Below, in pieces: positions 1-52,774 of a stretch of 52,774 bases of DNA. The DNA comes from Candidatus Saccharimonadota bacterium (GTDB taxonomy: Bacteria; Patescibacteriota; Saccharimonadia; Saccharimonadales; UBA4665), in assembly GCA_027314885.1 (NCBI GenBank), contig DAHUZY010000001.1:1-52774 (forward strand), read 5' to 3'. How positions within the stretch are numbered: position 1 is the first letter of the stretch; every line of letters starts with the position of its first letter. The translations under genes and the position numbers were made by a program. The notes under the pieces were generated by a model that saw only the letters and a list, made by a program, of their open reading frames with translations, was not told the origin of the DNA and searched no databases.

Positions 1-746
1 TCGATGTAGGCCTGCATCAGTTCCTTTTGGGTTGGCAGCCGCCAGCTGTTGCCCATGCCCGAGCAGAGCTGGATGGCCGTCTTGTTGCCAACCGCCACGT
101 TATTGGTGCCGGAGGCGTCCCATGTCCAGGTGCTGCAGCCGCTGGTCACGAACGCCACGGTGCTGCTGCTGTTGGCCAGGCACTCGCTCCACCTGACGCC
201 GGTGCGCGGGTCCTGGTGGTCATCGCCGGTGACGCTGGGGCTGGGTACCGTCCAGGTGATGTTGGCGGTGCAGTTGGTGGTCTGGGTGACCGGTGCGCCG
301 TAGCTGTCTTGGTAGGCTTGCGTAGAGCAGGAAGTCGGGTTGGGATAGGTGCCGGTGGTTTGGGTGCGGCTGTTGCCGTAAAACGTTTGGCCGCTCTTGA
401 CGTCACTGGCGCTAGCGTTGCCGGAGGGCGCGAACTGGGCGGCTGTGCTGATACGGTTCCACATGGCGCCCCAGTCAGGCGTGTTCGTGGTCGTGCCGTA
501 GCCGTCGCTCGTCAGGGTATTGTACAGGCTAACTAGACGCGAGGTCAGGCCGTTGTCAGATCCGCCAGGGTAGCTCTCGGCGCGCACGTTCAAGGTTACT
601 CCAACCGTTAGGCCCAGCGCCGCCAGCACGATCAGCGCCGTTTGGAAGTTGCGGTTCCTGATAAGCTTGGCGTAGTTAATTCGCCTGGTCTTGGTTTGCC
701 TGGGTGTTTGCGGGTGTTCTTGGTTTTGTGATTGCCCCGGAGCCAT
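1..746 (-). CDS. Membrane-anchored protein with DUF1566 (Lcl C-terminal)-like domain; C-terminus cut by window edge
   Basis: Absent from the ORF track because it runs off the left edge. Reverse ATG at 746-744 follows a GGAGG-type RBS (tcctccctc on + strand, 751-759). Translation MAPGQSQNQEHPQTPRQTKTRRINYAKLIRNRNFQTALIVLAALGLTVGV... has one TM helix. It ends ...DPRTGVRWSECL...AIQLCSGMGNSWRLPTQKELMQAYI, matching the TG-x-W and WRLPT-x-x-EL signature recalled for DUF1566. Confidence 0.6.
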   Translation of the reverse strand, partial: MAPGQSQNQEHPQTPRQTKTRRINYAKLIRNRNFQTALIVLAALGLTVGVTLNVRAESYPGGSDNGLTSRLVSLYNTLTSDGYGTTTNTPDWGAMWNRISTAAQFAPSGNASASDVKSGQTFYGNSRTQTTGTYPNPTSCSTQAYQDSYGAPVTQTTNCTANITWTVPSPSVTGDDHQDPRTGVRWSECLANSSSTVAFVTSGCSTWTWDASGTNNVAVGNKTAIQLCSGMGNSWRLPTQKELMQAYI

Positions 747-780
747 AGTTCCTCCCTCTTAGTAGCTTCGGCTGTTGGCT

Positions 781-811
781 ATTATAGCAGGTTTTGCTAG
801 TGTCTCGTCAA
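781..811 (-). promoter_or_regulatory. Sigma70-like promoter for the DUF1566-like gene
   Basis: Reverse strand reads TTGACG (811-806), a 19-nt spacer, then TATAAT (786-781), about 35 nt upstream of the ATG at 746. The spacer is one or two nt longer than optimal. Confidence 0.4.
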
Positions 812-835
812 AAGCCTTATGCTTCAACCCTTATT

Positions 836-1033
836 TTAGTCCTCGGCGCCACGGCGCGCAAGCCGTTTTGAGCCGGTCATCGCGCGCAGCTGGCGTGACC
901 GCCGTGTCCGGCAGGCGTCTGAGCAGGATATGGCGTCGCTGCGGCCTTTGAAGACTTTGCCACAGACCGGGCAGATTTTGTTTTTCCTGCGCCGCCGCGG
1001 AGTTATCTCGGATGGGCTGGTTAACTCTCTCTC
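836..1033 (-). CDS. Zinc-ribbon paralog with no start codon of its own (possible fusion or slippage partner of 1021..1179)
   Basis: The reverse frame is open from 1033 to TAA at 838-836. It encodes ...RRRRKNKICPVCGKVFKGRSDAISCSDACRTRRSRQLRAMTGSKRLARRGAED. The C-x2-C...GRSDA-x2-CSD-x-CR motif matches the upstream ORF. No ATG/GTG/TTG lies before the CxxC in this frame. Confidence 0.35.
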   Translation of the reverse strand, partial: ERELTSPSEITPRRRRKNKICPVCGKVFKGRSDAISCSDACRTRRSRQLRAMTGSKRLARRGAED

Positions 1034-1179
1034 TCAAACTTTTCGGCGGCCTCAATGGCCGCCCGGGCTTTGCGGTTGCGTTCCAGGCGCTTGCGGCACG
1101 TGTCGGAGCAGGTCTTGGCGTCGCTTCTGCCCCGGAATCGCTGTTCGCACATCAGGCACGTCTTGTTTTTAGTTTTCAT
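1021..1179 (-). CDS. Small zinc-ribbon protein (52 aa)
   Basis: Below the ORF-track size cutoff. Codon-by-codon translation from ATG 1179-1177 gives MKTKNKTCLMCEQRFRGRSDAKTCSDTCRKRLERNRKARAAIEAAEKFERES, with stop TAA at 1023-1021. The CxxC plus CSDxCR pair suggests a 4-Cys zinc ribbon followed by a basic tail. Confidence 0.55.
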   Translation of the reverse strand: MKTKNKTCLMCEQRFRGRSDAKTCSDTCRKRLERNRKARAAIEAAEKFERES

Positions 1180-1253
1180 GATGGTCAACCCTCACGCCTT
1201 AAAGCCAATTATACCCTAAGCGGCAAGGCTGTCCGGAGGTAAAAAAGTCCTTG

Positions 1254-1365
1254 CTTTACGTAATCTCCCATTGTACGCCCCGTACCAGGCCGGCAAGGTA
1301 GTACGATCGTCTCCACCTTGCCACCCTGGCCTTGCGGGGCACTTGGTTACTTCCGTTACGTAAAG
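1254..1365. repeat. 10-bp inverted repeat enclosing an 8-bp hairpin, in the divergent intergenic region of the element
   Basis: ctttacgtaa (1254-1263) and ttacgtaaag (1356-1365) are reverse complements. Inside them, ggcaaggt (1292-1299) pairs with accttgcc (1315-1322). The direct repeat cggcaagg occurs at 1221 and 1291. Confidence 0.6.
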
Positions 1366-1574
1366 TAAGGGGGGTAGTATATGCGCGTAGCGAGACTATC
1401 AAATCAAGACGCCACATTGGTCGATTGGCGCTTGAAAAAGCAGCTCTCAAAGAGGTCTGCGCTTGTCGGTACTACGACTTGCGCGACAATCTGGCAGAGA
1501 CCAGCTCATTAGAGCTGCTGCGCATCATCAACCATAACTACGACTGTGCTGGTTGCGGTCGGAAAGGAGTCTGA
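1332..1574 (+). CDS. Hypothetical protein (start uncertain)
   Basis: ORF-track ORF with a TTG start. Its stop TGA (1572-1574) lies 2 nt before the next ATG (1577), suggesting coupling. The C-terminal part LALEKAALKEVCACRYYDLRDNLAETSSLELLRIINHNYDCAGCGRKGV looks protein-like. No family recognised. Confidence 0.3.
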   Translation: MRGTWLLPLRKVRGVVYARSETIKSRRHIGRLALEKAALKEVCACRYYDLRDNLAETSSLELLRIINHNYDCAGCGRKGV

Positions 1575-1576
1575 TC

Positions 1577-1843
1577 ATGGACGCCGCAGTTTGCACCTAC
1601 AACGGTTGGAGCAACCGTGAAACGTGGCTGGCCAGTCTGTGGCTGACCAACGACGACGGCAGCTATGTCCTGCAAGACGCGCTGCGTCAGCCCGGTGAGA
1701 TCTCCGACCAGGCCGACTACCTGGAGCAATCGCTTCGGGACCAGTTGGACGACGAGGTCGGTAACGCCAGTATGTGGCGCGATTTGCTGTCTACAGCATT
1801 TGACCGCATAAACTGGGTGGAGGTTATTGATAATAACCGCTGA
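1577..1843 (+). CDS. Small acidic hypothetical protein (NGWSNRETW...LWL motif), typical mobile-element cargo
   Basis: In frame with track ORF 1553..1843. AGGAG (1565-1569) sits 7 nt before ATG 1577. Product starts MDAAVCTYNGWSNRETWLASLWLTNDDGSY... The motif resembles small phage/plasmid proteins from memory only. Confidence 0.5.
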   Translation: MDAAVCTYNGWSNRETWLASLWLTNDDGSYVLQDALRQPGEISDQADYLEQSLRDQLDDEVGNASMWRDLLSTAFDRINWVEVIDNNR

Positions 1844-1874
1844 CGCTCGCGCCCTGAGCATGGCGCAAAACTGC

Positions 1875-2681
1875 TCAATTTAAGGACACAAGGGGTTTGG
1901 GCTTATACACATCAGACCATATTTTTTTGTGCGACTGGCTTGAGTCTTGCAGCGCTTTCAAGTTAGCTGTAAAAATCTTTAGATCGTCTATGCCGGCATT
2001 ATCTAGGACCTTGGCGGCATGGCGTTGCAGCTTTTGCTCGGTTTTGGCGTCCGGGCAGACAAATAGCACGGCCGGGTAGTCGGTGCCCGATCCGGCCTCC
2101 CACTCTCCCTCGTCGAAGTGCTCAATGACAGCCTCCAGCCGCTTCTTTACGAGGAAGAACTGCCCTTTGGGCAGAATGTCCAGCATATATTCGTTGGGCG
2201 GTGTTTTGGCCGTTGTTATGCGATTTAGGTACAGGGCTGGCTTGGGCTCGGGGAAGAAGTCATAGCCACCCAGCTCGTAGCGGGTGAAGATGTGGAATGT
2301 TTCAGGATAACTTTCCCTAAGTGCCAGGTAGGCTTTCATGGTGTCCAGGTGCTTATCTATGAATGAGTCATCAGCCTTATCGTTCCAGCTATAAGCGTGC
2401 AGCACCGGTTCATGGGCTATCGGATCGTCTCTTAAAAAGGCGATGCCCCGTCCGTCCAAGTAGTAACAGGCGCCTTTGCCCTGGAACTTGAAAGATTTAT
2501 CGTAACGCCTGCTCAGATAACCTTTGGCCCATAAAGTTTTCAGCAGGCTGTTGGTTACGGCCCGATGGCTATTGTTTCTATATGACATCAACAGTGACGA
2601 AGTAACAAACCTGAACTTGTAAACGAGTTTTAAGACGTGTACTTGTTTTGGATTAAGCTGGTAATCTTTAACGTTTTTCAT
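1875..2681 (-). CDS. Replication-relaxation family-like protein (N-terminal winged helix)
   Basis: Track ORF 1875..2792 trimmed to the internal Met at 2681. Product starts MKNVKDYQLNPKQVHVLKLVYKFRFVTSSLLMSY...LLKTLWAKGYLSRRY. This resembles the N-terminus of Replic_Relax proteins of actinobacterial plasmids and ICEs. The upstream 37 codons (MLLFRLSLYIIYV...) look non-coding. Confidence 0.55.
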   Translation of the reverse strand: MKNVKDYQLNPKQVHVLKLVYKFRFVTSSLLMSYRNNSHRAVTNSLLKTLWAKGYLSRRYDKSFKFQGKGACYYLDGRGIAFLRDDPIAHEPVLHAYSWNDKADDSFIDKHLDTMKAYLALRESYPETFHIFTRYELGGYDFFPEPKPALYLNRITTAKTPPNEYMLDILPKGQFFLVKKRLEAVIEHFDEGEWEAGSGTDYPAVLFVCPDAKTEQKLQRHAAKVLDNAGIDDLKIFTANLKALQDSSQSHKKIWSDVYKPKPLVSLN

Positions 2682-2959
2682 CCATAGTCCCGCTGGCTCT
2701 CTTCTGTCTGCTCCACGCTCCCGCCAAAGTTTAAACAACGCCTGGATTTCTAACACATATATTATATATAAAGACAGACGAAAAAGTAACATTCATATCT
2801 GTTACATTAATGAATACTTTATTACGCCGGCGTAATAAAGTCTTGGACACCATCTTGCCTATAGATAGCACCACTGTATACTGGTTTTTGAGAGGCTTGT
2901 GTTTCCTTGCGAGGATACAGAAGCCTTTCCTTTATATAGGGCGTGGTAGAATACACCTT

Positions 2960-3175
2960 ATGAGCTCGGATAAGACAAGGCAGCAGATTGCAGGCAGAAT
3001 CAGAGCGGCCAGGCTGGAGAGTGGCCTGACCCAAAACCAAGTGGCCGAGAAAGCCGGTATCAACGTGACTGTTTATGCCAAGATAGAACGCGGCGACGCT
3101 AAGCCGACTATTGAATCGCTCCGGAAAATCAGCCAGGCGCTTAAGATAAAGTCCTCGAAGATCCTGCCCTTTTAA
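2960..3175 (+). CDS. XRE-family helix-turn-helix transcriptional regulator (71 aa)
   Basis: Internal Met of track ORF 2810..3175. Product MSSDKTRQQIAGRIRAARLESGLTQNQVAEKAGINVTVYAKIERGDAKPTIESLRKISQALKI is a canonical Cro/C1-type HTH. It is divergent from the replication-relaxation gene. Confidence 0.8.
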   Translation: MSSDKTRQQIAGRIRAARLESGLTQNQVAEKAGINVTVYAKIERGDAKPTIESLRKISQALKIKSSKILPF

Positions 3176-3262
3176 CGTGTGCATAACTAAACATAAAAGG
3201 CTTGCAACTGTGCTCAAAGGCATAGTATACTGTGCTTGTAAGCATAGTTGGGGGCGAGCCAA

Positions 3263-3415
3263 ATGGGTAAACAGCAGCAGGCCAAATTACCGGCAACCAA
3301 GCAATACACGACCGAGGAACGGCTTGAGCTGCTTGCCAACCTGATAGTCGACCACATACTGGATGCTCAAGATAAAATTAAGGTTGTGGGCATAAAGCCA
3401 TGCTCGAGTATGTAG
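3263..3415 (+). CDS. Small ORF (50 aa) overlapping the recombinase start; possible directionality or accessory factor
   Basis: ATG 3263 to TAG 3413-3415 encodes MGKQQQAKLPATKQYTTEERLELLANLIVDHILDAQDKIKVVGIKPCSSM. It overlaps the recombinase ATG (3400) by 16 nt. No family recognised. Confidence 0.25.
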   Translation: MGKQQQAKLPATKQYTTEERLELLANLIVDHILDAQDKIKVVGIKPCSSM

Positions 3416-5196
3416 GAGAGGGCAACACGGTAGCGGCCATTCGGGTCTCCAGCGCCCGGCAGGTCATTGAGGGTGATTCTCCGGAAGCCCAACGCGAGCA
3501 GATCACCCGATACGCCCAAGTGAATAACCTGGCGATGCAGGCCTTTTTTACCGTCCAAGAATCGGCGTCACAAGAAGACATCCAACCCATGCAGCCGATA
3601 ATTGACTACTGCAAAAACCCGAAGCACAAGGTTGAAAACTTTATTATCAAGTCGATTGACCGTTTTACTCGAGGCGGATCGTATCAGTATAGCTACCTTA
3701 AAATGCAATTGGAGTGCTATGGCGTTAAGCTGATAGACATTCACGGCGTTATCCGGCCGGAAAAGGTCAACACCCTGGAACATCTCGGCGAGCAGTACCG
3801 TTGGAGTGTCTATGAGCCGTCAAAAAAGACAGAGATTCTGGAGGCCGAGCGGGCCCGCGACGAAATGCGCGACATTATGACCAGAATGATCGGCGCTGAA
3901 ATCCGCTACGCCCAGATGGGCTACTGGGTGCGCCGGGCGCCGTACGGTTTTCAGACCGACAAAGCCGAAACGATCAACGGCAAACGCTGCGTGCTAGTAC
4001 CTCATCCCCAGGAATCGGCGTTGGTCATCAAGATGTTCAAGCTGAGAGCACGCGGCACTATGACCGATCAAGAGATCGTCGACGAAGTAAACCGCATGGG
4101 CTACAAGAGCCGCATTGATTATATAAGAGACAAGCAGGACCGCACAAAAATTGTCCGTTTGCGCGGCGGCGTGCCTTTAACGGTCAAAGCGCTGCACAAG
4201 TACCTAAGAAAGCCAATTTATGCCGGGGTGAACGGTGAGAAATGGACACACGGCCAGCCGGTAAAATGCAGATTCAACGGATTGGTTTCGATAGACGTTT
4301 TTAATAAGGCCAACCGCGGCAAAATAGTCATAGCCGAGAAAAACGGCTTGGTCGCAATTTACCGCCAGAAACCGGATGCTAGGTTCTCTCAGAAAAACAC
4401 GTACTCGGCACAATACCCGTACAAAAAAGTAGTCAGATGCTCTACCTGCAGCCGAGCGTTGCTGGGCAGCGCCTCTCGCGGCAAATCGGGTAAACATTAT
4501 CCGGCTTATCACTGCTCAAATTACGGGCACCACTTCCGGGTTCCCCGGCCGGTCTTCAATGAGACGGTAGATCGGTTCTTAAAAAGGATTCAGCTGACTG
4601 ACAAGGGCGCCCAGCAGCTTAGCCGAGCAGTTTTGGATGTCTGGCAGAGACGGCAACAGGAGCTTAAGCAGGATGAGGTCAACATCGACGCCAAAATCCA
4701 GGAATTTGAGCTACAAGCCAAACTAACGGCCGACAAGCTTAAGTTCTTGAACAGCAAAACGGCCATTAAATACATGGAGGAGGACATTATGCGCGCAGAG
4801 GCTGAAATACATGCATTGCGGGAACAAAAGGCTAAAACCGCGAGTGACCAGTCGGCTGACATGCCCAATATTATGAGCTACCTACAGGACTTCCTGGAAC
4901 ACTTCGACGAATACCTGATTAACAGAGATGACGAGGTCGAAAAAGCCAAATATTTTGGCGTTTTATTTAACGAACCGCCCACCTTTGAAGATGTGCAAGC
5001 TGGCACACACGAGGTCACTAAAATTAAGGGATTAAACGAGCTGTTTAAGCTCAAAAACACAGGCAAGGTTCAATTGGTGGGCGAGGAGGGACTTGAACCC
5101 TCACGAGCAAAAGCTCACCAGATTTTGAGTCTAGCGTGTATACCAATTTCACCACTCGCCCATAGTAGCGGTTCTCACATAGGCTACAAGGGGTAA
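3400..5196 (+). CDS. Large serine recombinase (resolvase domain, recombinase domain, zinc beta-ribbon, coiled coil)
   Basis: AAIRVSSARQ holds the catalytic Ser motif and IDRFTRG is the resolvase DRLxR-like motif. GYWVRRAPYGF marks the recombinase domain. VVRCSTCSRALLGSASRGKSGKHYPAYHCSNYGHHF is the Cys-rich zinc ribbon, followed by a long coiled coil. The last 40 codons are antisense to tRNA-Leu and its flank. Confidence 0.9.
   Translation: MLEYVGEGNTVAAIRVSSARQVIEGDSPEAQREQITRYAQVNNLAMQAFFTVQESASQEDIQPMQPIIDYCKNPKHKVENFIIKSIDRFTRGGSYQYSYLKMQLECYGVKLIDIHGVIRPEKVNTLEHLGEQYRWSVYEPSKKTEILEAERARDEMRDIMTRMIGAEIRYAQMGYWVRRAPYGFQTDKAETINGKRCVLVPHPQESALVIKMFKLRARGTMTDQEIVDEVNRMGYKSRIDYIRDKQDRTKIVRLRGGVPLTVKALHKYLRKPIYAGVNGEKWTHGQPVKCRFNGLVSIDVFNKANRGKIVIAEKNGLVAIYRQKPDARFSQKNTYSAQYPYKKVVRCSTCSRALLGSASRGKSGKHYPAYHCSNYGHHFRVPRPVFNETVDRFLKRIQLTDKGAQQLSRAVLDVWQRRQQELKQDEVNIDAKIQEFELQAKLTADKLKFLNSKTAIKYMEEDIMRAEAEIHALREQKAKTASDQSADMPNIMSYLQDFLEHFDEYLINRDDEVEKAKYFGVLFNEPPTFEDVQAGTHEVTKIKGLNELFKLKNTGKVQLVGEEGLEPSRAKAHQILSLACIPISPLAHSSGSHIGYKG
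5075..5161 (-). tRNA. tRNA-Leu (anticodon CAA), type II with long variable arm, CCA encoded
   Basis: Reverse complement is GGGCGAGTGGTGAAATTGGTATACACGCTAGACTCAAAATCTGGTGAGCTTTTGCTCGTGAGGGTTCAAGTCCCTCCTCGCCCACCA. The acceptor GGGCGAG pairs with CTCGCCC. The anticodon stem CTAGA/TCTGG carries loop CTCAAAA. The variable arm is GAGC-TTTT-GCTC and the T arm is GAGGG-TTCAAGT-CCCTC. Confidence 0.93.
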
Positions 5197-5242
5197 TTGT
5201 ACTATACTTGGGTGTAAGGAGCCAGGGCTCTTAAATTTAAAT

Positions 5243-6541
5243 ATGGCAAATAATTCTTCGCAGCATGATCAGTCACACCATTCGCCAAATAGGGGGAAGT
5301 CTGCTCGGCATGATGAGGCTGCAGTAGAACTTATTAGGGATAAAGTCGATAAGCTCTATTCCGAAGAGCCTGATGTACAGATCGAGCTTGCCAAATCTGA
5401 AAATACGCCAGCACGCAGCAAGCATCAGGATTACATTCACACGCTACTTAACTCCGACAAGGGCCTCGCCACCATACAAACCGAGTGGCACGAATATTAT
5501 CAGCAGCTTCCAGATGACGAGAAGCGGCAGGTGTGGCAAGAGTTCTACGACAGCCAACCAAGTATTGCTCAGCATGTAAAACCATCCTCAGTGCCAGCCA
5601 AGGAGCCACAGCGGGTAGCAGCCAAAAGACGGGCAGAGCGCAAGATACGTCACTCCGGCAGTTCAGTAGATAACATCAAACAAAGTATCAAGGATACGGT
5701 CACTGGCGGCGGTAAACTTGGGGTAAAGCACCAGCTGCAATCGCTGCTTTTCGGCCTGAGTGTCGGTATAGTAGTGGTAATCATCTTTATGTTTGGGTTC
5801 TTTAACGAAGTATTCATAGCCCCATTTATTCAACCCAGCCGGGCACAGGCTGACACCCCTCTCATTATTGGCAACTCAACCATCGCACCAACTCCCACAC
5901 CAGAAGTTATTATTCCCAAAATAAATGTTGAGATTCCTGTCAACTATAGCGTTACGTCAACCAATGAGTCTGTAATTGAGAACGACCTGGAGGGCGGGGT
6001 AGTACACTATCCCTCGACGGTACTGCCGGGACAAGACGGCAATGCCGCCTTCTTCGGCCACAGCAGTAACAACATCTTTAACCCGGGAAAGTATAAGTTC
6101 GCTTTCGTGCTGCTGCATACGCTCGTAGATGGAGATACGTTTTACCTGACATACAACGACAAGGTCTACGTCTACAAGGTCATCAGCCACACAATAGTAA
6201 GCCCGAGTGACGTGAGCGTGCTCGGCCCAGTACCGGGTCAAACCGCAACGGCCACGCTCATAACCTGTGACCCGCCCGGTACCAGCATAAATCGCCTCAT
6301 CGTTGTCGGGAAGCAGATCAGCCCCAACCCGGCGGGCAATACTGCCGCAGCACCGACTGTCACTCCTGTTTCCACGCCCCCCTCTCAACTGCCTGGTAAC
6401 GGACCGACACTCTGGACCCGCTTTCTTTCCACTCTTTGGGGTAAGCTACTCGCAAGCGCAGTCGTTATCGCGGCTGCTATTTGGTTACTACGTGCATTCA
6501 ATCGCTACGCTCGCCGTAACCTGAAGCCGGACCACTCATAA
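5243..6541 (+). CDS. Membrane-bound sortase-family transpeptidase with long N-terminal extension
   Basis: Contains FFGHSS (catalytic His region), TLITCDPPGT (the TLxTC catalytic Cys) and NRLIVVG (conserved Arg). TM helices lie before the catalytic domain and at the C-terminus. Confidence 0.85.
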   Translation: MANNSSQHDQSHHSPNRGKSARHDEAAVELIRDKVDKLYSEEPDVQIELAKSENTPARSKHQDYIHTLLNSDKGLATIQTEWHEYYQQLPDDEKRQVWQEFYDSQPSIAQHVKPSSVPAKEPQRVAAKRRAERKIRHSGSSVDNIKQSIKDTVTGGGKLGVKHQLQSLLFGLSVGIVVVIIFMFGFFNEVFIAPFIQPSRAQADTPLIIGNSTIAPTPTPEVIIPKINVEIPVNYSVTSTNESVIENDLEGGVVHYPSTVLPGQDGNAAFFGHSSNNIFNPGKYKFAFVLLHTLVDGDTFYLTYNDKVYVYKVISHTIVSPSDVSVLGPVPGQTATATLITCDPPGTSINRLIVVGKQISPNPAGNTAAAPTVTPVSTPPSQLPGNGPTLWTRFLSTLWGKLLASAVVIAAAIWLLRAFNRYARRNLKPDHS

Positions 6542-8014
6542 ATCGGCTGGGGTAAGGAGTGGGGTTCGGTCCAGCATGACAGTCGGGGCAGTTTTACCTG
6601 CAGCAAGCGTAAATACATAGTCATAATTCGTTGCAAAGAAAGGTAAGTACGAGCTGCTGGCAGGCATGAGCGTTTGCTCGTTGGTGCCATCGTAATCGAA
6701 AACAATCAGCTTGCCGCCGCTCACGTATGTCAAACGGTCACCGTCCATCCAGCTGGCACTAACTTGTGGCGCTTGAAGCGGGAAGTGCATAGTGTATGTG
6801 TAAGCTTTCTGATTCTCGAAGTTATAGACAGCGAAATGGGTACCGCTTTCAGCCACAATAAATTGGGCGTTGCCTGAAAACTTAAGAAAGTTCGGGTTAT
6901 GGAGATTAAATATCTGGCTCGGGATAATGGTGCCTTGTTGATTATTGTATTGGCTGATCGGGTCTTGATAAATATATACCTGGCCGCTTGCAACATCTCC
7001 GGCAACTACATAGGGTGTACCGTTGTAGGTAGTGAGGTTCAGCAGGTATGTCGGGCTCGCCGGCAGGGTTCTGACTGTTATAGTCTGGCCATTAGAGATT
7101 AGCTTCAAAAATACTTCACCCTTTGGCGCACCGCTCGCCGTTACATACAGCACGGTGTGATTACCATATGATTTATAGGCGAGGACGCCTTGAAGGAACG
7201 GCGTCAACGTATTACCGCTCGATAACGAGGCGGTCTCCAGCGTTTGACTGGCGGCGTTGTATATATAATAGTCGTTATACTTCTTATTAATCAGCGTCAA
7301 CTCAGTTGGTGATCCATACGTATTACTGAGATTAACGGACTGTGAAGGATTGGCGGTATCAACCATGATGTACTCTCTTTTGCCATCATAGATGTGGGTT
7401 AAGAGGACATGTTGGTTGTCATCAGCCCAGCCGTCAATCTTCCAGCTCTCAGACGATATAGCTTTACTCAGCAGACCGCTCGGCAGAGAGAATTGAGTCA
7501 TGACTGGCTTGGCCGAGTTTTTGAGGTTATAAAGATCAAAATTCGTGATACTCCCGGGTCGTTCGACCAACAGCCACTGCCGGCTTGGGCTTTGGGTGAC
7601 TAAGGGAGGAGCGGTACTGTACGTATGGACCCTTGAAGTGACGAGCTTTATTGGAAAGAGTACGGGATAGTCAAAATGTTCGACCGCACCGGCGTCAAAG
7701 GTAATGGTCCGCTGCCACGGACGATACCCGTTGCGTGTCAGTGTCACAGTATATACTCCAGAGGGCAGGAAGAGCTGAGTGTTTGTCTTGTTAGCATTAA
7801 GGACTCCATTAATATATATGTTAGCGGGATTTGGCTGGCTGGAGAGAAATACCAAGCCGCTTTGAATAACAGTATCGTTTTTGGATAGCCCGAAACCATA
7901 AGCCTGATACACCAGTACTAAGGTCGCGATGGCAATAACTAGAGTAACCAGCACGTAGCCGATCATCAAAACCAGATGATCACGGAGTTTTCGTTTGGGA
8001 TCAAGATAATCCAT
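6536..8014 (-). CDS. PEGA-domain membrane-anchored protein with beta-rich C-terminal region
   Basis: An N-terminal TM (LVLMIGYVLVTLVIAIATLVLVY) is followed by SSQPNPANIYINGVLNANKTNTQLFLPSGVYTVTLTRNGYRPW, which fits the PEGA pattern. Confidence 0.7.
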   Translation of the reverse strand: MDYLDPKRKLRDHLVLMIGYVLVTLVIAIATLVLVYQAYGFGLSKNDTVIQSGLVFLSSQPNPANIYINGVLNANKTNTQLFLPSGVYTVTLTRNGYRPWQRTITFDAGAVEHFDYPVLFPIKLVTSRVHTYSTAPPLVTQSPSRQWLLVERPGSITNFDLYNLKNSAKPVMTQFSLPSGLLSKAISSESWKIDGWADDNQHVLLTHIYDGKREYIMVDTANPSQSVNLSNTYGSPTELTLINKKYNDYYIYNAASQTLETASLSSGNTLTPFLQGVLAYKSYGNHTVLYVTASGAPKGEVFLKLISNGQTITVRTLPASPTYLLNLTTYNGTPYVVAGDVASGQVYIYQDPISQYNNQQGTIIPSQIFNLHNPNFLKFSGNAQFIVAESGTHFAVYNFENQKAYTYTMHFPLQAPQVSASWMDGDRLTYVSGGKLIVFDYDGTNEQTLMPASSSYLPFFATNYDYVFTLAAGKTAPTVMLDRTPLLTPADL

Positions 8015-8113
8015 GTATTTTAGTATGAACTACTCTTGCCTCTAACCACAAGAGGGTTTAAGATAGGTATAGTATTACATATACTCGCAAGTGGCGGTAG
8101 GTGTGAACAAAAA

Positions 8114-9235
8114 ATGAGTAAGACTATAGAGATTCAAGGACAGCTATATGATGCAGAAAGCGGTAGCCCACTAGGGGCTTCGCCGATTAATACTGCCCAG
8201 CCATATGCCGCCCGGCCACGGCCAAGCTATATCCAACCCCGTCAACAAATAGACCGAGCTCTGCCGCAGCGCCCAGCCATAAATGCCCTCAAAGCTCACG
8301 CACCTGAACCAACGCCTGTGCTTATGCGCAGTGCGGTTAAGAGGCCGGCTCCGTATCAGACAATTCGCACAGCTCGACCTCCACAACTGATTGACCAAGT
8401 GAAGCCTGTACAACCAGCCCGGCCAATGCAACAGACACAAACGATGCCTCAAACAGTCAACCAGCAGTTACGAAACACGGGTGCGCCATTGAACCGTACC
8501 GTCAACTATTTCTCACCACCCGTTGCTACACCATCCCCGGCCACACCACCCGTTGCTACACCATCCCCGGCCACACCTCCCCCCCTTACGCCAACACCTA
8601 CTCCTATACCGCCATCTCTACAGCCGGCGCCAACGTATACACCGCCTACATCTGGCCCAATTTCCGCACCCTCTCAGTCACCAAACAGTGGCGATGTATT
8701 CACTCATGCACTTGAGGCATTCTCAGAGGACCAATCGGCCCACGAGCCACGGGCAGCCAAGCGACGGGGTCGCTCAAAACGGCGCCTCGCGTTCATGACC
8801 GCCGTCCCCGTTATGCTGCTCGCGATTGGCATCATCATGATCGTGAAAGACCATGCCTATACGCGTCTGCAGCTCGCCCTTGCTTCAGCGTCGGCCGGCT
8901 TTCGTACCACAGAGCCCGGTTACGTACCTGCAGGGTATAACGTTGGTCAGCTTAATTACAAGAAAGACGTCTTTGCGAGCACCTTTACTGATAAAACAAA
9001 CGGCAAGACGTACACACTCACTGAAAAGAAAGTGGGTGGAAATGGACAGGTTTTGCTGGAAACCTACGTGGCAATAACATACCCTCATTACCAATCGGTG
9101 AGTCGCAGTGGCCAAACAATCTATCTATATGGCAACGGTACAGCTTCATGGGTTAAGAATGGCATTTGGTATCAGGTGACCAGTCATGGCTCCCTCAATA
9201 ACTTCCAACTGATCAATGTAGCAGACAGCATATGA
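8114..9235 (+). CDS. Proline-rich single-pass membrane protein with DUF4367-like C-terminal domain
   Basis: Internal Met of track ORF 8036..9235 (MSKTIEIQGQLYD...). It has a long P/T/A-rich segment, a TM (LAFMTAVPVMLLAIGIIMIV) and a C-terminal GYVPAGYNVGQLNY...YTLTEKK...IYLYGNGTASWVKNGIWYQV. The C-terminus resembles DUF4367 from memory. Confidence 0.55.
   Translation: MSKTIEIQGQLYDAESGSPLGASPINTAQPYAARPRPSYIQPRQQIDRALPQRPAINALKAHAPEPTPVLMRSAVKRPAPYQTIRTARPPQLIDQVKPVQPARPMQQTQTMPQTVNQQLRNTGAPLNRTVNYFSPPVATPSPATPPVATPSPATPPPLTPTPTPIPPSLQPAPTYTPPTSGPISAPSQSPNSGDVFTHALEAFSEDQSAHEPRAAKRRGRSKRRLAFMTAVPVMLLAIGIIMIVKDHAYTRLQLALASASAGFRTTEPGYVPAGYNVGQLNYKKDVFASTFTDKTNGKTYTLTEKKVGGNGQVLLETYVAITYPHYQSVSRSGQTIYLYGNGTASWVKNGIWYQVTSHGSLNNFQLINVADSI
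8516..8575 (+). repeat. Perfect 30-bp tandem duplication inside the proline-rich CDS
   Basis: ccacccgttgctacaccatccccggccaca occurs at 8516-8545 and again at 8546-8575, encoding PPVATPSPAT twice. Confidence 0.9.
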
Positions 9236-10662
9236 CAAATACGGTGCGTACCCGTTTTGCGCCCAGCCCTACCGGCTATCTGCACGTCGGGGGAATTAGG
9301 ACCGCGCTCTTTGCCTGGCTGACAGCCAGACAGCATAACGGTGCTTTTATACTTCGCTTTGAAGATACAGATAAGACACGCGAGGTACCGGGTGCCCGCC
9401 AGCATGTCATTGAGAGCTTAAGGGCAGTTGGCATAGATTACGATGAAGGCCCGGATAAAAGCGGGCCCTACGGACCCTATGTGCAGAGTGAGCGGCTCGA
9501 TATATATCATGAATGGGCGGAAAAACTACTGGCCAGCGGCCGAGCCTATGTAGATCCGTATACCGCCGAGCAGGTGCAGGCCTTCCGAGAAGCAGCACAG
9601 GCCAGTCATCAACCGTTTTTGTTTCGTAACCATCGTCCTGAACAAAAACTAAAGTGGGATGGACAGAGCCCGCTCAGATTCATGAGCCAGCCTAAAGCAT
9701 ATAAGTGGCATGATGTCGTAATGGGGGATTTACAGAGTGGACCAGAAGTGATTGACGACTTTATACTTATTAAGTCTGATGGCTTCCCGACATATAACTT
9801 CGCTCATATTATTGACGATTATGAAATGAAAATATCGCATGTCATGCGTGGACAGGAATTTCTCGCCAGCGTACCGAACTACCTTAATCTATATGAAGCA
9901 CTCGCATTCACCCCGCCGCTGCTCGTCACATTGCCGCATATCCTAGCTCCGGAAGGTAACCGTAAACTGAGCAAAAGAGACGGCGCTACAGACGTACTTG
10001 ACTATATTCGTTTGGGCTACCCGCCTGATGCCTTAATCAGCTTTATTGCCACGCTTGGGTGGAATGACGGTACCGAACAGGAAGTTTTTACTCGGGACGA
10101 GCTTATCCAGAAGTTTAGTTTAAAGAGAGTCCAAAAGAGCGGAGCACACTTCGATGAGCGTCGACTTAACTGGATTAGCGGTACCTATATTCGGAACATG
10201 CCGCTTACCGACCTATCCTTGCAAGCTGCCTCGTATTGGCCCGAGGAAGCTGCCGACGCCAGCGATGAGTATAAAAAACGCGTTCTCTCGCTTGTGCAAG
10301 AACGGCTGAAATATCTTTCCGAGCTAGCAGCTCTCAGCCGCTTCTTCTTTGTTGACTTACCGGTTGATCTGGACCTCATTGTCAAGGATAAGAAACTCAG
10401 TAAGCTGGGAATGCCTGAGTTGAAAGCTATGCTTACTTCGGCTCGAGAGACTTTGGAAACAACCAGCTTTTCAGTAACTGAGCTCACCGCTCAACTTAAT
10501 CAACTACTTGTAAGTCTTTCACAAAAACCAGCAATCCTTTTCAGCCTGATCAGAATTGCGGTTACTTCGGCTCCCTCAAGCCCCGGACTGGCTGACACGC
10601 TGGCAGTCCTCGGCAAGGAATGCAGCCTCCGCCGCATTGATGCTTGGCTCAATAACCTGTAG
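9232..10662 (+). CDS. gltX: Glutamate--tRNA ligase
   Basis: RFAPSPTGYLHVGGIRTALF is the HIGH motif and KLSKRDG is the KMSKS motif. Length is 476 aa. Confidence 0.95.
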   Translation: MTNTVRTRFAPSPTGYLHVGGIRTALFAWLTARQHNGAFILRFEDTDKTREVPGARQHVIESLRAVGIDYDEGPDKSGPYGPYVQSERLDIYHEWAEKLLASGRAYVDPYTAEQVQAFREAAQASHQPFLFRNHRPEQKLKWDGQSPLRFMSQPKAYKWHDVVMGDLQSGPEVIDDFILIKSDGFPTYNFAHIIDDYEMKISHVMRGQEFLASVPNYLNLYEALAFTPPLLVTLPHILAPEGNRKLSKRDGATDVLDYIRLGYPPDALISFIATLGWNDGTEQEVFTRDELIQKFSLKRVQKSGAHFDERRLNWISGTYIRNMPLTDLSLQAASYWPEEAADASDEYKKRVLSLVQERLKYLSELAALSRFFFVDLPVDLDLIVKDKKLSKLGMPELKAMLTSARETLETTSFSVTELTAQLNQLLVSLSQKPAILFSLIRIAVTSAPSSPGLADTLAVLGKECSLRRIDAWLNNL

Positions 10663-10694
10663 GCAATCGGGTTAAGCATGAGTATAATGACAGT

Positions 10695-11957
10695 ATGTCA
10701 TTAGATGATCCCCAGCAACCGCACCGGTCGTCTGGTTTAAGCAATAATAGAAGCTTCCAAACGCCTGAAGAGGCAGCTGCCCGCGATTCGCTCGACGAAG
10801 AAGCGACGCTGCCCGCATCTGAGAATGAAGGTAATGGAACGACAGGAAGAGAGTACAGGCATACTCCCCAGCCGCAGCCACCTTCCAAGCGAGGATTCCT
10901 AGGCTTGCACTGGCCACCTGGTAAAAAAGAATGGCTGGTTATTCTCTTGTTGGCAGTTATTGTCATCGGCGTAATCACGGGCATACTGCTCGCCAGACAC
11001 CATCCAAAGCCAGCACCTGTCAGTCTGCCGCTACAACCTTCTACCTCAAAAAATACCGTCGTCTCACCACTGACTGGGCTACAAGTCTCGCCCGCAGATG
11101 CCAAACTGCCTATCACGGGAGTAATGATAGAGAACAGCGTAGCAGCCCGACCGCAATCCGGCTTAAGTCAGGCCGGGGTAGTCTTCGAAGCACTTACGGA
11201 GGGAGGCATTACGCGCTTTTTGGCGCTGTATCAAGGTAACCAATCGGCCGTATCTATCGGTCCTGTCAGAAGTGCTCGGCCGTATTTCATTGATTGGCTA
11301 TTACCGTTTGACGCCGGTTATGCACATGTCGGTGGTAGTCCAGCAGCCTTGAGCGAAATACCAACCTTACATATGCGGGACATGAACCAGTTCTATTACA
11401 GCAATTACTATAGCCGGATAAGCTCACGGCAAGCACCGCACAATGTTTATACCAACTTGTCCCGTCTCTATGCGCTCGAGTCGTCCAAGGGCTGGACAAC
11501 GAGCACGTTTACCGGCTTTCCCCGTAAAGCTGCTGCACCCGCAAAAACCCCAACCGCTGGCAGTATTAACTTCAACCCTTCATATGGCAGCATGGCCGTA
11601 CATTATAGCTACGATGCTACAAAGAACGACTATCTGCGTAGTGAAGGCGGCAGCCCGATGATTGACCCGGATACCGGCAAACAGATTGCGCCGCAAGTCG
11701 TTATTGCCATGGTTGTGCCAAGAACAAACGGATCACTCGACAGCAGCAACGCATATTATAGCGACTATTCGGATATCGGCAGTGGCCCAGTCTATATCTT
11801 CCAAGACGGCACAGTGACTCAGGGTACATGGCAAAAGTCGAGCCAGAGGTCCCAGATACAGTTCATGAATGCAAGCGGGCAAGCAATCCCGCTGAACCCG
11901 GGGCAGACATGGATTACCGTTCTGAGCCACTCCTCGCTGCTGAGCTATACCCCTTGA
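10695..11957 (+). CDS. DUF3048 domain-containing membrane-anchored protein
   Basis: An N-terminal TM is followed by GVMIENSVAARPQSGLSQAGVVFEALTEGGITRFLALY and SARPYFIDW, typical of YerB/DUF3048 proteins. Confidence 0.8.
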   Translation: MSLDDPQQPHRSSGLSNNRSFQTPEEAAARDSLDEEATLPASENEGNGTTGREYRHTPQPQPPSKRGFLGLHWPPGKKEWLVILLLAVIVIGVITGILLARHHPKPAPVSLPLQPSTSKNTVVSPLTGLQVSPADAKLPITGVMIENSVAARPQSGLSQAGVVFEALTEGGITRFLALYQGNQSAVSIGPVRSARPYFIDWLLPFDAGYAHVGGSPAALSEIPTLHMRDMNQFYYSNYYSRISSRQAPHNVYTNLSRLYALESSKGWTTSTFTGFPRKAAAPAKTPTAGSINFNPSYGSMAVHYSYDATKNDYLRSEGGSPMIDPDTGKQIAPQVVIAMVVPRTNGSLDSSNAYYSDYSDIGSGPVYIFQDGTVTQGTWQKSSQRSQIQFMNASGQAIPLNPGQTWITVLSHSSLLSYTP

Positions 11958-11967
11958 ATATGTTTGT

Positions 11968-13500
11968 ATGAATCATTTGCAAAAATTTCGGCGTCAGCTG
12001 TACAGAATCTTCTTGGGCATATCTGTCCTTGAAGGTGCCGCACTGATTGCTGCCTGGGGACTCACGTCAAAAAGCACTGTTTCGCCGTATATTCTCGCTG
12101 CCGCCGGTGTAGCGGTAATTATTATTAACCTTGCGGTTGCCTATTTAGTTAGTAGTCTGGCGGTTGCACCCCTCCAGTCAGTTTGGCAAGCAGTATTACA
12201 TATTAGCCCCTCGGAGCACGGTTTTGCTGCTCCTCAAACAGACACTCTAGGGCCTGGAAAAGAATTGGCTACTACAGTTATTAGTCAGATTTATGCACTG
12301 AATGACTCCGTCAATAAGGCCGCAACTGTGGCTGAAGCAGAACTTAAAAAACTTACGCACAACTTTATTGCCCAGAACTTACCGTTACCACTTTTTGTGC
12401 TCGATGCCAACAAGACCATTATTTTTGCCAATCAAGCGGCCGCCGACTATGTGGGGCATAAGCAGACCGAATTAGTAGGTCAAAATGTCTACCCCATACT
12501 TGATATGTCGTTCACCAGCACCAATACCTTTGATAATTGGCTCAAGCAGGTACAGGGCACCAAAGCTACTGCCGTCAATATTTGGGAGCGCGTCCGGATC
12601 AACCGCGGCGCCGACCGTCAGGAGCGCTTATTTGATCTTGCTGCGTATTACAACCAGAATAACCCGGATAAGCTTGAGATTATGCTGCTCTTGTTTGACC
12701 ATACCAAGATGTACAGTCAGGATGATCAAGCCATTAGCTTTGTGGCCCTCAGTGTGCATGAACTTCGTACTCCGCTCACTCTGCTGCGGGGATACATAGA
12801 AGTGTTTGAGGAAGAGCTCAGAGCCACAGCCAGTCCTGAATTGCAAGGCTTCATGGATAAGATGAACGCTCAAGCCGAACAGCTCATGGCTTATGTCAAT
12901 AACATACTTAATGTGGCCCGCATAGACAATGATCAGCTTGAACTGCACCTCCAAGAAGCATCATGGCCGGAGGTCTTAAAGTCCGTCATTGATGCATATA
13001 GCTTACGGGCGAAGGTTCGGGGCATTACACTTCATTGCCGGATTGCCAAAAATTTGCCTACTGTCGGGATCGATCGTTTAAGTATCAGTGAAGTTATTAA
13101 CAACCTGATCGATAACGCCATTAAATATAGCGGCCAAAGCCAAGTTATTAACCTTGATACCCACCTTACTCAGGACGGGGTAGTAGAGACGACCGTCCAG
13201 GACTTCGGACTCGGTATTTCCCCGAGCATCATACCCAACCTTTTCACAAAATTCTATCGGGACCACCGCAATCGGGCACAAGTCGGAGGTAACGGTTTGG
13301 GGCTGTATCTAAGCAAAGCTATTGTCAGTGCGCACGGCGGCAACCTCTGGGTCAGAAGCAAAGAGGGAGCTGGCAGCACGTTTGGCTTCACGCTCTTACC
13401 GTACAGCCAATTGGCTGATGAGGCGAAACGGACAGGCAACAACGACCTGGTCAGAGGGGCCCACGGCTGGATTAAGAACCATTCACTATATCGACGTTGA
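11968..13500 (+). CDS. Sensor histidine kinase (2 TM, PAS-like, HisKA, HATPase)
   Basis: The H-box is SVHELRTPLTLLRGYIE, the N-box is NNLIDNAIKYS, and the G-boxes are DFGLGI and GGNGLGLYLSKAIVSAHGGNLWV. Confidence 0.9.
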   Translation: MNHLQKFRRQLYRIFLGISVLEGAALIAAWGLTSKSTVSPYILAAAGVAVIIINLAVAYLVSSLAVAPLQSVWQAVLHISPSEHGFAAPQTDTLGPGKELATTVISQIYALNDSVNKAATVAEAELKKLTHNFIAQNLPLPLFVLDANKTIIFANQAAADYVGHKQTELVGQNVYPILDMSFTSTNTFDNWLKQVQGTKATAVNIWERVRINRGADRQERLFDLAAYYNQNNPDKLEIMLLLFDHTKMYSQDDQAISFVALSVHELRTPLTLLRGYIEVFEEELRATASPELQGFMDKMNAQAEQLMAYVNNILNVARIDNDQLELHLQEASWPEVLKSVIDAYSLRAKVRGITLHCRIAKNLPTVGIDRLSISEVINNLIDNAIKYSGQSQVINLDTHLTQDGVVETTVQDFGLGISPSIIPNLFTKFYRDHRNRAQVGGNGLGLYLSKAIVSAHGGNLWVRSKEGAGSTFGFTLLPYSQLADEAKRTGNNDLVRGAHGWIKNHSLYRR

Positions 13501-13528
13501 AAGAAAGCGCTACAATTAACTAAGAACC

Positions 13529-13948
13529 ATGCAGCCACAACATCAACCATCACCACACTCAACTCCTTTGCAGATACTCTGTGTTGAAGATGAGCAGTTT
13601 ATAAGCGAGCTATATAGCCGTGCCCTGCGCGGGGCAGGCTACGAGGTAACCGTCATTGCCGACGGGGAGAGAGCGCTTGAGGTCGCCCAGACTAACACCT
13701 ACGATGTGATCCTGCTCGATCTTATGATTCCCAACCTCTCTGGCATTGAGATTTTACGGGCACTACGAGATCCTGCTCGAGTTCCACCCATCCGGGCCAA
13801 AATTATTATTATTACTAATTTAGAACAGCGCAAAGAGGTGCGCGCCGATATTGAAAGTCAGGCGGACGGGTATCTTGTCAAAGCCGAGATTACCCCCAAA
13901 GAGTTACTGGAATTCATTCAAAGAATGATACCAAATGAAATTCAATAA
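13529..13948 (+). CDS. Single-domain response regulator (receiver only)
   Basis: Carries VEDE (acidic pocket), DVILLDLMIP (phosphoacceptor Asp present), IIIITN and LVKAEITPKEL. No output domain. Confidence 0.9.
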   Translation: MQPQHQPSPHSTPLQILCVEDEQFISELYSRALRGAGYEVTVIADGERALEVAQTNTYDVILLDLMIPNLSGIEILRALRDPARVPPIRAKIIIITNLEQRKEVRADIESQADGYLVKAEITPKELLEFIQRMIPNEIQ

Positions 13949-14237
13949 CAGTCTTGTCGGTCCGGCCCTCCGGGGCCTATAATAGATGGTAGCCACGTGC
14001 AGACTTCTATATATGATTTACTGTACGGACTTTATTAAGAATCAAGATTATATGCTCCTTTCATAGCCCCTATAATCTTTCATCGCTTCAGTTTCCAGCT
14101 ACAGGAAGAGTCATAGAACGGTTGACCCATCTTCTGGCTGTAAGCTTTAACCACTACAAAAGCCGTTCTACTGGCAGCCGAGACCTGCCGGAGCATATTT
14201 CTTTTACTTATTAACATTTTTATCAAGGGGTAGAGCG

Positions 14238-14531
14238 ATGAATATAGTAGACTTTAGTGAGCAGGAAATTGAGATAACCGCCGTTTATTTCCGGGCAGAC
14301 CACACTAACCAGGTGACTGTCACCAGTTTTCCAAAGCGGATGGTATTAAGCGGCCGCGAGTACACCTTCTCGAGCGACAGTCTGCGCTATAGGGTGCAGC
14401 GAGGCCGTGAACTGATACAGCTGTTCGATGTCAGTGACGAACACACACAGTATCGTCTGCGACTCGAGCCCAGTCGGCGCTGGACACTAGTAGGCATGAA
14501 GGCTAAGAAGGCGGTCGAACATGCAGCCTGA
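14238..14531 (+). CDS. Hypothetical 97-aa protein, first gene of the umuDC-like operon
   Basis: AAGGGG sits before ATG 14238. The 3' end overlaps the umuD-like start by 11 nt. No family recognised. Confidence 0.5.
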   Translation: MNIVDFSEQEIEITAVYFRADHTNQVTVTSFPKRMVLSGREYTFSSDSLRYRVQRGRELIQLFDVSDEHTQYRLRLEPSRRWTLVGMKAKKAVEHAA

Positions 14532-14871
14532 CGACACACTGGAGGAAAGTGAAAGCCTGCTTGCTATTCACAAAGGCTTTCCCAATCCGGCGCTAGAGAG
14601 AAAGCAGGGATTTGCACTCGACCTCAACCAGCTGCTGGTGCGGCAGCCGCGGAGCACCTACCTGTTTCGGGTTGCTGGTCATCGGCTCGCAGACCAGGGG
14701 ATATATGACGGTGACATTGTAGTCGTTGACCGGGCTGTCTCTGTTCGCCCAAATGACTATGTGCTCAATTGGCAAGAGGACAACTTCGGGCTGCGCCGTG
14801 GCCATCAACTCTTAGAGAACGACGAGCACTGGGGCGTAGTGACGGCCGTCATTCATCGGTATAGAATATGA
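14521..14871 (+). CDS. UmuD-like S24 peptidase-fold protein lacking the catalytic Ser/Lys dyad
   Basis: GFPNPALERKQGFALDLNQLLVRQPRSTYLFRVAGHRLADQGIYDGDIVVVDR aligns with E. coli UmuD [52 protein letters not shown]. GDSM is replaced by GHRL, and VKKL by LRRG. Confidence 0.8.
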   Translation: MQPDDTLEESESLLAIHKGFPNPALERKQGFALDLNQLLVRQPRSTYLFRVAGHRLADQGIYDGDIVVVDRAVSVRPNDYVLNWQEDNFGLRRGHQLLENDEHWGVVTAVIHRYRI

Positions 14872-16142
14872 GCACTCCCCGCTTTGCCCTGATTGATTGT
14901 GACAACTTCTTTGTGAGCTGTGAGCGCCTGTTCAGGCCTGACCTCACACATCAACCAGTAGTGGTATTAAGCAGCAACGACGGCTGCGTGGTATCGCGCT
15001 CCCGGGAAGCAAAGGCTCTCGGTATACCGATGGGTGCACCGGCGTTTCAGTACCGCACTTTCTTCCAAGAGCATCGTATTGTACAGTTCAGCGCCAACTT
15101 CGAACTTTACGGAGATATCTCCAAACGCTTGCTGGATTGCCTGCTGGCACTTACCCCTAGAGTGGAGGCCTACTCGGTTGATGAAGCATTTATAGATCTG
15201 GACGAACTGCCGGTATCTAATTGGCAGGAGTGGGGAAGTGTCATTCGTCGCCGTATCCTCAGAGATATTGGCGTACCGGTTTCAATCGGCATCGCACCAA
15301 CCAAAACTCTCGCCAAATTAGCTGCCAGCCAGGCCAAGCATTTACCCATACTCCGCGGGGTACTCGCACTACAACCAGAAACCACTACGGGGTATCTACA
15401 AAATACAGCCATTGAAGATATTTGGGGTATTGGCCGGCGACTGACACCGAAACTGAAGGCAGCTGGCATCTATAGCGCCTACGACGTGCAGCAGTTACGA
15501 CCTCGGTACGCAAAACAGTTACTAGGCAGCATCCACGGCCGGCAGTTAGTAGCCGAGCTGAGCGGGCAAAGTTGCTATCCAATTGAGCTTGCCGCCCGGC
15601 AGCGGCAGAGCATTATGCACGGCCGTATGTTCGGTGAAGATACTGACCGGACCGGCGTCATCGAAGCCGCTATTGTGAGCCTCACCAACAAAGCAGCCAT
15701 GGGATTAAGGCGTGAGGGGTTGCTCGCTCAACGAGCCGCTATCGTCTTAAGTACCAACCGCCACAAGCCAGGCTATCGTCGGGTAGTCCGGTCGTTTGAG
15801 CTGGATCCACCAACCACTGACGGCGGGCAAATAGCCGCCCGACTAGTACACACCCTGGCGCCTGATTTAAGCGCTCACACTCCATATCACCGGGTCAATG
15901 TATTGCTCGATGGCCTCCTGCCTGAGCACAGTCTTCAGGCCGACCTCTTCAGGCAGCGGCTACCAGCGATACAAGCAACAAGGCGCCGCCTTGGGGCTAT
16001 CGACCGCATCAACGCCAAGTACGGCCCACGCACTATCCGCTCGGCAGCTGAAGACCTCAGCTCCGCTTGGCAACCAAAGCGAGCCTGGCGCAGCCCACGC
16101 TACACAACTCAGTGGCAGGAATTGCCGCTGCTCAGTCGATAG
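14868..16142 (+). CDS. umuC: Y-family translesion DNA polymerase, UmuC-like
   Basis: RFALIDCDNFFVSCERLFRPDLTHQPVVVLSSNDGCVVSRSREAKALGIPMG closely parallels the UmuC N-terminus. It overlaps the umuD-like stop by 4 nt. Confidence 0.9.
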   Translation: MSTPRFALIDCDNFFVSCERLFRPDLTHQPVVVLSSNDGCVVSRSREAKALGIPMGAPAFQYRTFFQEHRIVQFSANFELYGDISKRLLDCLLALTPRVEAYSVDEAFIDLDELPVSNWQEWGSVIRRRILRDIGVPVSIGIAPTKTLAKLAASQAKHLPILRGVLALQPETTTGYLQNTAIEDIWGIGRRLTPKLKAAGIYSAYDVQQLRPRYAKQLLGSIHGRQLVAELSGQSCYPIELAARQRQSIMHGRMFGEDTDRTGVIEAAIVSLTNKAAMGLRREGLLAQRAAIVLSTNRHKPGYRRVVRSFELDPPTTDGGQIAARLVHTLAPDLSAHTPYHRVNVLLDGLLPEHSLQADLFRQRLPAIQATRRRLGAIDRINAKYGPRTIRSAAEDLSSAWQPKRAWRSPRYTTQWQELPLLSR

Positions 16143-16162
16143 GAAAGGCGTGCTGGCTCTGT

Positions 16163-16744
16163 CTAAAATACAAACGGGATAAGCATCTTACTGGTCTTCA
16201 TGTACGTCTTGTACCGCTTACCGAACTGCCTTATAAGGTATTTTTCTTCTTTATAGGCGCTAAAGATGAAGTAAACACCAATAAACAGCAAAATAATGAG
16301 CCAGTAGAGGCCGGCACCCAGGGCAGTACCAAGCAGAGCAAGCAGCATCCCGGAATAGATTGGATGACGAACATAGCGGTAAGGACCAGATGTAACAAGC
16401 TCAGGATCTTGCTTCTGACTCATGGGCATACCCCAGTTTCTGCCAATATGCATCCGGGCCCAGACAGAAAAAAGTAGTCCTATGACCACAAGAATTGTAC
16501 CGATTATGGCCAAGGCAAGGCTTCCCTCAGATGCACTATTATGGCTCAGCATATGCTGTGACATACCTGAACCCTTGAGACTAATTCGCAGTAAGAAGAG
16601 AGCCAATAGCACTATAAGCAAACGCATGCCGGGGTAACCGCCAAAACTACTGCCTACATTACGTTTCGACTGTGTTGCCGAAATGAACCAATACACCCAA
16701 AAGATCACCCAAGCAGCCAAGATAAATAAACGCATCCCCTGCAT
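16163..16744 (-). CDS. Isoprenylcysteine carboxyl methyltransferase (ICMT)/phospholipid methyltransferase family membrane protein
   Basis: GPYRYVRHPIYSGMLLALLGTAL is the family signature, and there are multiple TM helices. The start is trimmed to Met21 of track ORF 16163..16804. A TATAAT lies 6 nt upstream of it on the reverse strand, so the mRNA may be leaderless. Confidence 0.7.
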   Translation of the reverse strand: MQGMRLFILAAWVIFWVYWFISATQSKRNVGSSFGGYPGMRLLIVLLALFLLRISLKGSGMSQHMLSHNSASEGSLALAIIGTILVVIGLLFSVWARMHIGRNWGMPMSQKQDPELVTSGPYRYVRHPIYSGMLLALLGTALGAGLYWLIILLFIGVYFIFSAYKEEKYLIRQFGKRYKTYMKTSKMLIPFVF

Positions 16745-16899
16745 GTATACATTATAACAACAAACCCTCAAACTTGCGTCGTAACTGCACGCCCCCATCA
16801 TCATTCGTACCTACGCACGCTACTGAGAACATAGGGTGGTAAGGTTTTTGCTCAATATGGTGAAGTAGGGGAGTAACTGCGAGACTCAATAAACGTCTG

Positions 16900-17634
16900 T
16901 TAGCTACAGTTTTCCTTGATGCCACTCTTCACGAGTAAGTAGTTGACAGGATATGCGGTGAAAAAGCCAAGTATCATAGACAGTTGCATGAGGAGCCAAT
17001 AACTGGACGTTGTTTTAGCAAGCGGGTATTGGAATATAAGCATCTGATATATAAACATGCCGACAAATAGACCCACCTGAAAGGAAATAATCGATAGGGT
17101 ATCGGCAGTAATGGCTTGCCGCAAACCTTCAAGTTTGCCTAGGCCTGGACGCATCGGAACAATTGTAAAATACTGAAATATGATACCAAGCGACCAGGCC
17201 AAGACAAAGTCAAATATAAAATCCACGTACATAGAGTGTCCGGCTATAGTAAGCCCGAGCGCAAATACTATCCACCCCCCAACAATATCCCCCAGCGTGC
17301 AGCCGGCCCCACAGTGAAAAACTGATTCAGCTGTTTGGTACCAATGAATTACATCATTACTCTGTGCTCCATGCTGTTGGCCACGCATGGTCTCTATGGA
17401 TGTAGCCCTCCCATATTTATAATAGAACCAAAGGGCAAATGGACCGAAGTATAAAGCTGTGATAGCATACACAGCCTCCATGATCTTCATGTGCTGACGG
17501 TGGCCTCGTTTGTAGATGTCAAAAAGGATGATCAATAAACTTGCGAAAGCTACTACAAGTGATATCCAGCCAATTATTTCAAGCCAGCTCGGGGGGACTG
17601 AATGCATCTCCATCATTTTAAGTCTATACCTCAT
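16900..17634 (-). CDS. DUF4396-like polytopic membrane protein
   Basis: Contains the FHCGAGCTLGDIVGGW motif, recalled as the DUF4396 HCxAGC signature, and about 6 TM helices. The start may be an internal Met. Confidence 0.55.
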   Translation of the reverse strand: MRYRLKMMEMHSVPPSWLEIIGWISLVVAFASLLIILFDIYKRGHRQHMKIMEAVYAITALYFGPFALWFYYKYGRATSIETMRGQQHGAQSNDVIHWYQTAESVFHCGAGCTLGDIVGGWIVFALGLTIAGHSMYVDFIFDFVLAWSLGIIFQYFTIVPMRPGLGKLEGLRQAITADTLSIISFQVGLFVGMFIYQMLIFQYPLAKTTSSYWLLMQLSMILGFFTAYPVNYLLVKSGIKENCS

Positions 17635-17846
17635 CCAAGTTCTCTAAAAGCAAGTCAAAATGTACGGCAGGGAGCATATGTGAATAAGACTTGAGGCATA
17701 ACAACTTACACACATCAAATCCAATAGCCCCAGATAACTAGGACATAAGGTCCGATTAACCAACAGTTCCACCAATGTCAGTTTTACATAGTTCTAATCC
17801 TGCGCAACCTCAAATAAGCGTACTAGCTGCTGCCAAGCATTCTATA

Positions 17847-18605
17847 TCAAGCCATTTTGGCCACTACTTGCTGCATAGCTACATCGAGATTATCAAAATA
17901 GGTACTTATAGCAGCCTGGGCATGTGGGTATGTAGCGTTAACCGGCTGAGCATCTACAATAGTTAGGTGGCCTTTGTGAATGCCGAGGTTGTTGGCGCCA
18001 AGTATGTCCGTAGAGAGCTGGTGTGAGGCGTATAGAGCTCGGCTACCCATTATTACGTCACCCAGCTCATCAATAAACTCAGGATAGGTAGCTTGCACCT
18101 GGCCAATTCTGCCCGCTAATGCAGAGATACCTTCTTCTTCCTCGTTAAGCTTTAAGTAGTCAACTTCTACGTATTGTTGCGTTATCCTAACCGCTTGCAG
18201 AAAGCGATGCTCAGGATGCGGGCCAATGTCAATGGAATGAGGTAAAACCGCCGGTCCGACATACTCCACAAGGTTTTGATGCTCTTCTATCATGCTATCC
18301 GCTAGACACCGACGTTCTCGACGAGATAAGCTCACACTATCCTTATGTGCTTTAACAACCACACCTTCACCTATTTTGTAAACATCTGAAATGTAACCAC
18401 TGCCTATCTTAGTAACATCTGAACCTAAACCAACTCTAAGCAAGGCTGCTGTTTTTTTGGGATATCTCGTAGCCGCTCTATGGACCGCCATTAGTCCAGC
18501 TCGTTTAGCAGGGTTAGCCACTGACCTAATTTCGTCTACTCTCGTTTGAAGATCAGTGCCTGAAGCCTCAATACTTCTGATGGCGGCTCTTCTTATGGAA
18601 GCCAT
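17847..18605 (-). CDS. Protein-kinase-like fold protein (atypical kinase/phosphotransferase)
   Basis: IGSGYISDVYKIGEGVVVKAHK supplies a Gly-rich loop and a VxK lysine. EEHQNLVEY is an alphaC-like Glu. DILGANNLGI is a D-x4-N catalytic-loop-like motif, and TIVDAQP is DFG-like. Confidence 0.5.
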   Translation of the reverse strand: MASIRRAAIRSIEASGTDLQTRVDEIRSVANPAKRAGLMAVHRAATRYPKKTAALLRVGLGSDVTKIGSGYISDVYKIGEGVVVKAHKDSVSLSRRERRCLADSMIEEHQNLVEYVGPAVLPHSIDIGPHPEHRFLQAVRITQQYVEVDYLKLNEEEEGISALAGRIGQVQATYPEFIDELGDVIMGSRALYASHQLSTDILGANNLGIHKGHLTIVDAQPVNATYPHAQAAISTYFDNLDVAMQQVVAKMA

Positions 18606-18783
18606 AATTTATAAACTATACACTCAATATAGATATTATACAAATATATTCATGCTCGTTATCTAAAGTATTGGGGCACGCTCATTCACTTCTCGAACAT
18701 CGAGCAAGGGAATTCATAGGGTGAGCCAGCTGGGAAATTCCTGGAAACCACTTTACGCTGTTTTGTTACACTTTGATTCGCAC

Positions 18784-19169
18784 TTACGTAGTCAGCTGGG
18801 GTCTGGGTATTCCAACGAAGTCTTTTGTATTAGAGGCCATAAGTGAACAGCCATTTAAAATAGTTGTAGCAGCAATAGTGGCATCGGCAAGCTCAATAGG
18901 TCGCTCTAGATCTCGCGCTATTTCTCCGGCTAACTTGGCAATATCATAGCTGTAGGGCAAAATCTTTAAGGGGCTAATTGTTGCTAAAAGGTATTGTTCT
19001 TTCTTCTCATCTTTAGTACTTCTACCTTCATATAGCTCTTGAATGCTAATTATAGATATTGCTAACGTCTCTTTTGGTTGTTGCCGGGCAATGCGCATTA
19101 ACTTGGAATCAGCTTTGGCATTTGCGAGCGAAGGTGATCAATAATTATATTAGTATCAAGTACTACCAT
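18784..19169 (-). pseudogene. vapC: PIN-domain VapC toxin disrupted by a frameshift
   Basis: ATG 19169 gives MVVLDTNIIIDHLRSQMPKLIPS, ending at TAA 19100-19098. The rest of the PIN domain (track ORF 18784..19098, ...ISIISIQELYEGRS...LMASNTKDF) is in another frame, open back to 19137. Adding one A to the AAA run (19121-19123) restores MVVLDTNIIIDHLRSQNAKADSKLMRIARQQ... Confidence 0.7.
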
Positions 19170-19459
19170 GGCTCTTTTCTAGATTTTGAAGCATTTAGCT
19201 CCGTCTTGGATCTACTGTACCTTAATTCATCCCAATCGTCATTGGCCCAGGCACCTTTAGTTTTTTCAAGTAATTGCAGGTATGAACTCTCTGTTTCGGA
19301 TTTAGTTATGAATTCCTCGACGGGATGTATGTAAATACCACCACCAGCCACAGTGATGTTAAGCGTTACGTTGCTATCAATACCCAAACTGTCTCTTATA
19401 TCTTTTGGTATGACTACTTGGCCCTTATCATTTGTGGTGGTGAATGATCCTATTTTCAT
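19163..19459 (-). CDS. AbrB/MazE (SpoVT-AbrB) family antitoxin
   Basis: The N-terminus MKIGSFTTTNDKGQVVIPKDIRDSLGIDSNVTLNITV is a swapped-hairpin AbrB-type motif. Its stop overlaps the vapC ATG (ccATGgTAG). Confidence 0.8.
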   Translation of the reverse strand: MKIGSFTTTNDKGQVVIPKDIRDSLGIDSNVTLNITVAGGGIYIHPVEEFITKSETESSYLQLLEKTKGAWANDDWDELRYSRSKTELNASKSRKEPW

Positions 19460-19482
19460 AATAGTAATATTTTATTACTATT
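19460..19482. promoter_or_regulatory. Inverted repeat immediately upstream of the AbrB-type antitoxin (candidate operator)
   Basis: aatagtaat (19460-19468) and attactatt (19474-19482) are perfect reverse complements separated by 5 nt. The repeat directly abuts the start codon at 19459. Confidence 0.4.
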
Positions 19483-19703
19483 CTTACATCCTTGTCAGGA
19501 AGAAAATACTGTATGTATTCGATGGTTTAAATTTGTCAAAATCGTATCTCATATATCCTACCTCTAGTCCCCTAATACACTAGAGGACTACAATAAAGAC
19601 TGGTGACCATCTAAGCCGTAGCTGTAACACCTTACATGCAGACTTAGCGTTATCTAACGACAAGCTAGAAAAGCCGGAGTTTGGACAAATATGTTAAGCT
19701 GTC

Positions 19704-20096
19704 TTATTTTAGAGCGTTTACTAGCTTCAAAGTATTGGCCTTAGTAGCAAGTATTCTACTGTCGCTGGTCATCAACGAACATTTTTCGTTCAGCGCGACA
19801 CTAATCAACATATTGTCAAAGGGGTCCTTATTATCGGGATTAAAAATGGCGTAATCTTTCAGGGAATTTATACTTGGATTGAGTAATTCAATGCCCATTG
19901 CCGGTAAATCATCCAACACCGAAGTATCGACGGTCATTTTGCCGATACTCTCTTTTATTTTCATCTCAAAAAAAGAAAAGTAGCTCAAAAAGACTCTGTT
20001 AGAGGTATCACTCAGTAGTTCAAGAGCATTGTGCCCAAGGCTGGAGTCCTGAGTTACCAACCAGACAAATACTTGTGTATCAATTAAGATCTTCAT
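19704..20096 (-). CDS. vapC: PIN-domain VapC-family toxin
   Basis: Begins MKILIDTQVFVWLV... (N-terminal acidic D) and contains ...SYFSFFEMKIK...DPFDNMLISVALNEKCSLMTSDSRI. It is 130 aa, lies downstream of a Phd-type antitoxin and is separated from it by 9 nt. Confidence 0.85.
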   Translation of the reverse strand: MKILIDTQVFVWLVTQDSSLGHNALELLSDTSNRVFLSYFSFFEMKIKESIGKMTVDTSVLDDLPAMGIELLNPSINSLKDYAIFNPDNKDPFDNMLISVALNEKCSLMTSDSRILATKANTLKLVNALK

Positions 20097-20105
20097 TACG
20101 GGTTA

Positions 20106-20351
20106 TTAACCTAGTAGTAATTCGCCGACTTTGCGCTCGGATGAGGAAGAGAAAGCATCCGGCTTGACAGTGATCTTACCTTTGCCGATAGTAAAGTTCC
20201 GTTTAGCCTTATTGCCGATATAATCCGGCGACTTGATTAGTAATACCTCGGCTTTTCCGAAGCCGCCGATATATATCTTATCGCCCTGCTTGGCAGCAGC
20301 AATGTACTTGCTGAGGTTGGTTTTAGCATCGTGGATAGAAACTGTTTTCAT
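20106..20351 (-). CDS. Phd/YefM-family antitoxin
   Basis: MKTVSIHDAKTNLSKYIAAAKQGDKIYIGGFGKAEVLLIK matches the Phd/YefM N-terminal pattern. Confidence 0.8.
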   Translation of the reverse strand: MKTVSIHDAKTNLSKYIAAAKQGDKIYIGGFGKAEVLLIKSPDYIGNKAKRNFTIGKGKITVKPDAFSSSSERKVGELLLG

Positions 20352-20590
20352 GTCTTTATATTAGCTAACTAGACTAAGTCTGTCAATAGTGCTCAGGTCG
20401 TTAAAATGGTGAACCACATACAACCCAACTTTAATGAAATTGTTGCCGAGATTATTAGGTGGAACGAGATAATGCGTGGTGTTTATGAGTTCAAGCCAAC
20501 CTTTAATATAGAAAAACTCTCTTATGGTAACCCTAAGTCACCCGATTTATAGACAAATCGTTAAGGAAATTATTAGATGGAATGGAATGC

Positions 20591-21001
20591 TTAAGAAAGT
20601 AACTTTATAGAAATATTCTTTAGGCCAGAGTAGGTGTCAACTAGTGTTTTGTCAAAAGTAATGAAACTGGTGCAGCCGTTTCTTATTGCTACACCGAGCT
20701 GAAGTGCATCTTCAAAGTCATTATTGCGTATGTTGTTAAAAGCCCATTCAAAATCACCAGAGTCCAGCGAGAGTATAGTGTAATCTTTCAGAAAGCTCCT
20801 TAATACTGGTAGGTCAACTCGCTGCTGCCCAAAATAGGCGATGAGATGTGCAGTTAGTGATGAGATGTTTAGGCTGTTACTATATTTATATAGTAAATCT
20901 TTAGCTAATTGCTTGTTCTGCCGCTCTAGGATAATTTCTAGAACTATATTGGCATCCAGAAATACGCTACTGGCTTGAGTACTTGTCAGTAATAGATTCA
21001 T
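20591..21001 (-). CDS. vapC: PIN-domain toxin
   Basis: Contains SSVFLDANIVLEIIL..., ...NISSLTAHLIAYF... and ...DFEDALQLGVAIRNGCTSFITFDKTL. It overlaps the upstream Phd-type gene by 35 nt. Confidence 0.8.
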   Translation of the reverse strand: MNLLLTSTQASSVFLDANIVLEIILERQNKQLAKDLLYKYSNSLNISSLTAHLIAYFGQQRVDLPVLRSFLKDYTILSLDSGDFEWAFNNIRNNDFEDALQLGVAIRNGCTSFITFDKTLVDTYSGLKNISIKLLS

Positions 21002-21236
21002 GGTACAGCTCCTTAACGGACTTGTTGGGATTAAAAGGAGATGGTTGCTTAGTTGCTGTTTCGAATGCCTTCAGACCTGCAAGTTTTTGGCTATGTTTAT
21101 TTGTTAAAGCATTAATAGCACTCAGAAGTACTGGCTTCTTAAAACGATGCTGGACAATAATATCTTCACCGTTAATTACCCGGTCAAGAATTTCATCCAT
21201 ATGCTGCCTTAAATCTTTTGCACCAATTGTTTTCAT
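20967..21236 (-). CDS. Phd/YefM-family antitoxin
   Basis: MKTIGAKDLRQHMDEILDRVINGEDIIVQHRFKKPVLLSAINAL matches the Phd/YefM pattern. Confidence 0.8.
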   Translation of the reverse strand: MKTIGAKDLRQHMDEILDRVINGEDIIVQHRFKKPVLLSAINALTNKHSQKLAGLKAFETATKQPSPFNPNKSVKELYHESITDKYSSQ

Positions 21237-21243
21237 ACTCTAA

Positions 21244-21261
21244 GTTTAACTTAAGTTAAAC
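21244..21261. promoter_or_regulatory. Perfect 18-bp palindrome upstream of the Phd-type antitoxin (candidate operator)
   Basis: gtttaacttaagttaaac is its own reverse complement and lies 8 nt upstream of the start codon at 21236. Confidence 0.45.
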
Positions 21262-21520
21262 CTGCTGTCAATTAAGTGTATCGGTCCATAACATATTGGA
21301 CTCTGCTGGCATTAATTGTAGCGAGTCTAGCAAAGCTCGCATAGGGCTTTTAAGTTTCAAGGTGAAATGAGGTTGTTATGAGTTGTACCATAGCAGCCAA
21401 TCCATAAGCTGGTAGTTAAAGCTTCCCGTGTCATAACCCTTGAAACAGGTTTTGGAACCCCTGAACTTATAAATTCCTATCTGTTAGTTCGAAAAATTGC
21501 TAATAATTCTGTCGAAAATT

Positions 21521-21534
21521 CTGATTTGGTGACC
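21521..21534 (+). repeat. Distal copy of a 14-bp direct repeat (att-like core)
   Basis: ctgatttggtgacc is identical to 22181-22194. It is followed by ctaggccacccggtttata, which resembles a deleted tRNA-Glu T-arm region (tRNA: tcacggggaatcgaaccccggttgct). Confidence 0.9.
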
Positions 21535-21597
21535 CTAGGCCACCCGGTTTATAAGGACATTGCCCCGAAATTCTTCGGTGGAACCAATTATTAAATT

Positions 21598-21621
21598 ATA
21601 GTTGCTATAATTCGCAACTAT
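21598..21621 (+). promoter_or_regulatory. Inverted repeat flanking a TATAAT box upstream of the RHH antitoxin (candidate autoregulated promoter/operator)
   Basis: The arms atagttgc (21598-21605) and gcaactat (21614-21621) flank tataattc, 16 nt upstream of ATG 21637. Confidence 0.45.
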
Positions 21622-21636
21622 TGCTACCATAATAAT

Positions 21637-21906
21637 ATGGCAACTACTCAAGGTATAAAACTAGACGACAATACCCGTGAAAGACTAAAAGTCTTGGCTA
21701 AGAAAAAGCAGCACTCACCTCACTGGATTATGCGAACTGCTATAGAAGACTACCTTAAGAGGGAGGAACAATATGAAAAAGAAAAAGCCGAAGATAATGC
21801 AAGGTGGGAGCAGTATCTTATAACTGGTAAAGCTATTGAGCACGAAAAGGTAGAGACTTGGCTAAAAGCCTTAAGCCAGGGTAAACCACGCAAATGGCAA
21901 GAATAA
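21637..21906 (+). CDS. Ribbon-helix-helix (CopG/ParD-like) antitoxin
   Basis: MATTQGIKLDDNTRERLKVLAKKKQHSPHWIMRTAIEDYLKREE is an RHH fold pattern. It overlaps the toxin start by 13 nt. Confidence 0.8.
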   Translation: MATTQGIKLDDNTRERLKVLAKKKQHSPHWIMRTAIEDYLKREEQYEKEKAEDNARWEQYLITGKAIEHEKVETWLKALSQGKPRKWQE

Positions 21907-22184
21907 AATGGCTTCCAGAAGCCGTACAGGACTTTGAGCGTCTATATTTCTTCTTATTAGATAAAGATAGCGAAGCTGCTAAAAGAGCTGCGTCAAGCAT
22001 CCTTAGCGGTTCAGAAATACTTAAACTTACACCAAGAATTGGTCGCCCTATGCCAGATGACGGAAACAGACGCGAACTATTTATGGCTTTTGGAGCGGGA
22101 GCCTATGTTATTAGATATAAGCTAGAGGGCGAAAATACAGTAGTAATAATCAGGGTCTGGCACAGCAGAGAAAACAGAAACTGA
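21894..22184 (+). CDS. RelE/ParE-family toxin
   Basis: The sequence is MARIKWLPEAVQDFERLYFFLLDKDSEAAKRAASSI...GRPMPDDGNRRELFMAFGAGAYVIRYKLEGENTVVIIRVWHSRE. This is a typical ParE/RelE plasmid-stabilisation toxin pattern. Confidence 0.85.
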   Translation: MARIKWLPEAVQDFERLYFFLLDKDSEAAKRAASSILSGSEILKLTPRIGRPMPDDGNRRELFMAFGAGAYVIRYKLEGENTVVIIRVWHSRENRN

Positions 22185-22194
22185 TTTGGTGACC
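22181..22194 (+). repeat. Proximal copy of the 14-bp direct repeat, overlapping the relE stop codon and the tRNA-Glu 3' end
   Basis: ctgatttggtgacc. Positions 22187-22194 are the last 8 nt (GGTCACCA) of tRNA-Glu on the reverse strand, and 22182-22184 is the toxin TGA. Confidence 0.9.
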
Positions 22195-22261
22195 TCACGG
22201 GGAATCGAACCCCGGTTGCTGGGATGAGAACCCAGTGTCCTAGCCGCTAGACGATGAGGCC
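22187..22261 (-). tRNA. tRNA-Glu (anticodon CTC), CCA encoded
   Basis: Reverse complement is GGCCTCATCGTCTAGCGGCTAGGACACTGGGTTCTCATCCCAGCAACCGGGGTTCGATTCCCCGTGAGGTCACCA. The acceptor GGCCTCA pairs with TGAGGTC. The anticodon stem CTGGG/CCCAG carries loop TTCTCAT. The T arm is CGGGG-TTCGATT-CCCCG. Confidence 0.93.
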
Positions 22262-22363
22262 CTGAGTGCAAACGTTAGCTTAGCATATCTGTTATACACC
22301 GTCCAGCTACCCAGACTTCCTATTGAATGTAAGCCACCTTTGTTACACTAAAGTATAAGCACT

Positions 22364-23644
22364 ATGAGCAACTTTCTTTTTATTCATCGGCAACAAGAGA
22401 GCAAGAAGGACGCACCTGTAGATATTCCTACCATCTTGCGTGATGAAACACAGCGCTTTAAAGCTATTATCGAAGCAATTGAGGATGGAGTGATTCTGCT
22501 TGGCAATAAGAAGCACATTGTATTGATGAATCCAGCTGCCGGTCATCTGACTGGGTGGAAGCCTGATGATGCGGTTAATATAAGCATCGAATCAGTAGTA
22601 AAGTTTGTTAATAATAAAGGTGAACTGCTGCCAAAAGAAAAAGATCCGCTTGAAGAAGTATTTAACACTCAAAAGAGTGTTAAGAATAATAATCTCTTTC
22701 TACGCGCCAGGGATAGCACCCAGATATCTATTGATCTTGTTATTACCCCCATCCTGGATCAAGCAGGTGGAGTCTCGGCCGCCGTTATGGTAATCCGTGA
22801 TGTCACCAAAGAGCGAGCTGAAGAACAGCAAAGAGCCGATTTTATTAGCACCGCCAGCCATGAGATGCGTACCCCAGTTGCAGCAATTGAAGGCTATTTG
22901 GCCCTTGCTCTTAACGACAAAGTTGCAAGTATTGACAGTCGGGCAAGGGGATATCTGGAAAAGGCACACAGCTCTACACAACATCTCGGGCAGTTGTTTC
23001 AGGATCTTCTCACCAGTGCAAAGGCTGAGGACGGTCGCTTAGCGAGCCATCCCGTAGTACTCGAAATGGGAGAATTTATAGAAAAACTCACCAATGATCT
23101 CAAGCTTGTGGCAGACAAAAAAGGCCTTGAGATGGTGCTGCAAGCAAGCAGTAATGAAGCATCAATCAACGCAACCGCAGAGAGTGAAGGTGGTAAACGT
23201 GTGATCAGGCCGCTTTATTACGCAGTTGCCGACCCTGATCGCTTGCGCGAGGTAATCACCAATTTGTTCGATAATGCGGTCAAGTACACCCCCGCAGGCA
23301 CCATCACGCTCGGTATTACGGGCAATGACCAGGTGGTGCAAGGTTATGTTCGCGACACAGGACCAGGTATACCGGCAGAAGATTTACCCCATCTTTTCCA
23401 GAAATTCTATCGAGTAGATAATTCTGCCACTCGCACTATTGGGGGCACCGGTCTTGGCTTATTTATTTGTCGGAAGATTATTGAGCTTTACCACGGACAA
23501 ATATGGGCAGAAAGCACATTAGGCAAGGGTAGCACTTTCTACTTTAATCTGCCTCGATTAGACAATAAAAGAGCCGAGGAATTGCTCGCCAATCCTGCCA
23601 CTAAAGAAACGGCTGCGCATGCCGAGCAGCCACAAATAATTTAG
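22364..23644 (+). CDS. Cytoplasmic PAS-domain sensor histidine kinase
   Basis: A PAS-like N-terminus (FKAIIEAIEDGVILLG...) precedes the H-box SHEMRTPVAAIEGYLALAL, the N-box TNLFDNAVKYT and the G-box GGTGLGLFICRKIIELYHGQIWAES. No TM helices are apparent. Confidence 0.9.
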   Translation: MSNFLFIHRQQESKKDAPVDIPTILRDETQRFKAIIEAIEDGVILLGNKKHIVLMNPAAGHLTGWKPDDAVNISIESVVKFVNNKGELLPKEKDPLEEVFNTQKSVKNNNLFLRARDSTQISIDLVITPILDQAGGVSAAVMVIRDVTKERAEEQQRADFISTASHEMRTPVAAIEGYLALALNDKVASIDSRARGYLEKAHSSTQHLGQLFQDLLTSAKAEDGRLASHPVVLEMGEFIEKLTNDLKLVADKKGLEMVLQASSNEASINATAESEGGKRVIRPLYYAVADPDRLREVITNLFDNAVKYTPAGTITLGITGNDQVVQGYVRDTGPGIPAEDLPHLFQKFYRVDNSATRTIGGTGLGLFICRKIIELYHGQIWAESTLGKGSTFYFNLPRLDNKRAEELLANPATKETAAHAEQPQII

Positions 23645-23707
23645 AGATAAGGGCATAGCTCGCTTTACTTAGGTAATTATCAGAAAAGTACTGTTTAATG
23701 CGATGTC

Positions 23708-24814
23708 GTGCATGAAATTAAAAAATGTGTCACCCACTATTATGGGCGGGGGAAAGAGCTTGTTCTTAAGTATGACATCCTGATGGCGCTAATCTGTACC
23801 GCTGCAGTAGTCTTGCTTGGTATTTTTCTTGGCTTACACAATGATGCAATGATCTCGGCACGACTCGGTGCATATGTCCACTATTCACTTTCTAGGCCAC
23901 TAAGCATATTTTCTCATTGGGACGGAAACGACTATTTAAGTATTGCGAAACACGGTTACAGGTCATTATTAAATGCAGGCTTCTTTCCGCTTTATCCTCT
24001 CATAATCAGGGGTTTTTATTATATAGCCGGGTCATATCTGGTAAGTGCGCTTACTATTTCTTGGTTGAGCTTGATTGGGGCAATTTACTTTTACATTAAA
24101 ATAGTAAGGCACTTAGGATTAGTTGGCAGAAAAACCAATATTCCGCTGATGATCGCGCCTTTTGTATTCTTTCCTACCGCCGTCTTTATGATGGTGACGT
24201 ATACCGAAGGCTTGTTCGCCCTTTTTGCACTTGCCAGCATCTACTTCGCATTGAAGAGGCGATATATGCTGGTAGGGCTCTTTACCTTATGCGCATTTCT
24301 GACTCATATTACTGGTGCTTTCTTGGTAATCTTAGATGGGCTTATCCTGCTTGAAGAAAGCGTGCCATTAAAAAAAGTTGCATTATCAACCGCAATGGGC
24401 TCTTCGGGCTTGTTAATATTTATGGGGTATTCGTACGTGCGTTTTCACAACGCGTTAGAGTTCCTCAAATCTCAGACACATATTCATGGCTGGCTTAAAG
24501 CAAACTATCTCAGTTTGCTGTCCAATACGAGCTATCTGAATGCATTTTTTGCTATTTTACTCATCATTACAGCGACATACTTCTGGGATAAACGTAGAAG
24601 CTTCTCAATATACTCACTATTATTTCTGCTTATTCCAATAGTCGGGGCCCAGTGGGGTGGTTTTAATCGCTACGTGATCATGGCCTTCCCGATTCCTATT
24701 ATGATTTATCAAGTCTTTAAGGATAAGCAGGCGTATGTGTTCATAGTGATGTTGACTACGATATTTTGGACGTATACTCTCTTGCAGTATGCCGCAGGCT
24801 TTATTAGTAGTTAA
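23708..24814 (+). CDS. Polytopic membrane protein, GT-C-fold (PIG-V/mannosyltransferase-like) glycosyltransferase candidate
   Basis: Contains the SHWDGNDYLSIAKHGY motif, recalled from PIG-V-like mannosyltransferases, and about 9-10 TM helices. GTG start; the true start may be an internal Met. Confidence 0.5.
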   Translation: MHEIKKCVTHYYGRGKELVLKYDILMALICTAAVVLLGIFLGLHNDAMISARLGAYVHYSLSRPLSIFSHWDGNDYLSIAKHGYRSLLNAGFFPLYPLIIRGFYYIAGSYLVSALTISWLSLIGAIYFYIKIVRHLGLVGRKTNIPLMIAPFVFFPTAVFMMVTYTEGLFALFALASIYFALKRRYMLVGLFTLCAFLTHITGAFLVILDGLILLEESVPLKKVALSTAMGSSGLLIFMGYSYVRFHNALEFLKSQTHIHGWLKANYLSLLSNTSYLNAFFAILLIITATYFWDKRRSFSIYSLLFLLIPIVGAQWGGFNRYVIMAFPIPIMIYQVFKDKQAYVFIVMLTTIFWTYTLLQYAAGFISS

Positions 24815-24917
24815 AAGCCGCAACCCTAAAACTATTTATTTCTAAGTAGTTCCCGCTCTATGCCAATCGTGCTACAATAAACATGAATAACCATAAGCCG
24901 CACTAAGGAGTTCAGCT

Positions 24918-26153
24918 ATGGCAAAGTTGTTGCTAGTAGAAGACGACAATAACTTGCGGGAAATTTATGAAGCCCGCCTGCAAGCAGAAGGGTACACGAT
25001 CGCCACCGCCAAAGACGGAGAGGAAGCTCTGGTCGTTGCCAAGGCTGAACATCCTGACCTTATTATTTCAGACATCATGATGCCTAAGATAAGTGGTTTT
25101 GAAATGCTGGATATTCTTCGTAATACTGAGAGTCTTAAGAGTGTACCGGTCATTATGCTGACCGCTCTCGGTCAAAATGATGACCAGCAGCGAGCAGACA
25201 AACTCGGCGCCGACCGTTATTTAGTGAAGTCACAAGTGACGCTGGAAGACATTGTCAAAGTAGCCCACGAGCTTTTGCACGACACGGCGCCCGACACTGC
25301 GACATCTTCACAGAGTGCACCTACACAACAACCGTCCGCTACCGCACCAGATAGCAGCTTGCCCACGGCCCCCGTTGCTGTAAACGAACCAGTAGCGCCT
25401 GCGCCGGCCCCAAGCACTGAAGAGTCAACTACCACCTCTATACCTGTCGTGACGACCGAGCCAGTAACTCCAATAACAGTCTCAAATGCACCCCAGACCG
25501 ATACTGAAGATGAGAGTGCTCAAGTGGGTGTTAATACAGGTACCGAAGTAGGTGAAAGTACCAATATAGAAGATTTTGTTGCTGGTGCTTCACAAGAGGC
25601 GGGACCACCGCCGCTTAATTCTATTGCCACCCCGGATGACGCGGTCATAGATCCCCCTCTAGCTGACCCTCAGACAGCAAGTAGCCCTACAACTTCGCCA
25701 GCTGCAACAGAAAGCACGACCCCAGCGACAGCTGTTCAATCTACTACCCCTGAAACGCCTGAGCCCACCACCGAGACACCCGCTGCAAACGTCGCACCAC
25801 CCCAGGAAGTATATGCTGAAACAAATCCTCCTCTTGAAGAAACAGACGATTTGGGTGACGAATCGGGCACATCCCCAGTTGTGCACGACAAAGTTATTAC
25901 GCCGCTCAAAACAGATGCCAAAAAGGATATTAACAGCTTACTTAACCTCGAAACCGCCAAGGAAAAGGCCCTTGAGTCTACTACCGAAAACGTAGCAAGT
26001 GCCGGTGCCGGCACTCCTCAAGTCCAAGTACCTGAGCCTGCTTCAACCGGTAATGACAGCACGCAGCAACAGACGCAACCAATCGCTAGCCCAAACCAAG
26101 CCACTCCTGACGCCCCTCAACCACGACCCGACCTCAACAACATCTCCTTGTAA
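24918..26153 (+). CDS. Response regulator receiver domain fused to a ~290-aa low-complexity P/T/S/A/E-rich tail
   Basis: MAKLLLVEDDNNLREIYEARL...DLIISDIMMPKISGFEML...VIMLTALG...YLVKSQVTLEDI is a canonical receiver. The remainder is compositionally biased with no recognisable output domain. AAGGAG lies before the ATG. Confidence 0.85.
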   Translation: MAKLLLVEDDNNLREIYEARLQAEGYTIATAKDGEEALVVAKAEHPDLIISDIMMPKISGFEMLDILRNTESLKSVPVIMLTALGQNDDQQRADKLGADRYLVKSQVTLEDIVKVAHELLHDTAPDTATSSQSAPTQQPSATAPDSSLPTAPVAVNEPVAPAPAPSTEESTTTSIPVVTTEPVTPITVSNAPQTDTEDESAQVGVNTGTEVGESTNIEDFVAGASQEAGPPPLNSIATPDDAVIDPPLADPQTASSPTTSPAATESTTPATAVQSTTPETPEPTTETPAANVAPPQEVYAETNPPLEETDDLGDESGTSPVVHDKVITPLKTDAKKDINSLLNLETAKEKALESTTENVASAGAGTPQVQVPEPASTGNDSTQQQTQPIASPNQATPDAPQPRPDLNNISL

Positions 26154-26171
26154 TGCCCTTAAGCCACGAGT

Positions 26172-26831
26172 ATGCGTTTAAATGCCTTCATTGCAACTGC
26201 AACCGGCATAAGTCGCCGAGCGGCCGATAAGACCATTGCCGGGGGACGAGTATCTGTTAACCAAACTAATGCTCACCTGGGCCAACAGGTTAGTGAAGAT
26301 GACATTGTCACTCTTGATAGCACACGAATTACCTTGCCCGTCACGACAACTACAATCATGCTCAATAAACCCGTAAGTTATGTGTGTTCAAGAAAGGGCC
26401 AGGGGAGTCCGACCATCTACCAGCTATTACCGCCGGCGCTACGACCTTTGAAGCCAATCGGACGTCTGGATAAGGATTCCTCTGGTTTGTTGCTTTTAAC
26501 AAATGATGGGCAGCAAGCAAACCTTCTGATGCACCCACGATTCCATAAGACAAAGAGCTACTATATCACGCTGCACAGTTCACTCACTACGCTAGATGAG
26601 GAACATATAACAAAAAGTGGCATTAAGCTTGCTGATGGCCTGAGTCGTTTGCAATTAACACCCCTCGGTAACGATCGCACAAAGTGGCAAGTCAACATGC
26701 AGGAAGGCCGTAACCGGCAAATCCGGCGCACCTTTGCCGCTTTGGGGTATAACATTAACCAGCTGCACCGTGTTCGCTTTGGCTCATATAAACTCGGTAA
26801 TCTAAAAACAGGGAACTATACGGTCGTCTAG
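26172..26831 (+). CDS. Pseudouridine synthase, RsuA/RluB/RluE family (S4 domain plus catalytic domain)
   Basis: MRLNAFIATATGISRRAADKTIAGGRVSVN is the S4 domain, and GRLDKDSSGLLLLTNDG carries the catalytic Asp motif. Confidence 0.85.
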   Translation: MRLNAFIATATGISRRAADKTIAGGRVSVNQTNAHLGQQVSEDDIVTLDSTRITLPVTTTTIMLNKPVSYVCSRKGQGSPTIYQLLPPALRPLKPIGRLDKDSSGLLLLTNDGQQANLLMHPRFHKTKSYYITLHSSLTTLDEEHITKSGIKLADGLSRLQLTPLGNDRTKWQVNMQEGRNRQIRRTFAALGYNINQLHRVRFGSYKLGNLKTGNYTVV

Positions 26832-26870
26832 ACAATTCTCTAATCTGTTAGGTCTTGCTATAATACAGCG

Positions 26871-28229
26871 GTGAACCAAAAGGTACCTATTGTAGCAATT
26901 GTCGGCCGAGCAAATGTCGGTAAGTCGAGTCTATTCAATGCGCTATTAGAGCGGCGTGAAGCGATTGTCGCGAGGGAAGAGGGCACGACACGTGACAGCA
27001 TCATGGCTAAAGCAGAGTATCATCATCGCCAATTTTGGCTGGTTGACACTGCCGGCATGAAAGACCCCGAGGATGAATTTGAGTTAACCATCCAGGAGCA
27101 AATACTTCAAGCAGTTGAAAGTGCCGACATTATACTCGTGGTAGCCGAAGCAGACGTACCTATCGCTGAAGAAGACAGGACGGTTTCTAAGCTGGCTCTA
27201 AAGAGCAAAAAACCGGTTGTATTAATCGTTAACAAGCTAGATAAGGTCAAGTACGGAGTTCCGCAAGACTTTGAACGGCTCGGTATTAAGCCGATACTCG
27301 GTACAAGCGTACCACAGCATAAAGGCATAGAGGACCTGCGAGAAGCTATCGGAGCCTTACTGCCAAAAGACGCTCCACGACGCACCCCAGACACTACACA
27401 CCTCTCCATGGCCATTGTCGGGCGACCGAACGTCGGTAAGTCCAGGCTGTTTAACTCACTTGCCAAAAAGCAGCAGGCAATCGTCGCAGATCAAGCAGGT
27501 ACGACACGAGATGTTAATAGGATTGGGTTGCGTTATAAGGGTAAGGATATAGAGCTACTTGACACTGCAGGTATTCGTCGCTCAGGCAAAATCCAGCCTG
27601 GTGTTGAACGCTTTAGCGTCCTCAGAGCCCTCAGCGCCATCGAGCAAGCCGATATTTGTATCCTCGTCATGGATGTTAATGAATTGACAGTGCAGCTGGA
27701 TCAAAAGATTGCCGGCTTAGTCAAAGAAGCAGGCAAAGGCCTTATACTCGCAATCAGTAAGTGGGATACCGTAAACGACAAGGACTCACAAACCAGCGAT
27801 AAGATCGCTGACGAACTGTCCGCCAGCTTTGATTTTGTTCCTTGGGCACCGCTTATTTTTACCAGCGCCGTAAGTGGACAAAATGTCACAAGATTGCTAG
27901 AGCTCGCACTCGCTATCTATGCACGGCGCCAGCAACGACCGACTACCGCTGCCCTTAACCGATGGCTACAACAGGCAATATTAGAACACCCTCCCGCTGG
28001 ACTAAAAAATCGAGCCCCAAAGCTTAACTACATGGTGCAGGAAATAGATAACCCCATTCCTGCATTCAAAATATTTGGTAGCCAAACTCGATACATCCAC
28101 TGGAGCTACCGGCGTTATCTGGAGCACTCACTTCGTGACATTTATGACTATAGTGGCACGCCCATTCAATTGTGGTTTATTGAAAAGCACGTTTCGCATC
28201 GTCACGGCGAAAGTCCAACGAGAAAGTAA
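26871..28229 (+). CDS. der: Ribosome-associated GTPase Der (EngA)
   Basis: There are two tandem G domains (GRANVGKSSLFN/DTAG/NKLD and GRPNVGKSRLFN/DTAG/SKWD) plus a KH-like C-terminus. GTG start. Confidence 0.93.
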   Translation: MNQKVPIVAIVGRANVGKSSLFNALLERREAIVAREEGTTRDSIMAKAEYHHRQFWLVDTAGMKDPEDEFELTIQEQILQAVESADIILVVAEADVPIAEEDRTVSKLALKSKKPVVLIVNKLDKVKYGVPQDFERLGIKPILGTSVPQHKGIEDLREAIGALLPKDAPRRTPDTTHLSMAIVGRPNVGKSRLFNSLAKKQQAIVADQAGTTRDVNRIGLRYKGKDIELLDTAGIRRSGKIQPGVERFSVLRALSAIEQADICILVMDVNELTVQLDQKIAGLVKEAGKGLILAISKWDTVNDKDSQTSDKIADELSASFDFVPWAPLIFTSAVSGQNVTRLLELALAIYARRQQRPTTAALNRWLQQAILEHPPAGLKNRAPKLNYMVQEIDNPIPAFKIFGSQTRYIHWSYRRYLEHSLRDIYDYSGTPIQLWFIEKHVSHRHGESPTRK

Positions 28230-28275
28230 AGGGCCACTTGCGTATCAGTGTATGATCGGAGATACTTGAAGACAG

Positions 28276-28920
28276 ATGGCATGGCTACAAAAACGCCCTC
28301 AGGTGAGCGACCCGACTATGTATTACAGCGTCGGACTTAATAAGACAATCCTCATTGTGGGACTAGGCAATCCTGGCAAACAGTATGATCAAACTCGTCA
28401 CAACGTTGGTTTTCTTTGTGTTGACACCTTCGTTAGTCAGAGCGAGGAGCTGAGCGGCTGGGTGGAAAAGAAAAACTTTAAAGTCTTGCTTTCTAGCGGC
28501 CGCCTAGCAGACAAGCAAGTCATCTTTATTAAGCCGACCACATTTATGAATAATAGCGGTGAAGCTGTCCAGGCCGTGGCAAACTTCTATAACCTCACCT
28601 CAACAGATATTGTAGTGGTTCATGATGAACTGGATATCGATTTTGGGCAAATCCGTATCCGTCGCGGCGGCAGCAGCGCTGGACATAACGGTGTCCGCTC
28701 AATCAGTCAGCTTATCGGTGAAGAATACGGTCGTATCCGCATCGGTATCGGACCCCAGAAGCCACAGGGTATTAAGAGCGAGGATTTTGTGCTACAACGT
28801 TTTAGCAGCAAGGAACAAGCAGAATTACCTAGTCTTACCAAAGAGGTCATGGCAATACTGAGTGAATATATATATGGGGCAGGCGATTTACTGTCAGAAA
28901 CACGCAGCTTCATACTCTGA
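28276..28920 (+). CDS. pth: Peptidyl-tRNA hydrolase
   Basis: ILIVGLGNPGKQYDQTRHNVGF and GGSSAGHNGVRS are the family motifs. The start could instead be the Met at 28318. Confidence 0.92.
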   Translation: MAWLQKRPQVSDPTMYYSVGLNKTILIVGLGNPGKQYDQTRHNVGFLCVDTFVSQSEELSGWVEKKNFKVLLSSGRLADKQVIFIKPTTFMNNSGEAVQAVANFYNLTSTDIVVVHDELDIDFGQIRIRRGGSSAGHNGVRSISQLIGEEYGRIRIGIGPQKPQGIKSEDFVLQRFSSKEQAELPSLTKEVMAILSEYIYGAGDLLSETRSFIL

Positions 28921-28925
28921 GAACT

Positions 28926-29336
28926 AAAAAAGGTCGACGAGAGGGGGTGGGCACCGCTCGTCGACCTATCATAGTGGGGAACAGCCCAAGAAGGACATTC
29001 CCCAAACCCTTCAACCCACCCCGGTGAAACATCGATGTCTATATATAAATAGTGACTCGTGCCAGCCGCACAGCGACTACCATTTAGGCTCACATTGGTC
29101 GGGGACCTTTTCAGTGAGGCAAGCCCACCGAATTGGAAACCTAGTTAAAGGGGTTAGTATGTTTTAGAGCGTGTTCGGCAGGCTAATTTGCCCACTAAAC
29201 ATCCATAAGAGAAAGTGGAGGGTACTACTTTTTCATGGCGCGCTCTAAAACAATCTAACGATCTCCTTATTACCGAAGTAATAAGGGGTTAGAATGGGGG
29301 TAAAAGGTGCTGAATTTCCCTATAGGGAAATCATAA
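28926..29336 (-). ncRNA. Candidate ~410-nt structured non-coding RNA, family unknown
   Basis: It is bounded by a near-consensus promoter and an intrinsic terminator on the minus strand. No ORF longer than 3 codons follows its only SD-like site. Helices: tttccc-tata-gggaaa (29315-29330); a 9-bp stem capped by a UUCG tetraloop (29265-29286); and an 11-bp closing helix gttttagagcg/cgctctaaaac (29161-29171 with 29241-29251) around two inner hairpins. A ggggaa/ttcccc hairpin (28975-29004) is also present. Confidence 0.5.
28931..28967 (-). terminator. Intrinsic terminator read on the minus strand
   Basis: An 11-bp perfect stem (aggtcgacgag 28931-28941 with ctcgtcgacct 28957-28967) has a 15-nt loop. 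On the minus strand it is followed directly by the T-run (plus-strand A-run 28926-30). No T-run follows it on the plus strand. Confidence 0.7.
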
Positions 29337-29342
29337 GTTGCT

Positions 29343-29371
29343 ATTTTAGCAAATGCATTACATTATGTCAA
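29343..29371 (-). promoter_or_regulatory. Near-consensus sigma70-type promoter on the minus strand
   Basis: Reverse strand reads TTGACA (29371-29366), a 17-nt spacer, then TAAAAT (29348-29343). Confidence 0.6.
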
Positions 29372-29442
29372 TACTTTAAAATATTTCTGTTATATATCAA
29401 GAAGCTCATGCTTATTTGTTCTCTGATATACTTTATAAAAGT

Positions 29443-29607
29443 ATGAAGCGTGCAATTACAGCAGGAATCATAATCGGCGGCACTATAGGAGGATCGCTCG
29501 GCGGCGGGATTTTCAGTCTAAGCTTCTGGAGTCTACTGTGGAGTGCAGTCGGATCTATAGTTGGTGTTTTTGCAGCCTACTACTTGGTTAACTATCTCAC
29601 TCCTTGA
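29443..29607 (+). CDS. Small glycine-zipper membrane protein (54 aa)
   Basis: Internal ATG of track ORF 29416..29607. Product is MKRAITAGIIIGGTIGGSLGGGIFSLSFWSLLWSAVGSIVGVFAAYYLVNYLTP. Confidence 0.45.
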   Translation: MKRAITAGIIIGGTIGGSLGGGIFSLSFWSLLWSAVGSIVGVFAAYYLVNYLTP

Positions 29608-29742
29608 GTTCTACAAAGATGAGCCGGGACATACTTGCATAAAAAATAGACGACAAGAACAGAGTATGGTACATATTTTTACAGCTTTGTCTTATATATA
29701 TATTGCATTCTCGTTCATATTGCGCTTAGATGGAGCATTAGT

Positions 29743-32031
29743 ATGACAAAAAACTTAGTTATTGTTGAGAGCCCCGCTAAAGCGAAGACTATCGAAAAAT
29801 TTCTTTCGAAAGACTACAGTGTTAAAAGCAGCTTTGGCCACATCCGTGATCTCCCCAAGAAGGGATTAAATATAGATGTAGAGCATGACTTTGAGCCCAA
29901 ATACGAGATCAGTGCTGACAAGAAAAAGGTAGTAAGTGAGCTCAAAAAGGCAGCACGTGGTAGTGAAGTATGGCTGGCTAGTGATGAGGACCGGGAAGGT
30001 GAGGCAATCGCCTGGCATCTGACGCAGGCGCTTAACCTTGATCCAGCCAAGACGAAGCGCATCGTCTTTCATGAGATAACCAAACCCGCAATCACAGCTG
30101 CAATCGCCCATCCTCGGGCTGTAGATATAAAACTCGTTCAAGCCCAACAAGCCCGTCGAGTCCTTGACCGTCTGGTTGGTTACGAACTTTCACCGATTCT
30201 CTGGAAGAAGGTACGAACGGGGTTGAGCGCAGGTAGAGTGCAGTCTGTCGCCGTACGCCTCATTGTAGAACGTGAGCGAGAGATTAAAGATTTCTCCCCC
30301 CAAAGTAGCTTTAAGATCACGGCCCAGTTTCATGCGCAGGATGAGAAAGCCATACCCGCAGAACTCCGCGATAAACTCCCAGATGCCATTCAAACCAAAG
30401 CATGGCTCAAGCAGTGCGCGACAGCCAGCTTCAAGGTACAGGCGATTACCAAAAGACCTGCCAAACGCAGCCCTAGTCCGCCATTTACGACAAGTACGCT
30501 GCAACAAGAGGCAAGTCGCCGGCTCGGTTATAGTGTTCGGCAAACTATGACGCTGGCGCAGCGACTCTATGAATCTGGGCATATTACTTACATGCGCACT
30601 GACAGCACAATTCTCTCTCGCCTGGCACTGCAAGCAGCGAGTGAACATATTACGAAGACATACGGCGCGAATTATGTGAGCACCCGCCAATATAAGACGA
30701 AAAATGCATCAGCCCAGGAGGCTCATGAAGCCATACGACCAACTAACCTTGCCAAAGCAGCTATTACCGGAGAGTCGCAGCAGCAAAAACTCTATCAATT
30801 AATCTGGCAGCGAGCAATTGCCAGTCAAATGGCTCATGCTCAAATAGAAAAAACGGAGGTTGCTATCGCAATAAGCAACCAACCAGAAGTGTTTGTTGCC
30901 AAAGGTGAAGTACTGCGTTTTGACGGCTACCTACGAGTCTATGGCACAAGCAAAGAGGACGTCGTGCTGCCGCCCCTCTCCGAAGGTCAAGCGCTGCAAG
31001 CAGAAACTATAACCGCTATTGAGACATTCAGTAAACCTCCCGCTCGCTACTCAGAGGCTTCATTAGTCCGCAAGTTAGAGGATCTTGGCATTGGCCGGCC
31101 GAGTACCTACGCACCGACAATTTCCACCATCCAAAGTCGGGGATATATCGAGAAGGTAGACGTTGAGGGAAGAGAACAGTCAGTCCGAGAACTGAGCCTA
31201 CAAAATGGCATCGTGACTGAGCGGTCTACCAACGTTACTACTGGCGCAGACCGCAATAAACTCATTCCCACTGCAATTGCAGATGTAGTGACTGATTTTC
31301 TCGTTAAGTACTTCCCGAGCATCGTCGATTATGACTTTACGGCTCGGGTGGAAGACGATTTTGATAATATCGCCCACGGAGAAGAGACCTGGCAGAAGAT
31401 GATTGCAGATTTTTATAAAGATTTTCATCCACTCATTGAGAAATCGGAAGACATATCTCGGCAAGAAGTCTCCCAGGCGCGTTTACTCGGAAACGATCCT
31501 CAAACAGGTGAACCTATTTATGCCCGTTACGGCCGTTATGGTCCGATGCTACAGCGGGGAGAAACTGAAGACGAGACCAAGAAGCCAGGCTTTGCGCCAC
31601 TACCAGCGAACTCCACGCTTGATACTGTCAGCTTAGATCAAGCCCTGGTGATGTTTACGCTGCCACGAGTTGTCGGAACCACCAAGGAGGGCGAGGAAAT
31701 TAGAGCAAACATTGGTCGATTTGGGCCATACATACAAGTCGGCAAGACATTTGTATCCATTAAAAAACTCGACCCCCACGTGATTACAGAAGCTCAAGCT
31801 CGAGAATTGTATGCAGAGAAACAAGCAAAAGAGGCAGCGAAGCATATTAATGAGTTCAAAGAGAGCGGCATCAAGGTATTAAATGGCCCTTATGGTCCGT
31901 ACGTCACGGACGGGAAAAAGAATGCCCGCATAAATAAAGAGCAGGACCCCAAGGCTCTTACTGAAGATCAGGCAAAAACCCTACTGAAGAATGCCAAGCG
32001 ATCGCCTAAACGGCGTAAACGCTCAGCGTAA
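29743..32031 (+). CDS. topA: DNA topoisomerase I
   Basis: LVIVESPAKAKTIEKFL is the Toprim domain, DEDREGEAIAWH the acidic cluster, and ITYMRTDST the active-site Tyr region. The C-terminal tail is lysine-rich. Confidence 0.95.
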   Translation: MTKNLVIVESPAKAKTIEKFLSKDYSVKSSFGHIRDLPKKGLNIDVEHDFEPKYEISADKKKVVSELKKAARGSEVWLASDEDREGEAIAWHLTQALNLDPAKTKRIVFHEITKPAITAAIAHPRAVDIKLVQAQQARRVLDRLVGYELSPILWKKVRTGLSAGRVQSVAVRLIVEREREIKDFSPQSSFKITAQFHAQDEKAIPAELRDKLPDAIQTKAWLKQCATASFKVQAITKRPAKRSPSPPFTTSTLQQEASRRLGYSVRQTMTLAQRLYESGHITYMRTDSTILSRLALQAASEHITKTYGANYVSTRQYKTKNASAQEAHEAIRPTNLAKAAITGESQQQKLYQLIWQRAIASQMAHAQIEKTEVAIAISNQPEVFVAKGEVLRFDGYLRVYGTSKEDVVLPPLSEGQALQAETITAIETFSKPPARYSEASLVRKLEDLGIGRPSTYAPTISTIQSRGYIEKVDVEGREQSVRELSLQNGIVTERSTNVTTGADRNKLIPTAIADVVTDFLVKYFPSIVDYDFTARVEDDFDNIAHGEETWQKMIADFYKDFHPLIEKSEDISRQEVSQARLLGNDPQTGEPIYARYGRYGPMLQRGETEDETKKPGFAPLPANSTLDTVSLDQALVMFTLPRVVGTTKEGEEIRANIGRFGPYIQVGKTFVSIKKLDPHVITEAQARELYAEKQAKEAAKHINEFKESGIKVLNGPYGPYVTDGKKNARINKEQDPKALTEDQAKTLLKNAKRSPKRRKRSA

Positions 32032-32145
32032 TATCAGAAGAATTTGCTGTACTGTAAAAGTTGTGGATAAGTAGTATTTCTACACCATCAACTATGCATT
32101 GATGTCAGTTATGTGCTAGAATAGTTCTAGATCAGATAGTTTGTG

Positions 32146-32174
32146 TTGACTTTTAAAAATTATAGTTTTATAAT
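32146..32174 (+). promoter_or_regulatory. Consensus-like sigma70 promoter upstream of the sigma-region-4/HARE-HTH gene
   Basis: TTGACT (32146-32151), a 17-nt spacer, then TATAAT (32169-32174). Confidence 0.55.
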
Positions 32175-32212
32175 AGACTTAAATAATTATAATCAGGGAA
32201 GATTAAACCGCA

Positions 32213-33256
32213 CTGCCTCAAAATACTGCCCCATCTACCGAAGTAAGTACTCCAGAGCTCGTCAAGAGTGTTCTTGCTAGTATAGAGAAAGAACGTGAGC
32301 GAGAAATTATCTCTCGTCGTTTTGGCCTCTTTGATCGAAAAGAAACACTCGAGCAAATCGGGGAAATGCTCGGCATTACACGGGAACGGGTCCGCCAGCT
32401 GGAAAAGTCTGTCATGCATACATTGAAAGCAGCGGTAGAGCGGGGGACTATTGGTGATGTGACTGAATTTGAGAGCCGCGTCATTACATTGCTTGAGGCC
32501 AACGGCCAAGTTGCTCGTGTCACCGAACTGACAAAACAGCTCAGCCCTACCGCGGACCGCGAAGAGCAGGCGAGAGTAGCGTTCTTATGTCAGCTGTGCC
32601 CCAACCTGGTAGTTATCAGCGAAAACGACAACTTCTATAACAGTGTTGGTATACGCAAAGTTCACGATGAGAATACTATCAAGAAACTTGTAGCTCAGCT
32701 AATTGAGACTATCAAGCAGCTTGGTGAACCGAAAGATATCGCCGTCATTGCTAAGACTGCCAAGATTGAAGACCCTGCTCAAGCAGCCGCGCTGACCAGT
32801 ACTTCCAAACAGCTTGCCACATTAAACGGACGTTGGGGACTTATTAAGTGGCCCATGGTTAACCCGAAGAACATCCGCGACAAGATATATGTAATCCTGA
32901 AAGAAAACGGCAAGCACATGCATTTTAATGAAATCTCCAAAGCGATTAAGCAAAGTGACTTCAGGCGAAAAGATGTCACTACCCAAGCAGTTCATAACGA
33001 ACTCATCAAAGACAAGCGCTTTGTACTAGTGGGTCGAGGCATCTATGCACTAAAAGAATGGGGCTATAGCAAGGGCACAGTAGCCGACATCATTGCCGAA
33101 GTACTAAAACAAGCTGGCGAACCACTTCATCGAGACGAAATTGTAAAGCGGGTACTTAAGAGTCGCTTCGTAAAAGAGACGACTATTCTACTTAACTTAC
33201 AGGGTAAGCCTCAGTTCAAACGGGTAGCCAAAGCTACATACGCACTCGCTGAGTAA
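32213..33256 (+). CDS. Sigma-70 region 4-like HTH protein with C-terminal HARE-HTH domain(s); probable non-canonical (CTG) start
   Basis: Track ORF 32366..33256 begins in the middle of the region-4 motif (EQIGE-M-LGITRERVRQLEK). The frame is open back to 32207 and encodes ...PELVKSVLASIEKEREREIISRRFGLFDRKETLEQIGE. The only start-like codon there is CTG 32213, 12 nt after AGGGAAG. The C-terminus HFNEISKAI...GRGIYALKEWGY matches the HARE-HTH pattern. Confidence 0.65.
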   Translation: MPQNTAPSTEVSTPELVKSVLASIEKEREREIISRRFGLFDRKETLEQIGEMLGITRERVRQLEKSVMHTLKAAVERGTIGDVTEFESRVITLLEANGQVARVTELTKQLSPTADREEQARVAFLCQLCPNLVVISENDNFYNSVGIRKVHDENTIKKLVAQLIETIKQLGEPKDIAVIAKTAKIEDPAQAAALTSTSKQLATLNGRWGLIKWPMVNPKNIRDKIYVILKENGKHMHFNEISKAIKQSDFRRKDVTTQAVHNELIKDKRFVLVGRGIYALKEWGYSKGTVADIIAEVLKQAGEPLHRDEIVKRVLKSRFVKETTILLNLQGKPQFKRVAKATYALAE

Positions 33257-33279
33257 CGGCTCAGCACTTCTATCTCACG

Positions 33280-33906
33280 ATGGCAGAGGCACACTTTAAT
33301 GAATCAACAAGCCCTCTATTTGAAGAGGCGACTCCGCACGCAGTGATTAAGAAATTGGTCAATTGGCTGATGAGCGGCAGCAACATTGGACATATTGTCA
33401 CCGCAGAATATGAGGAAGCCGACAGCCAACAACACGTGACGGCCTCCTCATTGGCATTATTTCCTCAGACCCTACCTTCTGACCAACGCCAACACCTAGA
33501 GGGGGTCAATCGGCGTTACCACTATGTGTATCTCGGTTATGGTAACGAATTAGCTCAAAGAAGACTCGGCATGATAGTCTCAAATACAGCCGTTATACGT
33601 TCTGATACACATGATATCCGCACCTTAGATGAAACACGCACCATAAGGCATTACTCAGCCTCTTGCGCAAAGTGGAGCAGCATGGTGATGCGACAAGAGT
33701 TTTCAAGCTATGCAAACTTAGAAGAAGACCCCCCGGCTGAAACTATAAAACCACAGCTACCAGCAAGTCTTGCTGATTTATCGCATCTTACAGATATAAC
33801 ATATACTTTTTATAAAGACGTTCAGACCATAGCTGAAAGCACTCCAGTAACAGCTCGATTCATGCCCACATTGCCAATCATGAAAATGATTGCTCGGCTA
33901 CATTAA
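33280..33906 (+). CDS. Hypothetical protein (208 aa)
   Basis: Clean ORF with ordinary amino-acid composition. No family recognised. Confidence 0.5.
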   Translation: MAEAHFNESTSPLFEEATPHAVIKKLVNWLMSGSNIGHIVTAEYEEADSQQHVTASSLALFPQTLPSDQRQHLEGVNRRYHYVYLGYGNELAQRRLGMIVSNTAVIRSDTHDIRTLDETRTIRHYSASCAKWSSMVMRQEFSSYANLEEDPPAETIKPQLPASLADLSHLTDITYTFYKDVQTIAESTPVTARFMPTLPIMKMIARLH

Positions 33907-34525
33907 ACAAAAAACGAACACATTAAGTAGGTCTTTAAGTAAAAAGACAAGTCAATGAGATATGATATACCTAAAAAATAAATAGGTTGCCCCGAATGCA
34001 GAGTAGAGCAATGAAGTCTTATATCGTAAAAGCGATATAAATTCGTGCGGCAATAGCCATAGGGTAGCGCAAAAACCATACACGGCAGCCATAGTTATAA
34101 CGTCGCACAATGTATATTTTGCGACGTACATATTTACACAACGGCTTATATGAGAACACCCTGCTGCAGGGGAGTAGTTTGGTGTTACTGCCCACACATA
34201 ACTTATTTAAGGCAGACGTCTCTGCGTAATAGTTCTTCCATAGATACTTCCTTGATTTACACTTATGAGCTGCTCGTTGAATAGCCTTACACCCTAGTGC
34301 CCATTTAGTGATATATAACACTATTTGACTTTTCCACAATTGTGTCGTGAAATTATAGCTTTTTCGACTTAATGTAATAATTTCTGCTTTCCCCTGCCTT
34401 GCTCTTAAATTATAAAAAATTTGACATTTGCCCTGCTCAATTATGTTTATATGTATTTTTAAAATAAAAAAGAAATACAGAACTAGTGAACAAAATACGA
34501 ACAATCGGGGTAGAAGAACAGGGGC

Positions 34526-35470
34526 CTACTGGTAATATGAACGGCCGTCTACGCGTACATCGACATAGTGCGCCGGCGTAATGTTTTGGGAATGCAGGAG
34601 TGCAATGGTAGCCAGAAACGTACCCACCTGCTGCCGAGGATCATTATTCTGAAAATTAAACTTAATTATATATGGTTCCCCGCCTATGCCGACATCGAGC
34701 TCATTATTACCGGCTGGCATGGTTAATGAGCTTATTTTATATTGTTTAGCATCTAGTTCCGTAACAACCGTTTGTATAAATGTCACATCACTCATTGGCA
34801 AGGCCTGAGCGGCAGCGCTCTGTATGCTCAAATTCGCATGGTCAATCACCGTCGGAAGCGATAATTCTTGAATGAGCTGACTGCTCGGTTCTGCGATGAT
34901 TGCTTTACCATTCTCATTAACAGCAAAGCTCTGACCATTGTCGAGCTGGAGCACCAATGCAAGCTGTGTCGGCTCAACGTACACTAATAGTTGGTGTGCA
35001 AGTAGCGGCACCGTTATGCTCACGTTTGTAAGCTCTGGAAACTGAGTCTGCAAACCCCTGCCAAGCCCGACGGTGTTAACTGTAATTTTATTCTGATTCC
35101 AAATAGACCGGGACATTATTTTATCGGCAGCCTGCTCGTATACTTGTAGATTGTGGGCCAGGGAGCTAGAAACTACTTTACTCGACCCATTGCTGTTCAA
35201 TGGTATTACTTTGACCGTGTCTGACAGACTCAGAAGCCGAACCGCAAACACTATGATTACTACTAGTAAGACCATTAGCCCAAATCGCTGCAGCCAAACA
35301 TGATTAGCTGAAGACGCTTGAGGTGATCGATGCATATCCGCAACTTCTGTATGATGACTCTGTTTAGCTACTTCGTCGTTCGGGTTGGATCTATAAGTAT
35401 AGCTCGATAATTTGGACCCGAGTTTGGCCTCTTTACTCCGCCGTTTATGTAAAGGTCGGCGCGGCCTCAT
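34526..35470 (-). CDS. FtsQ/DivIB-like cell-division protein (TM plus POTRA-like region)
   Basis: It occupies the position after murG in the dcw cluster, overlapping the murG stop by 4 nt. It has a basic N-terminus, one TM (FGLMVLLVVIIVFAVRLL) and a periplasmic beta-rich domain. Confidence 0.6.
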   Translation of the reverse strand: MRPRRPLHKRRSKEAKLGSKLSSYTYRSNPNDEVAKQSHHTEVADMHRSPQASSANHVWLQRFGLMVLLVVIIVFAVRLLSLSDTVKVIPLNSNGSSKVVSSSLAHNLQVYEQAADKIMSRSIWNQNKITVNTVGLGRGLQTQFPELTNVSITVPLLAHQLLVYVEPTQLALVLQLDNGQSFAVNENGKAIIAEPSSQLIQELSLPTVIDHANLSIQSAAAQALPMSDVTFIQTVVTELDAKQYKISSLTMPAGNNELDVGIGGEPYIIKFNFQNNDPRQQVGTFLATIALLHSQNITPAHYVDVRVDGRSYYQ

Positions 35471-36645
35471 AGCTGCCCCAATATGAGTTGTGCAATCTGG
35501 TCGGCCGCATCAGGTTGCGCTAGACAAGCAAAATTACGACCGAGTTTGTTGCACTCTTCAGGATGCTGAAGTAAGTGCTCAATATGGCGCATAAGTCGTT
35601 TAGAGTCCTTCGTCAGTTCCTCTGCTGTAAGTATAATTGCCGCCCCCTTCCCTTTAAGGTACTCGGCGTTCTTCAGTTGATGCCCGGCAGCTAAGAATGA
35701 GCTCGGTAGCACAATACAAGCCTTACCCTGGATTGAAAACTCTGCCAGGTTAGTCGCCCCTGCCCTGCAAATCACAAGATCTGCGGCCCCACTATATAAA
35801 TAAACGTCATTAATGTAATCATGAATCATGATGCGTTGTCGTAGATGACGATCCGTCACGCTTGTGTCGTATGTTGCTCCAAGCGCCATCTCATTACCCC
35901 TGCCAGCGACATGAACAACATAGAGGTCATGAAACTCATTAATGAGCTGCGCCACGCTATCAGCAACCACTGCATTAACATCTTGAGAGCCCAGGCTACC
36001 ACCAATAATAAAAAGCATCTTGGCCTGAGGGGGGATACCTATCTGCTGACGGTATTTTTTGCGCAGATTCTCAGTAACCGGCTTAAAATTTGTGTTCACT
36101 GGTATGCCAGTAGTCACTGTCTTGTCGGGAGGATATGGGTAGTCTCCCGCATCGAAAGCAACAGCATGGTATCGTGCCCATGGAGCTATCAATCGATTTG
36201 CCAAACTGGGAATAAGATCGGAGTCATGGGTAATATACGGTATATGCTGAAGTTTTGCACCAATTGCGACTGGCACACTGACAAACCCACCCCGGCTAAA
36301 AACGAGGGCTGGTTTGATGCGCGTCATCAGTCGCCAGCTTTGGTATACACCAATAATTACATAGAAGCCATCTCTAATATTCTGAGCCATGGTTGCTATA
36401 TCGAGTAATTGCTTCATGCGGCCATTATGAAATCGTCTTAATTTGCCAGCCCTGACGGCAAATACTTTATCAATATGTGAGTCATGTGCGGGAATGTCGG
36501 CAAAACTATCACCTTTTTTGCCAACATAAATAAGCTGTAGTTTTGGATCGCGACGTTTCAGAGCTGCCGCAACAGATAAAATTGGCATAATGTGTCCGCC
36601 TGAGCCGCCACCGGTGAGAACAACCTTAGGTGACATATTGTTCAA
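35467..36645 (-). CDS. murG: UDP-GlcNAc:lipid I N-acetylglucosaminyltransferase
   Basis: TGGGSGGHIMPILSVAAAL is the G-loop, and IIGGSLGSQ...ICRAGATNLAE is also present. Confidence 0.93.
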   Translation of the reverse strand: MNNMSPKVVLTGGGSGGHIMPILSVAAALKRRDPKLQLIYVGKKGDSFADIPAHDSHIDKVFAVRAGKLRRFHNGRMKQLLDIATMAQNIRDGFYVIIGVYQSWRLMTRIKPALVFSRGGFVSVPVAIGAKLQHIPYITHDSDLIPSLANRLIAPWARYHAVAFDAGDYPYPPDKTVTTGIPVNTNFKPVTENLRKKYRQQIGIPPQAKMLFIIGGSLGSQDVNAVVADSVAQLINEFHDLYVVHVAGRGNEMALGATYDTSVTDRHLRQRIMIHDYINDVYLYSGAADLVICRAGATNLAEFSIQGKACIVLPSSFLAAGHQLKNAEYLKGKGAAIILTAEELTKDSKRLMRHIEHLLQHPEECNKLGRNFACLAQPDAADQIAQLILGQL

Positions 36646-37892
36646 TAATCTGCCCTCCGTAAAGTATTGCGATGGAATGAGCGCCGGCCATCAGATGATG
36701 AAGGAGGTTGTGATGTTGGCACCTTCAGGGCTGTGTATTGCGACAACTGATATACCAACCCTATAGCTGCCGCTGAGAAAACTACGCTCGTGCCACCGTA
36801 ACTAATAAACGGCAGCGTGATGCCTTTGAGCGGCAATAAACCGACCATACCACCGATGTTAACAAGCGCTTGAACGCTGAACCAAGTCAGTACACCAACG
36901 ACCAACAGACGACTGAAATCATCAGGTAAACGCTCAGCAATGCTCTTCAAGCGTGCAAAAAGTAGTCCAAAAATCGCCACCAGGATGATGCACCCAATAA
37001 AACCAAACTTTTCCGCATAAATTGCGAAGATCGAATCGTTCGCTGCCTCTGGCTCATAGCCATAAGCTTGCACACTATTTCCCAGACCCAAACCAAACAA
37101 ACCCCCCGATCCAACAGAGATAATCGACTGGCAAGCCTGATAGCCAGTTGTTTGGCAATTAGTATCAGGGTGCAGAAACGTTTCCAAACGAGCTCGCCTA
37201 TAGGGAACTGCTGAGATCGCTAAGACAAGCACGATTAGTATTGCGCCTGCAATCATCATAATTCGCTTCATGGGTATGCCGGCGACATACGCCATGACAC
37301 CCATCATGATTACCAAAATACCCGTAGACCCAAGGTCGCTCTGTACGCCAGCGATAATAATCCCCATAGCAAACAAAGCAACCAATAAAGGCTGGAGCGT
37401 CTTCCGAAGACTCTTAATAGTATTTGTACGTATACGCTCTGCCAAAAAATGAGCAATCCAAATGAGAACCGCAAATGTAACTAGCTCAACAGACTCAAAA
37501 GAAAGACCACCAAAACGGACCCATCGATGTGCAGGGTACATAGGGTTAACCGGTATGGCCAGTGCTAATAGTGTTGCGAATCCAGCGAGCAAAAGCAATG
37601 CTTTATATGATCGCCGCCATGTCGTTATAGGTATTTTTGCAGTAATAAAAAAGGCAACTGCACTGAGTACAATTGCAATTATCTGCTTGATGACATAGTA
37701 GTTATTGCCGACATTATTGGTCAACGCCAAAGCGGGACTAATAGAGTAAATGACAATAAGGCCAATAAGCAGCAAAATACCGCACGCCGTCACCAACCAA
37801 TAGTCCGGCTTATGTTTGCGGCCGAGCTGTACGACCCCTTCCCCTGGGGATAGATCGAGCCACGCAATTATACTTTTTCTTTGAGGACGCAT
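36642..37892 (-). CDS. ftsW: FtsW/RodA/SpoVE-family peptidoglycan glycosyltransferase
   Basis: A ~10-TM SEDS protein with motifs GGLFGLGLGNS and LPLKGITLPFISYGGTS. The start is trimmed to Met25 of the track ORF (37892), 5 nt after the mraY stop, which avoids a 67-nt overlap. Confidence 0.88.
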   Translation of the reverse strand: MRPQRKSIIAWLDLSPGEGVVQLGRKHKPDYWLVTACGILLLIGLIVIYSISPALALTNNVGNNYYVIKQIIAIVLSAVAFFITAKIPITTWRRSYKALLLLAGFATLLALAIPVNPMYPAHRWVRFGGLSFESVELVTFAVLIWIAHFLAERIRTNTIKSLRKTLQPLLVALFAMGIIIAGVQSDLGSTGILVIMMGVMAYVAGIPMKRIMMIAGAILIVLVLAISAVPYRRARLETFLHPDTNCQTTGYQACQSIISVGSGGLFGLGLGNSVQAYGYEPEAANDSIFAIYAEKFGFIGCIILVAIFGLLFARLKSIAERLPDDFSRLLVVGVLTWFSVQALVNIGGMVGLLPLKGITLPFISYGGTSVVFSAAAIGLVYQLSQYTALKVPTSQPPSSSDGRRSFHRNTLRRADY

Positions 37893-37897
37893 TGACT

Positions 37898-38941
37898 CTA
37901 GCCTCGCCTTCCAAGTAAAAATATAATCAGCCCGATAACACTGGCTATCTGGCCGAGAATCCAAAAACGCATAGTGACTTTTGTTTCCGGCCAGCCGATC
38001 GCTTCAAAGTGATGATGAATTGGTGAGGATAAGAATACTTTCTTGCCGTGCCGAAGTCTTCGTGACAGACGATTAATAATGACTGATCCGGTTTCCATCA
38101 CATAGACCGCACCGATAACTGGCAGAATGTATACAGTATTAGTCTGAAACGCAATAATGCCGAGCGCCGTTCCGAGAGCAAACGCCCCGACGTCACCCAT
38201 AAAGAAACGCGCAGGATAAATATTAAACCAAGTGTAACTAAGTAATGTGCCGACGATAGTTAAGCAAAAGCCAGCCAGCGCAAACTTGCTCTCTACAATG
38301 CAAATGATAGCATACGCCATAAATGAAGATGTCAGCAATCCGCCAGCCAGACCATCTAAGCCATCGCTCAGATCAACAGATATAGCGGTGGCAATCACGA
38401 CGAACCAAAACAGTGCAATAATCAATATGCCAAGGTGCCATTGATTGTGTGCAATCCAGGGTAAATACATAGAGTGGACCCCGAGCTTGGCATAAAACCA
38501 CCAACCACTTATAAGAATTAGGATACTGTATAAGCTGAACTTCAATCGAGCGCTCATGCCGGCAACGTTATTATGGCTACGGATGTTCATAAAATCATCA
38601 ATCAAGCCAATACAAGCCGCTCCTATGAGTCCTGCCAGCGGTAGCCACGTTTGGCCTCGATGCAAATTAGCAATGAGCGTAACAGTACTGACTGCCAACA
38701 CAAAAATAAGCCCTGCCATGGTTGGGATGTTGCGTTTATGCTTTTCGGCGTGTAACTTGGCATAAACAACCGCCGTGCCCCCGGACCAGGCCTCAGTTCT
38801 CTGGCGTTTCCACCACTGTTTTTTATAGGCTATAGTGGTATAAAGCGGAGTAATAATCATGCTCAATACAAACCCAAAGAAAGCTAGTGATAGAATGCTC
38901 ACTAAGTCATGACTAGTAATGGTAATGTGCAGCGTGTTCAT
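37898..38941 (-). CDS. mraY: Phospho-N-acetylmuramoyl-pentapeptide transferase
   Basis: Contains GLIDDFMNI, DGLDGLAGG, FMGDVGAFALG and SSPIHHHFE. Confidence 0.93.
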   Translation of the reverse strand: MNTLHITITSHDLVSILSLAFFGFVLSMIITPLYTTIAYKKQWWKRQRTEAWSGGTAVVYAKLHAEKHKRNIPTMAGLIFVLAVSTVTLIANLHRGQTWLPLAGLIGAACIGLIDDFMNIRSHNNVAGMSARLKFSLYSILILISGWWFYAKLGVHSMYLPWIAHNQWHLGILIIALFWFVVIATAISVDLSDGLDGLAGGLLTSSFMAYAIICIVESKFALAGFCLTIVGTLLSYTWFNIYPARFFMGDVGAFALGTALGIIAFQTNTVYILPVIGAVYVMETGSVIINRLSRRLRHGKKVFLSSPIHHHFEAIGWPETKVTMRFWILGQIASVIGLIIFLLGRRG

Positions 38942-39060
38942 GCCGTTTGCTTACCTTGTATTATAGCATCTTGACTGATAAATATTTGGGCTGGAAGCCA
39001 ACATTGAACATTAGTTTTTGGGTAATTGTTTGCGGTCATAGAATATCCCTCATGCTTTTC

Positions 39061-40842
39061 CTACGTTTTCGGTGTTACGAACGAGTCATTGATGAGCATA
39101 TGTGCCAAGTCTGCAAAGACTGGTTGACCACCATAAGAGCCGGCGTAACCAGGAGTGCCTGGTTTAATATTGAAGACCACAATTAAATACTGCGGCCGAT
39201 CGCCGCCCACAAAACCTATGTATGTACCATTATAGAGATTCTTATAATACCCGCCACCGTTTGGTTTTGCGATTTGGGCTGTACCTGTTTTTCCGCCAAC
39301 TATGTAATTGGAAGGAAAGTTCATGAAAGAGAAGCCGAAGCGCAAATAGCTCTTCACGACGTTCTCCATCAGCGGCTCAAGCTCACCGCCAATGTTTGGC
39401 TTAACGGTGTGCCTGATGAGTACTTTTGGCTGATCGACAATTACTTTACCGCTGGGAGTAATTACTTTGGACACCAGTGTTGGCTGATAATAAGTACCGC
39501 CGTTGAGTACACTTGAAAGAGCCGCCCCCATCTGTAGCGCCGTCACCTGCACTCCCTGTCCGAACGACGTATTAGCATACCTCAAGTCTATACTCGGATC
39601 ATTCGGGTTTGGTGGCGGTACATATCCAGCAGACTCATAACCTTGTTGTATACCAGTAGGTTTGCCAAAATGAAAATGGTTCACCAGGTAGTTGTGCCAG
39701 CTATAGATGCCCTTCATATTAATTTGCGTACCACCTACATGGCTCATCTGCATAAGCATCCAGGTTGCTCCAGTGTTTAGTGAAAGCGCTAATATGCTCG
39801 CAATGTTCTGCTCACGCGCACTTCCATCCGGCTTAATATCGTGGACGTTGAACCCATTAATTACCCAGTGCATGGGGTCGTAATATGCTTCATTGGGCTG
39901 AATTACACCCAAATCAAGCGCCGCAGGAGTAGTCAAGGTTTTCATTATAGAACCAGGCTCAATGGCATTCGTTACGGCAGCATTCATAAACAGCCTTGGA
40001 TTAGTGACATTTTGGTAATTGCTTGGATTATAGGTCGGGTAATTGGCCATTGCATCGATCTGACCGTTATACGGGTTCATAATAAGAGCACTGAGGCCCT
40101 GAGATTTGGTCTTTTTATAATCTGTTTTGAGTATTTTCTCCATTTGTGCCTGCATCGGTAGGTTAAGGGTAGTCACCACCGTGTCTCCGCTCACTGGCGA
40201 CGTCTGTATGTTACCCTTATTGGCAGCCAGAGGCACGCCGGCAGCATCGGTCACCGCCCTTACCCTTCCCGGTGTTCCGGCAAGCTCTTTATTGAGTGCT
40301 TGCTCAAGCCCATACTCACCGACACCGTTACTATTTACAAACCCGAGAACCTGTGATGCGAGGCTGCCGTCAGGATATACACGATAGTCTCGACCTAGTG
40401 TATTAATGCCCGGTAGCTGGAAAGATAGAATTTTCTTATTCTGAGCAGGGCTTATTTTCCTTGCAAGCACCACGTACTGCGTGTGCGGAATGTGCATCAA
40501 TTTTTCATATTGACTGGGGTTGCCGCCAATTACCTGGCTGATCTTTGCCGCTGTTTTAGACACGTTCTTGATAAGAGGCGGATCTGCATAAAGCTTATAA
40601 AGTTTTTGGTTTAAGACAAGCGGTACAACACTATTGCCGTCATAAGCCTCAATAATACCCCGAGTAGCTGGAATCTGATACGCTTTGAGCTGGTCATTTA
40701 AGGCAGCGGCTTTATAGTGGCCATACTCAATAACTTGGACATAAAATAAACGTATCACGTATATCACAATGACCAGCACTAAACAGCCGTAGATTATACG
40801 GACACGTTGTACCGACTGAGTAACCATTGGCCTTTCTGACAC
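39061..40842 (-). CDS. ftsI: Class B penicillin-binding protein (FtsI-type transpeptidase)
   Basis: N-terminal TM. SIMK is the SxxK motif, SLN the SxN motif and KTGTA the KTG motif. GTG start. Confidence 0.9.
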   Translation of the reverse strand: MSERPMVTQSVQRVRIIYGCLVLVIVIYVIRLFYVQVIEYGHYKAAALNDQLKAYQIPATRGIIEAYDGNSVVPLVLNQKLYKLYADPPLIKNVSKTAAKISQVIGGNPSQYEKLMHIPHTQYVVLARKISPAQNKKILSFQLPGINTLGRDYRVYPDGSLASQVLGFVNSNGVGEYGLEQALNKELAGTPGRVRAVTDAAGVPLAANKGNIQTSPVSGDTVVTTLNLPMQAQMEKILKTDYKKTKSQGLSALIMNPYNGQIDAMANYPTYNPSNYQNVTNPRLFMNAAVTNAIEPGSIMKTLTTPAALDLGVIQPNEAYYDPMHWVINGFNVHDIKPDGSAREQNIASILALSLNTGATWMLMQMSHVGGTQINMKGIYSWHNYLVNHFHFGKPTGIQQGYESAGYVPPPNPNDPSIDLRYANTSFGQGVQVTALQMGAALSSVLNGGTYYQPTLVSKVITPSGKVIVDQPKVLIRHTVKPNIGGELEPLMENVVKSYLRFGFSFMNFPSNYIVGGKTGTAQIAKPNGGGYYKNLYNGTYIGFVGGDRPQYLIVVFNIKPGTPGYAGSYGGQPVFADLAHMLINDSFVTPKT

Positions 40843-40857
40843 GCTTTACCCTTTCCG

Positions 40858-41205
40858 CTACTGCTGTATGGTGGCTGAAGGAGTAACGGGTACCATATTT
40901 TTGGCTACAGTACTATTCGCAACACGATTAAGCGACTGCAGCTGGGCAGATGCTACTTGAAGGTTTTGATACTGGTTTTGCAGCTGGCTTTGGGCTTGCT
41001 GCAAGTTATTGATTTGAAAACCGTACGCATTTGTCTTAGTCATCTGGGTCATGTAGAGGAGACCGAGTAGACATGCCAGTACAACTAGCGTGACAGTATT
41101 GCTGATAGGGCCAAACGTACGAGCTTGAGCTCGAAAGCTGACTGAGTTTTGATTGCGACCTGAAAAACGTGCACGGTTCATGGCCAGAGAGCTTGAATAT
41201 GTCAT
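40858..41205 (-). CDS. FtsL-like small bitopic division protein
   Basis: It lies between rsmH and ftsI. One TM (TLVVLACLLGLLYMT) is followed by the heptad-like QINNLQQAQSQLQNQYQNLQVASAQLQS. Confidence 0.6.
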   Translation of the reverse strand: MTYSSSLAMNRARFSGRNQNSVSFRAQARTFGPISNTVTLVVLACLLGLLYMTQMTKTNAYGFQINNLQQAQSQLQNQYQNLQVASAQLQSLNRVANSTVAKNMVPVTPSATIQQ

Positions 41206-41232
41206 CTTCTTTCCTTTCTATTTTATATTTTG

Positions 41233-41263
41233 GTTCCAGCTCCCTTATAGCGAGAGCTGGAAC
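41233..41263. other. Perfect 10-bp stem hairpin between rsmH and ftsL
   Basis: gttccagctc (41233-41242) pairs with gagctggaac (41254-41263), leaving an 11-nt loop. No adjacent T-run on either strand. Confidence 0.6.
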
Positions 41264-41312
41264 AGTGTTACCTATTTAGACCACGCGAACGTGAATCTTA
41301 TAGGCTCGGGAG

Positions 41313-42278
41313 CTACTTTTTACCCGTATAGGCATGTGAGTTCCCTTTCTTGTTTATTTTCACTGCGGCACGCAATTTTGCACTGCGGGCACGCGGATTA
41401 TGGACTACTTCTGAGGGACTGGGCGTCACAGGATGCTTAGTGAGTAGCTTAAGCTGCGCGTCATAGCGTTCACCGGACTCTGCTTGTAGTGCTCTTTTGA
41501 CAAGACGATCTTCAAGACTGTGAAAGCTGATGACCACAATCCTGCCCGACGGTGCAAGCAAGTCAAACCAGAGCGGCAAGCTATGTTCAAGGAGATACAA
41601 CTCATCATTGACTGCAATTCTGAGTGCTTGGAAAGTCCGCGTTGCAGGATGAACTCTATAATGACCCGGCCAGACGCGTGCCACAACTAATGCCAATTCT
41701 GTGGTACTCGTGAACGGCCGATAGTTTATGATCGCTCTAGCAATCGCGGCAGCTTTCGGCTCCTCTCCATAGCGCCTAAGCAAATCAGTCAGCGCTGCCT
41801 CGCTATATGTATTCACTATAGTTTCAGCAGTTAAGTCTTGCGACTGATCCATGCGCATATCCAGTGGTCCTTCGGTTTTGATAGCAAAACCACGCTGACC
41901 CTCGTTAAGGTGCGGTGACGATGTCCCCAAATCAGCCAAAATAAGGTCAAATTGCCGCTTAGCTGCGTACAATTCGCCTGCTGCAGTGAGGAAATCTTGA
42001 TTTCTGATCTCCACGCCATTTTTACCACTGAATTTTTGTTTCAGCTGCGCTATGGCTGCTTGGTCACGATCTACCAAGACTACTGGTGAGAGGCTTCCAG
42101 CACATCCCAGTACCGCCTCGGCATGTCCTCCGTAACCTGCCGTCAGGTCCAGATAAGAATTACCTGGCTGAGGATCAAGGTACTTCAGGACTTCGTCAAG
42201 TAATACCGGTATATGTTGAAGATTATTTTGGTTTTTGTTTTGGTGCATCTTTGCTTGTGTTTGTGTTTGCAAGGTCAC
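41313..42278 (-). CDS. rsmH: 16S rRNA (cytosine1402-N4)-methyltransferase
   Basis: Contains HIPVLLDEVLKYL, DLTAGYGGHAEAVL, LADLGTSSPHL and SFHSLEDR. GTG start in the track; the Met at 42248 (MHQNKNQ...) is an alternative. Confidence 0.93.
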   Translation of the reverse strand: MTLQTQTQAKMHQNKNQNNLQHIPVLLDEVLKYLDPQPGNSYLDLTAGYGGHAEAVLGCAGSLSPVVLVDRDQAAIAQLKQKFSGKNGVEIRNQDFLTAAGELYAAKRQFDLILADLGTSSPHLNEGQRGFAIKTEGPLDMRMDQSQDLTAETIVNTYSEAALTDLLRRYGEEPKAAAIARAIINYRPFTSTTELALVVARVWPGHYRVHPATRTFQALRIAVNDELYLLEHSLPLWFDLLAPSGRIVVISFHSLEDRLVKRALQAESGERYDAQLKLLTKHPVTPSPSEVVHNPRARSAKLRAAVKINKKGNSHAYTGKK

Positions 42279-42527
42279 CTAACCGGTAGCCAACTTTTTG
42301 TTTTTATGAATGTTTTTGTTTTTGGTTGACACGGCAAATTGTAAAGTTACGATTCGCCACGTCGAGTTTGAGAGACTTATGTGTGAGGTGGAGTTTTGGG
42401 AGGTGTTTTTGAAAGGTACAAAGCGTTTTTTAAAGTGGTGTGCTCAAATGTTCCACATGTTGACTACCGATTAGCTGATCTCGAGGGTCTTCTATTTTTA
42501 ATTGTTAAGGAACTTCGTTGCAAGCGG

Positions 42528-42896
42528 CTACTCAACCGGTGGAGCCATCAGGCGCCAATACTGCCCGACACCGACAGCTACCAGGTCACGCTCGATTCCC
42601 GCGTAATCCAGTAGGTGCTGCTCTACCGTAATGCGCCCTTGCTTGCCATCTGGCATTTGCTCGACCTTACCCATTCGAAACTGAACGTTAAGATCTGCAA
42701 TCCGCTCATCGAGAATATCCCCAGCCAAACGTGGTTCTACAAGATTGTTCCAAACATCTTTAGGGTAAAGATGGAGGTACTTGCCGAAACCCCTAGTGAT
42801 AACTGCCCCGCTCGCAAACTGATGACGTAACTCAGGAGGTATTGTTAACCTCCGCTTGTCATCCAGCTTCCTTTCGAAGTAGTCTACTGTGGCCAT
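42528..42896 (-). CDS. mraZ: Transcriptional regulator MraZ (two SpoVT-AbrB repeats)
   Basis: LDDKRRLTIPPELR and DGKQGRITVEQHLLDYAGI are the two DxxGR-like repeats. It heads the dcw cluster. Confidence 0.85.
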   Translation of the reverse strand: MATVDYFERKLDDKRRLTIPPELRHQFASGAVITRGFGKYLHLYPKDVWNNLVEPRLAGDILDERIADLNVQFRMGKVEQMPDGKQGRITVEQHLLDYAGIERDLVAVGVGQYWRLMAPPVE

Positions 42897-42956
42897 GGCA
42901 TTCCCTTAAGCTACTAGTGGTTTTTTTATTTTTCGAAATGGTACGCTATTTTGCCG

Positions 42957-42994
42957 CACCACTTCTACCCACTTCCATGAGTGTACTACCCACT
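42957..42994 (-). promoter_or_regulatory. Direct repeats upstream of mraZ (candidate MraZ operator)
   Basis: On the coding strand AGTGGGTAG occurs twice (42973-42965 and 42994-42986), spaced 21 bp apart. A third, degenerate copy AGTGGTG is at 42963-42957. The repeats lie 60-100 nt upstream of the mraZ ATG. MraZ proteins are known to bind short direct G-rich repeats. Confidence 0.45.
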
Positions 42995-43135
42995 ATAACC
43001 CCCTGCAAGTGATAATATGATAAATAGTAGTGTTTCTAACACCACTTATCCACAGATTTTTCAGGGGTAATCATGAAAACACAATATGTAGCGCTTTGAC
43101 CAATCAGCTAGACGCTAGGGAAGTATATTGCTCGC

Positions 43136-43606
43136 TTACTGACCGTGCGAACGTTCGGAGCTAGGGTGACTTGTTTCTGTGATATTGGGAAAGTTGATGG
43201 GCTGAGAATTGTGCTCATCTTCCAGAACCTTGTGAGCCAATGCCCCCTCATTAGGTGCACCGACACTCTTTATGCCACTGTTGAGCGCATAACCCGCTCC
43301 ACCGACAGCTAGTGTAGCCACAGCTAGGCCTGCAGCTAATTTCTTTAAACGGGGCCGTGATCTTCCTTGCTCTGCTGCGTCCATACTCGCTTCTCGTTCT
43401 TCTTCATAAGTTAACGATGCTTCTGTCCGTCGAACAGCCTCTTTCACGTTAGCTGGGGACGAAACAGGTGAGCGAGAGTATTCAAAAACACGGCCTTGAC
43501 GTCGACGTTCAGATATACCTTCTGATTTAGCGACAACTCTATCTGTAGCTGTGCCAAATTGATCCTCTAATAATATTTTTTCATTTTTCGTTAGTTTGTG
43601 TACCAT
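43136..43606 (-). CDS. Hypothetical single-pass membrane protein
   Basis: ORF with a charged N-terminal half and one TM (LAAGLAVATLAVGGAGYAL). No family recognised. Confidence 0.4.
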   Translation of the reverse strand: MVHKLTKNEKILLEDQFGTATDRVVAKSEGISERRRQGRVFEYSRSPVSSPANVKEAVRRTEASLTYEEEREASMDAAEQGRSRPRLKKLAAGLAVATLAVGGAGYALNSGIKSVGAPNEGALAHKVLEDEHNSQPINFPNITETSHPSSERSHGQ

Positions 43607-43651
43607 GTTATCTACCTTATCATATATTTGTTAATAAATCAAGCATAAGTT

Positions 43652-43933
43652 TTACTTCTTTCCGTGACGACTGGCTGTACGCTGAGAGACGTTATAACTT
43701 ACGTAATGTGGCCCCGACTCTTCTCTTTCACGCAGTATTGGATTATTTGACCCTGTGTCTACAGTTTCGAAAGAAAGCGCAGGTTGAGTAGGAAAAATTG
43801 CCCGCACCCGTGTCTGGCTACGCATATCCACCATCCCTATTGTGGCCGCCAACGCCATAACAAGAATGCTGAGCTCCGTAAAAAAATACCGAACCAATTT
43901 ATAGGCAGAAGAGGATTTTTGTTTTAAGATCAT
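43652..43933 (-). CDS. Hypothetical small membrane protein
   Basis: ORF with one TM (FFTELSILVMALAATIGMV). No family recognised. Confidence 0.4.
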   Translation of the reverse strand: MILKQKSSSAYKLVRYFFTELSILVMALAATIGMVDMRSQTRVRAIFPTQPALSFETVDTGSNNPILREREESGPHYVSYNVSQRTASRHGKK

Positions 43934-43996
43934 CTAATGTTATTGTAGCAATAAATATGAACTATGTCAATGTTATGACATTGCTACAACATACAA

Positions 43997-44626
43997 TCAG
44001 ACATCAACTTCAATTGCCTCACCGGTCTGTAGCTTATGAAACTTTATACCTGCCGACGCCAGCTGATTTTCAAACATATCATACATCTGCTCTCGAGCGA
44101 TATCGCTCCAGTGCCAGTCATGAATTGGCAAAACATGTTTCGGCTTAAGCTCAAGTGTTATATTGAGCGCCTTGATCGTGCTGCCCCATGGCGCAGTTAT
44201 GGGTAAAGCTAAGACTGCCTTTGTTTCATGAAAGCTATGACTGTCGCCCGGATCGCTCAGCATATCAAGATAGTGAATGCCTATCTCTTCCGGCTGCGGA
44301 AAGAGTGGTTTTACACTTTCATGAGGAGCATCAAAGAATTGCACACCTTCAGTCGCCTCACTGCCCGCCCGAATTCCAGCAGCCTGTAAATGCTCAACTA
44401 CTTCTGGTGTAGAAGTTATGCGGACTTCAGGAAAGGCGGTAACCAATTCCTGAACCAATGAGATGTCACAATGGTCTTGGTGTATATGTGTGATAAAAAT
44501 GTCATCCAGACGGCTGAGATTCTCTACCTTGAGGGCCTCGACACTCATAGAGCCCGGATCAAAAAGAGCCGTACGGCCTTCTGCCTCAACCAACAAGCAC
44601 GAGTGAACAAATTTCGTTACCTTCAT
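43997..44626 (-). CDS. MBL-fold metallo-hydrolase
   Basis: Contains the ITHIHQDHCD (HxHxDH) motif and the downstream His/Asp ligands HDWHW. Confidence 0.8.
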   Translation of the reverse strand: MKVTKFVHSCLLVEAEGRTALFDPGSMSVEALKVENLSRLDDIFITHIHQDHCDISLVQELVTAFPEVRITSTPEVVEHLQAAGIRAGSEATEGVQFFDAPHESVKPLFPQPEEIGIHYLDMLSDPGDSHSFHETKAVLALPITAPWGSTIKALNITLELKPKHVLPIHDWHWSDIAREQMYDMFENQLASAGIKFHKLQTGEAIEVDV

Positions 44627-44730
44627 AATCCCTCCTTCATTTTAATGTCTTTACTACCATTATACTTGGTGCCCATTTTTAGAAAGTCAATTCATCATAT
44701 ACAACTACGGCAGTTGCACAGACTAAGCCG

Positions 44731-45318
44731 CTAAGTGTTTTTCTCTGGCTTCGGCCGGCTTGGTGCTTGTTTGGCTTTCCTGCGATCACGGTATGCTAGT
44801 TGGCGTCGTAGCTGGTCCAGCCGTACAATCTTTTTCTCAAATTGCTTTAAGAGACTGGAATACTGCCAGTTTGGAGCCAGGATATTAGCAAGCTTCCCCT
44901 TCGCCTCCAGGTATTCAGCAAGGCTGAAAAAATCACCATCACCAGAGACGATGATCGCTTGCTCATAATTAGGAAGCTCCTTGAGTGCATAAAGCACAAG
45001 TTCCACATCAACGTTTCCCTTAACCTGTGGCTTTTCTTCCGCAGTTTCTGCCTTCTCCTCCCCCTCTCGCGGTACATTAATATCAAGTGTCGGCTTAAGA
45101 ACAACTAGGTATCCGAGTTCGTGCATGTATTCATAGAGTGATTCGTTTTCACTCATATAGCCGATGAACATATATGCCTTGGTAACCCCATAAGTGTCAC
45201 GAAGGTAACGACGAAATTTGCGCCAGTCAAGTTTCCACCCCATACGCTGTGTCCCAAGATTAAGGTTTTGACTATCTATAAACGCATACGTACCTGCATT
45301 TGGGGATTTTGGTGACAT
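44731..45318 (-). CDS. NYN-domain (LabA-like) putative RNase
   Basis: Contains YAFIDSQNLNLG and IIVSGDGDFFSLAEYL. Confidence 0.8.
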   Translation of the reverse strand: MSPKSPNAGTYAFIDSQNLNLGTQRMGWKLDWRKFRRYLRDTYGVTKAYMFIGYMSENESLYEYMHELGYLVVLKPTLDINVPREGEEKAETAEEKPQVKGNVDVELVLYALKELPNYEQAIIVSGDGDFFSLAEYLEAKGKLANILAPNWQYSSLLKQFEKKIVRLDQLRRQLAYRDRRKAKQAPSRPKPEKNT

Positions 45319-45389
45319 ATCTATAGTCTATACTAACTCCTTGCATTCACAACCCATACCGAGTTAACACCCGCACGCGATCTAGAAGG

Positions 45390-46694
45390 CTAAACAATGG
45401 ACTCTGCAATCTGCTCTGGCAGAATGCGCTGTTGTTCGGTTGTATCCCGATTGCGAATGGTCACGCTGCCGTCCCCTTCTATAGTCTCAAAGTCCACAGT
45501 TATGCAGTACGGGGTGCCGATTTCATCTTGCCGTCGATATCGCTTACCGATGTTGCCGTTATCGTCGTACATAACATTACCAAACTCTTTCTTTAGCACC
45601 TTATAGATCTCCCTGGCCTTAGCTACTAAATCCGGCTTATTCTTAAGGAGGGGGCTGACGGCAACTTTGACCGGAGCCAAATTGAGTGGCAGTTTCAAAT
45701 AGACTCGTTTTTCTCCATTGATCTCATCTTCTGTGTAAGCTTGAGCAATTACCGCCATAACGTTGCGATCAACCCCATACGTGGGTTCAATGACGTGGGG
45801 AATCAAGGCGTTGCCCTGATCTTTTGGTTGATACTCTAGCTTTTTACCTGATTTTTGTTGATGATTCTTTAAATCGAAATCGGTCCGATACGCAAGACCG
45901 CCAATTTCATCATAGCCAAGGCTCGGAAAATCATATTGAAAATCAATGGTGCGCTTACTATAATGAGCGCGGTCTTCCGCTGGTACTTCAATCTCTTTCA
46001 GCTTATTTTCGCTGAGCCCTAGACTCTTATACCATTCATAAGACTGTTTACGCCACATATCAAAATACTTTTCCCACTGCTCAGGTGCGACAAAGTACTC
46101 TAACTCCATAATCTCGAATTCCCGGGAACGGAAAATGAAATCACGGGGACTAATCTCGTTGCGAAAGCTACGACCAATTTGCGCAATACCAAATGGTAAG
46201 TCTGGATAAAAACTATCTACCACGTTCTTGAAGTTTACAAACATACCTTGGGCGGTCTCTGGTCGCAGATAACTAATGCTACTGTCATTTTCGACCGGCC
46301 CAACATGCGTCTTAAACATCATATTAAATTGGCGCGCTTCCCCGAATGTGCTTTCTTTGCCGCAACTTGGACATTTTGAAGTGTCTATTTTATCTGCACG
46401 AAACCGACTATGACAATTACTGCACTCCACCAGGGGGTCGGAGAAGGTATCGACATGACCACTTGCCTGCCATACCTTAGGATTCATTAAGATTGCACTG
46501 TCGATACCGTACATATCATCTCTTTCCTCGATAAAAGTTCGCCACCAGAGCGCAGTGATGTTCCGCTTCAACTGGACCCCGAGAGGGCCATAATCCCAGG
46601 TTCCGGCAAGGCCTCCATAAATTTCACTACCCTGGTACAAGAAACCACGGCGCTTACATAAACTGACAATCGTTTCCAAAGTCGTGTTACTCAT
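45390..46694 (-). CDS. glyQS: Glycine--tRNA ligase (homodimeric type)
   Basis: The N-terminus CKRRGFLYQGSEIYGGLAGTWDYGPLGVQLKRNI and class II motifs FRNEISPR and GVDR are present. Length is 434 aa. Confidence 0.95.
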   Translation of the reverse strand: MSNTTLETIVSLCKRRGFLYQGSEIYGGLAGTWDYGPLGVQLKRNITALWWRTFIEERDDMYGIDSAILMNPKVWQASGHVDTFSDPLVECSNCHSRFRADKIDTSKCPSCGKESTFGEARQFNMMFKTHVGPVENDSSISYLRPETAQGMFVNFKNVVDSFYPDLPFGIAQIGRSFRNEISPRDFIFRSREFEIMELEYFVAPEQWEKYFDMWRKQSYEWYKSLGLSENKLKEIEVPAEDRAHYSKRTIDFQYDFPSLGYDEIGGLAYRTDFDLKNHQQKSGKKLEYQPKDQGNALIPHVIEPTYGVDRNVMAVIAQAYTEDEINGEKRVYLKLPLNLAPVKVAVSPLLKNKPDLVAKAREIYKVLKKEFGNVMYDDNGNIGKRYRRQDEIGTPYCITVDFETIEGDGSVTIRNRDTTEQQRILPEQIAESIV

Positions 46695-46706
46695 CGATCT
46701 CTCAGA

Positions 46707-47399
46707 TTATATCCGAATATGCGCCTTGAGCATAGACTCGAGTAGCTGCTCACAGTCAGGCAGCAGCCCATCAATACCTTGCACCTTCTGCAAAACTTCA
46801 GGTGATACTTGGCCGAATAAGAGCCTCAGTAGCTTGATGTGATCTGACGAAAAGTGACCGCTCCCACTCACCTGAAAGGTGCCGTTGCTGGCTTCAAATG
46901 TATACAGGCTACTCATGACTAGCGGCTGTGCGCTCTCATCTGTTTTAAGATTGGGAGAGTGACCAGCTAACCTGAGCATTCCGGCTTCAAACCACGTTTT
47001 AATAAGCATAAGGCTGACCGATGGAGTATTGAGTGCTTTGAGGCTATCGTGCAGTAAGTTAAAGTAGCCACTCTCTGGTTGATCCTCTGTTGCCCGATTG
47101 AGTATTTTCATGAGCAAGTAACCAAGTTGTACTCTGTTTATATCCTCAACGATTCGACCGTAGTGCTGCTTCATGCGTGCTGAGGTTAAGGTGCCGACCT
47201 CCCCCCTGCCGGGTAAATAGCTAATGTCAGCTATAGTAAAAAGCTCGATACCTCCGGCAAGTTTTGACCGCTCTTTACGCACTCCTCGTGCCATCAGGCG
47301 CAACTTGCCATATTCCGGAGTGAGCAGTGTCAGAATTCGGTCTGCTTCACCAAAATCAGTTCGACTTAGAACAATAGCAAGTGTTCTTATGTGATTCAC
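46707..47399 (-). CDS. recO: DNA repair protein RecO
   Basis: The OB-fold N-terminus is TLAIVLSRTDFGEADRILTLLTPEYGKLRLMARGVRK. Length is 230 aa. Confidence 0.85.
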   Translation of the reverse strand: MNHIRTLAIVLSRTDFGEADRILTLLTPEYGKLRLMARGVRKERSKLAGGIELFTIADISYLPGRGEVGTLTSARMKQHYGRIVEDINRVQLGYLLMKILNRATEDQPESGYFNLLHDSLKALNTPSVSLMLIKTWFEAGMLRLAGHSPNLKTDESAQPLVMSSLYTFEASNGTFQVSGSGHFSSDHIKLLRLLFGQVSPEVLQKVQGIDGLLPDCEQLLESMLKAHIRI

Positions 47400-47788
47400 G
47401 TTTTAACCGGGACATATTCCCTGACAGCTTCAACTAGATGCGCGAGTGACGTATCCGGCTTGTATAAGTAACTGACGACGCCGAGCTCATGCGTCATGAG
47501 CTCCCAACTATGCCGAAACTCCGCAAATGGCACCATACTATGAACAATAACGGGGATATTTTGCCATTCACTGTACGACCGAAACTCATAAAGAAACTCT
47601 ATGCCTGAATGTGCAATAAGCTGTAGCTCAAGAATAACAAGATCCGGCGTCTTGATATCAGCTAGCCGGACCGCCGCCTGAGCACCATTTGCCTTCATAA
47701 CCATGTATTCTCTATCGGCCGTTAACGCTCTTTTATAAGTAGCGGCTAGCACGCGATCCGGTTCTATTAAGAGGAGCCTACTGCTCAT
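47396..47788 (-). CDS. Atypical receiver-domain protein with Glu at the phosphoacceptor position
   Basis: The receiver fold is intact (LLLIEPD..., IPVIVHSM, YLYKPD), but the canonical DLVILDL is DLVILEL here. It has 4-nt overlaps with both neighbours. Confidence 0.8.
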   Translation of the reverse strand: MSSRLLLIEPDRVLAATYKRALTADREYMVMKANGAQAAVRLADIKTPDLVILELQLIAHSGIEFLYEFRSYSEWQNIPVIVHSMVPFAEFRHSWELMTHELGVVSYLYKPDTSLAHLVEAVREYVPVKT

Positions 47789-48504
47789 ACGAGTTGAAGT
47801 TGCTCATTAGATTGCAAAACCGTCCCGAGACCATACAAACGATGATGCCGACTGGCAACGAGGTGCAAATCCATGGCGTGCAAAATATTATCTGCCACAA
47901 ATATGCCGGCTCCGTTCGAGTGATTGAGCGCCAAGAATGGCTGACGACTGTGGGTTTGCAGCCGCCGCCCCTGTCTCAGTGCGGACATGGAAAGCTGCTT
48001 TGTGTCAGCGTATACTCCAGCAACAATGCCGTAACGACTTCTATGAGTCGCAAGCTGTAATTTCAGCTGGTGCTGTGCAGGAAGAGCCGGTAACGCTTCA
48101 ATCAGGGCTGCACCGATACTGACTAAAGCTGCGTGCAGGCCATGTTGGTTAGCCATAACTGGCCGAAAACGACCGGCAATGTTAAGCTCTAAGTCAATAT
48201 CATAGTTCTTCGCATAGTTATACAAAGATTGCCCTGTATCGTAGAGAACCGAAGAAACGGAAACCGCCTCAAGAGGAAACTGCTGGGGCTCCAAGGCCAG
48301 GCGCACCCCAAGAATGTAGTGATCAATAAGCTGCAGCGCAGTTTGGGCGGTTGCTTGTAGACTACGTCCTTCAGCGCGTGTCAGCCCCTCAAGTTCAAGT
48401 TGTCTGGCTATCTGCGTCAACGGCAGTTTCAGCTCTTCAGCAACGCTCAAAAGCAATTGCTGCGAAAGAATTACTGTTGAAGAGTGCTGCTCATTAACAG
48501 GCAT
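47785..48504 (-). CDS. Degenerate histidine-kinase-like protein (His replaced by Glu in the H-box; degenerate ATP-binding boxes)
   Basis: SVAEELKLPLTQI aligns to the H-box SHELRTPLTxI with H replaced by E. The N-box position reads HAALVSIGAALIEA with no Asn. The G-box remnant is SNGAGIFVADNILHAMDLHL. Confidence 0.6.
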   Translation of the reverse strand: MPVNEQHSSTVILSQQLLLSVAEELKLPLTQIARQLELEGLTRAEGRSLQATAQTALQLIDHYILGVRLALEPQQFPLEAVSVSSVLYDTGQSLYNYAKNYDIDLELNIAGRFRPVMANQHGLHAALVSIGAALIEALPALPAQHQLKLQLATHRSRYGIVAGVYADTKQLSMSALRQGRRLQTHSRQPFLALNHSNGAGIFVADNILHAMDLHLVASRHHRLYGLGTVLQSNEQLQLV

Positions 48505-48552
48505 ATACCTTTTGTCTCCTCGCCCCAGGATTACTAACTTCTAGTATACGGC

Positions 48553-49230
48553 CTATGGGGAGAAATCAAAACTTGGTATGACTACATTGTTGAAGTCGCT
48601 TAGTGAAACTGTGCCATCTGTCCAAAATTGTATGGTGTTAGTCCGATCCGGCATCATCACTAAGGTGGCAGAGTTACCCGAACTGCCAACCGCAGAAGCT
48701 ATAGGACCAGTGGCCTCAACACCCACCACATTCGGGAGCTTGGGCAAGCTAAACGTCCTAATAACAACTCCTTTTTGACCTTGTAGGCCCTGGAGTGATT
48801 GCGCATACGGCTGACTGAGCACCTGTACTCTGAGAGAAAAGTTAGCTGTCTGATCGCTGACTGAGCTTAATACTGATGGCATAAAGTATCCATCGATTAG
48901 AACGCTGCTGCTATTAGTGCTAGCTGTACTAACGTACGCACTCCACGTCTTGGGGTACTGAAAACTAATGCTACCGTACTGCTGTGGCCCGTTGTAGGCT
49001 ACATACGGTTGTTTTTCTTGTTGGGCAAGATTTATTTGCTCTTGTGCTGCAGCTTCTGTCTTAGCAACCGCAACGGCGCTTCTTATCTTAGCATCAACAT
49101 TATTCTTATAATCCTCACGGCTGCTAAATGCCCAAATGGCAAAAACCGCTACAGACACCAGTAGCACTATGCTCACAATGAGGGAAATAGTGACACTATT
49201 CACTGCGCCTTCTTGGTTATGCTTTATCAC
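48553..49230 (-). CDS. Hypothetical N-terminally anchored extracytoplasmic protein
   Basis: One TM (ISLIVSIVLLVSVAVFAIWAF) is followed by a coiled segment and a beta-rich domain. No family recognised. Confidence 0.5.
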   Translation of the reverse strand: MIKHNQEGAVNSVTISLIVSIVLLVSVAVFAIWAFSSREDYKNNVDAKIRSAVAVAKTEAAAQEQINLAQQEKQPYVAYNGPQQYGSISFQYPKTWSAYVSTASTNSSSVLIDGYFMPSVLSSVSDQTANFSLRVQVLSQPYAQSLQGLQGQKGVVIRTFSLPKLPNVVGVEATGPIASAVGSSGNSATLVMMPDRTNTIQFWTDGTVSLSDFNNVVIPSFDFSP

Positions 49231-49290
49231 CTCATAATGGTACCTCAGTTGAGAGCTAGTAGCAATATACGCATAAAATATATACTGAGA

Positions 49291-49782
49291 CTACTTGTAG
49301 CGATATATATGAAGATCCTTTTGTGTCAGTATAGGCCGTTTGTTAGGGATACGAAATGCGATACTGACAAGTGTAACGGGTTTATGAGTATATTGCATAC
49401 ATTTTTTGTCCAATTTAGCCATATAGCGCGGATAAAGAAACACGAAAATCACATCGGCCCTCGGCCACTCCCGCTGCCAAAAATTCCCCCACACTACCCT
49501 CACCTTCCCTTTGTAGCGACGAGTACGAATCCATGCTATGGCAGCAAGCAAGGGGTTAAGTTCATAGCCAACAACCTGCGCGCCACGACGGGCGGCGGAT
49601 ACAAGTACCCTGCCATCTCCGCAGCCGAGCTCCAGTAACGTTTGACCTGGTTGCAGTTTACTGAGCTCTAGACCACGTGTTATTTGCAGCGACAATGTTG
49701 GTAGATACGGTGCTCCGACCAATATCACACCACCAAAACAGACAAGTAGCAGCCCAATAATAAATGCTAAAAGGGTCATCAC
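49291..49782 (-). CDS. Class I SAM-dependent methyltransferase with N-terminal TM helix
   Basis: LLELGCGDGRVLVSAARRG is motif I and VVGYELNP is motif II. Confidence 0.7.
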   Translation of the reverse strand: MMTLLAFIIGLLLVCFGGVILVGAPYLPTLSLQITRGLELSKLQPGQTLLELGCGDGRVLVSAARRGAQVVGYELNPLLAAIAWIRTRRYKGKVRVVWGNFWQREWPRADVIFVFLYPRYMAKLDKKCMQYTHKPVTLVSIAFRIPNKRPILTQKDLHIYRYK

Positions 49783-49997
49783 GTACCTTCTACATCAGTT
49801 GCGTCAAGGTGATGAACAGTATTCTCGGCTGTTTTCAAGTATTCCTGAAGCTGCTCAACAATCTCTCTTCCCCTCTTGTAAAGTGACAGTGCTGCGTCTA
49901 CGTCTACGTCATCTGCCTGAAGCTGCTCAACAATATTGTCGAGCTCCGCTTTAAGTTCCTCGTAGCGAGGCTTGGGTCTGGCGGTGTCTTTCGTCAT
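49779..49997 (-). CDS. xseB: Exodeoxyribonuclease VII small subunit
   Basis: A 72-aa helical protein (YEELKAELDNIVEQLQADDVDVDAALSLYKRGREIVEQLQEYL), coupled by a 4-nt overlap to xseA. Confidence 0.85.
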   Translation of the reverse strand: MTKDTARPKPRYEELKAELDNIVEQLQADDVDVDAALSLYKRGREIVEQLQEYLKTAENTVHHLDATDVEGT

Positions 49998-51127
49998 CGT
50001 TTACTCTCCTCTCCGATATTTTCAACAACTGCGCCCAGCGCGCCTTGCATAAGTTGCACTTCAATCATGTTGCCTACCGACAGAGCCTGCGTATTTCGTA
50101 ATACCCTACCGTTATGACGGACAATTGCGTAACCGCGCTTAAGTACAGCAGTTGGGTTGAAGGCTTCAAGTAGTTGGGCTTGCCCATCAACTTCGGAACT
50201 CAATCGCTGCAACCGCTGTCTGATCAAGCGGTCTAGCTGCTCCGTGTATTGCGACACCGCCGCTGCAGCGTTGTTCATGACGTAGGCAATATGACGAGTC
50301 AGGCTGTGCTGAGTTACCCGTAGTTCACGAAGAATCTGCTTTTTTTCCGGCACGAGTAATTCAGCTGCGTTACTTGGTGTACTCGCACGGCAATCCGCCG
50401 CAAGCTCTGCTAGCGTAAAATCAATTTCATGCCCAATGGCGACGAGCGTCGGTATACGACTGCCAGCCACCGCTCTCGTTACTTGTTCCGAGTTAAAGGC
50501 GGCAAGATCTTCACTGCTGCCTCCACCCCTTATTAAGGTCAGCACGTCTAGTGGGGGTGCGATGGTATTCAAATGCGCAATGGCAGCTGCAATCTGACTT
50601 GGTGCTACCTCGCCCTGCACCTGCACATTGACGACATCAATATCAAGTCTACCCCAGCGAGCATTAAGTATCTTAATGAAGTCTGCATAGGCCGCCGATT
50701 GTTTGGCGGTAATCAGACCAATACGTGCCGGAACCTCCGGCAGTAACCGTTTACGAGCCGGGTCAAACAACCCCTCGCGCGTCAAGCTGACCTTCAGGAG
50801 GTCAGCTGCACGACGCAATGTTCCCTCACCTGCAAGTTGGATAGATAAAATGTTGATAGAAAAACCGTATCGCTCATGTAAATGCGGCCGGCCACGGACT
50901 TTTGCCATCATACCGTCTTCAAGCGGCCCCGGCAGCGAGTAGATTGTCCCGAAGCAGCGAATACTGGCTGTTTCATCTTTTATATCAAAGTAGACCCAGC
51001 GACGTTGACTGACTCTAAAATTAGCTATTTCACCGACAACTATAATTTCAGGATAAACTCCTTCCAGAGTTTGGTTAAAAACAGCAACAAAATCACTTAC
51101 CCCGAGCTCGATAACCTGATTATTCAT
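49994..51127 (-). CDS. xseA: Exodeoxyribonuclease VII large subunit
   Basis: Has the OB-fold N-terminus (VSDFVAVFNQTLEGVYPEIIVVGEIANFRVSQRRWVYFDIKD) and the catalytic region RGGGSSEDLAAFN. The start is trimmed to Met11 of the track ORF. Confidence 0.9.
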   Translation of the reverse strand: MNNQVIELGVSDFVAVFNQTLEGVYPEIIVVGEIANFRVSQRRWVYFDIKDETASIRCFGTIYSLPGPLEDGMMAKVRGRPHLHERYGFSINILSIQLAGEGTLRRAADLLKVSLTREGLFDPARKRLLPEVPARIGLITAKQSAAYADFIKILNARWGRLDIDVVNVQVQGEVAPSQIAAAIAHLNTIAPPLDVLTLIRGGGSSEDLAAFNSEQVTRAVAGSRIPTLVAIGHEIDFTLAELAADCRASTPSNAAELLVPEKKQILRELRVTQHSLTRHIAYVMNNAAAAVSQYTEQLDRLIRQRLQRLSSEVDGQAQLLEAFNPTAVLKRGYAIVRHNGRVLRNTQALSVGNMIEVQLMQGALGAVVENIGEESKR

Positions 51128-52196
51128 TATGGGGCAGGCCCTTTGGTGATTTTTCATTGCGATGTAATGTCTTCTGGTACAAATAATAGCCTGCAGGTAG
51201 TTGAATGGCGGTATTAATTACACGATACATAATAATGACCGGCAAGCTCACCGCGGGAGATATTCCTGTGGCTGCCAAAACTGCTGTCATCAATGCCTCA
51301 TATATACCAACACCACCCGGCAGAACAGATACCAGGCCGGCAAAATTAGCAATACCGTAAGCTAAAATAACGGCACCTATGTTCACAAACTGGCCGAACG
51401 CCAAAAAGACGACATAAAGCGCCATGACTTCGGTAAAATTAGCCAGCAAGGCATAGTAAGAAGGTTGTTTTAACGCTTGTATGTTCGTCTGGATTGCTTC
51501 GTAACTGTCATGGAAATCATTAAACAACTGCCTCACATGATCGATGTTAATAGTTTCCGGATAACGCGGTCTGACAAGGTGAATAAGCTTGTTGAGTCCT
51601 TTAGTAAGTGTAGTAAAGAAACTGTTAATGCGCTTTTTACTGCCAACAATATAGACAAAAGCAAAAGTGCCAACAACCAAAAGCGTCGACAGCGACCCGG
51701 CTATGAGAATGACAAAATCATTTACTCGCCCCATGATCGCAAGGCAAAACAGACCGAAAATGATAAGTACTTCAAAAGATAAAAATGTCAGGCCAAGCTT
51801 CATGATTTGCACGAGTGTCGCTTTACCACTCGAAAGCCGTTCTCCTTGGCGCATACGTAAGCCAAAATAGGACACCCCTGTTACGCCTCCGCTTGGAAAC
51901 ACATGATTCACAAAGTTAAGCTCAAGTGCAGCCCTATAAAGATACGAGTACTTGAGCTTATTGTTGAGTGTGCGGAACATCGTCTGGTACATCTTTGTCT
52001 GTGCATGATAGTTAAGTGCCTCTATGGGAAGCATCAACAATAATGCCCAGGCGTGGACATGGGCAAGGTCACGAATAGTCGCAACCAATTGATCACGAAC
52101 AATATATATCAATATCACAAGCGCCGCGAGGGTAATTATGTTGAGTATGAGTTTCCAGCGGCGCATCAACCAGGTCTGTTTCGTCATGCACTTCAT
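51120..52196 (-). CDS. Lysylphosphatidylglycerol-synthase-TM-like (UPF0104/flippase-like) membrane protein
   Basis: About 8 TM helices. The N-terminus RRWKLILNIITLAALVILIYIV and overall architecture resemble PF03706-type proteins, from memory. Confidence 0.6.
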   Translation of the reverse strand: MKCMTKQTWLMRRWKLILNIITLAALVILIYIVRDQLVATIRDLAHVHAWALLLMLPIEALNYHAQTKMYQTMFRTLNNKLKYSYLYRAALELNFVNHVFPSGGVTGVSYFGLRMRQGERLSSGKATLVQIMKLGLTFLSFEVLIIFGLFCLAIMGRVNDFVILIAGSLSTLLVVGTFAFVYIVGSKKRINSFFTTLTKGLNKLIHLVRPRYPETINIDHVRQLFNDFHDSYEAIQTNIQALKQPSYYALLANFTEVMALYVVFLAFGQFVNIGAVILAYGIANFAGLVSVLPGGVGIYEALMTAVLAATGISPAVSLPVIIMYRVINTAIQLPAGYYLYQKTLHRNEKSPKGLPHNE

Positions 52197-52232
52197 TATA
52201 CAGACATGGTTTTGTAGGCTATAGTAGTGAAA

Positions 52233-52774
52233 ATGGAAAGTCTTCTAATTTTGGGTCGCCAGCCCGAGCTGGGGCTAGCGGAAATAGAGAGCCTCTATGG
52301 TGCCGACGCGGTACAGGTATTAAATGATCATGCAGCCAAAGTGGCAGTCGACCCCTGCGTATTAGCCTTTGACCGGTTAGGGGGCAGCGTGAAGTTTTGC
52401 AAAGTTCTCACCACTCTTGAAACCAATCATTGGAATGAAGTTGCACAATTTCTCCTTAAAAGTGCGCCGGATCATAGTCGAGCTATGCCAGCTGGCAAAA
52501 TGTACCTTGGTTTCAGTCTCTACGGCTTTGATATTCCCGTCAAACAGCTGCATGCATTCGGCCTCAGACTCAAAAAAGCAATCGGTCATACTGGCCGATC
52601 TGTACGCTTTATACCGAATAAAGCTATGGCTTTAAACAGCGCTCAAGTCATACACAATCATTTGACGAAAGAACACGGCTGGGAGTTAGTGCTGGTGCGT
52701 CATGGCCGCACCACTGTTATCGCCCAAACAATTAAGGTACAGGACATCGCCGCCTATGGTCGCCGCGATCAAGC
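52233..52774 (+). CDS. Partial CDS, N-terminal part of a putative RNA/DNA methyltransferase-like protein (runs off right edge)
   Basis: Not in the ORF track because there is no stop in the window. ATG 52233 is followed by MESLLILGRQPELGLAEIESLYGADAVQVL... The LGRQPELGLAE N-terminus is recalled from THUMP/Trm11-like methyltransferase-associated proteins of small-genome bacteria. Confidence 0.5.
   Translation, partial: MESLLILGRQPELGLAEIESLYGADAVQVLNDHAAKVAVDPCVLAFDRLGGSVKFCKVLTTLETNHWNEVAQFLLKSAPDHSRAMPAGKMYLGFSLYGFDIPVKQLHAFGLRLKKAIGHTGRSVRFIPNKAMALNSAQVIHNHLTKEHGWELVLVRHGRTTVIAQTIKVQDIAAYGRRDQ

Follow-up and report, generated by a model that had tools for sequence, protein, structure and literature searches.

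The first 5161 bases of the window (the whole 52,774-nucleotide stretch analysed, which is contig C11 from its first base onward) are best explained, with a probability of roughly 0.75 for the reading as a whole, as an integrative element of Saccharibacteria and related candidate phyla that sits at tRNA-Leu(CAA), carries a DGR-target gene as cargo, and came from a GC-richer source within the same order. In the visible part, a large serine recombinase (LSR) gene abuts the tRNA at one end, and at the other the contig start truncates an Lcl_C/DUF1566 gene. ORF and family matches agree with the cargo named in a preliminary description (XRE, a Replic_Relax-like protein, zinc ribbons, a small acidic protein and a DUF1566-like protein), and its label of ICE-like also holds, in the form ICE/IME-like. 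The features are as follows.

3..746, minus strand: first 248 aa of an Lcl_C/DUF1566 (C-type-lectin-like) surface protein with a membrane anchor, the gene being cut off by the contig start
839..1033, minus strand: second zinc-ribbon stretch, paralogue of 1021-1188 (tblastn match 985-881, 54% identity)
1021..1188, minus strand: zinc-ribbon (treble-clef-like) protein, 55 aa (weak DUF2116 match, E 0.004; PHROG matches)
1553..1843, plus strand: DUF7249 small acidic protein (PF23907 E 5.8e-12, phrog_871 E 8.8e-12)
1875..2681, minus strand: Replic_Relax protein (PF13814, MOBC-type), 268 aa; the ORF extends to 2792, but translation probably starts at 2681
2813..2844: 32-bp near-perfect palindrome between the divergent genes Replic_Relax and XRE, whose intergenic region is AT-rich
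2960..3175, plus strand: XRE-family HTH regulator, 72 aa from the ATG at 2960, within a longer ORF from 2810 (HTH_3 E 1.3e-15)
3205..3250: 20-nt repeat, palindromic or tandem, upstream of orf55 and the recombinase
3248..3415, plus strand: orf55, 55 aa, overlapping the recombinase start by 16 nt
3400..5196, plus strand: LSR (integrase), 598 aa (PF00239 E 3.4e-8; phrog_95 integrase E 7.9e-34)
5075..5161, minus strand: tRNA-Leu(CAA), the sole copy in the genome and the integration target

Insertion site

On its right, the element ends at or within the 3' part of tRNA-Leu(CAA); on its left, it continues past the start of the contig. The site is empty in all six related genomes fetched, one of the same genus (G001) and five of the same family. 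These genomes show the order tRNA-Leu(CAA)-sortase-PEGA, and directly before it stand genes that are located on contig C5 in the present genome. Homology between the window and the same-genus empty site starts exactly at base 5075. The empty sites bear out the earlier proposal that a serine-recombinase element is integrated at the 3' end of this tRNA gene. A second att site or displaced tRNA fragment was found neither in this genome nor within about 10-13 kb in 10 relatives.

Recombinase and tRNA targeting

The conserved body of LSR ends near 5073, and its last 40 codons run antisense across the whole tRNA-Leu gene. Ser17 and a Cys/His cluster are invariant (11/11). A profile search recovered the catalytic domain of the TP901-1 integrase (E 2.3e-4), a single-sequence search of the PDB gave no match, and the Pfam Recombinase and Zn_ribbon_recom domains stayed under threshold. 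The database holds at least 1,805 relatives at E<=0.001, and LSR is present in 16 of 400 sampled genomes of the phylum.

The overlap with a tRNA gene is a property of the family. Of the 13 loci where LSR adjoins Replic_Relax, 10 have a tRNA that ARAGORN places antisense at the 3' end of LSR, and in an unbiased phylum sample the reading frame ran antisense into a tRNA 3' end at 16 of 18 loci. The loci without a tRNA (3/13 and 2/18) are L006, which is cut by the locus end, L010, which has masked bases, L017, L175, which is partial, and L181. At least 10 tRNA species are used, and in each of the 12 cases dissected LSR reads into the tRNA in the same frame. A second LSR of this genome (contig C17, 22% identical) also has an antisense tRNA at its 3' end. 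LSR represents an integrase type rarely seen at tRNA genes. Because its coding sequence spans the attachment region, the integrated and excised forms must encode different C-termini.

Replic_Relax protein and small features

The Replic_Relax protein scores 25.4 bits against PF13814 (cut-off 25.3), and 80 of 115 family members match. PF13814 is classed as MOBC by CONJscan, according to the consulted part of PMC5357655, and the excerpted text of PMC12857230 describes MOBC relaxases as PD-(D/E)xK enzymes, with TraX carrying an N-terminal winged HTH. The AF2 model (pLDDT 95.9) shares this feature as a MarR-like winged helix (Z 9.9), which takes up the VIA-align rows for the model. The best whole-chain Foldseek matches are FokI and N.BspD6I, endonucleases of like build, at a low TM of 0.33. 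The C-terminal domain is probably restriction-endonuclease-like, as in MOBC relaxases, a PD-(D/E)xK fold reading that rests on these low-TM matches, and the protein is a putative relaxase or origin-binding nuclease. The copy in the window may be inactive, since it has Ala at the 'PD' motif position that is Asp in 96 of 115 relatives. An LSR of 46-52% identity adjoins Replic_Relax in 13 of 35 loci.

A DUF7249 homologue stands beside Replic_Relax in 10 of these 35 loci, and by gene neighbourhood it is a conserved companion of the recombinase/Replic_Relax module. The palindrome at 2813..2844 is a candidate operator or oriT-associated site, and the repeat at 3205..3250 is a candidate regulatory site. 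Orf55 has no family match; speculatively, it could be an accessory or directionality factor. The zinc-ribbon stretch at 839..1033 has no canonical start codon and would join the upstream ORF frame only if the (CT)n run at 1024-1034 were 4 nt longer. One contig of run X5 has a CTCT insertion behind 1024.

GC-rich end gene and DGR

The end gene has a partial Pfam Lcl_C match (E 3.1e-4) and 144 homologues of about 275-315 aa, with a best identity of 72%. Its homologues are DGR targets. Among the 27 homologue loci with at least 1.5 kb downstream, Avd is present in 25 and RT in 22, and Pfam confirmed bAvd and RVT_1 at L153. The gene order in homologue loci is target-Avd-TR-RT, with a C-terminal variable region (VR). 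A VR/TR pair of 113-164 bp was found in all 12 Lcl loci examined, with nearly all mismatches at adenines of the template (18/18, 15/15 and 23/24 are examples). By homology, the end gene belongs to this family of DGR targets, which are hypervariable surface proteins.

The C-terminal residues of the protein (about 50), where the variable region is expected, lie beyond the contig edge. In homologues, the VR starts 19-28 nt past the residue aligned to aa 248 of the window protein, which places the contig start, on this alignment, about 20-30 nt short of the expected variable region. No RT (PF00078), Avd, VR or TR occurs anywhere in this 91.5%-complete assembly, so the DGR status of this copy is assigned by homology only, and its end gene is probably a DGR variable-protein gene. 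A Replic_Relax homologue also occurs in 8 of 64 Lcl loci. No Lcl match lies within 10 kb of Replic_Relax in the 35 loci from genomes, and the DGR is variable cargo rather than the core of the element.

Base composition

The preliminary description reported that GC rises leftward, and sliding-window GC and GC3 both confirmed this: the distal part of the element is compositionally foreign. GC is 0.644 at 1-500, 0.580 at 501-1000 and 0.542 at 1001-1500, against 0.470 for the 928,885-bp genome. The first of these has the highest GC among 8,980 sliding 500-bp windows (mean 0.471, sd 0.041, z 4.3). GC3 is 0.815 for Lcl, 0.75 for the zinc ribbon, 0.72 for DUF7249, 0.65 for XRE, 0.625 for LSR and 0.57 for Replic_Relax. 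The mean of 657 genome ORFs of at least 150 aa is 0.475 (sd 0.055), and the highest value outside the element is 0.639. The tetranucleotide distance is unusual for the first 2 kb only (rank 9/831, z 3.9), and windows from 1001 onward are average.

The GC excess could be a mere family trait of a Gly/Thr/Ser/Ala-rich lectin gene, without recent foreign origin. In 51 homologue loci, the GC of the gene (median 0.499) does exceed that of the rest of the locus (median 0.416), and the window gene has a GC2 of 0.569, where the genome averages 0.402. However, amino-acid composition does not account for the whole rise, because GC3 is raised as well: the Lcl gene lies 6.2 sd over the genome mean, and none of the 51 homologues reaches its value (median 0.457, max 0.751). 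The neighbouring zinc-ribbon and DUF7249 genes are also high (0.72-0.75), and the Lcl gene is absent from the same-genus genome and from all 23 family genomes sampled. A family trait is thus an unlikely explanation, and the foreign composition is best explained by the recent arrival of the element from a GC-richer member of the same order.

Lineage of homologues and origin of the element

DGRs and serine integrases are common in phages. A prophage remnant, with recombinase and DGR derived from a temperate phage, would fit the PHROG matches of LSR, DUF7249 and the zinc ribbon, but it is a very unlikely source. LSR has no match in 50,697 phage records, and no confirmed relative was found in IMG/VR contigs. 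Capsid, terminase and tail genes are absent from the visible part and from the ORFs listed at L003, L007, L010, L012, L018 and L019, a non-systematic look in which Pfam was run on 23 ORFs from L007, L018 and L153. Relaxase-like and secretion genes are present instead.

The preliminary description had suggested that the GC-rich distal genes came from a high-GC actinobacterial host, with the replication-relaxation gene as an actinobacterial signal. The high GC3 of these genes (0.72-0.82), one Lcl homologue named 'Mycobacterium sp.' (50% identity) and published integrative elements of Mycobacterium that have serine recombinases and lie at a tRNA-Leu gene (outlined in the available text of PMC3218068) would be in keeping with such a transfer. 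The homologues, however, indicate related bacteria rather than an actinobacterial host. The nearest relatives of every cargo gene tested are Saccharibacteria/Patescibacteria, the organism's own lineage. All 35 Replic_Relax genome loci belong to candidate-phyla MAGs and none to Actinobacteria (31 Saccharibacteria/Saccharimonadales, 2 'Patescibacteria group', 1 Woesebacteria and 1 labelled Limnocylindria), in a scan whose patterns came from a Saccharibacteria alignment and are blind to distant actinobacterial Replic_Relax proteins. A search of 72,556 plasmids matched neither Replic_Relax nor Lcl and gave LSR a single match (23%). The other named Lcl homologues, at 54-61% identity, are Saccharibacteria, Saccharimonadaceae or Patescibacteria. 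Among the best 120 of at least 1,805 LSR relatives, most entries are unnamed, and the names present carry candidate-division labels (Eisenbacteria, WWE3), none of them actinobacterial. The closest Lcl homologue among those whose DNA was read (L155, 59% identity) lies on a Saccharimonadales contig of GC 0.53, with a GC3 of 0.72-0.75 and neighbouring genes at about 0.7. Host-to-symbiont transfer is thus largely refuted already and extremely unlikely.

Assembly integrity

Run X1, possibly the source sample of this contig, contains independently assembled contigs that cover 2-3763 and 3738-5791, with depths of 7.5-8.5 across the element and flank. Run X2 bridges 4797-5525, and one of its contigs overlaps 1-373 and extends about 2.1 kb further left. 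These checks were made on contigs rather than raw reads, and the tables of X2 and X3 are identical and may be one data set. A chimeric join of the GC-rich first 1-2 kb to a foreign contig, or a binning artefact, would suit an anomaly at a contig end and a tetranucleotide outlier limited to 2 kb, but it is very unlikely given the continuous X1 contig 2-3763 without differences and at host-flank depth (7.9), the same stretch at >=99% in X2/X3 and X5, the recurrence of Replic_Relax then Lcl in 8 other metagenome loci, and a GC3 raised over the whole element rather than its end alone.

Proposed mechanism

Window 1-5161 would be the recombinase-proximal part of an integrative, mobilizable or conjugative element of a type apparently specific to Saccharibacteria and related candidate phyla. 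LSR would have put the element into the only tRNA-Leu(CAA) gene, at its 3' end, and the element would supply, or abut, the tRNA 3' part, antisense to the last codons of its own recombinase. The XRE repressor and the palindromic sites probably control the module. Replic_Relax is probably a MOBC-type relaxase or origin nuclease, and a type IV secretion system could then transfer the excised circle. Relatives encode such systems beside the module: at L007 and L018, genes for a coupling protein, CHAP or M23, VirB4, VirB6 and pilin come after it. This genome too has type IV secretion genes, at other places and with native composition, so adjacency in relatives need not mean self-transmissibility. 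The C-terminal lectin-like VR, Avd, TR and reverse transcriptase would be expected just beyond the contig start, and the assembly probably broke at the variable region.

Comparison with known systems

The consulted part of Coluzzi et al. (2017, PMC5357655) describes streptococcal IME class 8 as a combination of VirD4 coupling protein, PF13814/MOBC relaxase and serine integrase. In the present element, too, a serine integrase and a PF13814 protein form a compact module, and a VirD4-type coupling protein adjoins it in relatives L007 and L018. It differs from that class, so described, in its phylum, its integration at tRNA genes, its cargo with a DGR target and the lack of a coupling protein in the visible part; it also lacks detectable relatives in plasmid and phage collections, save the 23% plasmid match of LSR.

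Like the large serine integrases of phages and ICEs (TP901-1, Bxb1, phiC31, TnpX, Ccr), LSR begins with a resolvase catalytic domain that has the conserved Ser, contains a zinc-ribbon region rich in Cys, is of similar length (about 560 aa) and sits at the element edge. Those enzymes are described as not using tRNA attB sites in the available parts of PMC4383910 and PMC9262239, whereas in most members of the LSR family the 3' end of the gene overlaps a tRNA in antisense. The excerpted text of Ghinet et al. (2011, PMC3218068) reports rare tRNA-gene integrations by serine recombinases, namely Mycobacterium AICEs at tRNA-Leu and phage phiRSM at tRNA-Ser. Compared by description, these share the targeting of a tRNA gene, tRNA-Leu in one case, but the LSR family belongs to candidate phyla, with its large number of relatives and wide range of tRNA species.

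Legionella LdtA exemplifies DUF1566/CLec2-class DGR target proteins in the accessible part of Wu et al. (2018, PMC5758913). The end gene likewise encodes a short surface-anchored protein ending in a DUF1566/Lcl_C domain, and its homologues have the target-Avd-TR-RT order with a C-terminal VR. Unlike that class as described, this copy has no assembled VR, TR, Avd or RT, is carried by a serine-recombinase element and is far GC-richer than its host genome.

In the integration-dependent immunity of mycobacteriophages, as summarized in PMC9262239, attP lies inside a gene and integration changes the protein C-terminus. Here too a coding sequence crosses the attachment region at a tRNA; there a repressor gene and a tyrosine integrase are involved, whereas here it is the serine recombinase's own gene.

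Structure and insertion site of the element

The studied genome, G000, comprises 928,885 bp in 69 contigs with 47.0% GC, and the window starts at base 1 of contig C11. The following features make up the visible part of the element and its attachment site.

Features of the element, from the tRNA gene leftward
5075-5161, minus strand: tRNA-Leu(CAA), the sole such gene in the genome
3400-5196, plus strand: serine recombinase ORF, 598 aa
3248-3415, plus strand: 55-aa ORF
2960-3175, plus strand: XRE regulator
1875-2681, minus strand: Replic_Relax protein, 268 aa, start placed at Met38 of a longer ORF, as in homologues
1553-1843, plus strand: DUF7249 protein
1021-1188, minus strand: zinc-ribbon ORF with a paralogous stretch behind it
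746 to 3, minus strand: membrane-anchored Lcl_C/DUF1566 protein (Lcl), first 248 residues, cut by the contig start

The preliminary description had proposed a serine-recombinase element integrated at tRNA-Leu(CAA), and comparison with relatives bears this out. Homology of the same-genus genome G001 to the window begins at exactly base 5075. That comparison included the unpublished genomes G002 and G015, and G002 was also in the survey for the Lcl gene; none of the findings depends on either. In G001 and five other genomes of the family, tRNA-Leu(CAA), sortase and PEGA are directly preceded by the genes found on C5:11059-20456, another contig of G000, which places the element between C5-like DNA and the tRNA-Leu. 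The integrase and the putative relaxase both lie in the element and are both absent from the same, empty site in these six relatives, the combination by which integrative conjugative or mobilizable elements are recognized. Secretion genes adjoin the module in relatives only. The evidence is best read as an integrative, mobilizable element specific to Saccharibacteria, sitting at tRNA-Leu and carrying a target gene of a diversity-generating retroelement (DGR), with transfer predicted from its gene content.

The end of C5 (C5:20459-21223) was considered as the left junction. It holds a rhodanese-like ORF, tRNA-Ala(CGC) and 290 bp, of which only the tRNA matches relatives at the DNA level, and flank and element are not separable there by DNA match. 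This content is absent from the corresponding place in G001, and the spot is variable where the left junction of the element should be. Searches by blastn, for exact repeats of at least 12 nt and for fuzzy repeats (30 nt, at most 5 mismatches) found no second att copy or displaced tRNA-Leu fragment in G000 or in the loci of 10 relatives (10-13 kb available in each). This result says nothing either way, since the contig end cuts the element and a shared core of 2 bp is enough for serine recombinases. The elements probably extend beyond the 10-13 kb available.

A (CT)n run (1021-1034) forms the end of the 55-aa zinc-ribbon ORF, and one contig of the metagenome run X5 (depth 3.1) has 4 extra bases there. 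These bases would join the ORF in frame to the start-less paralogue behind it, so that 839-1188 would encode one protein of about 120 aa with two zinc ribbons. The pair may be a single frameshifted or phase-variable gene; a sequencing error is the other possibility.

Base composition and assembly of the element

A leftward rise in GC with a distal part GC-richer than the host was also claimed from the sequence, and sliding GC windows, GC3 and tetranucleotides confirm it. GC is 0.644 at 1-500, then 0.58, 0.54, about 0.50 at the recombinase and 0.46-0.49 in the flank; the first 500 nt have the highest GC among 8,980 windows of the genome (z 4.3). The three distal genes have GC3 values of 0.815, 0.75 and 0.72 and the proximal genes 0.57-0.65, against a mean of 0.475 (sd 0.055) for 657 ORFs of at least 150 aa, with 0.639 as the maximum outside the element. 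The excess is thus not just a matter of amino-acid content. By tetranucleotides, only the first 2 kb are an outlier (rank 9 of 831). In 51 homologue loci, the Lcl gene lies about 8 GC points above its surroundings, so part of its excess is a family trait; the GC3 of the window copy is above that of all 51 homologues (median 0.457, maximum 0.751).

A chimeric assembly join, the artefact that could produce such a shift, is unlikely. In run X1, possibly the source sample, an independent contig spans 2-3763 with no differences, and a second spans 3738-5791 over the recombinase, tRNA and sortase, with depths of 7.5-8.5 all along. In run X2, one contig bridges 4797-5525, and another of 2,505 nt shares window 1-373 and reaches about 2.1 kb farther left. 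A third study (X5) gave pieces of 529-3816 at 99% identity or more. This evidence consists of contigs rather than reads from runs labelled mine-drainage and soil metagenomes, and the numbers of run X3 are identical to those of X2, so the two may be the same data. A loose end at 5075 in X2/X3 was considered as an alternative junction and rejected; the extra depth is confined to the tRNA bin, and another organism's tRNA-Leu is probably its source.

Other compositional peaks were found in the genome. The strongest tetranucleotide outlier (z up to 8.8) and second GC peak is C66:19826-30924, which encodes two giant repetitive surface proteins (2,699 and 894 aa). GC3 is ordinary there (0.46-0.51), and the composition thus follows from the protein repeats. 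The part at C66:20-28 kb, with the 2,699-aa protein (GC3 0.51), was ruled out as a piece of the element, as were the small GC-rich contigs C60 and C64, which matched no query. Within the window, a Y-family polymerase gene (14868-16142, DinB/ImpB-like by eye) forms a local GC peak of 0.55-0.58 with a GC3 of 0.574, among the top ORFs. A polymerase-like N-terminus also occurs in ORFs beside the recombinase module at two homologue loci, L018 (6190-7431) and L010 (7504-8742).

Window 18700-22261 is low in GC (0.37-0.40) and abuts the 3' end of tRNA-Glu(CTC) (22187-22261, minus strand), with no recombinase present. Densely spaced pairs of small ORFs there resemble toxin-antitoxin modules by eye (PIN-like with AbrB- or Phd-like, RelE/ParE-like with ribbon-helix-helix). 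The stretch may be a remnant island, because the recombinase family uses tRNA-Glu(CTC) in loci L019-L021.

Lineage of the cargo genes

The GC-rich cargo had been put forward as a candidate host-to-symbiont transfer from an actinobacterial donor, an idea to be given up if the best hits fell within the organism's own lineage. G000 belongs to a Saccharibacterium, as shown by its size of less than 1 Mb, by core genes that are 42-61% identical and syntenic to named Saccharibacteria loci, and by the names attached to database matches. For the Replic_Relax protein, a word-indexed search gave 8 relatives and a full HMMER scan gave 1,051 cluster representatives. Its genome loci among 185,579 species genomes were all in candidate-phyla MAGs (35/35): 31 Saccharibacteria or Saccharimonadales, two named 'Patescibacteria group', one Woesebacteria, one labelled Limnocylindria and none from Actinobacteria, in a scan whose patterns came from a Saccharibacteria alignment and which locates close relatives rather than the absence of distant ones. 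There was no match in 72,556 plasmids. The locus labelled Candidatus Limnocylindria carries, besides the Replic_Relax homologue, a sortase 47% identical to that of the window, which suggests that a Chloroflexota MAG has taken in a contig from Saccharibacteria.

The Lcl protein has 144 relatives (best identity 72%) and no plasmid match; those with names at 54-61% identity are Saccharibacteria, Saccharimonadaceae or Patescibacteria. The name of one 50% relative (P0057, contig of 26.5 kb) assigns it to a Mycobacterium sp. isolate. This copy may be truly actinobacterial, or the assembly of an actinobacterial culture may have included a contig from Saccharibacteria. The recombinase has at least 1,805 relatives, and the best 120 are 51-57% identical; the named entries among these 120 bear candidate-division labels, with none from Actinobacteria. 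A plasmid search gave a single match at 23%; there was no phage match, and a scan with the recombinase alignment gave no confirmed relative in IMG/VR.

Closest homologues in Actinobacteria, by which an AICE or host-derived DNA would be recognized, were not found, and the nearest relatives of the cargo genes compared lie within Saccharibacteria and Patescibacteria. By the lineage of its best matches, the actinobacterial-donor idea fails on its own terms. The closest Lcl homologue with readable DNA (59% identity, locus L155 of genome G554) lies on a contig with a GC of 0.53, where neighbouring genes have a GC3 of about 0.7 and the gene itself 0.72-0.75. A GC-richer Saccharimonadales donor is thus plausible, and recent receipt of the element from such a GC-richer relative is the best reading. 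This removes a tempting case of host-to-symbiont transfer and explains the anomaly by gene flow among Saccharibacteria of differing GC.

Lcl gene as a probable target of a diversity-generating retroelement

The truncated Lcl protein covers positions 4-54 of the 117 in the Lcl_C profile at 21.5 bits (cut-off 34.9), and the full-length homologue at locus L153 scores 52.8 bits. Downstream of the Lcl homologue in distant Patescibacteria come an Avd-like four-helix protein and a reverse transcriptase (RT); bAvd and RVT_1 were confirmed by Pfam at L153. Out of 80 metagenome loci fetched with the Lcl protein, 64 had a tblastn Lcl match, of which 37 had Avd and 37 had RT. Among the 27 loci with at least 1.5 kb downstream, Avd was present in 25 (exceptions L068 and L109) and RT in 22. 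In all 12 loci examined, a repeat of 113-164 bp joins the 3' end of the gene to a copy between Avd and RT. Nearly all mismatches between this variable region (VR) and the second copy, the template repeat, lie at adenines of the latter (18/18, 15/15, 12/12, 23/24, 15/16 and so on), which is the signature of a DGR. DUF1566 targets have been described as a recognized DGR class (PMC5758913). L153 (12839-15988) and L084 contain several additional C-terminal fragments that resemble the VR, in part inverted, or a pair of template-like copies, which suggests cassette duplication or multiple targets.

In homologue loci, the VR starts 19-28 nt past the residue aligned to the last Lcl residue of the window, so C11 begins just where the hypervariable, repeated segment is expected. 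This segment plausibly caused the assembly break, and the window copy would be a DGR target by comparison with its homologues. RT, Avd and the C-terminal remainder of Lcl were not found on any other contig of the 91.5%-complete assembly. The gene is rare and patchy, with 7 of 400 sampled phylum genomes, 3 of 400 sampled same-order genomes and none of 23 sampled family genomes carrying it; it is also absent from G001. A contig break in a MAG can thus mark a hypervariable DGR target, and such genes would be systematically truncated or lost from bins.

Recombinase and its overlap with tRNA genes

The recombinase matches PF00239 at 34.1 bits (cut-off 23.3), and its Ser17, in the motif A-I-R-V-S, is invariant in 11/11 sequences. 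A profile match to the catalytic domain of TP901-1 integrase (E 2.3e-4) and a match to phrog_95 'integrase' over residues 12-504 (E 7.9e-34) were obtained. Cys347, Cys350 and His371-Cys372 are invariant, and PF13408 scored 17.2 bits, below its cut-off of 25.3. PF07508 was not reported for this protein and is precomputed on 6 of the best 120 of its at least 1,805 relatives. The XisF equivalog NF041201 gave 39.8 bits, far below its cut-off of 375, and a single-sequence PDB search gave no match. From the empty site in six relatives, the enzyme is predicted to catalyse attP/attB integration and excision.

The recombinase ORF reads antisense through all 87 nt of the tRNA-Leu and stops 35 nt beyond it. 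An antisense tRNA at the 3' end of the recombinase gene was present in 10 of 13 Replic_Relax-linked loci, the misses being L006, which the locus end truncates, L010, where bases are masked, and L017, which yielded no tRNA. In an independent set of 400 genomes of the phylum, 16 of 18 loci had one, with L175 (partial) and L181 as misses, and the distant recombinase at L069 also has one. In G000 itself, a second recombinase on contig C17, 22% identical to the first, has the same geometry at tRNA-Glu(TTC). This 524-aa protein (locus L157, C17:11605-13714) is encoded at a contig end, and its last 13 codons run antisense over the tRNA. On the other side of that tRNA lie a coupling-protein gene (6239-8761) and a GC3-rich gene (9281-10486) whose product is a secreted protein of 401 aa.

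Twelve cases, chosen for having a tRNA, were dissected. The entry frame was identical in all, and the acceptor and T-arm of the tRNA translate into a short motif with Glu-Pro at its end; the recombinase at tRNA-Glu stops 41 nt inside the tRNA. The targets seen were Leu(CAA), Glu(TTC), Glu(CTC), Gln(CTG), Gln(TTG), Ser, Phe, Gly, Arg(CCT) and Arg(TCT). The recombinase is a member of a large family associated with tRNA genes.

Taken together, these data can be tentatively read as a very large, undescribed family of candidate-phyla recombinases that integrates in the 3' parts of many tRNA genes (probability about 0.45). The tRNA-restoring segment of attP would be the antisense of the enzyme's own last codons, so that integration and excision would swap its C-terminal tail, and this swap could be a built-in switch of stability or directionality. 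Under the same reading, the elements would ferry DGR cassettes and diversify a surface lectin that episymbionts possibly use to attach to hosts.

Replic_Relax protein and its module

The 268-aa form of the Replic_Relax protein passes PF13814 marginally (25.4 bits, cut-off 25.3), and the 305-aa ORF scores 25.1 bits. The family is matched by 80 of 115 aligned relatives (best E 2.1e-18). A model built from the 115-sequence alignment reached a pLDDT of 95.9, against 48.8 for a poor model from 9 sequences. Its first 100 or so residues form a winged helix-turn-helix, which superposes on MarR-family chains (Z 9.9, rmsd 2.3 A over 77 residues, model residues 8-88). Foldseek with the whole chain ranked FokI (E 3.7e-4) and the nickase N.BspD6I highest, at TM scores of at most 0.33 and with the C-terminal domain compared as part of that chain. 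Residue 149, the Asp of a 'PD' motif in 96 of 115 relatives, is Ala in the window protein; this position is putatively catalytic, and the window copy may be crippled.

Beside Replic_Relax in the 35 genome loci, a 46-52% identical recombinase is found in 13, DUF7249 in 10 and XRE in several. Eight of the Lcl/DGR metagenome loci also have a Replic_Relax homologue, which at L070 lies directly upstream of Lcl-Avd. At L007 and L018, the module is followed by genes for a coupling protein, a CHAP or M23 hydrolase, VirB4-like, VirB6/TrbL and pilin proteins, and at L153/L154 a coupling/secretion-type cluster abuts the DGR. The secretion genes of G000 are on other contigs. The proximal module is a conserved core of Saccharibacteria elements.

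Comparison with known systems

Serine recombinases have been stated not to be known to target tRNA genes (PMC4383910), and the serine integrases of mycobacteriophages are described as not targeting them (PMC9262239). Another account treats such sites as rare, with Mycobacterium AICEs at tRNA-Leu and phage phiRSM as examples (PMC3218068). No literature on tRNA-targeting serine recombinases in Saccharibacteria or Patescibacteria was found in a search with little coverage of subscription journals, and an earlier description is possible. If the proposed reading is true, the family goes against the usual view that serine integrases avoid tRNA attachment sites and points to a large group with natural tRNA targets. 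Such enzymes would matter for the genome plasticity of ultra-small symbionts and, with target sites that are short and conserved, would be candidate tools for site-specific integration.

PF13814 has been treated as a MOBC relaxase family (PMC5357655). MOBC relaxases are described as PD-(D/E)xK enzymes, and TraX among them has an N-terminal winged helix-turn-helix (PMC12857230). The streptococcal element class reported with this family pairs a serine integrase with PF13814 and a VirD4 coupling protein (PMC5357655).

Follow-up and report, generated by a model that had tools for sequence, protein, structure and literature searches.

Toxin-antitoxin cassettes at a Saccharibacteria tRNA-Glu gene are probably separated by integration scars of large serine recombinases

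The DNA analysed here is a 52,774-nt stretch of a Candidatus Saccharimonadota genome (GenBank assembly GCA_027314885.1, contig DAHUZY010000001.1), referred to below as the window. It carries an array of toxin-antitoxin (TA) cassettes next to a tRNA-Glu gene, and the repeat units of this array are probably attR scars of serial integrations by large serine recombinases (LSRs). The array would then belong to a recombinase-driven insertion hotspot of Saccharibacteria rather than to an integrase-less integron, because its cassettes are separated by footprints of an LSR whose gene lies across its own attachment site. A sequence-only reading of the same DNA had proposed an integrase-less, integron-like array; its observations were partly confirmed and its interpretation partly supported. 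The features of the array are as follows.

18784-19169, minus strand: cassette 1 PIN toxin pseudogene (Pfam, PIN 18784-19098), frameshift after codon 23
19163-19459, minus strand: cassette 1 antitoxin AbrB/MazE (Pfam PF04014)
19601-19608, plus strand: exact core copy TGGTGACC, with no recognisable arm
19704-20096, minus strand: cassette 2 PIN toxin (Pfam PIN, 7e-9)
20106-20351, minus strand: cassette 2 Phd-type antitoxin (Pfam PF02604, 4e-6, under the curated cut-off)
20407-20495, plus strand: unit U3, core TGGTGAAC and a longer arm
20525-20588, plus strand: unit U2, core TGGTAACC and arm
20591-21001, minus strand: cassette 3 PIN toxin (Pfam PIN/PIN_3)
20967-21236, minus strand: cassette 3 Phd-type antitoxin (Pfam PF02604, 4e-5, under the curated cut-off)
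21290-21420, minus strand: putative transposase C-terminus pseudogene fragment (from the translation), inside a 290-nt spacer
21527-21590, plus strand: unit U1, core TGGTGACC and arm
21637-21906, plus strand: RHH antitoxin (Pfam RHH_1/PutA_1st)
21894-22184, plus strand: ParE toxin (Pfam PF05016, 5e-15)
22187-22261, minus strand: tRNA-Glu(CUC), CCA encoded (ARAGORN and Rfam)

Pfam supported all four type II TA pairs, and with ARAGORN and Rfam it bore out their position beside tRNA-Glu(CUC). The island is AT-rich, as had been described (GC 0.38-0.40, against about 0.44-0.50 in the window around it), and it terminates at the tRNA 3' end. The first PIN gene is indeed frameshifted: its initial 23 codons, MVVLDTNIIIDHLRSQMPKLIPS, run to a stop out of frame with the remainder, and its homologue in another Saccharibacteria locus (L045, 6948-7331) is intact. 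That homologue lies about 50 nt from a unit first taken for a decayed tRNA remnant, which proved to be of the recombinase-tail type described below; in L018 the cassette 1 homologue is at most about 60 nt from the tRNA. The RHH-ParE cassette is bracketed by an exact 14-nt repeat, CTGATTTGGTGACC, and the ParE stop codon is 2 nt ahead of the tRNA-Glu core. The fragment at 21290-21420 has 77% nucleotide homology to L063 1-134, and its transposase family is presumed from a motif.

The final bases of tRNA-Glu, GGTCACCA, which read TGGTGACC on the plus strand (22187-22194), are the recombination core, as the attB/attL half. Exact TGGTGACC occurs only three times in the window, always on the plus strand, between 19601 and 22194. 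Core and arm together form a unit of about 65 nt. Five such copies had been proposed from the sequence. U1, U2 and U3 were recovered by nhmmer (6e-15, 1e-14 and 9e-16, in a search space of 6.3 kb). At 19601 just the 8-mer stood, followed by a 2-nt insertion and CTAAGCC; the unit profile gave no match there even at E=100, and this copy is the probable boundary of cassettes 1 and 2. The fifth, at 18720, was not detected, and its likeness to a decayed tRNA 3' fragment is by eye only. U1 is an attR-type scar in which a remnant of recombinase-tail coding sequence has lost its frame through a 1-nt deletion. U2 translates to MVTLSHPIYRQIVKEIIRWNGMLKKVTL followed by a stop, and U3 to MVNHIQPNFNEIVAEIIRWNEIMRGVYEFKP; U2 follows U3 118 nt on with no cargo between, forming an 'empty cassette'. 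Three near-identical relatives of U3 occur in L083. Decay of the tRNA match was rejected as the origin of the TGGTGAAC core at 20407, which is a subfamily trait common to all three L083 units; with the exact match at 19601, this contradicts the proposal that similarity to the tRNA falls with distance from it.

Several comparisons connect the arm with LSR genes. Third codon positions of the arm are the more variable (permutation p=0.008), and the unit frame has a pN/pS of 0.55, compared with about 1.0 for the remaining two forward frames and 0.67 for one reverse frame, a coding signal of only moderate strength. An exhaustive HMMER search with the unit peptide found P0172 and P0202, C-terminal LSR fragments whose sequence passes directly into the canonical unit peptide; aligned with the enzymes of the window and of L081, they match as far as the junction or one residue further, within the shared tripeptide. 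Conversely, a profile of native recombinase tails placed units among its top matches in 42,863 ORF fragments, U3 being matched at E=0.048. At orthologous tRNA-Glu genes in L081 and L013, LSR homologues read into the tRNA as xTG GTG ACC, the same frame as in the units. In this frame the tRNA-Glu antisense gives LVTSRGIEPRLLG and a stop, the ending found on most recombinase homologues. Such homologues number at least 1,553; among the best 120, about 98 are taken as integrated because they end in antisense tRNA-Glu codons, and about 10 have longer native tails. In L025 a relic of the final 23 LSR codons lies immediately left of a unit. By sequence comparison, the arm is the displaced 3' coding tail of an LSR gene that spans attP. 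Separately, P0204 and P0241 are by eye probably similar LSR fragments.

No recombinase was found inside the array or less than 17 kb from it. The earlier conclusion that an integrase is lacking does not hold, since the window itself carries a member of the LSR family found at the orthologous tRNA-Glu genes of L081 and L013.

1875-2792, minus strand: Replic_Relax gene (Pfam), upstream of the recombinase
2810-3175, plus strand: XRE-type HTH gene (read from the translation), upstream of the recombinase
3400-5196, plus strand: large serine recombinase, 598 aa (Pfam Resolvase; catalytic motif RVSSARQ)
5075-5161, minus strand: tRNA-Leu(CAA) (ARAGORN and sequence)

The LSR frame enters and crosses the tRNA-Leu(CAA) antisense in the frame xTG GTG, the same reading frame as at tRNA-Glu, and this tRNA is the attachment site of a recombinase-bearing element. 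The protein is 49.5% identical to the L081 enzyme at tRNA-Glu and 42% identical over 223 aa to P0172, whose tail is the unit peptide. It is a candidate trans-acting enzyme for the array and could act on the cassettes. A Replic_Relax gene occupies the same position upstream of the recombinase in the full-size elements of L108 and L109, and in L109 full-size elements stand in tandem with a common core.

The unit model was also searched in related genomes, as had been suggested, and the repeat was conserved. The nhmmer profile found 55 units, all ordered core, arm, cargo, tRNA; a combined peptide profile matched 65 times, in 33 loci that came from public collections of genomes, metagenomes and assemblies and of which several represent one locus in different assemblies. 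Arrays hold up to six units, and orientation is constant across the Saccharibacteria loci. Comparison of orthologous tRNA-Glu loci revealed cassette-level polymorphism, with cassettes gained, lost and exchanged at precise breakpoints at TGGTGA. The L095 junction, for example, combines the left flank of L094 unit 4942 with the arm belonging to L094 unit 10371, the changeover falling in TGGTGACC, and L083 and L085 diverge directly after TGGTGA, where one of them goes on into a unit while its counterpart enters tRNA-Glu(UUC). Homology between the window and L041, a locus of a distant genome, starts at about the core of U1 (aligned from position 21525, with TGGTGACC at 21527) and at about the start of U2 (from 20523, likewise 2 nt ahead of its core). 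The RHH-ParE cassette is 92.7% identical to its L041 copy (RHH 99% and ParE 93% at the amino acid level), which adjoins the tRNA-Glu of that genome, and the cassette 3 PIN-Phd pair is 84.8% identical (PIN 89% and Phd-type antitoxin 88% in amino acids); the L041 kinase is only 58% identical to that of the window. These values are in keeping with the earlier suggestion that the newest cassette is next to the tRNA, and the array likewise fits the serial site-specific insertion at the tRNA 3' end that had been proposed.

In about 70 of 80 Saccharibacteria loci the tRNA-Glu gene is linked to a gene for a histidine kinase, and the conserved flank and the tRNA lie between 25 nt and 6.6 kb apart. On the left side of the window's hotspot lie:

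14868-16142, plus strand: Y-family DNA polymerase, UmuC/DinB-like (Pfam IMS), the conserved left flank
16163-18605, minus strand: three variable genes, PEMT/ICMT-like, DUF4396 and unknown (Pfam), without units

In L012 the polymerase gene ends within the tRNA 3' end, which constitutes an empty site. The three variable genes, located between the array and the conserved flank, had no homologue in loci L001-L082 (tBLASTN, E<=1e-5) and are part of the same hypervariable hotspot as the array.

We propose that the region downstream of tRNA-Glu serves as attachment site for a family of Saccharibacteria integrative elements, some of conjugative type, that are moved by LSRs. The LSR gene would lie at the tRNA-proximal end of the element with its reading frame across the recombination site. 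As long as the element is free (attP), the final 25-45 LSR codons would extend beyond the core; integration would leave these displaced codons and the P half-site at the far end of the element, and the integrated LSR would end in about 13 codons from the tRNA antisense, its stop TGA being complementary to the Glu anticodon-loop bases UCA (positions 35-37). Each window unit (TGGTGACC and arm) would be an attR scar, and repeated integration at the regenerated tRNA end would yield a tandem stack, of which the four TA cassettes would be LSR-less members. An LSR element that excised using a more distal unit may have taken such cassettes along and dropped them when it later departed with its own unit, or they may have moved in trans, and the TA modules may persist because their loss is counter-selected. 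An LSR relic at the tRNA-side end is absent from most LSR-less cassettes, so simple decay of full elements does not explain them. No circular junction was seen for LSR-less cassettes, and in no locus did an LSR element and LSR-less cassettes occur together in one array. Canonical LSRs are not known to recombine pairs other than attP with attB, and they depend on two half-sites. Here the conserved site lies wholly on one side of the crossover, with no conservation to the left of the core, and tandem insertion would therefore need an unusual half-site tolerance.

Since the core is among the best-conserved stretches, core breakpoints could also come from short-homology deletion. Another explanation is that the units are old, inert scars serving as passive blocks of homology, through which cassettes are shuffled by homologous or short-homology recombination (after natural transformation, for instance), and that the present array is not acted on by any site-specific enzyme. 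This would suit the close resemblance of units within a genome (the three L083 units are about 90% alike), the 11-13 nt of identity in the core and in each of two other unit blocks, and the pseudogenes and insertion-sequence remnant in the array as signs of decay. However, all five independent junctions switch in or at TGGTGA and never in the equally long identity blocks of the arm, and a 660-bp RHH-ParE cassette stands at 93% identity beside tRNA-Glu genes of two different types whose flanks are too diverged for homologous exchange, which makes this account unlikely. It is very unlikely that the arm codes for an independent small protein (about 25-35 aa) that has its own function and is translated from the GTG within the core. 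The frame is open in 38 of the 55 units, the arm has a codon-position signal and the exhaustive search returned 120 short-ORF clusters, but the base before the core is variable, a conserved start context or ribosome-binding site is absent, peptide conservation ends after about 24 codons with differing tails, some units have frameshifts or stop codons, and LSR proteins end in the same peptide.

Integron-like explanations would treat the units as attC-like folded single-strand sites and the tRNA end as attI, with an IntI-like tyrosine recombinase or an unknown enzyme elsewhere. Arrays of up to six small one- or two-gene cassettes, a conserved site confined to one side of the crossover and no adjacent recombinase agree with this, and TA cargo is typical of chromosomal integrons. 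Yet the units form no stable fold on either strand (mean z-score against shuffles about -0.3), no inverted repeats join their ends, R''/R' boxes are absent from the consensus by inspection, cargo occurs in both orientations, only one tyrosine recombinase was found in 80 loci of about 20 kb, and the arm is accounted for as LSR tail; this explanation is largely refuted and retains scarcely any probability. A classical tRNA-targeting tyrosine integrase acting in trans might instead have built the array in the manner of CIMEs, the serine recombinases being unrelated neighbours. Transfer RNA 3' ends are classic targets of such enzymes (PMC9262239), the 8-14 nt direct repeats look like a common core, and L045 has a Phage_integrase gene about 5 kb from its array. 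That gene, however, is the sole tyrosine recombinase across the 80 loci and the window, LSR genes read through the core in a single, constant frame (three loci and about 100 database proteins), and the arm matches LSR tails, so that we consider an origin by tyrosine integrase highly improbable.

For the proposed LSR-driven hotspot, the composite SCC island is the closest analogue. SCC elements can be excised alternatively as single or composite units. SCC/SCCmec, inserted at the 3' end of rlmH (orfX) by CcrAB or CcrC, shares with the present system a large serine recombinase as mover, insertion that leaves a conserved gene intact, tandem stacking with a short copy of the target end at each boundary, and recombinase-less pseudo-elements beside recombinase-bearing ones, as where ccr-less PsiSCCmec adjoins ccr-carrying SCC (PMC3900703). 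Here, however, the target is a tRNA and not a protein-coding gene, the recombinase frame crosses attP and the scar holds the displaced tail, cassettes are far smaller (0.5-1.7 kb), the host is a CPR bacterium, and the link of the enzymes to Ccr is seen in the shared family domains. Archaeal viruses of the SSV1 type carry attP in the integrase gene, which is split in two on integration. In mycobacteriophages with integration-dependent immunity attP lies in the repressor gene, and integration at a tRNA 3' end changes the repressor C-terminus (PMC9262239). Both resemble our case in having attP in coding sequence and a C-terminus swapped or removed at a tRNA 3' end, but both use tyrosine integrases; the mycobacteriophage gene affected is a repressor rather than a recombinase, and, unlike SSV1, the elements here would split no gene, and only a tail of about 25-45 aa would give way to about 13 residues encoded by the tRNA.

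Integrons and CALINs likewise form arrays of small cassettes, each with a single conserved site, that carry TA genes and have no recombinase beside them, and under our model insertion next to a fixed anchor is shared too; here there is no IntI, no attC hairpin and no R/L boxes, cargo can point either way, a tRNA serves as anchor and the repeat is the remnant of a recombinase tail. pdif modules of Acinetobacter plasmids exploit XerC/XerD at 28-bp dif-like sites of alternating orientation. They too are small, often carry TA genes, lack their own recombinase and have short recombination sites at their ends, whereas the units here are all direct, about 65 nt long and not palindromic. Tandem accretion at tRNA-linked islands, including integrase-less, cis-mobilisable CIMEs, is driven by tyrosine integrases. 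These islands share the tRNA 3' end as hotspot, direct repeats of the tRNA end at boundaries and integrase-less tandem derivatives, but the enzyme family here is serine; in mycobacteriophages, tRNA genes are reportedly not targets of serine integrases (PMC9262239).

The DNA on the 3' side of tRNA-Glu(CUC) carries four toxin-antitoxin (TA) pairs, each with an antitoxin gene and a toxin gene that are small, adjoin one another and belong to known families, as expected of type II systems: by Pfam, AbrB/MazE with PIN, Phd with PIN twice, and RHH with ParE. Both Phd matches fall below the Pfam curated cut-off, and the first PIN gene is a pseudogene by frameshift. The stretch is AT-rich (GC 0.38-0.40), and no gene for a large serine recombinase (LSR) lies within the array itself. 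The features used below are:

1875-2792, minus strand, Replic_Relax gene
2810-3175, XRE-HTH gene
3400-5196, LSR gene of 598 aa, with a Resolvase domain (Pfam), the motif RVSSARQ and a Cys-rich ribbon
22187-22261, minus strand, tRNA-Glu(CUC), with CCA encoded

The core TGGTGACC is the antisense of the last 8 nt of tRNA-Glu. It occurs exactly three times in 52.8 kb, always on the plus strand and always between 19601 and 22194. A profile built from the repeats detected units, each a core followed by an arm, at 21527 (U1), 20525 (U2) and 20407 (U3); for a search space of 6.3 kb the E values are 1e-14 to 1e-16. The sequence-only reading was largely right about four TA pairs and these three units at tRNA-Glu. 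Its further copies at 19601 and 18720 were not detected by the profile in the same search space, 19601 being a core alone, and the decay of similarity with distance from the tRNA that it described does not hold. All units are on the plus strand, as is the cargo of one cassette; the other three cassettes have their cargo on the minus strand. In Rfam the tRNA is the sole match in this region of the window, as it is in the related locus L051. U3 is followed by U2 after just 118 nt (20407-20524) of cargo-free DNA, an 'empty cassette' whose final ~25 nt resemble the cassette end to the left of a unit at 12268 in locus L083. The 254-nt spacer to the left of U1 was considered as a decayed ParE cassette, and local alignment was no better than for shuffled controls. 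This spacer contains a minus-strand pseudogene fragment (21290-21420; ...WLLWYNS*QPHFTLKLKSPMRALLDSLQLMPAESNMLWTDTLN), which we take to resemble the C-terminus of a DDE transposase (candidate family); an intact homologue is found in locus L063 (1-134), beside the kinase gene.

The window was compared with 80 fetched loci that have the orthologous histidine kinase gene. When the repeat model was searched against related genomes, the 65-nt unit proved to be conserved (nhmmer): 10 of the 80 loci have it, as do four copies of a fifth locus family and 17 metagenome contigs. A scan of viral contigs gave no match to the unit. Besides the window, 32 fetched loci have units at cassette boundaries, in arrays of up to six units within 5.5 kb, and the order is invariably core, arm, cargo, tRNA. 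The cargo is not confined to TA pairs; Nudix, HAD, phosphatase and membrane proteins are present too. As the sequence-only reading had anticipated, orthologous loci are polymorphic at the level of single cassettes, and the arm moves together with the cargo on its tRNA side. In locus L041, nucleotide identity to the window is 92.7% for the RHH-ParE cassette and 84.8% for the PIN-Phd cassette, with just 58% for the kinase gene, and homology begins at about TGGTGACC. At a junction in L095, the left flank is that of one L094 unit and the arm that of another, five cassettes apart, with the switch within TGGTGACC. L083 and L085 are identical until TGGTGA, after which one has a unit and a large element and the other tRNA-Glu(UUC). 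In these alignments the cassette breakpoints fall in the core. The presence of a near-identical RHH-ParE cassette directly at two different tRNA-Glu genes argues for the movement of discrete units rather than homologous exchange. Among 38 units, nothing is conserved to the left of the core.

Locus L045 contains a four-TA-cassette array (6490-9800) that is inverted relative to the kinase gene. An intact tRNA-Glu was not detected in this locus; a site at ~6590, which had been considered a decayed tRNA remnant, is by the native-tail profile described below a tail-type unit (LVSLIGTNWNQIKREL). A tyrosine integrase gene (759-1649) and a resolvase fragment lie 5-6 kb from this array.

Read from the base preceding the core, the arm encodes the peptide (M/L/V)VTLxx(S/P)(I/V)YKxIxxEIIRWNxx(L/I). 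Most variation is at third codon positions (p=0.008), and pN/pS is 0.55 in this frame, as against ~1.0 in the two remaining forward frames and 0.67 in one reverse frame. ORFs in the unit frame end after 22-48 codons and their start context is unconserved. The possibility that the arm is the N-terminus of a long gene was rejected: the ORFs returned by a word-indexed protein search were all 31-82 aa long, units in the fetched loci are neither the start of a long ORF nor read into by one, and apparent fusions in L090 (213 aa) and L077 (311 aa) look fortuitous. A unit-peptide profile had no significant match among the 120 closest recombinases; the link of the arm to recombinases comes instead from a reverse search with native recombinase tails and from an exhaustive HMMER search. 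The latter also returned a 366-aa protein (P0156) with seven tandem repeats (VVTAQDASYQHVASTITRYNS...) that match the unit-peptide profile weakly.

The window LSR belongs to a family with at least 1,553 matches at E<=1e-20, in which homologues have the domains PF00239, PF07508 and PF13408. Its reading frame enters tRNA-Leu(CAA) antisense as ...KVQ|LVGEEGLEP... and covers the whole tRNA, and positions 1-5200 of the window are the right end of an element integrated there. The tRNA-Leu core was not found a second time in the window, whose first kilobase differs from the remainder in having 61% GC. LSR homologues in L081 (49.5% identical) and L013 enter tRNA-Glu in exactly the frame of the units, TTG/ATG GTG ACC; no distal attR of these recombinase elements was found in either locus. 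Among the 120 best homologues, ~98 end in ...V(T/I)(S/P)R(R/G)IE(L/P)xLPG* or VTPAGFEPA..., that is, in tRNA-Glu read antisense, which in the window gives LVTSRGIEPRLLG*. Another ~10 have longer tails past the same junction, e.g. MVNYLRSNWNHIRQELYEWSRVLG. When a profile of these native tails was searched against 42,863 ORF fragments from the loci, the top matches were units and other hotspot sites, with scores of 1.4e-3 for L069 and 0.048 for U3 of the window. The exhaustive HMMER search, in which the unit peptide was compared with 1.84 billion proteins, yielded partial recombinases running straight into the canonical peptide. One of these, P0172 (locus L110), aligns with residues 339-561 of the window LSR (42% identity, E=6e-65); the alignment stops at the junction tripeptide (MVN/LVG), and P0172 then reads LATPFFNSIVVEIIRWNDTIRN. 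P0202 shows the same pattern against the L081 enzyme, and in L108 and L109 a recombinase ORF crosses a core into a native tail. These four cases show the attP junction, of a circle or a tandem array. By the three links between tails and units, the arm is the native 3' end of a recombinase gene lying across attP. The many short ORFs called 'hypothetical' at such loci are scars, not genes. In L025 (8327-8482) the last 23 recombinase codons (FTGVNPIFALTKMHKSQ) lie directly to the left of a unit, a relic that suggests a full element decaying in place; among the spacers searched for recombinase 3' relics to the left of cores, L025 is the only case, and none was detected in the window spacer.

These observations can be accommodated in a model in which full-size elements begin with a core and arm and end with Replic_Relax followed by the recombinase gene beside the tRNA. 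In L109 (1-17000), two full-size elements lie in tandem, each opening with a core, an arm and a PLDc_2 gene. A reverse transcriptase and an SLFN/AlbA_2 gene are present in one, and Fic/VbhA and type IV secretion genes in the other, which suggests conjugative elements with defence cargo in Saccharibacteria. On integration the arm would remain as an attR scar at the far end and the tRNA end would be regenerated, so that elements can stack, and the four TA cassettes would be LSR-less members of such a stack. Excision and integration of the LSR-less cassettes would depend on the recombinase; the comparative breakpoints lie at the core. Recombinase loss, or original absence, in these cassettes may have come about most economically by ordinary excision and integration alone: an element would excise with a more distal unit, taking passenger cassettes along, and later excise with its own unit, dropping them. 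Decay also occurs, as in the L025 codon relic and in the pseudogene and candidate transposase fragment of the window. The main difficulty for this model is that the left half of the target varies freely; we know of no textbook serine integrase that tolerates this.

A recombinase gene lying across its own attachment site has its C-terminus rewritten by integration, which may be a simple regulatory device. A bolder proposal, which we regard as possible and rather improbable as a whole, is that this tail swap is a built-in switch. Integration would trade a native tail of 25-45 residues for ~13 tRNA-encoded residues and so alter activity or direction, and tolerance to the left of the core would make the tRNA-Glu end an integron-like capture platform, where recombinases acting in trans would gather, shuffle and export LSR-less cassettes (TA, Nudix, HAD, phosphatase and others) across Saccharibacteria. 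A limited literature search found no precedent for a recombinase gene crossing its own attachment site and, for Saccharibacteria specifically, nothing on such a serine recombinase system; literature on large serine recombinases and tRNA attB sites generally gave nothing relevant. In mycobacteriophages with integration-dependent immunity attP lies inside a gene, as in the LSR here (PMC9262239). By the usual account serine integrases avoid tRNA genes (PMC9262239), so a tRNA gene is an unexpected target for such an enzyme.

The array had originally been read as integrase-less and integron-like. The attC sites of integrons and CALINs are imperfect inverted repeats (R''-L''...L'-R') that form single-strand hairpins, and the array units have neither property: DNA folding of 38 units gave, for either strand, z-scores against shuffled sequences that averaged about -0.3, and no inverted repeats were found within units. 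The absence of a fold, together with the lack of conservation to the left of the core, removes the attC analogy. In a complete integron the tyrosine recombinase IntI adjoins attI; here, no tyrosine recombinase was found by Pfam among the 29 window ORFs, and a profile search that covered every ORF in the window and the 80 loci found one in L045 only. Integron cassettes are moreover mostly co-oriented, with the site downstream of the ORF, whereas the array cargo is on both strands. Classical tRNA islands have a tyrosine integrase at the island end beside the tRNA; none lies beside tRNA-Glu in ~70 loci, the sole example (L045) being ~5 kb from the array. Xer dif modules are bounded by 28-bp sites with inverted XerC and XerD arms in alternating orientation, whereas the array units are all direct and show no dyad symmetry.

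The closest known system in its working is the SCC composite island, where a serine recombinase acts at the 3' end of a conserved gene, elements stack in tandem and pseudo-elements without a recombinase occur (PMC3900703). Similarly, the window LSR has a Resolvase catalytic domain and a Cys-rich ribbon, its homologues have Resolvase, recombinase and zinc-ribbon domains, and the recombinase gene is at the element end beside the attachment site (tRNA-Leu in the window, tRNA-Glu in L081 and L013). The boundaries are copies of the target end, stacks include recombinase-less members, and the attP junction joins the recombinase end to the far-end arm. We therefore replace the integron-like reading with accretion by a serine recombinase that leaves a distinctive tail-bearing scar. 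By the sequence signature of such footprints, past insertions can be mapped in metagenome bins, and the enzyme, attP unit and tRNA-Glu attB pair is a candidate site-specific integration tool for hard-to-engineer organisms.

The source genome of the window belongs to the Saccharibacteria (TM7); their genomes, like those of other CPR bacteria, are tiny, and few routes by which they exchange genes are known. For insertions in this group tRNA-Glu is a major hotspot, and the recombinase family that serves it is very large. tRNA-Glu(CUC) adjoins the histidine kinase gene in ~70 of the 80 loci, and a conserved Y-family polymerase gene lies at a distance of 25 nt to 6.6 kb from the tRNA 3' end. In the window this gap is 6.0 kb, so that three further genes (16163-18605) are also part of the variable region. 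L012, the short extreme of the range, has an empty site (2740-2760), in which the polymerase stop (AAA TGG TGA) is inside the tRNA-Glu 3' end and there is thus zero intergenic DNA. In seven loci, a second repeat type of ~110 nt lies 144-255 nt downstream of the tRNA; its last 15 nt, CCGCAGGGGTCACCA, copy the tRNA-Glu 3' end. It has no match in Rfam and may be the scar of another element family. Its positions are:

L051, 2990-3097 and 7970-8085, ~110-nt repeat
L027, L058, L061, L064, L070 and L074, the same repeat

In L032 (8011-8050), a partial second copy of the tRNA-Glu 5' half lies ~150 nt from the intact gene.
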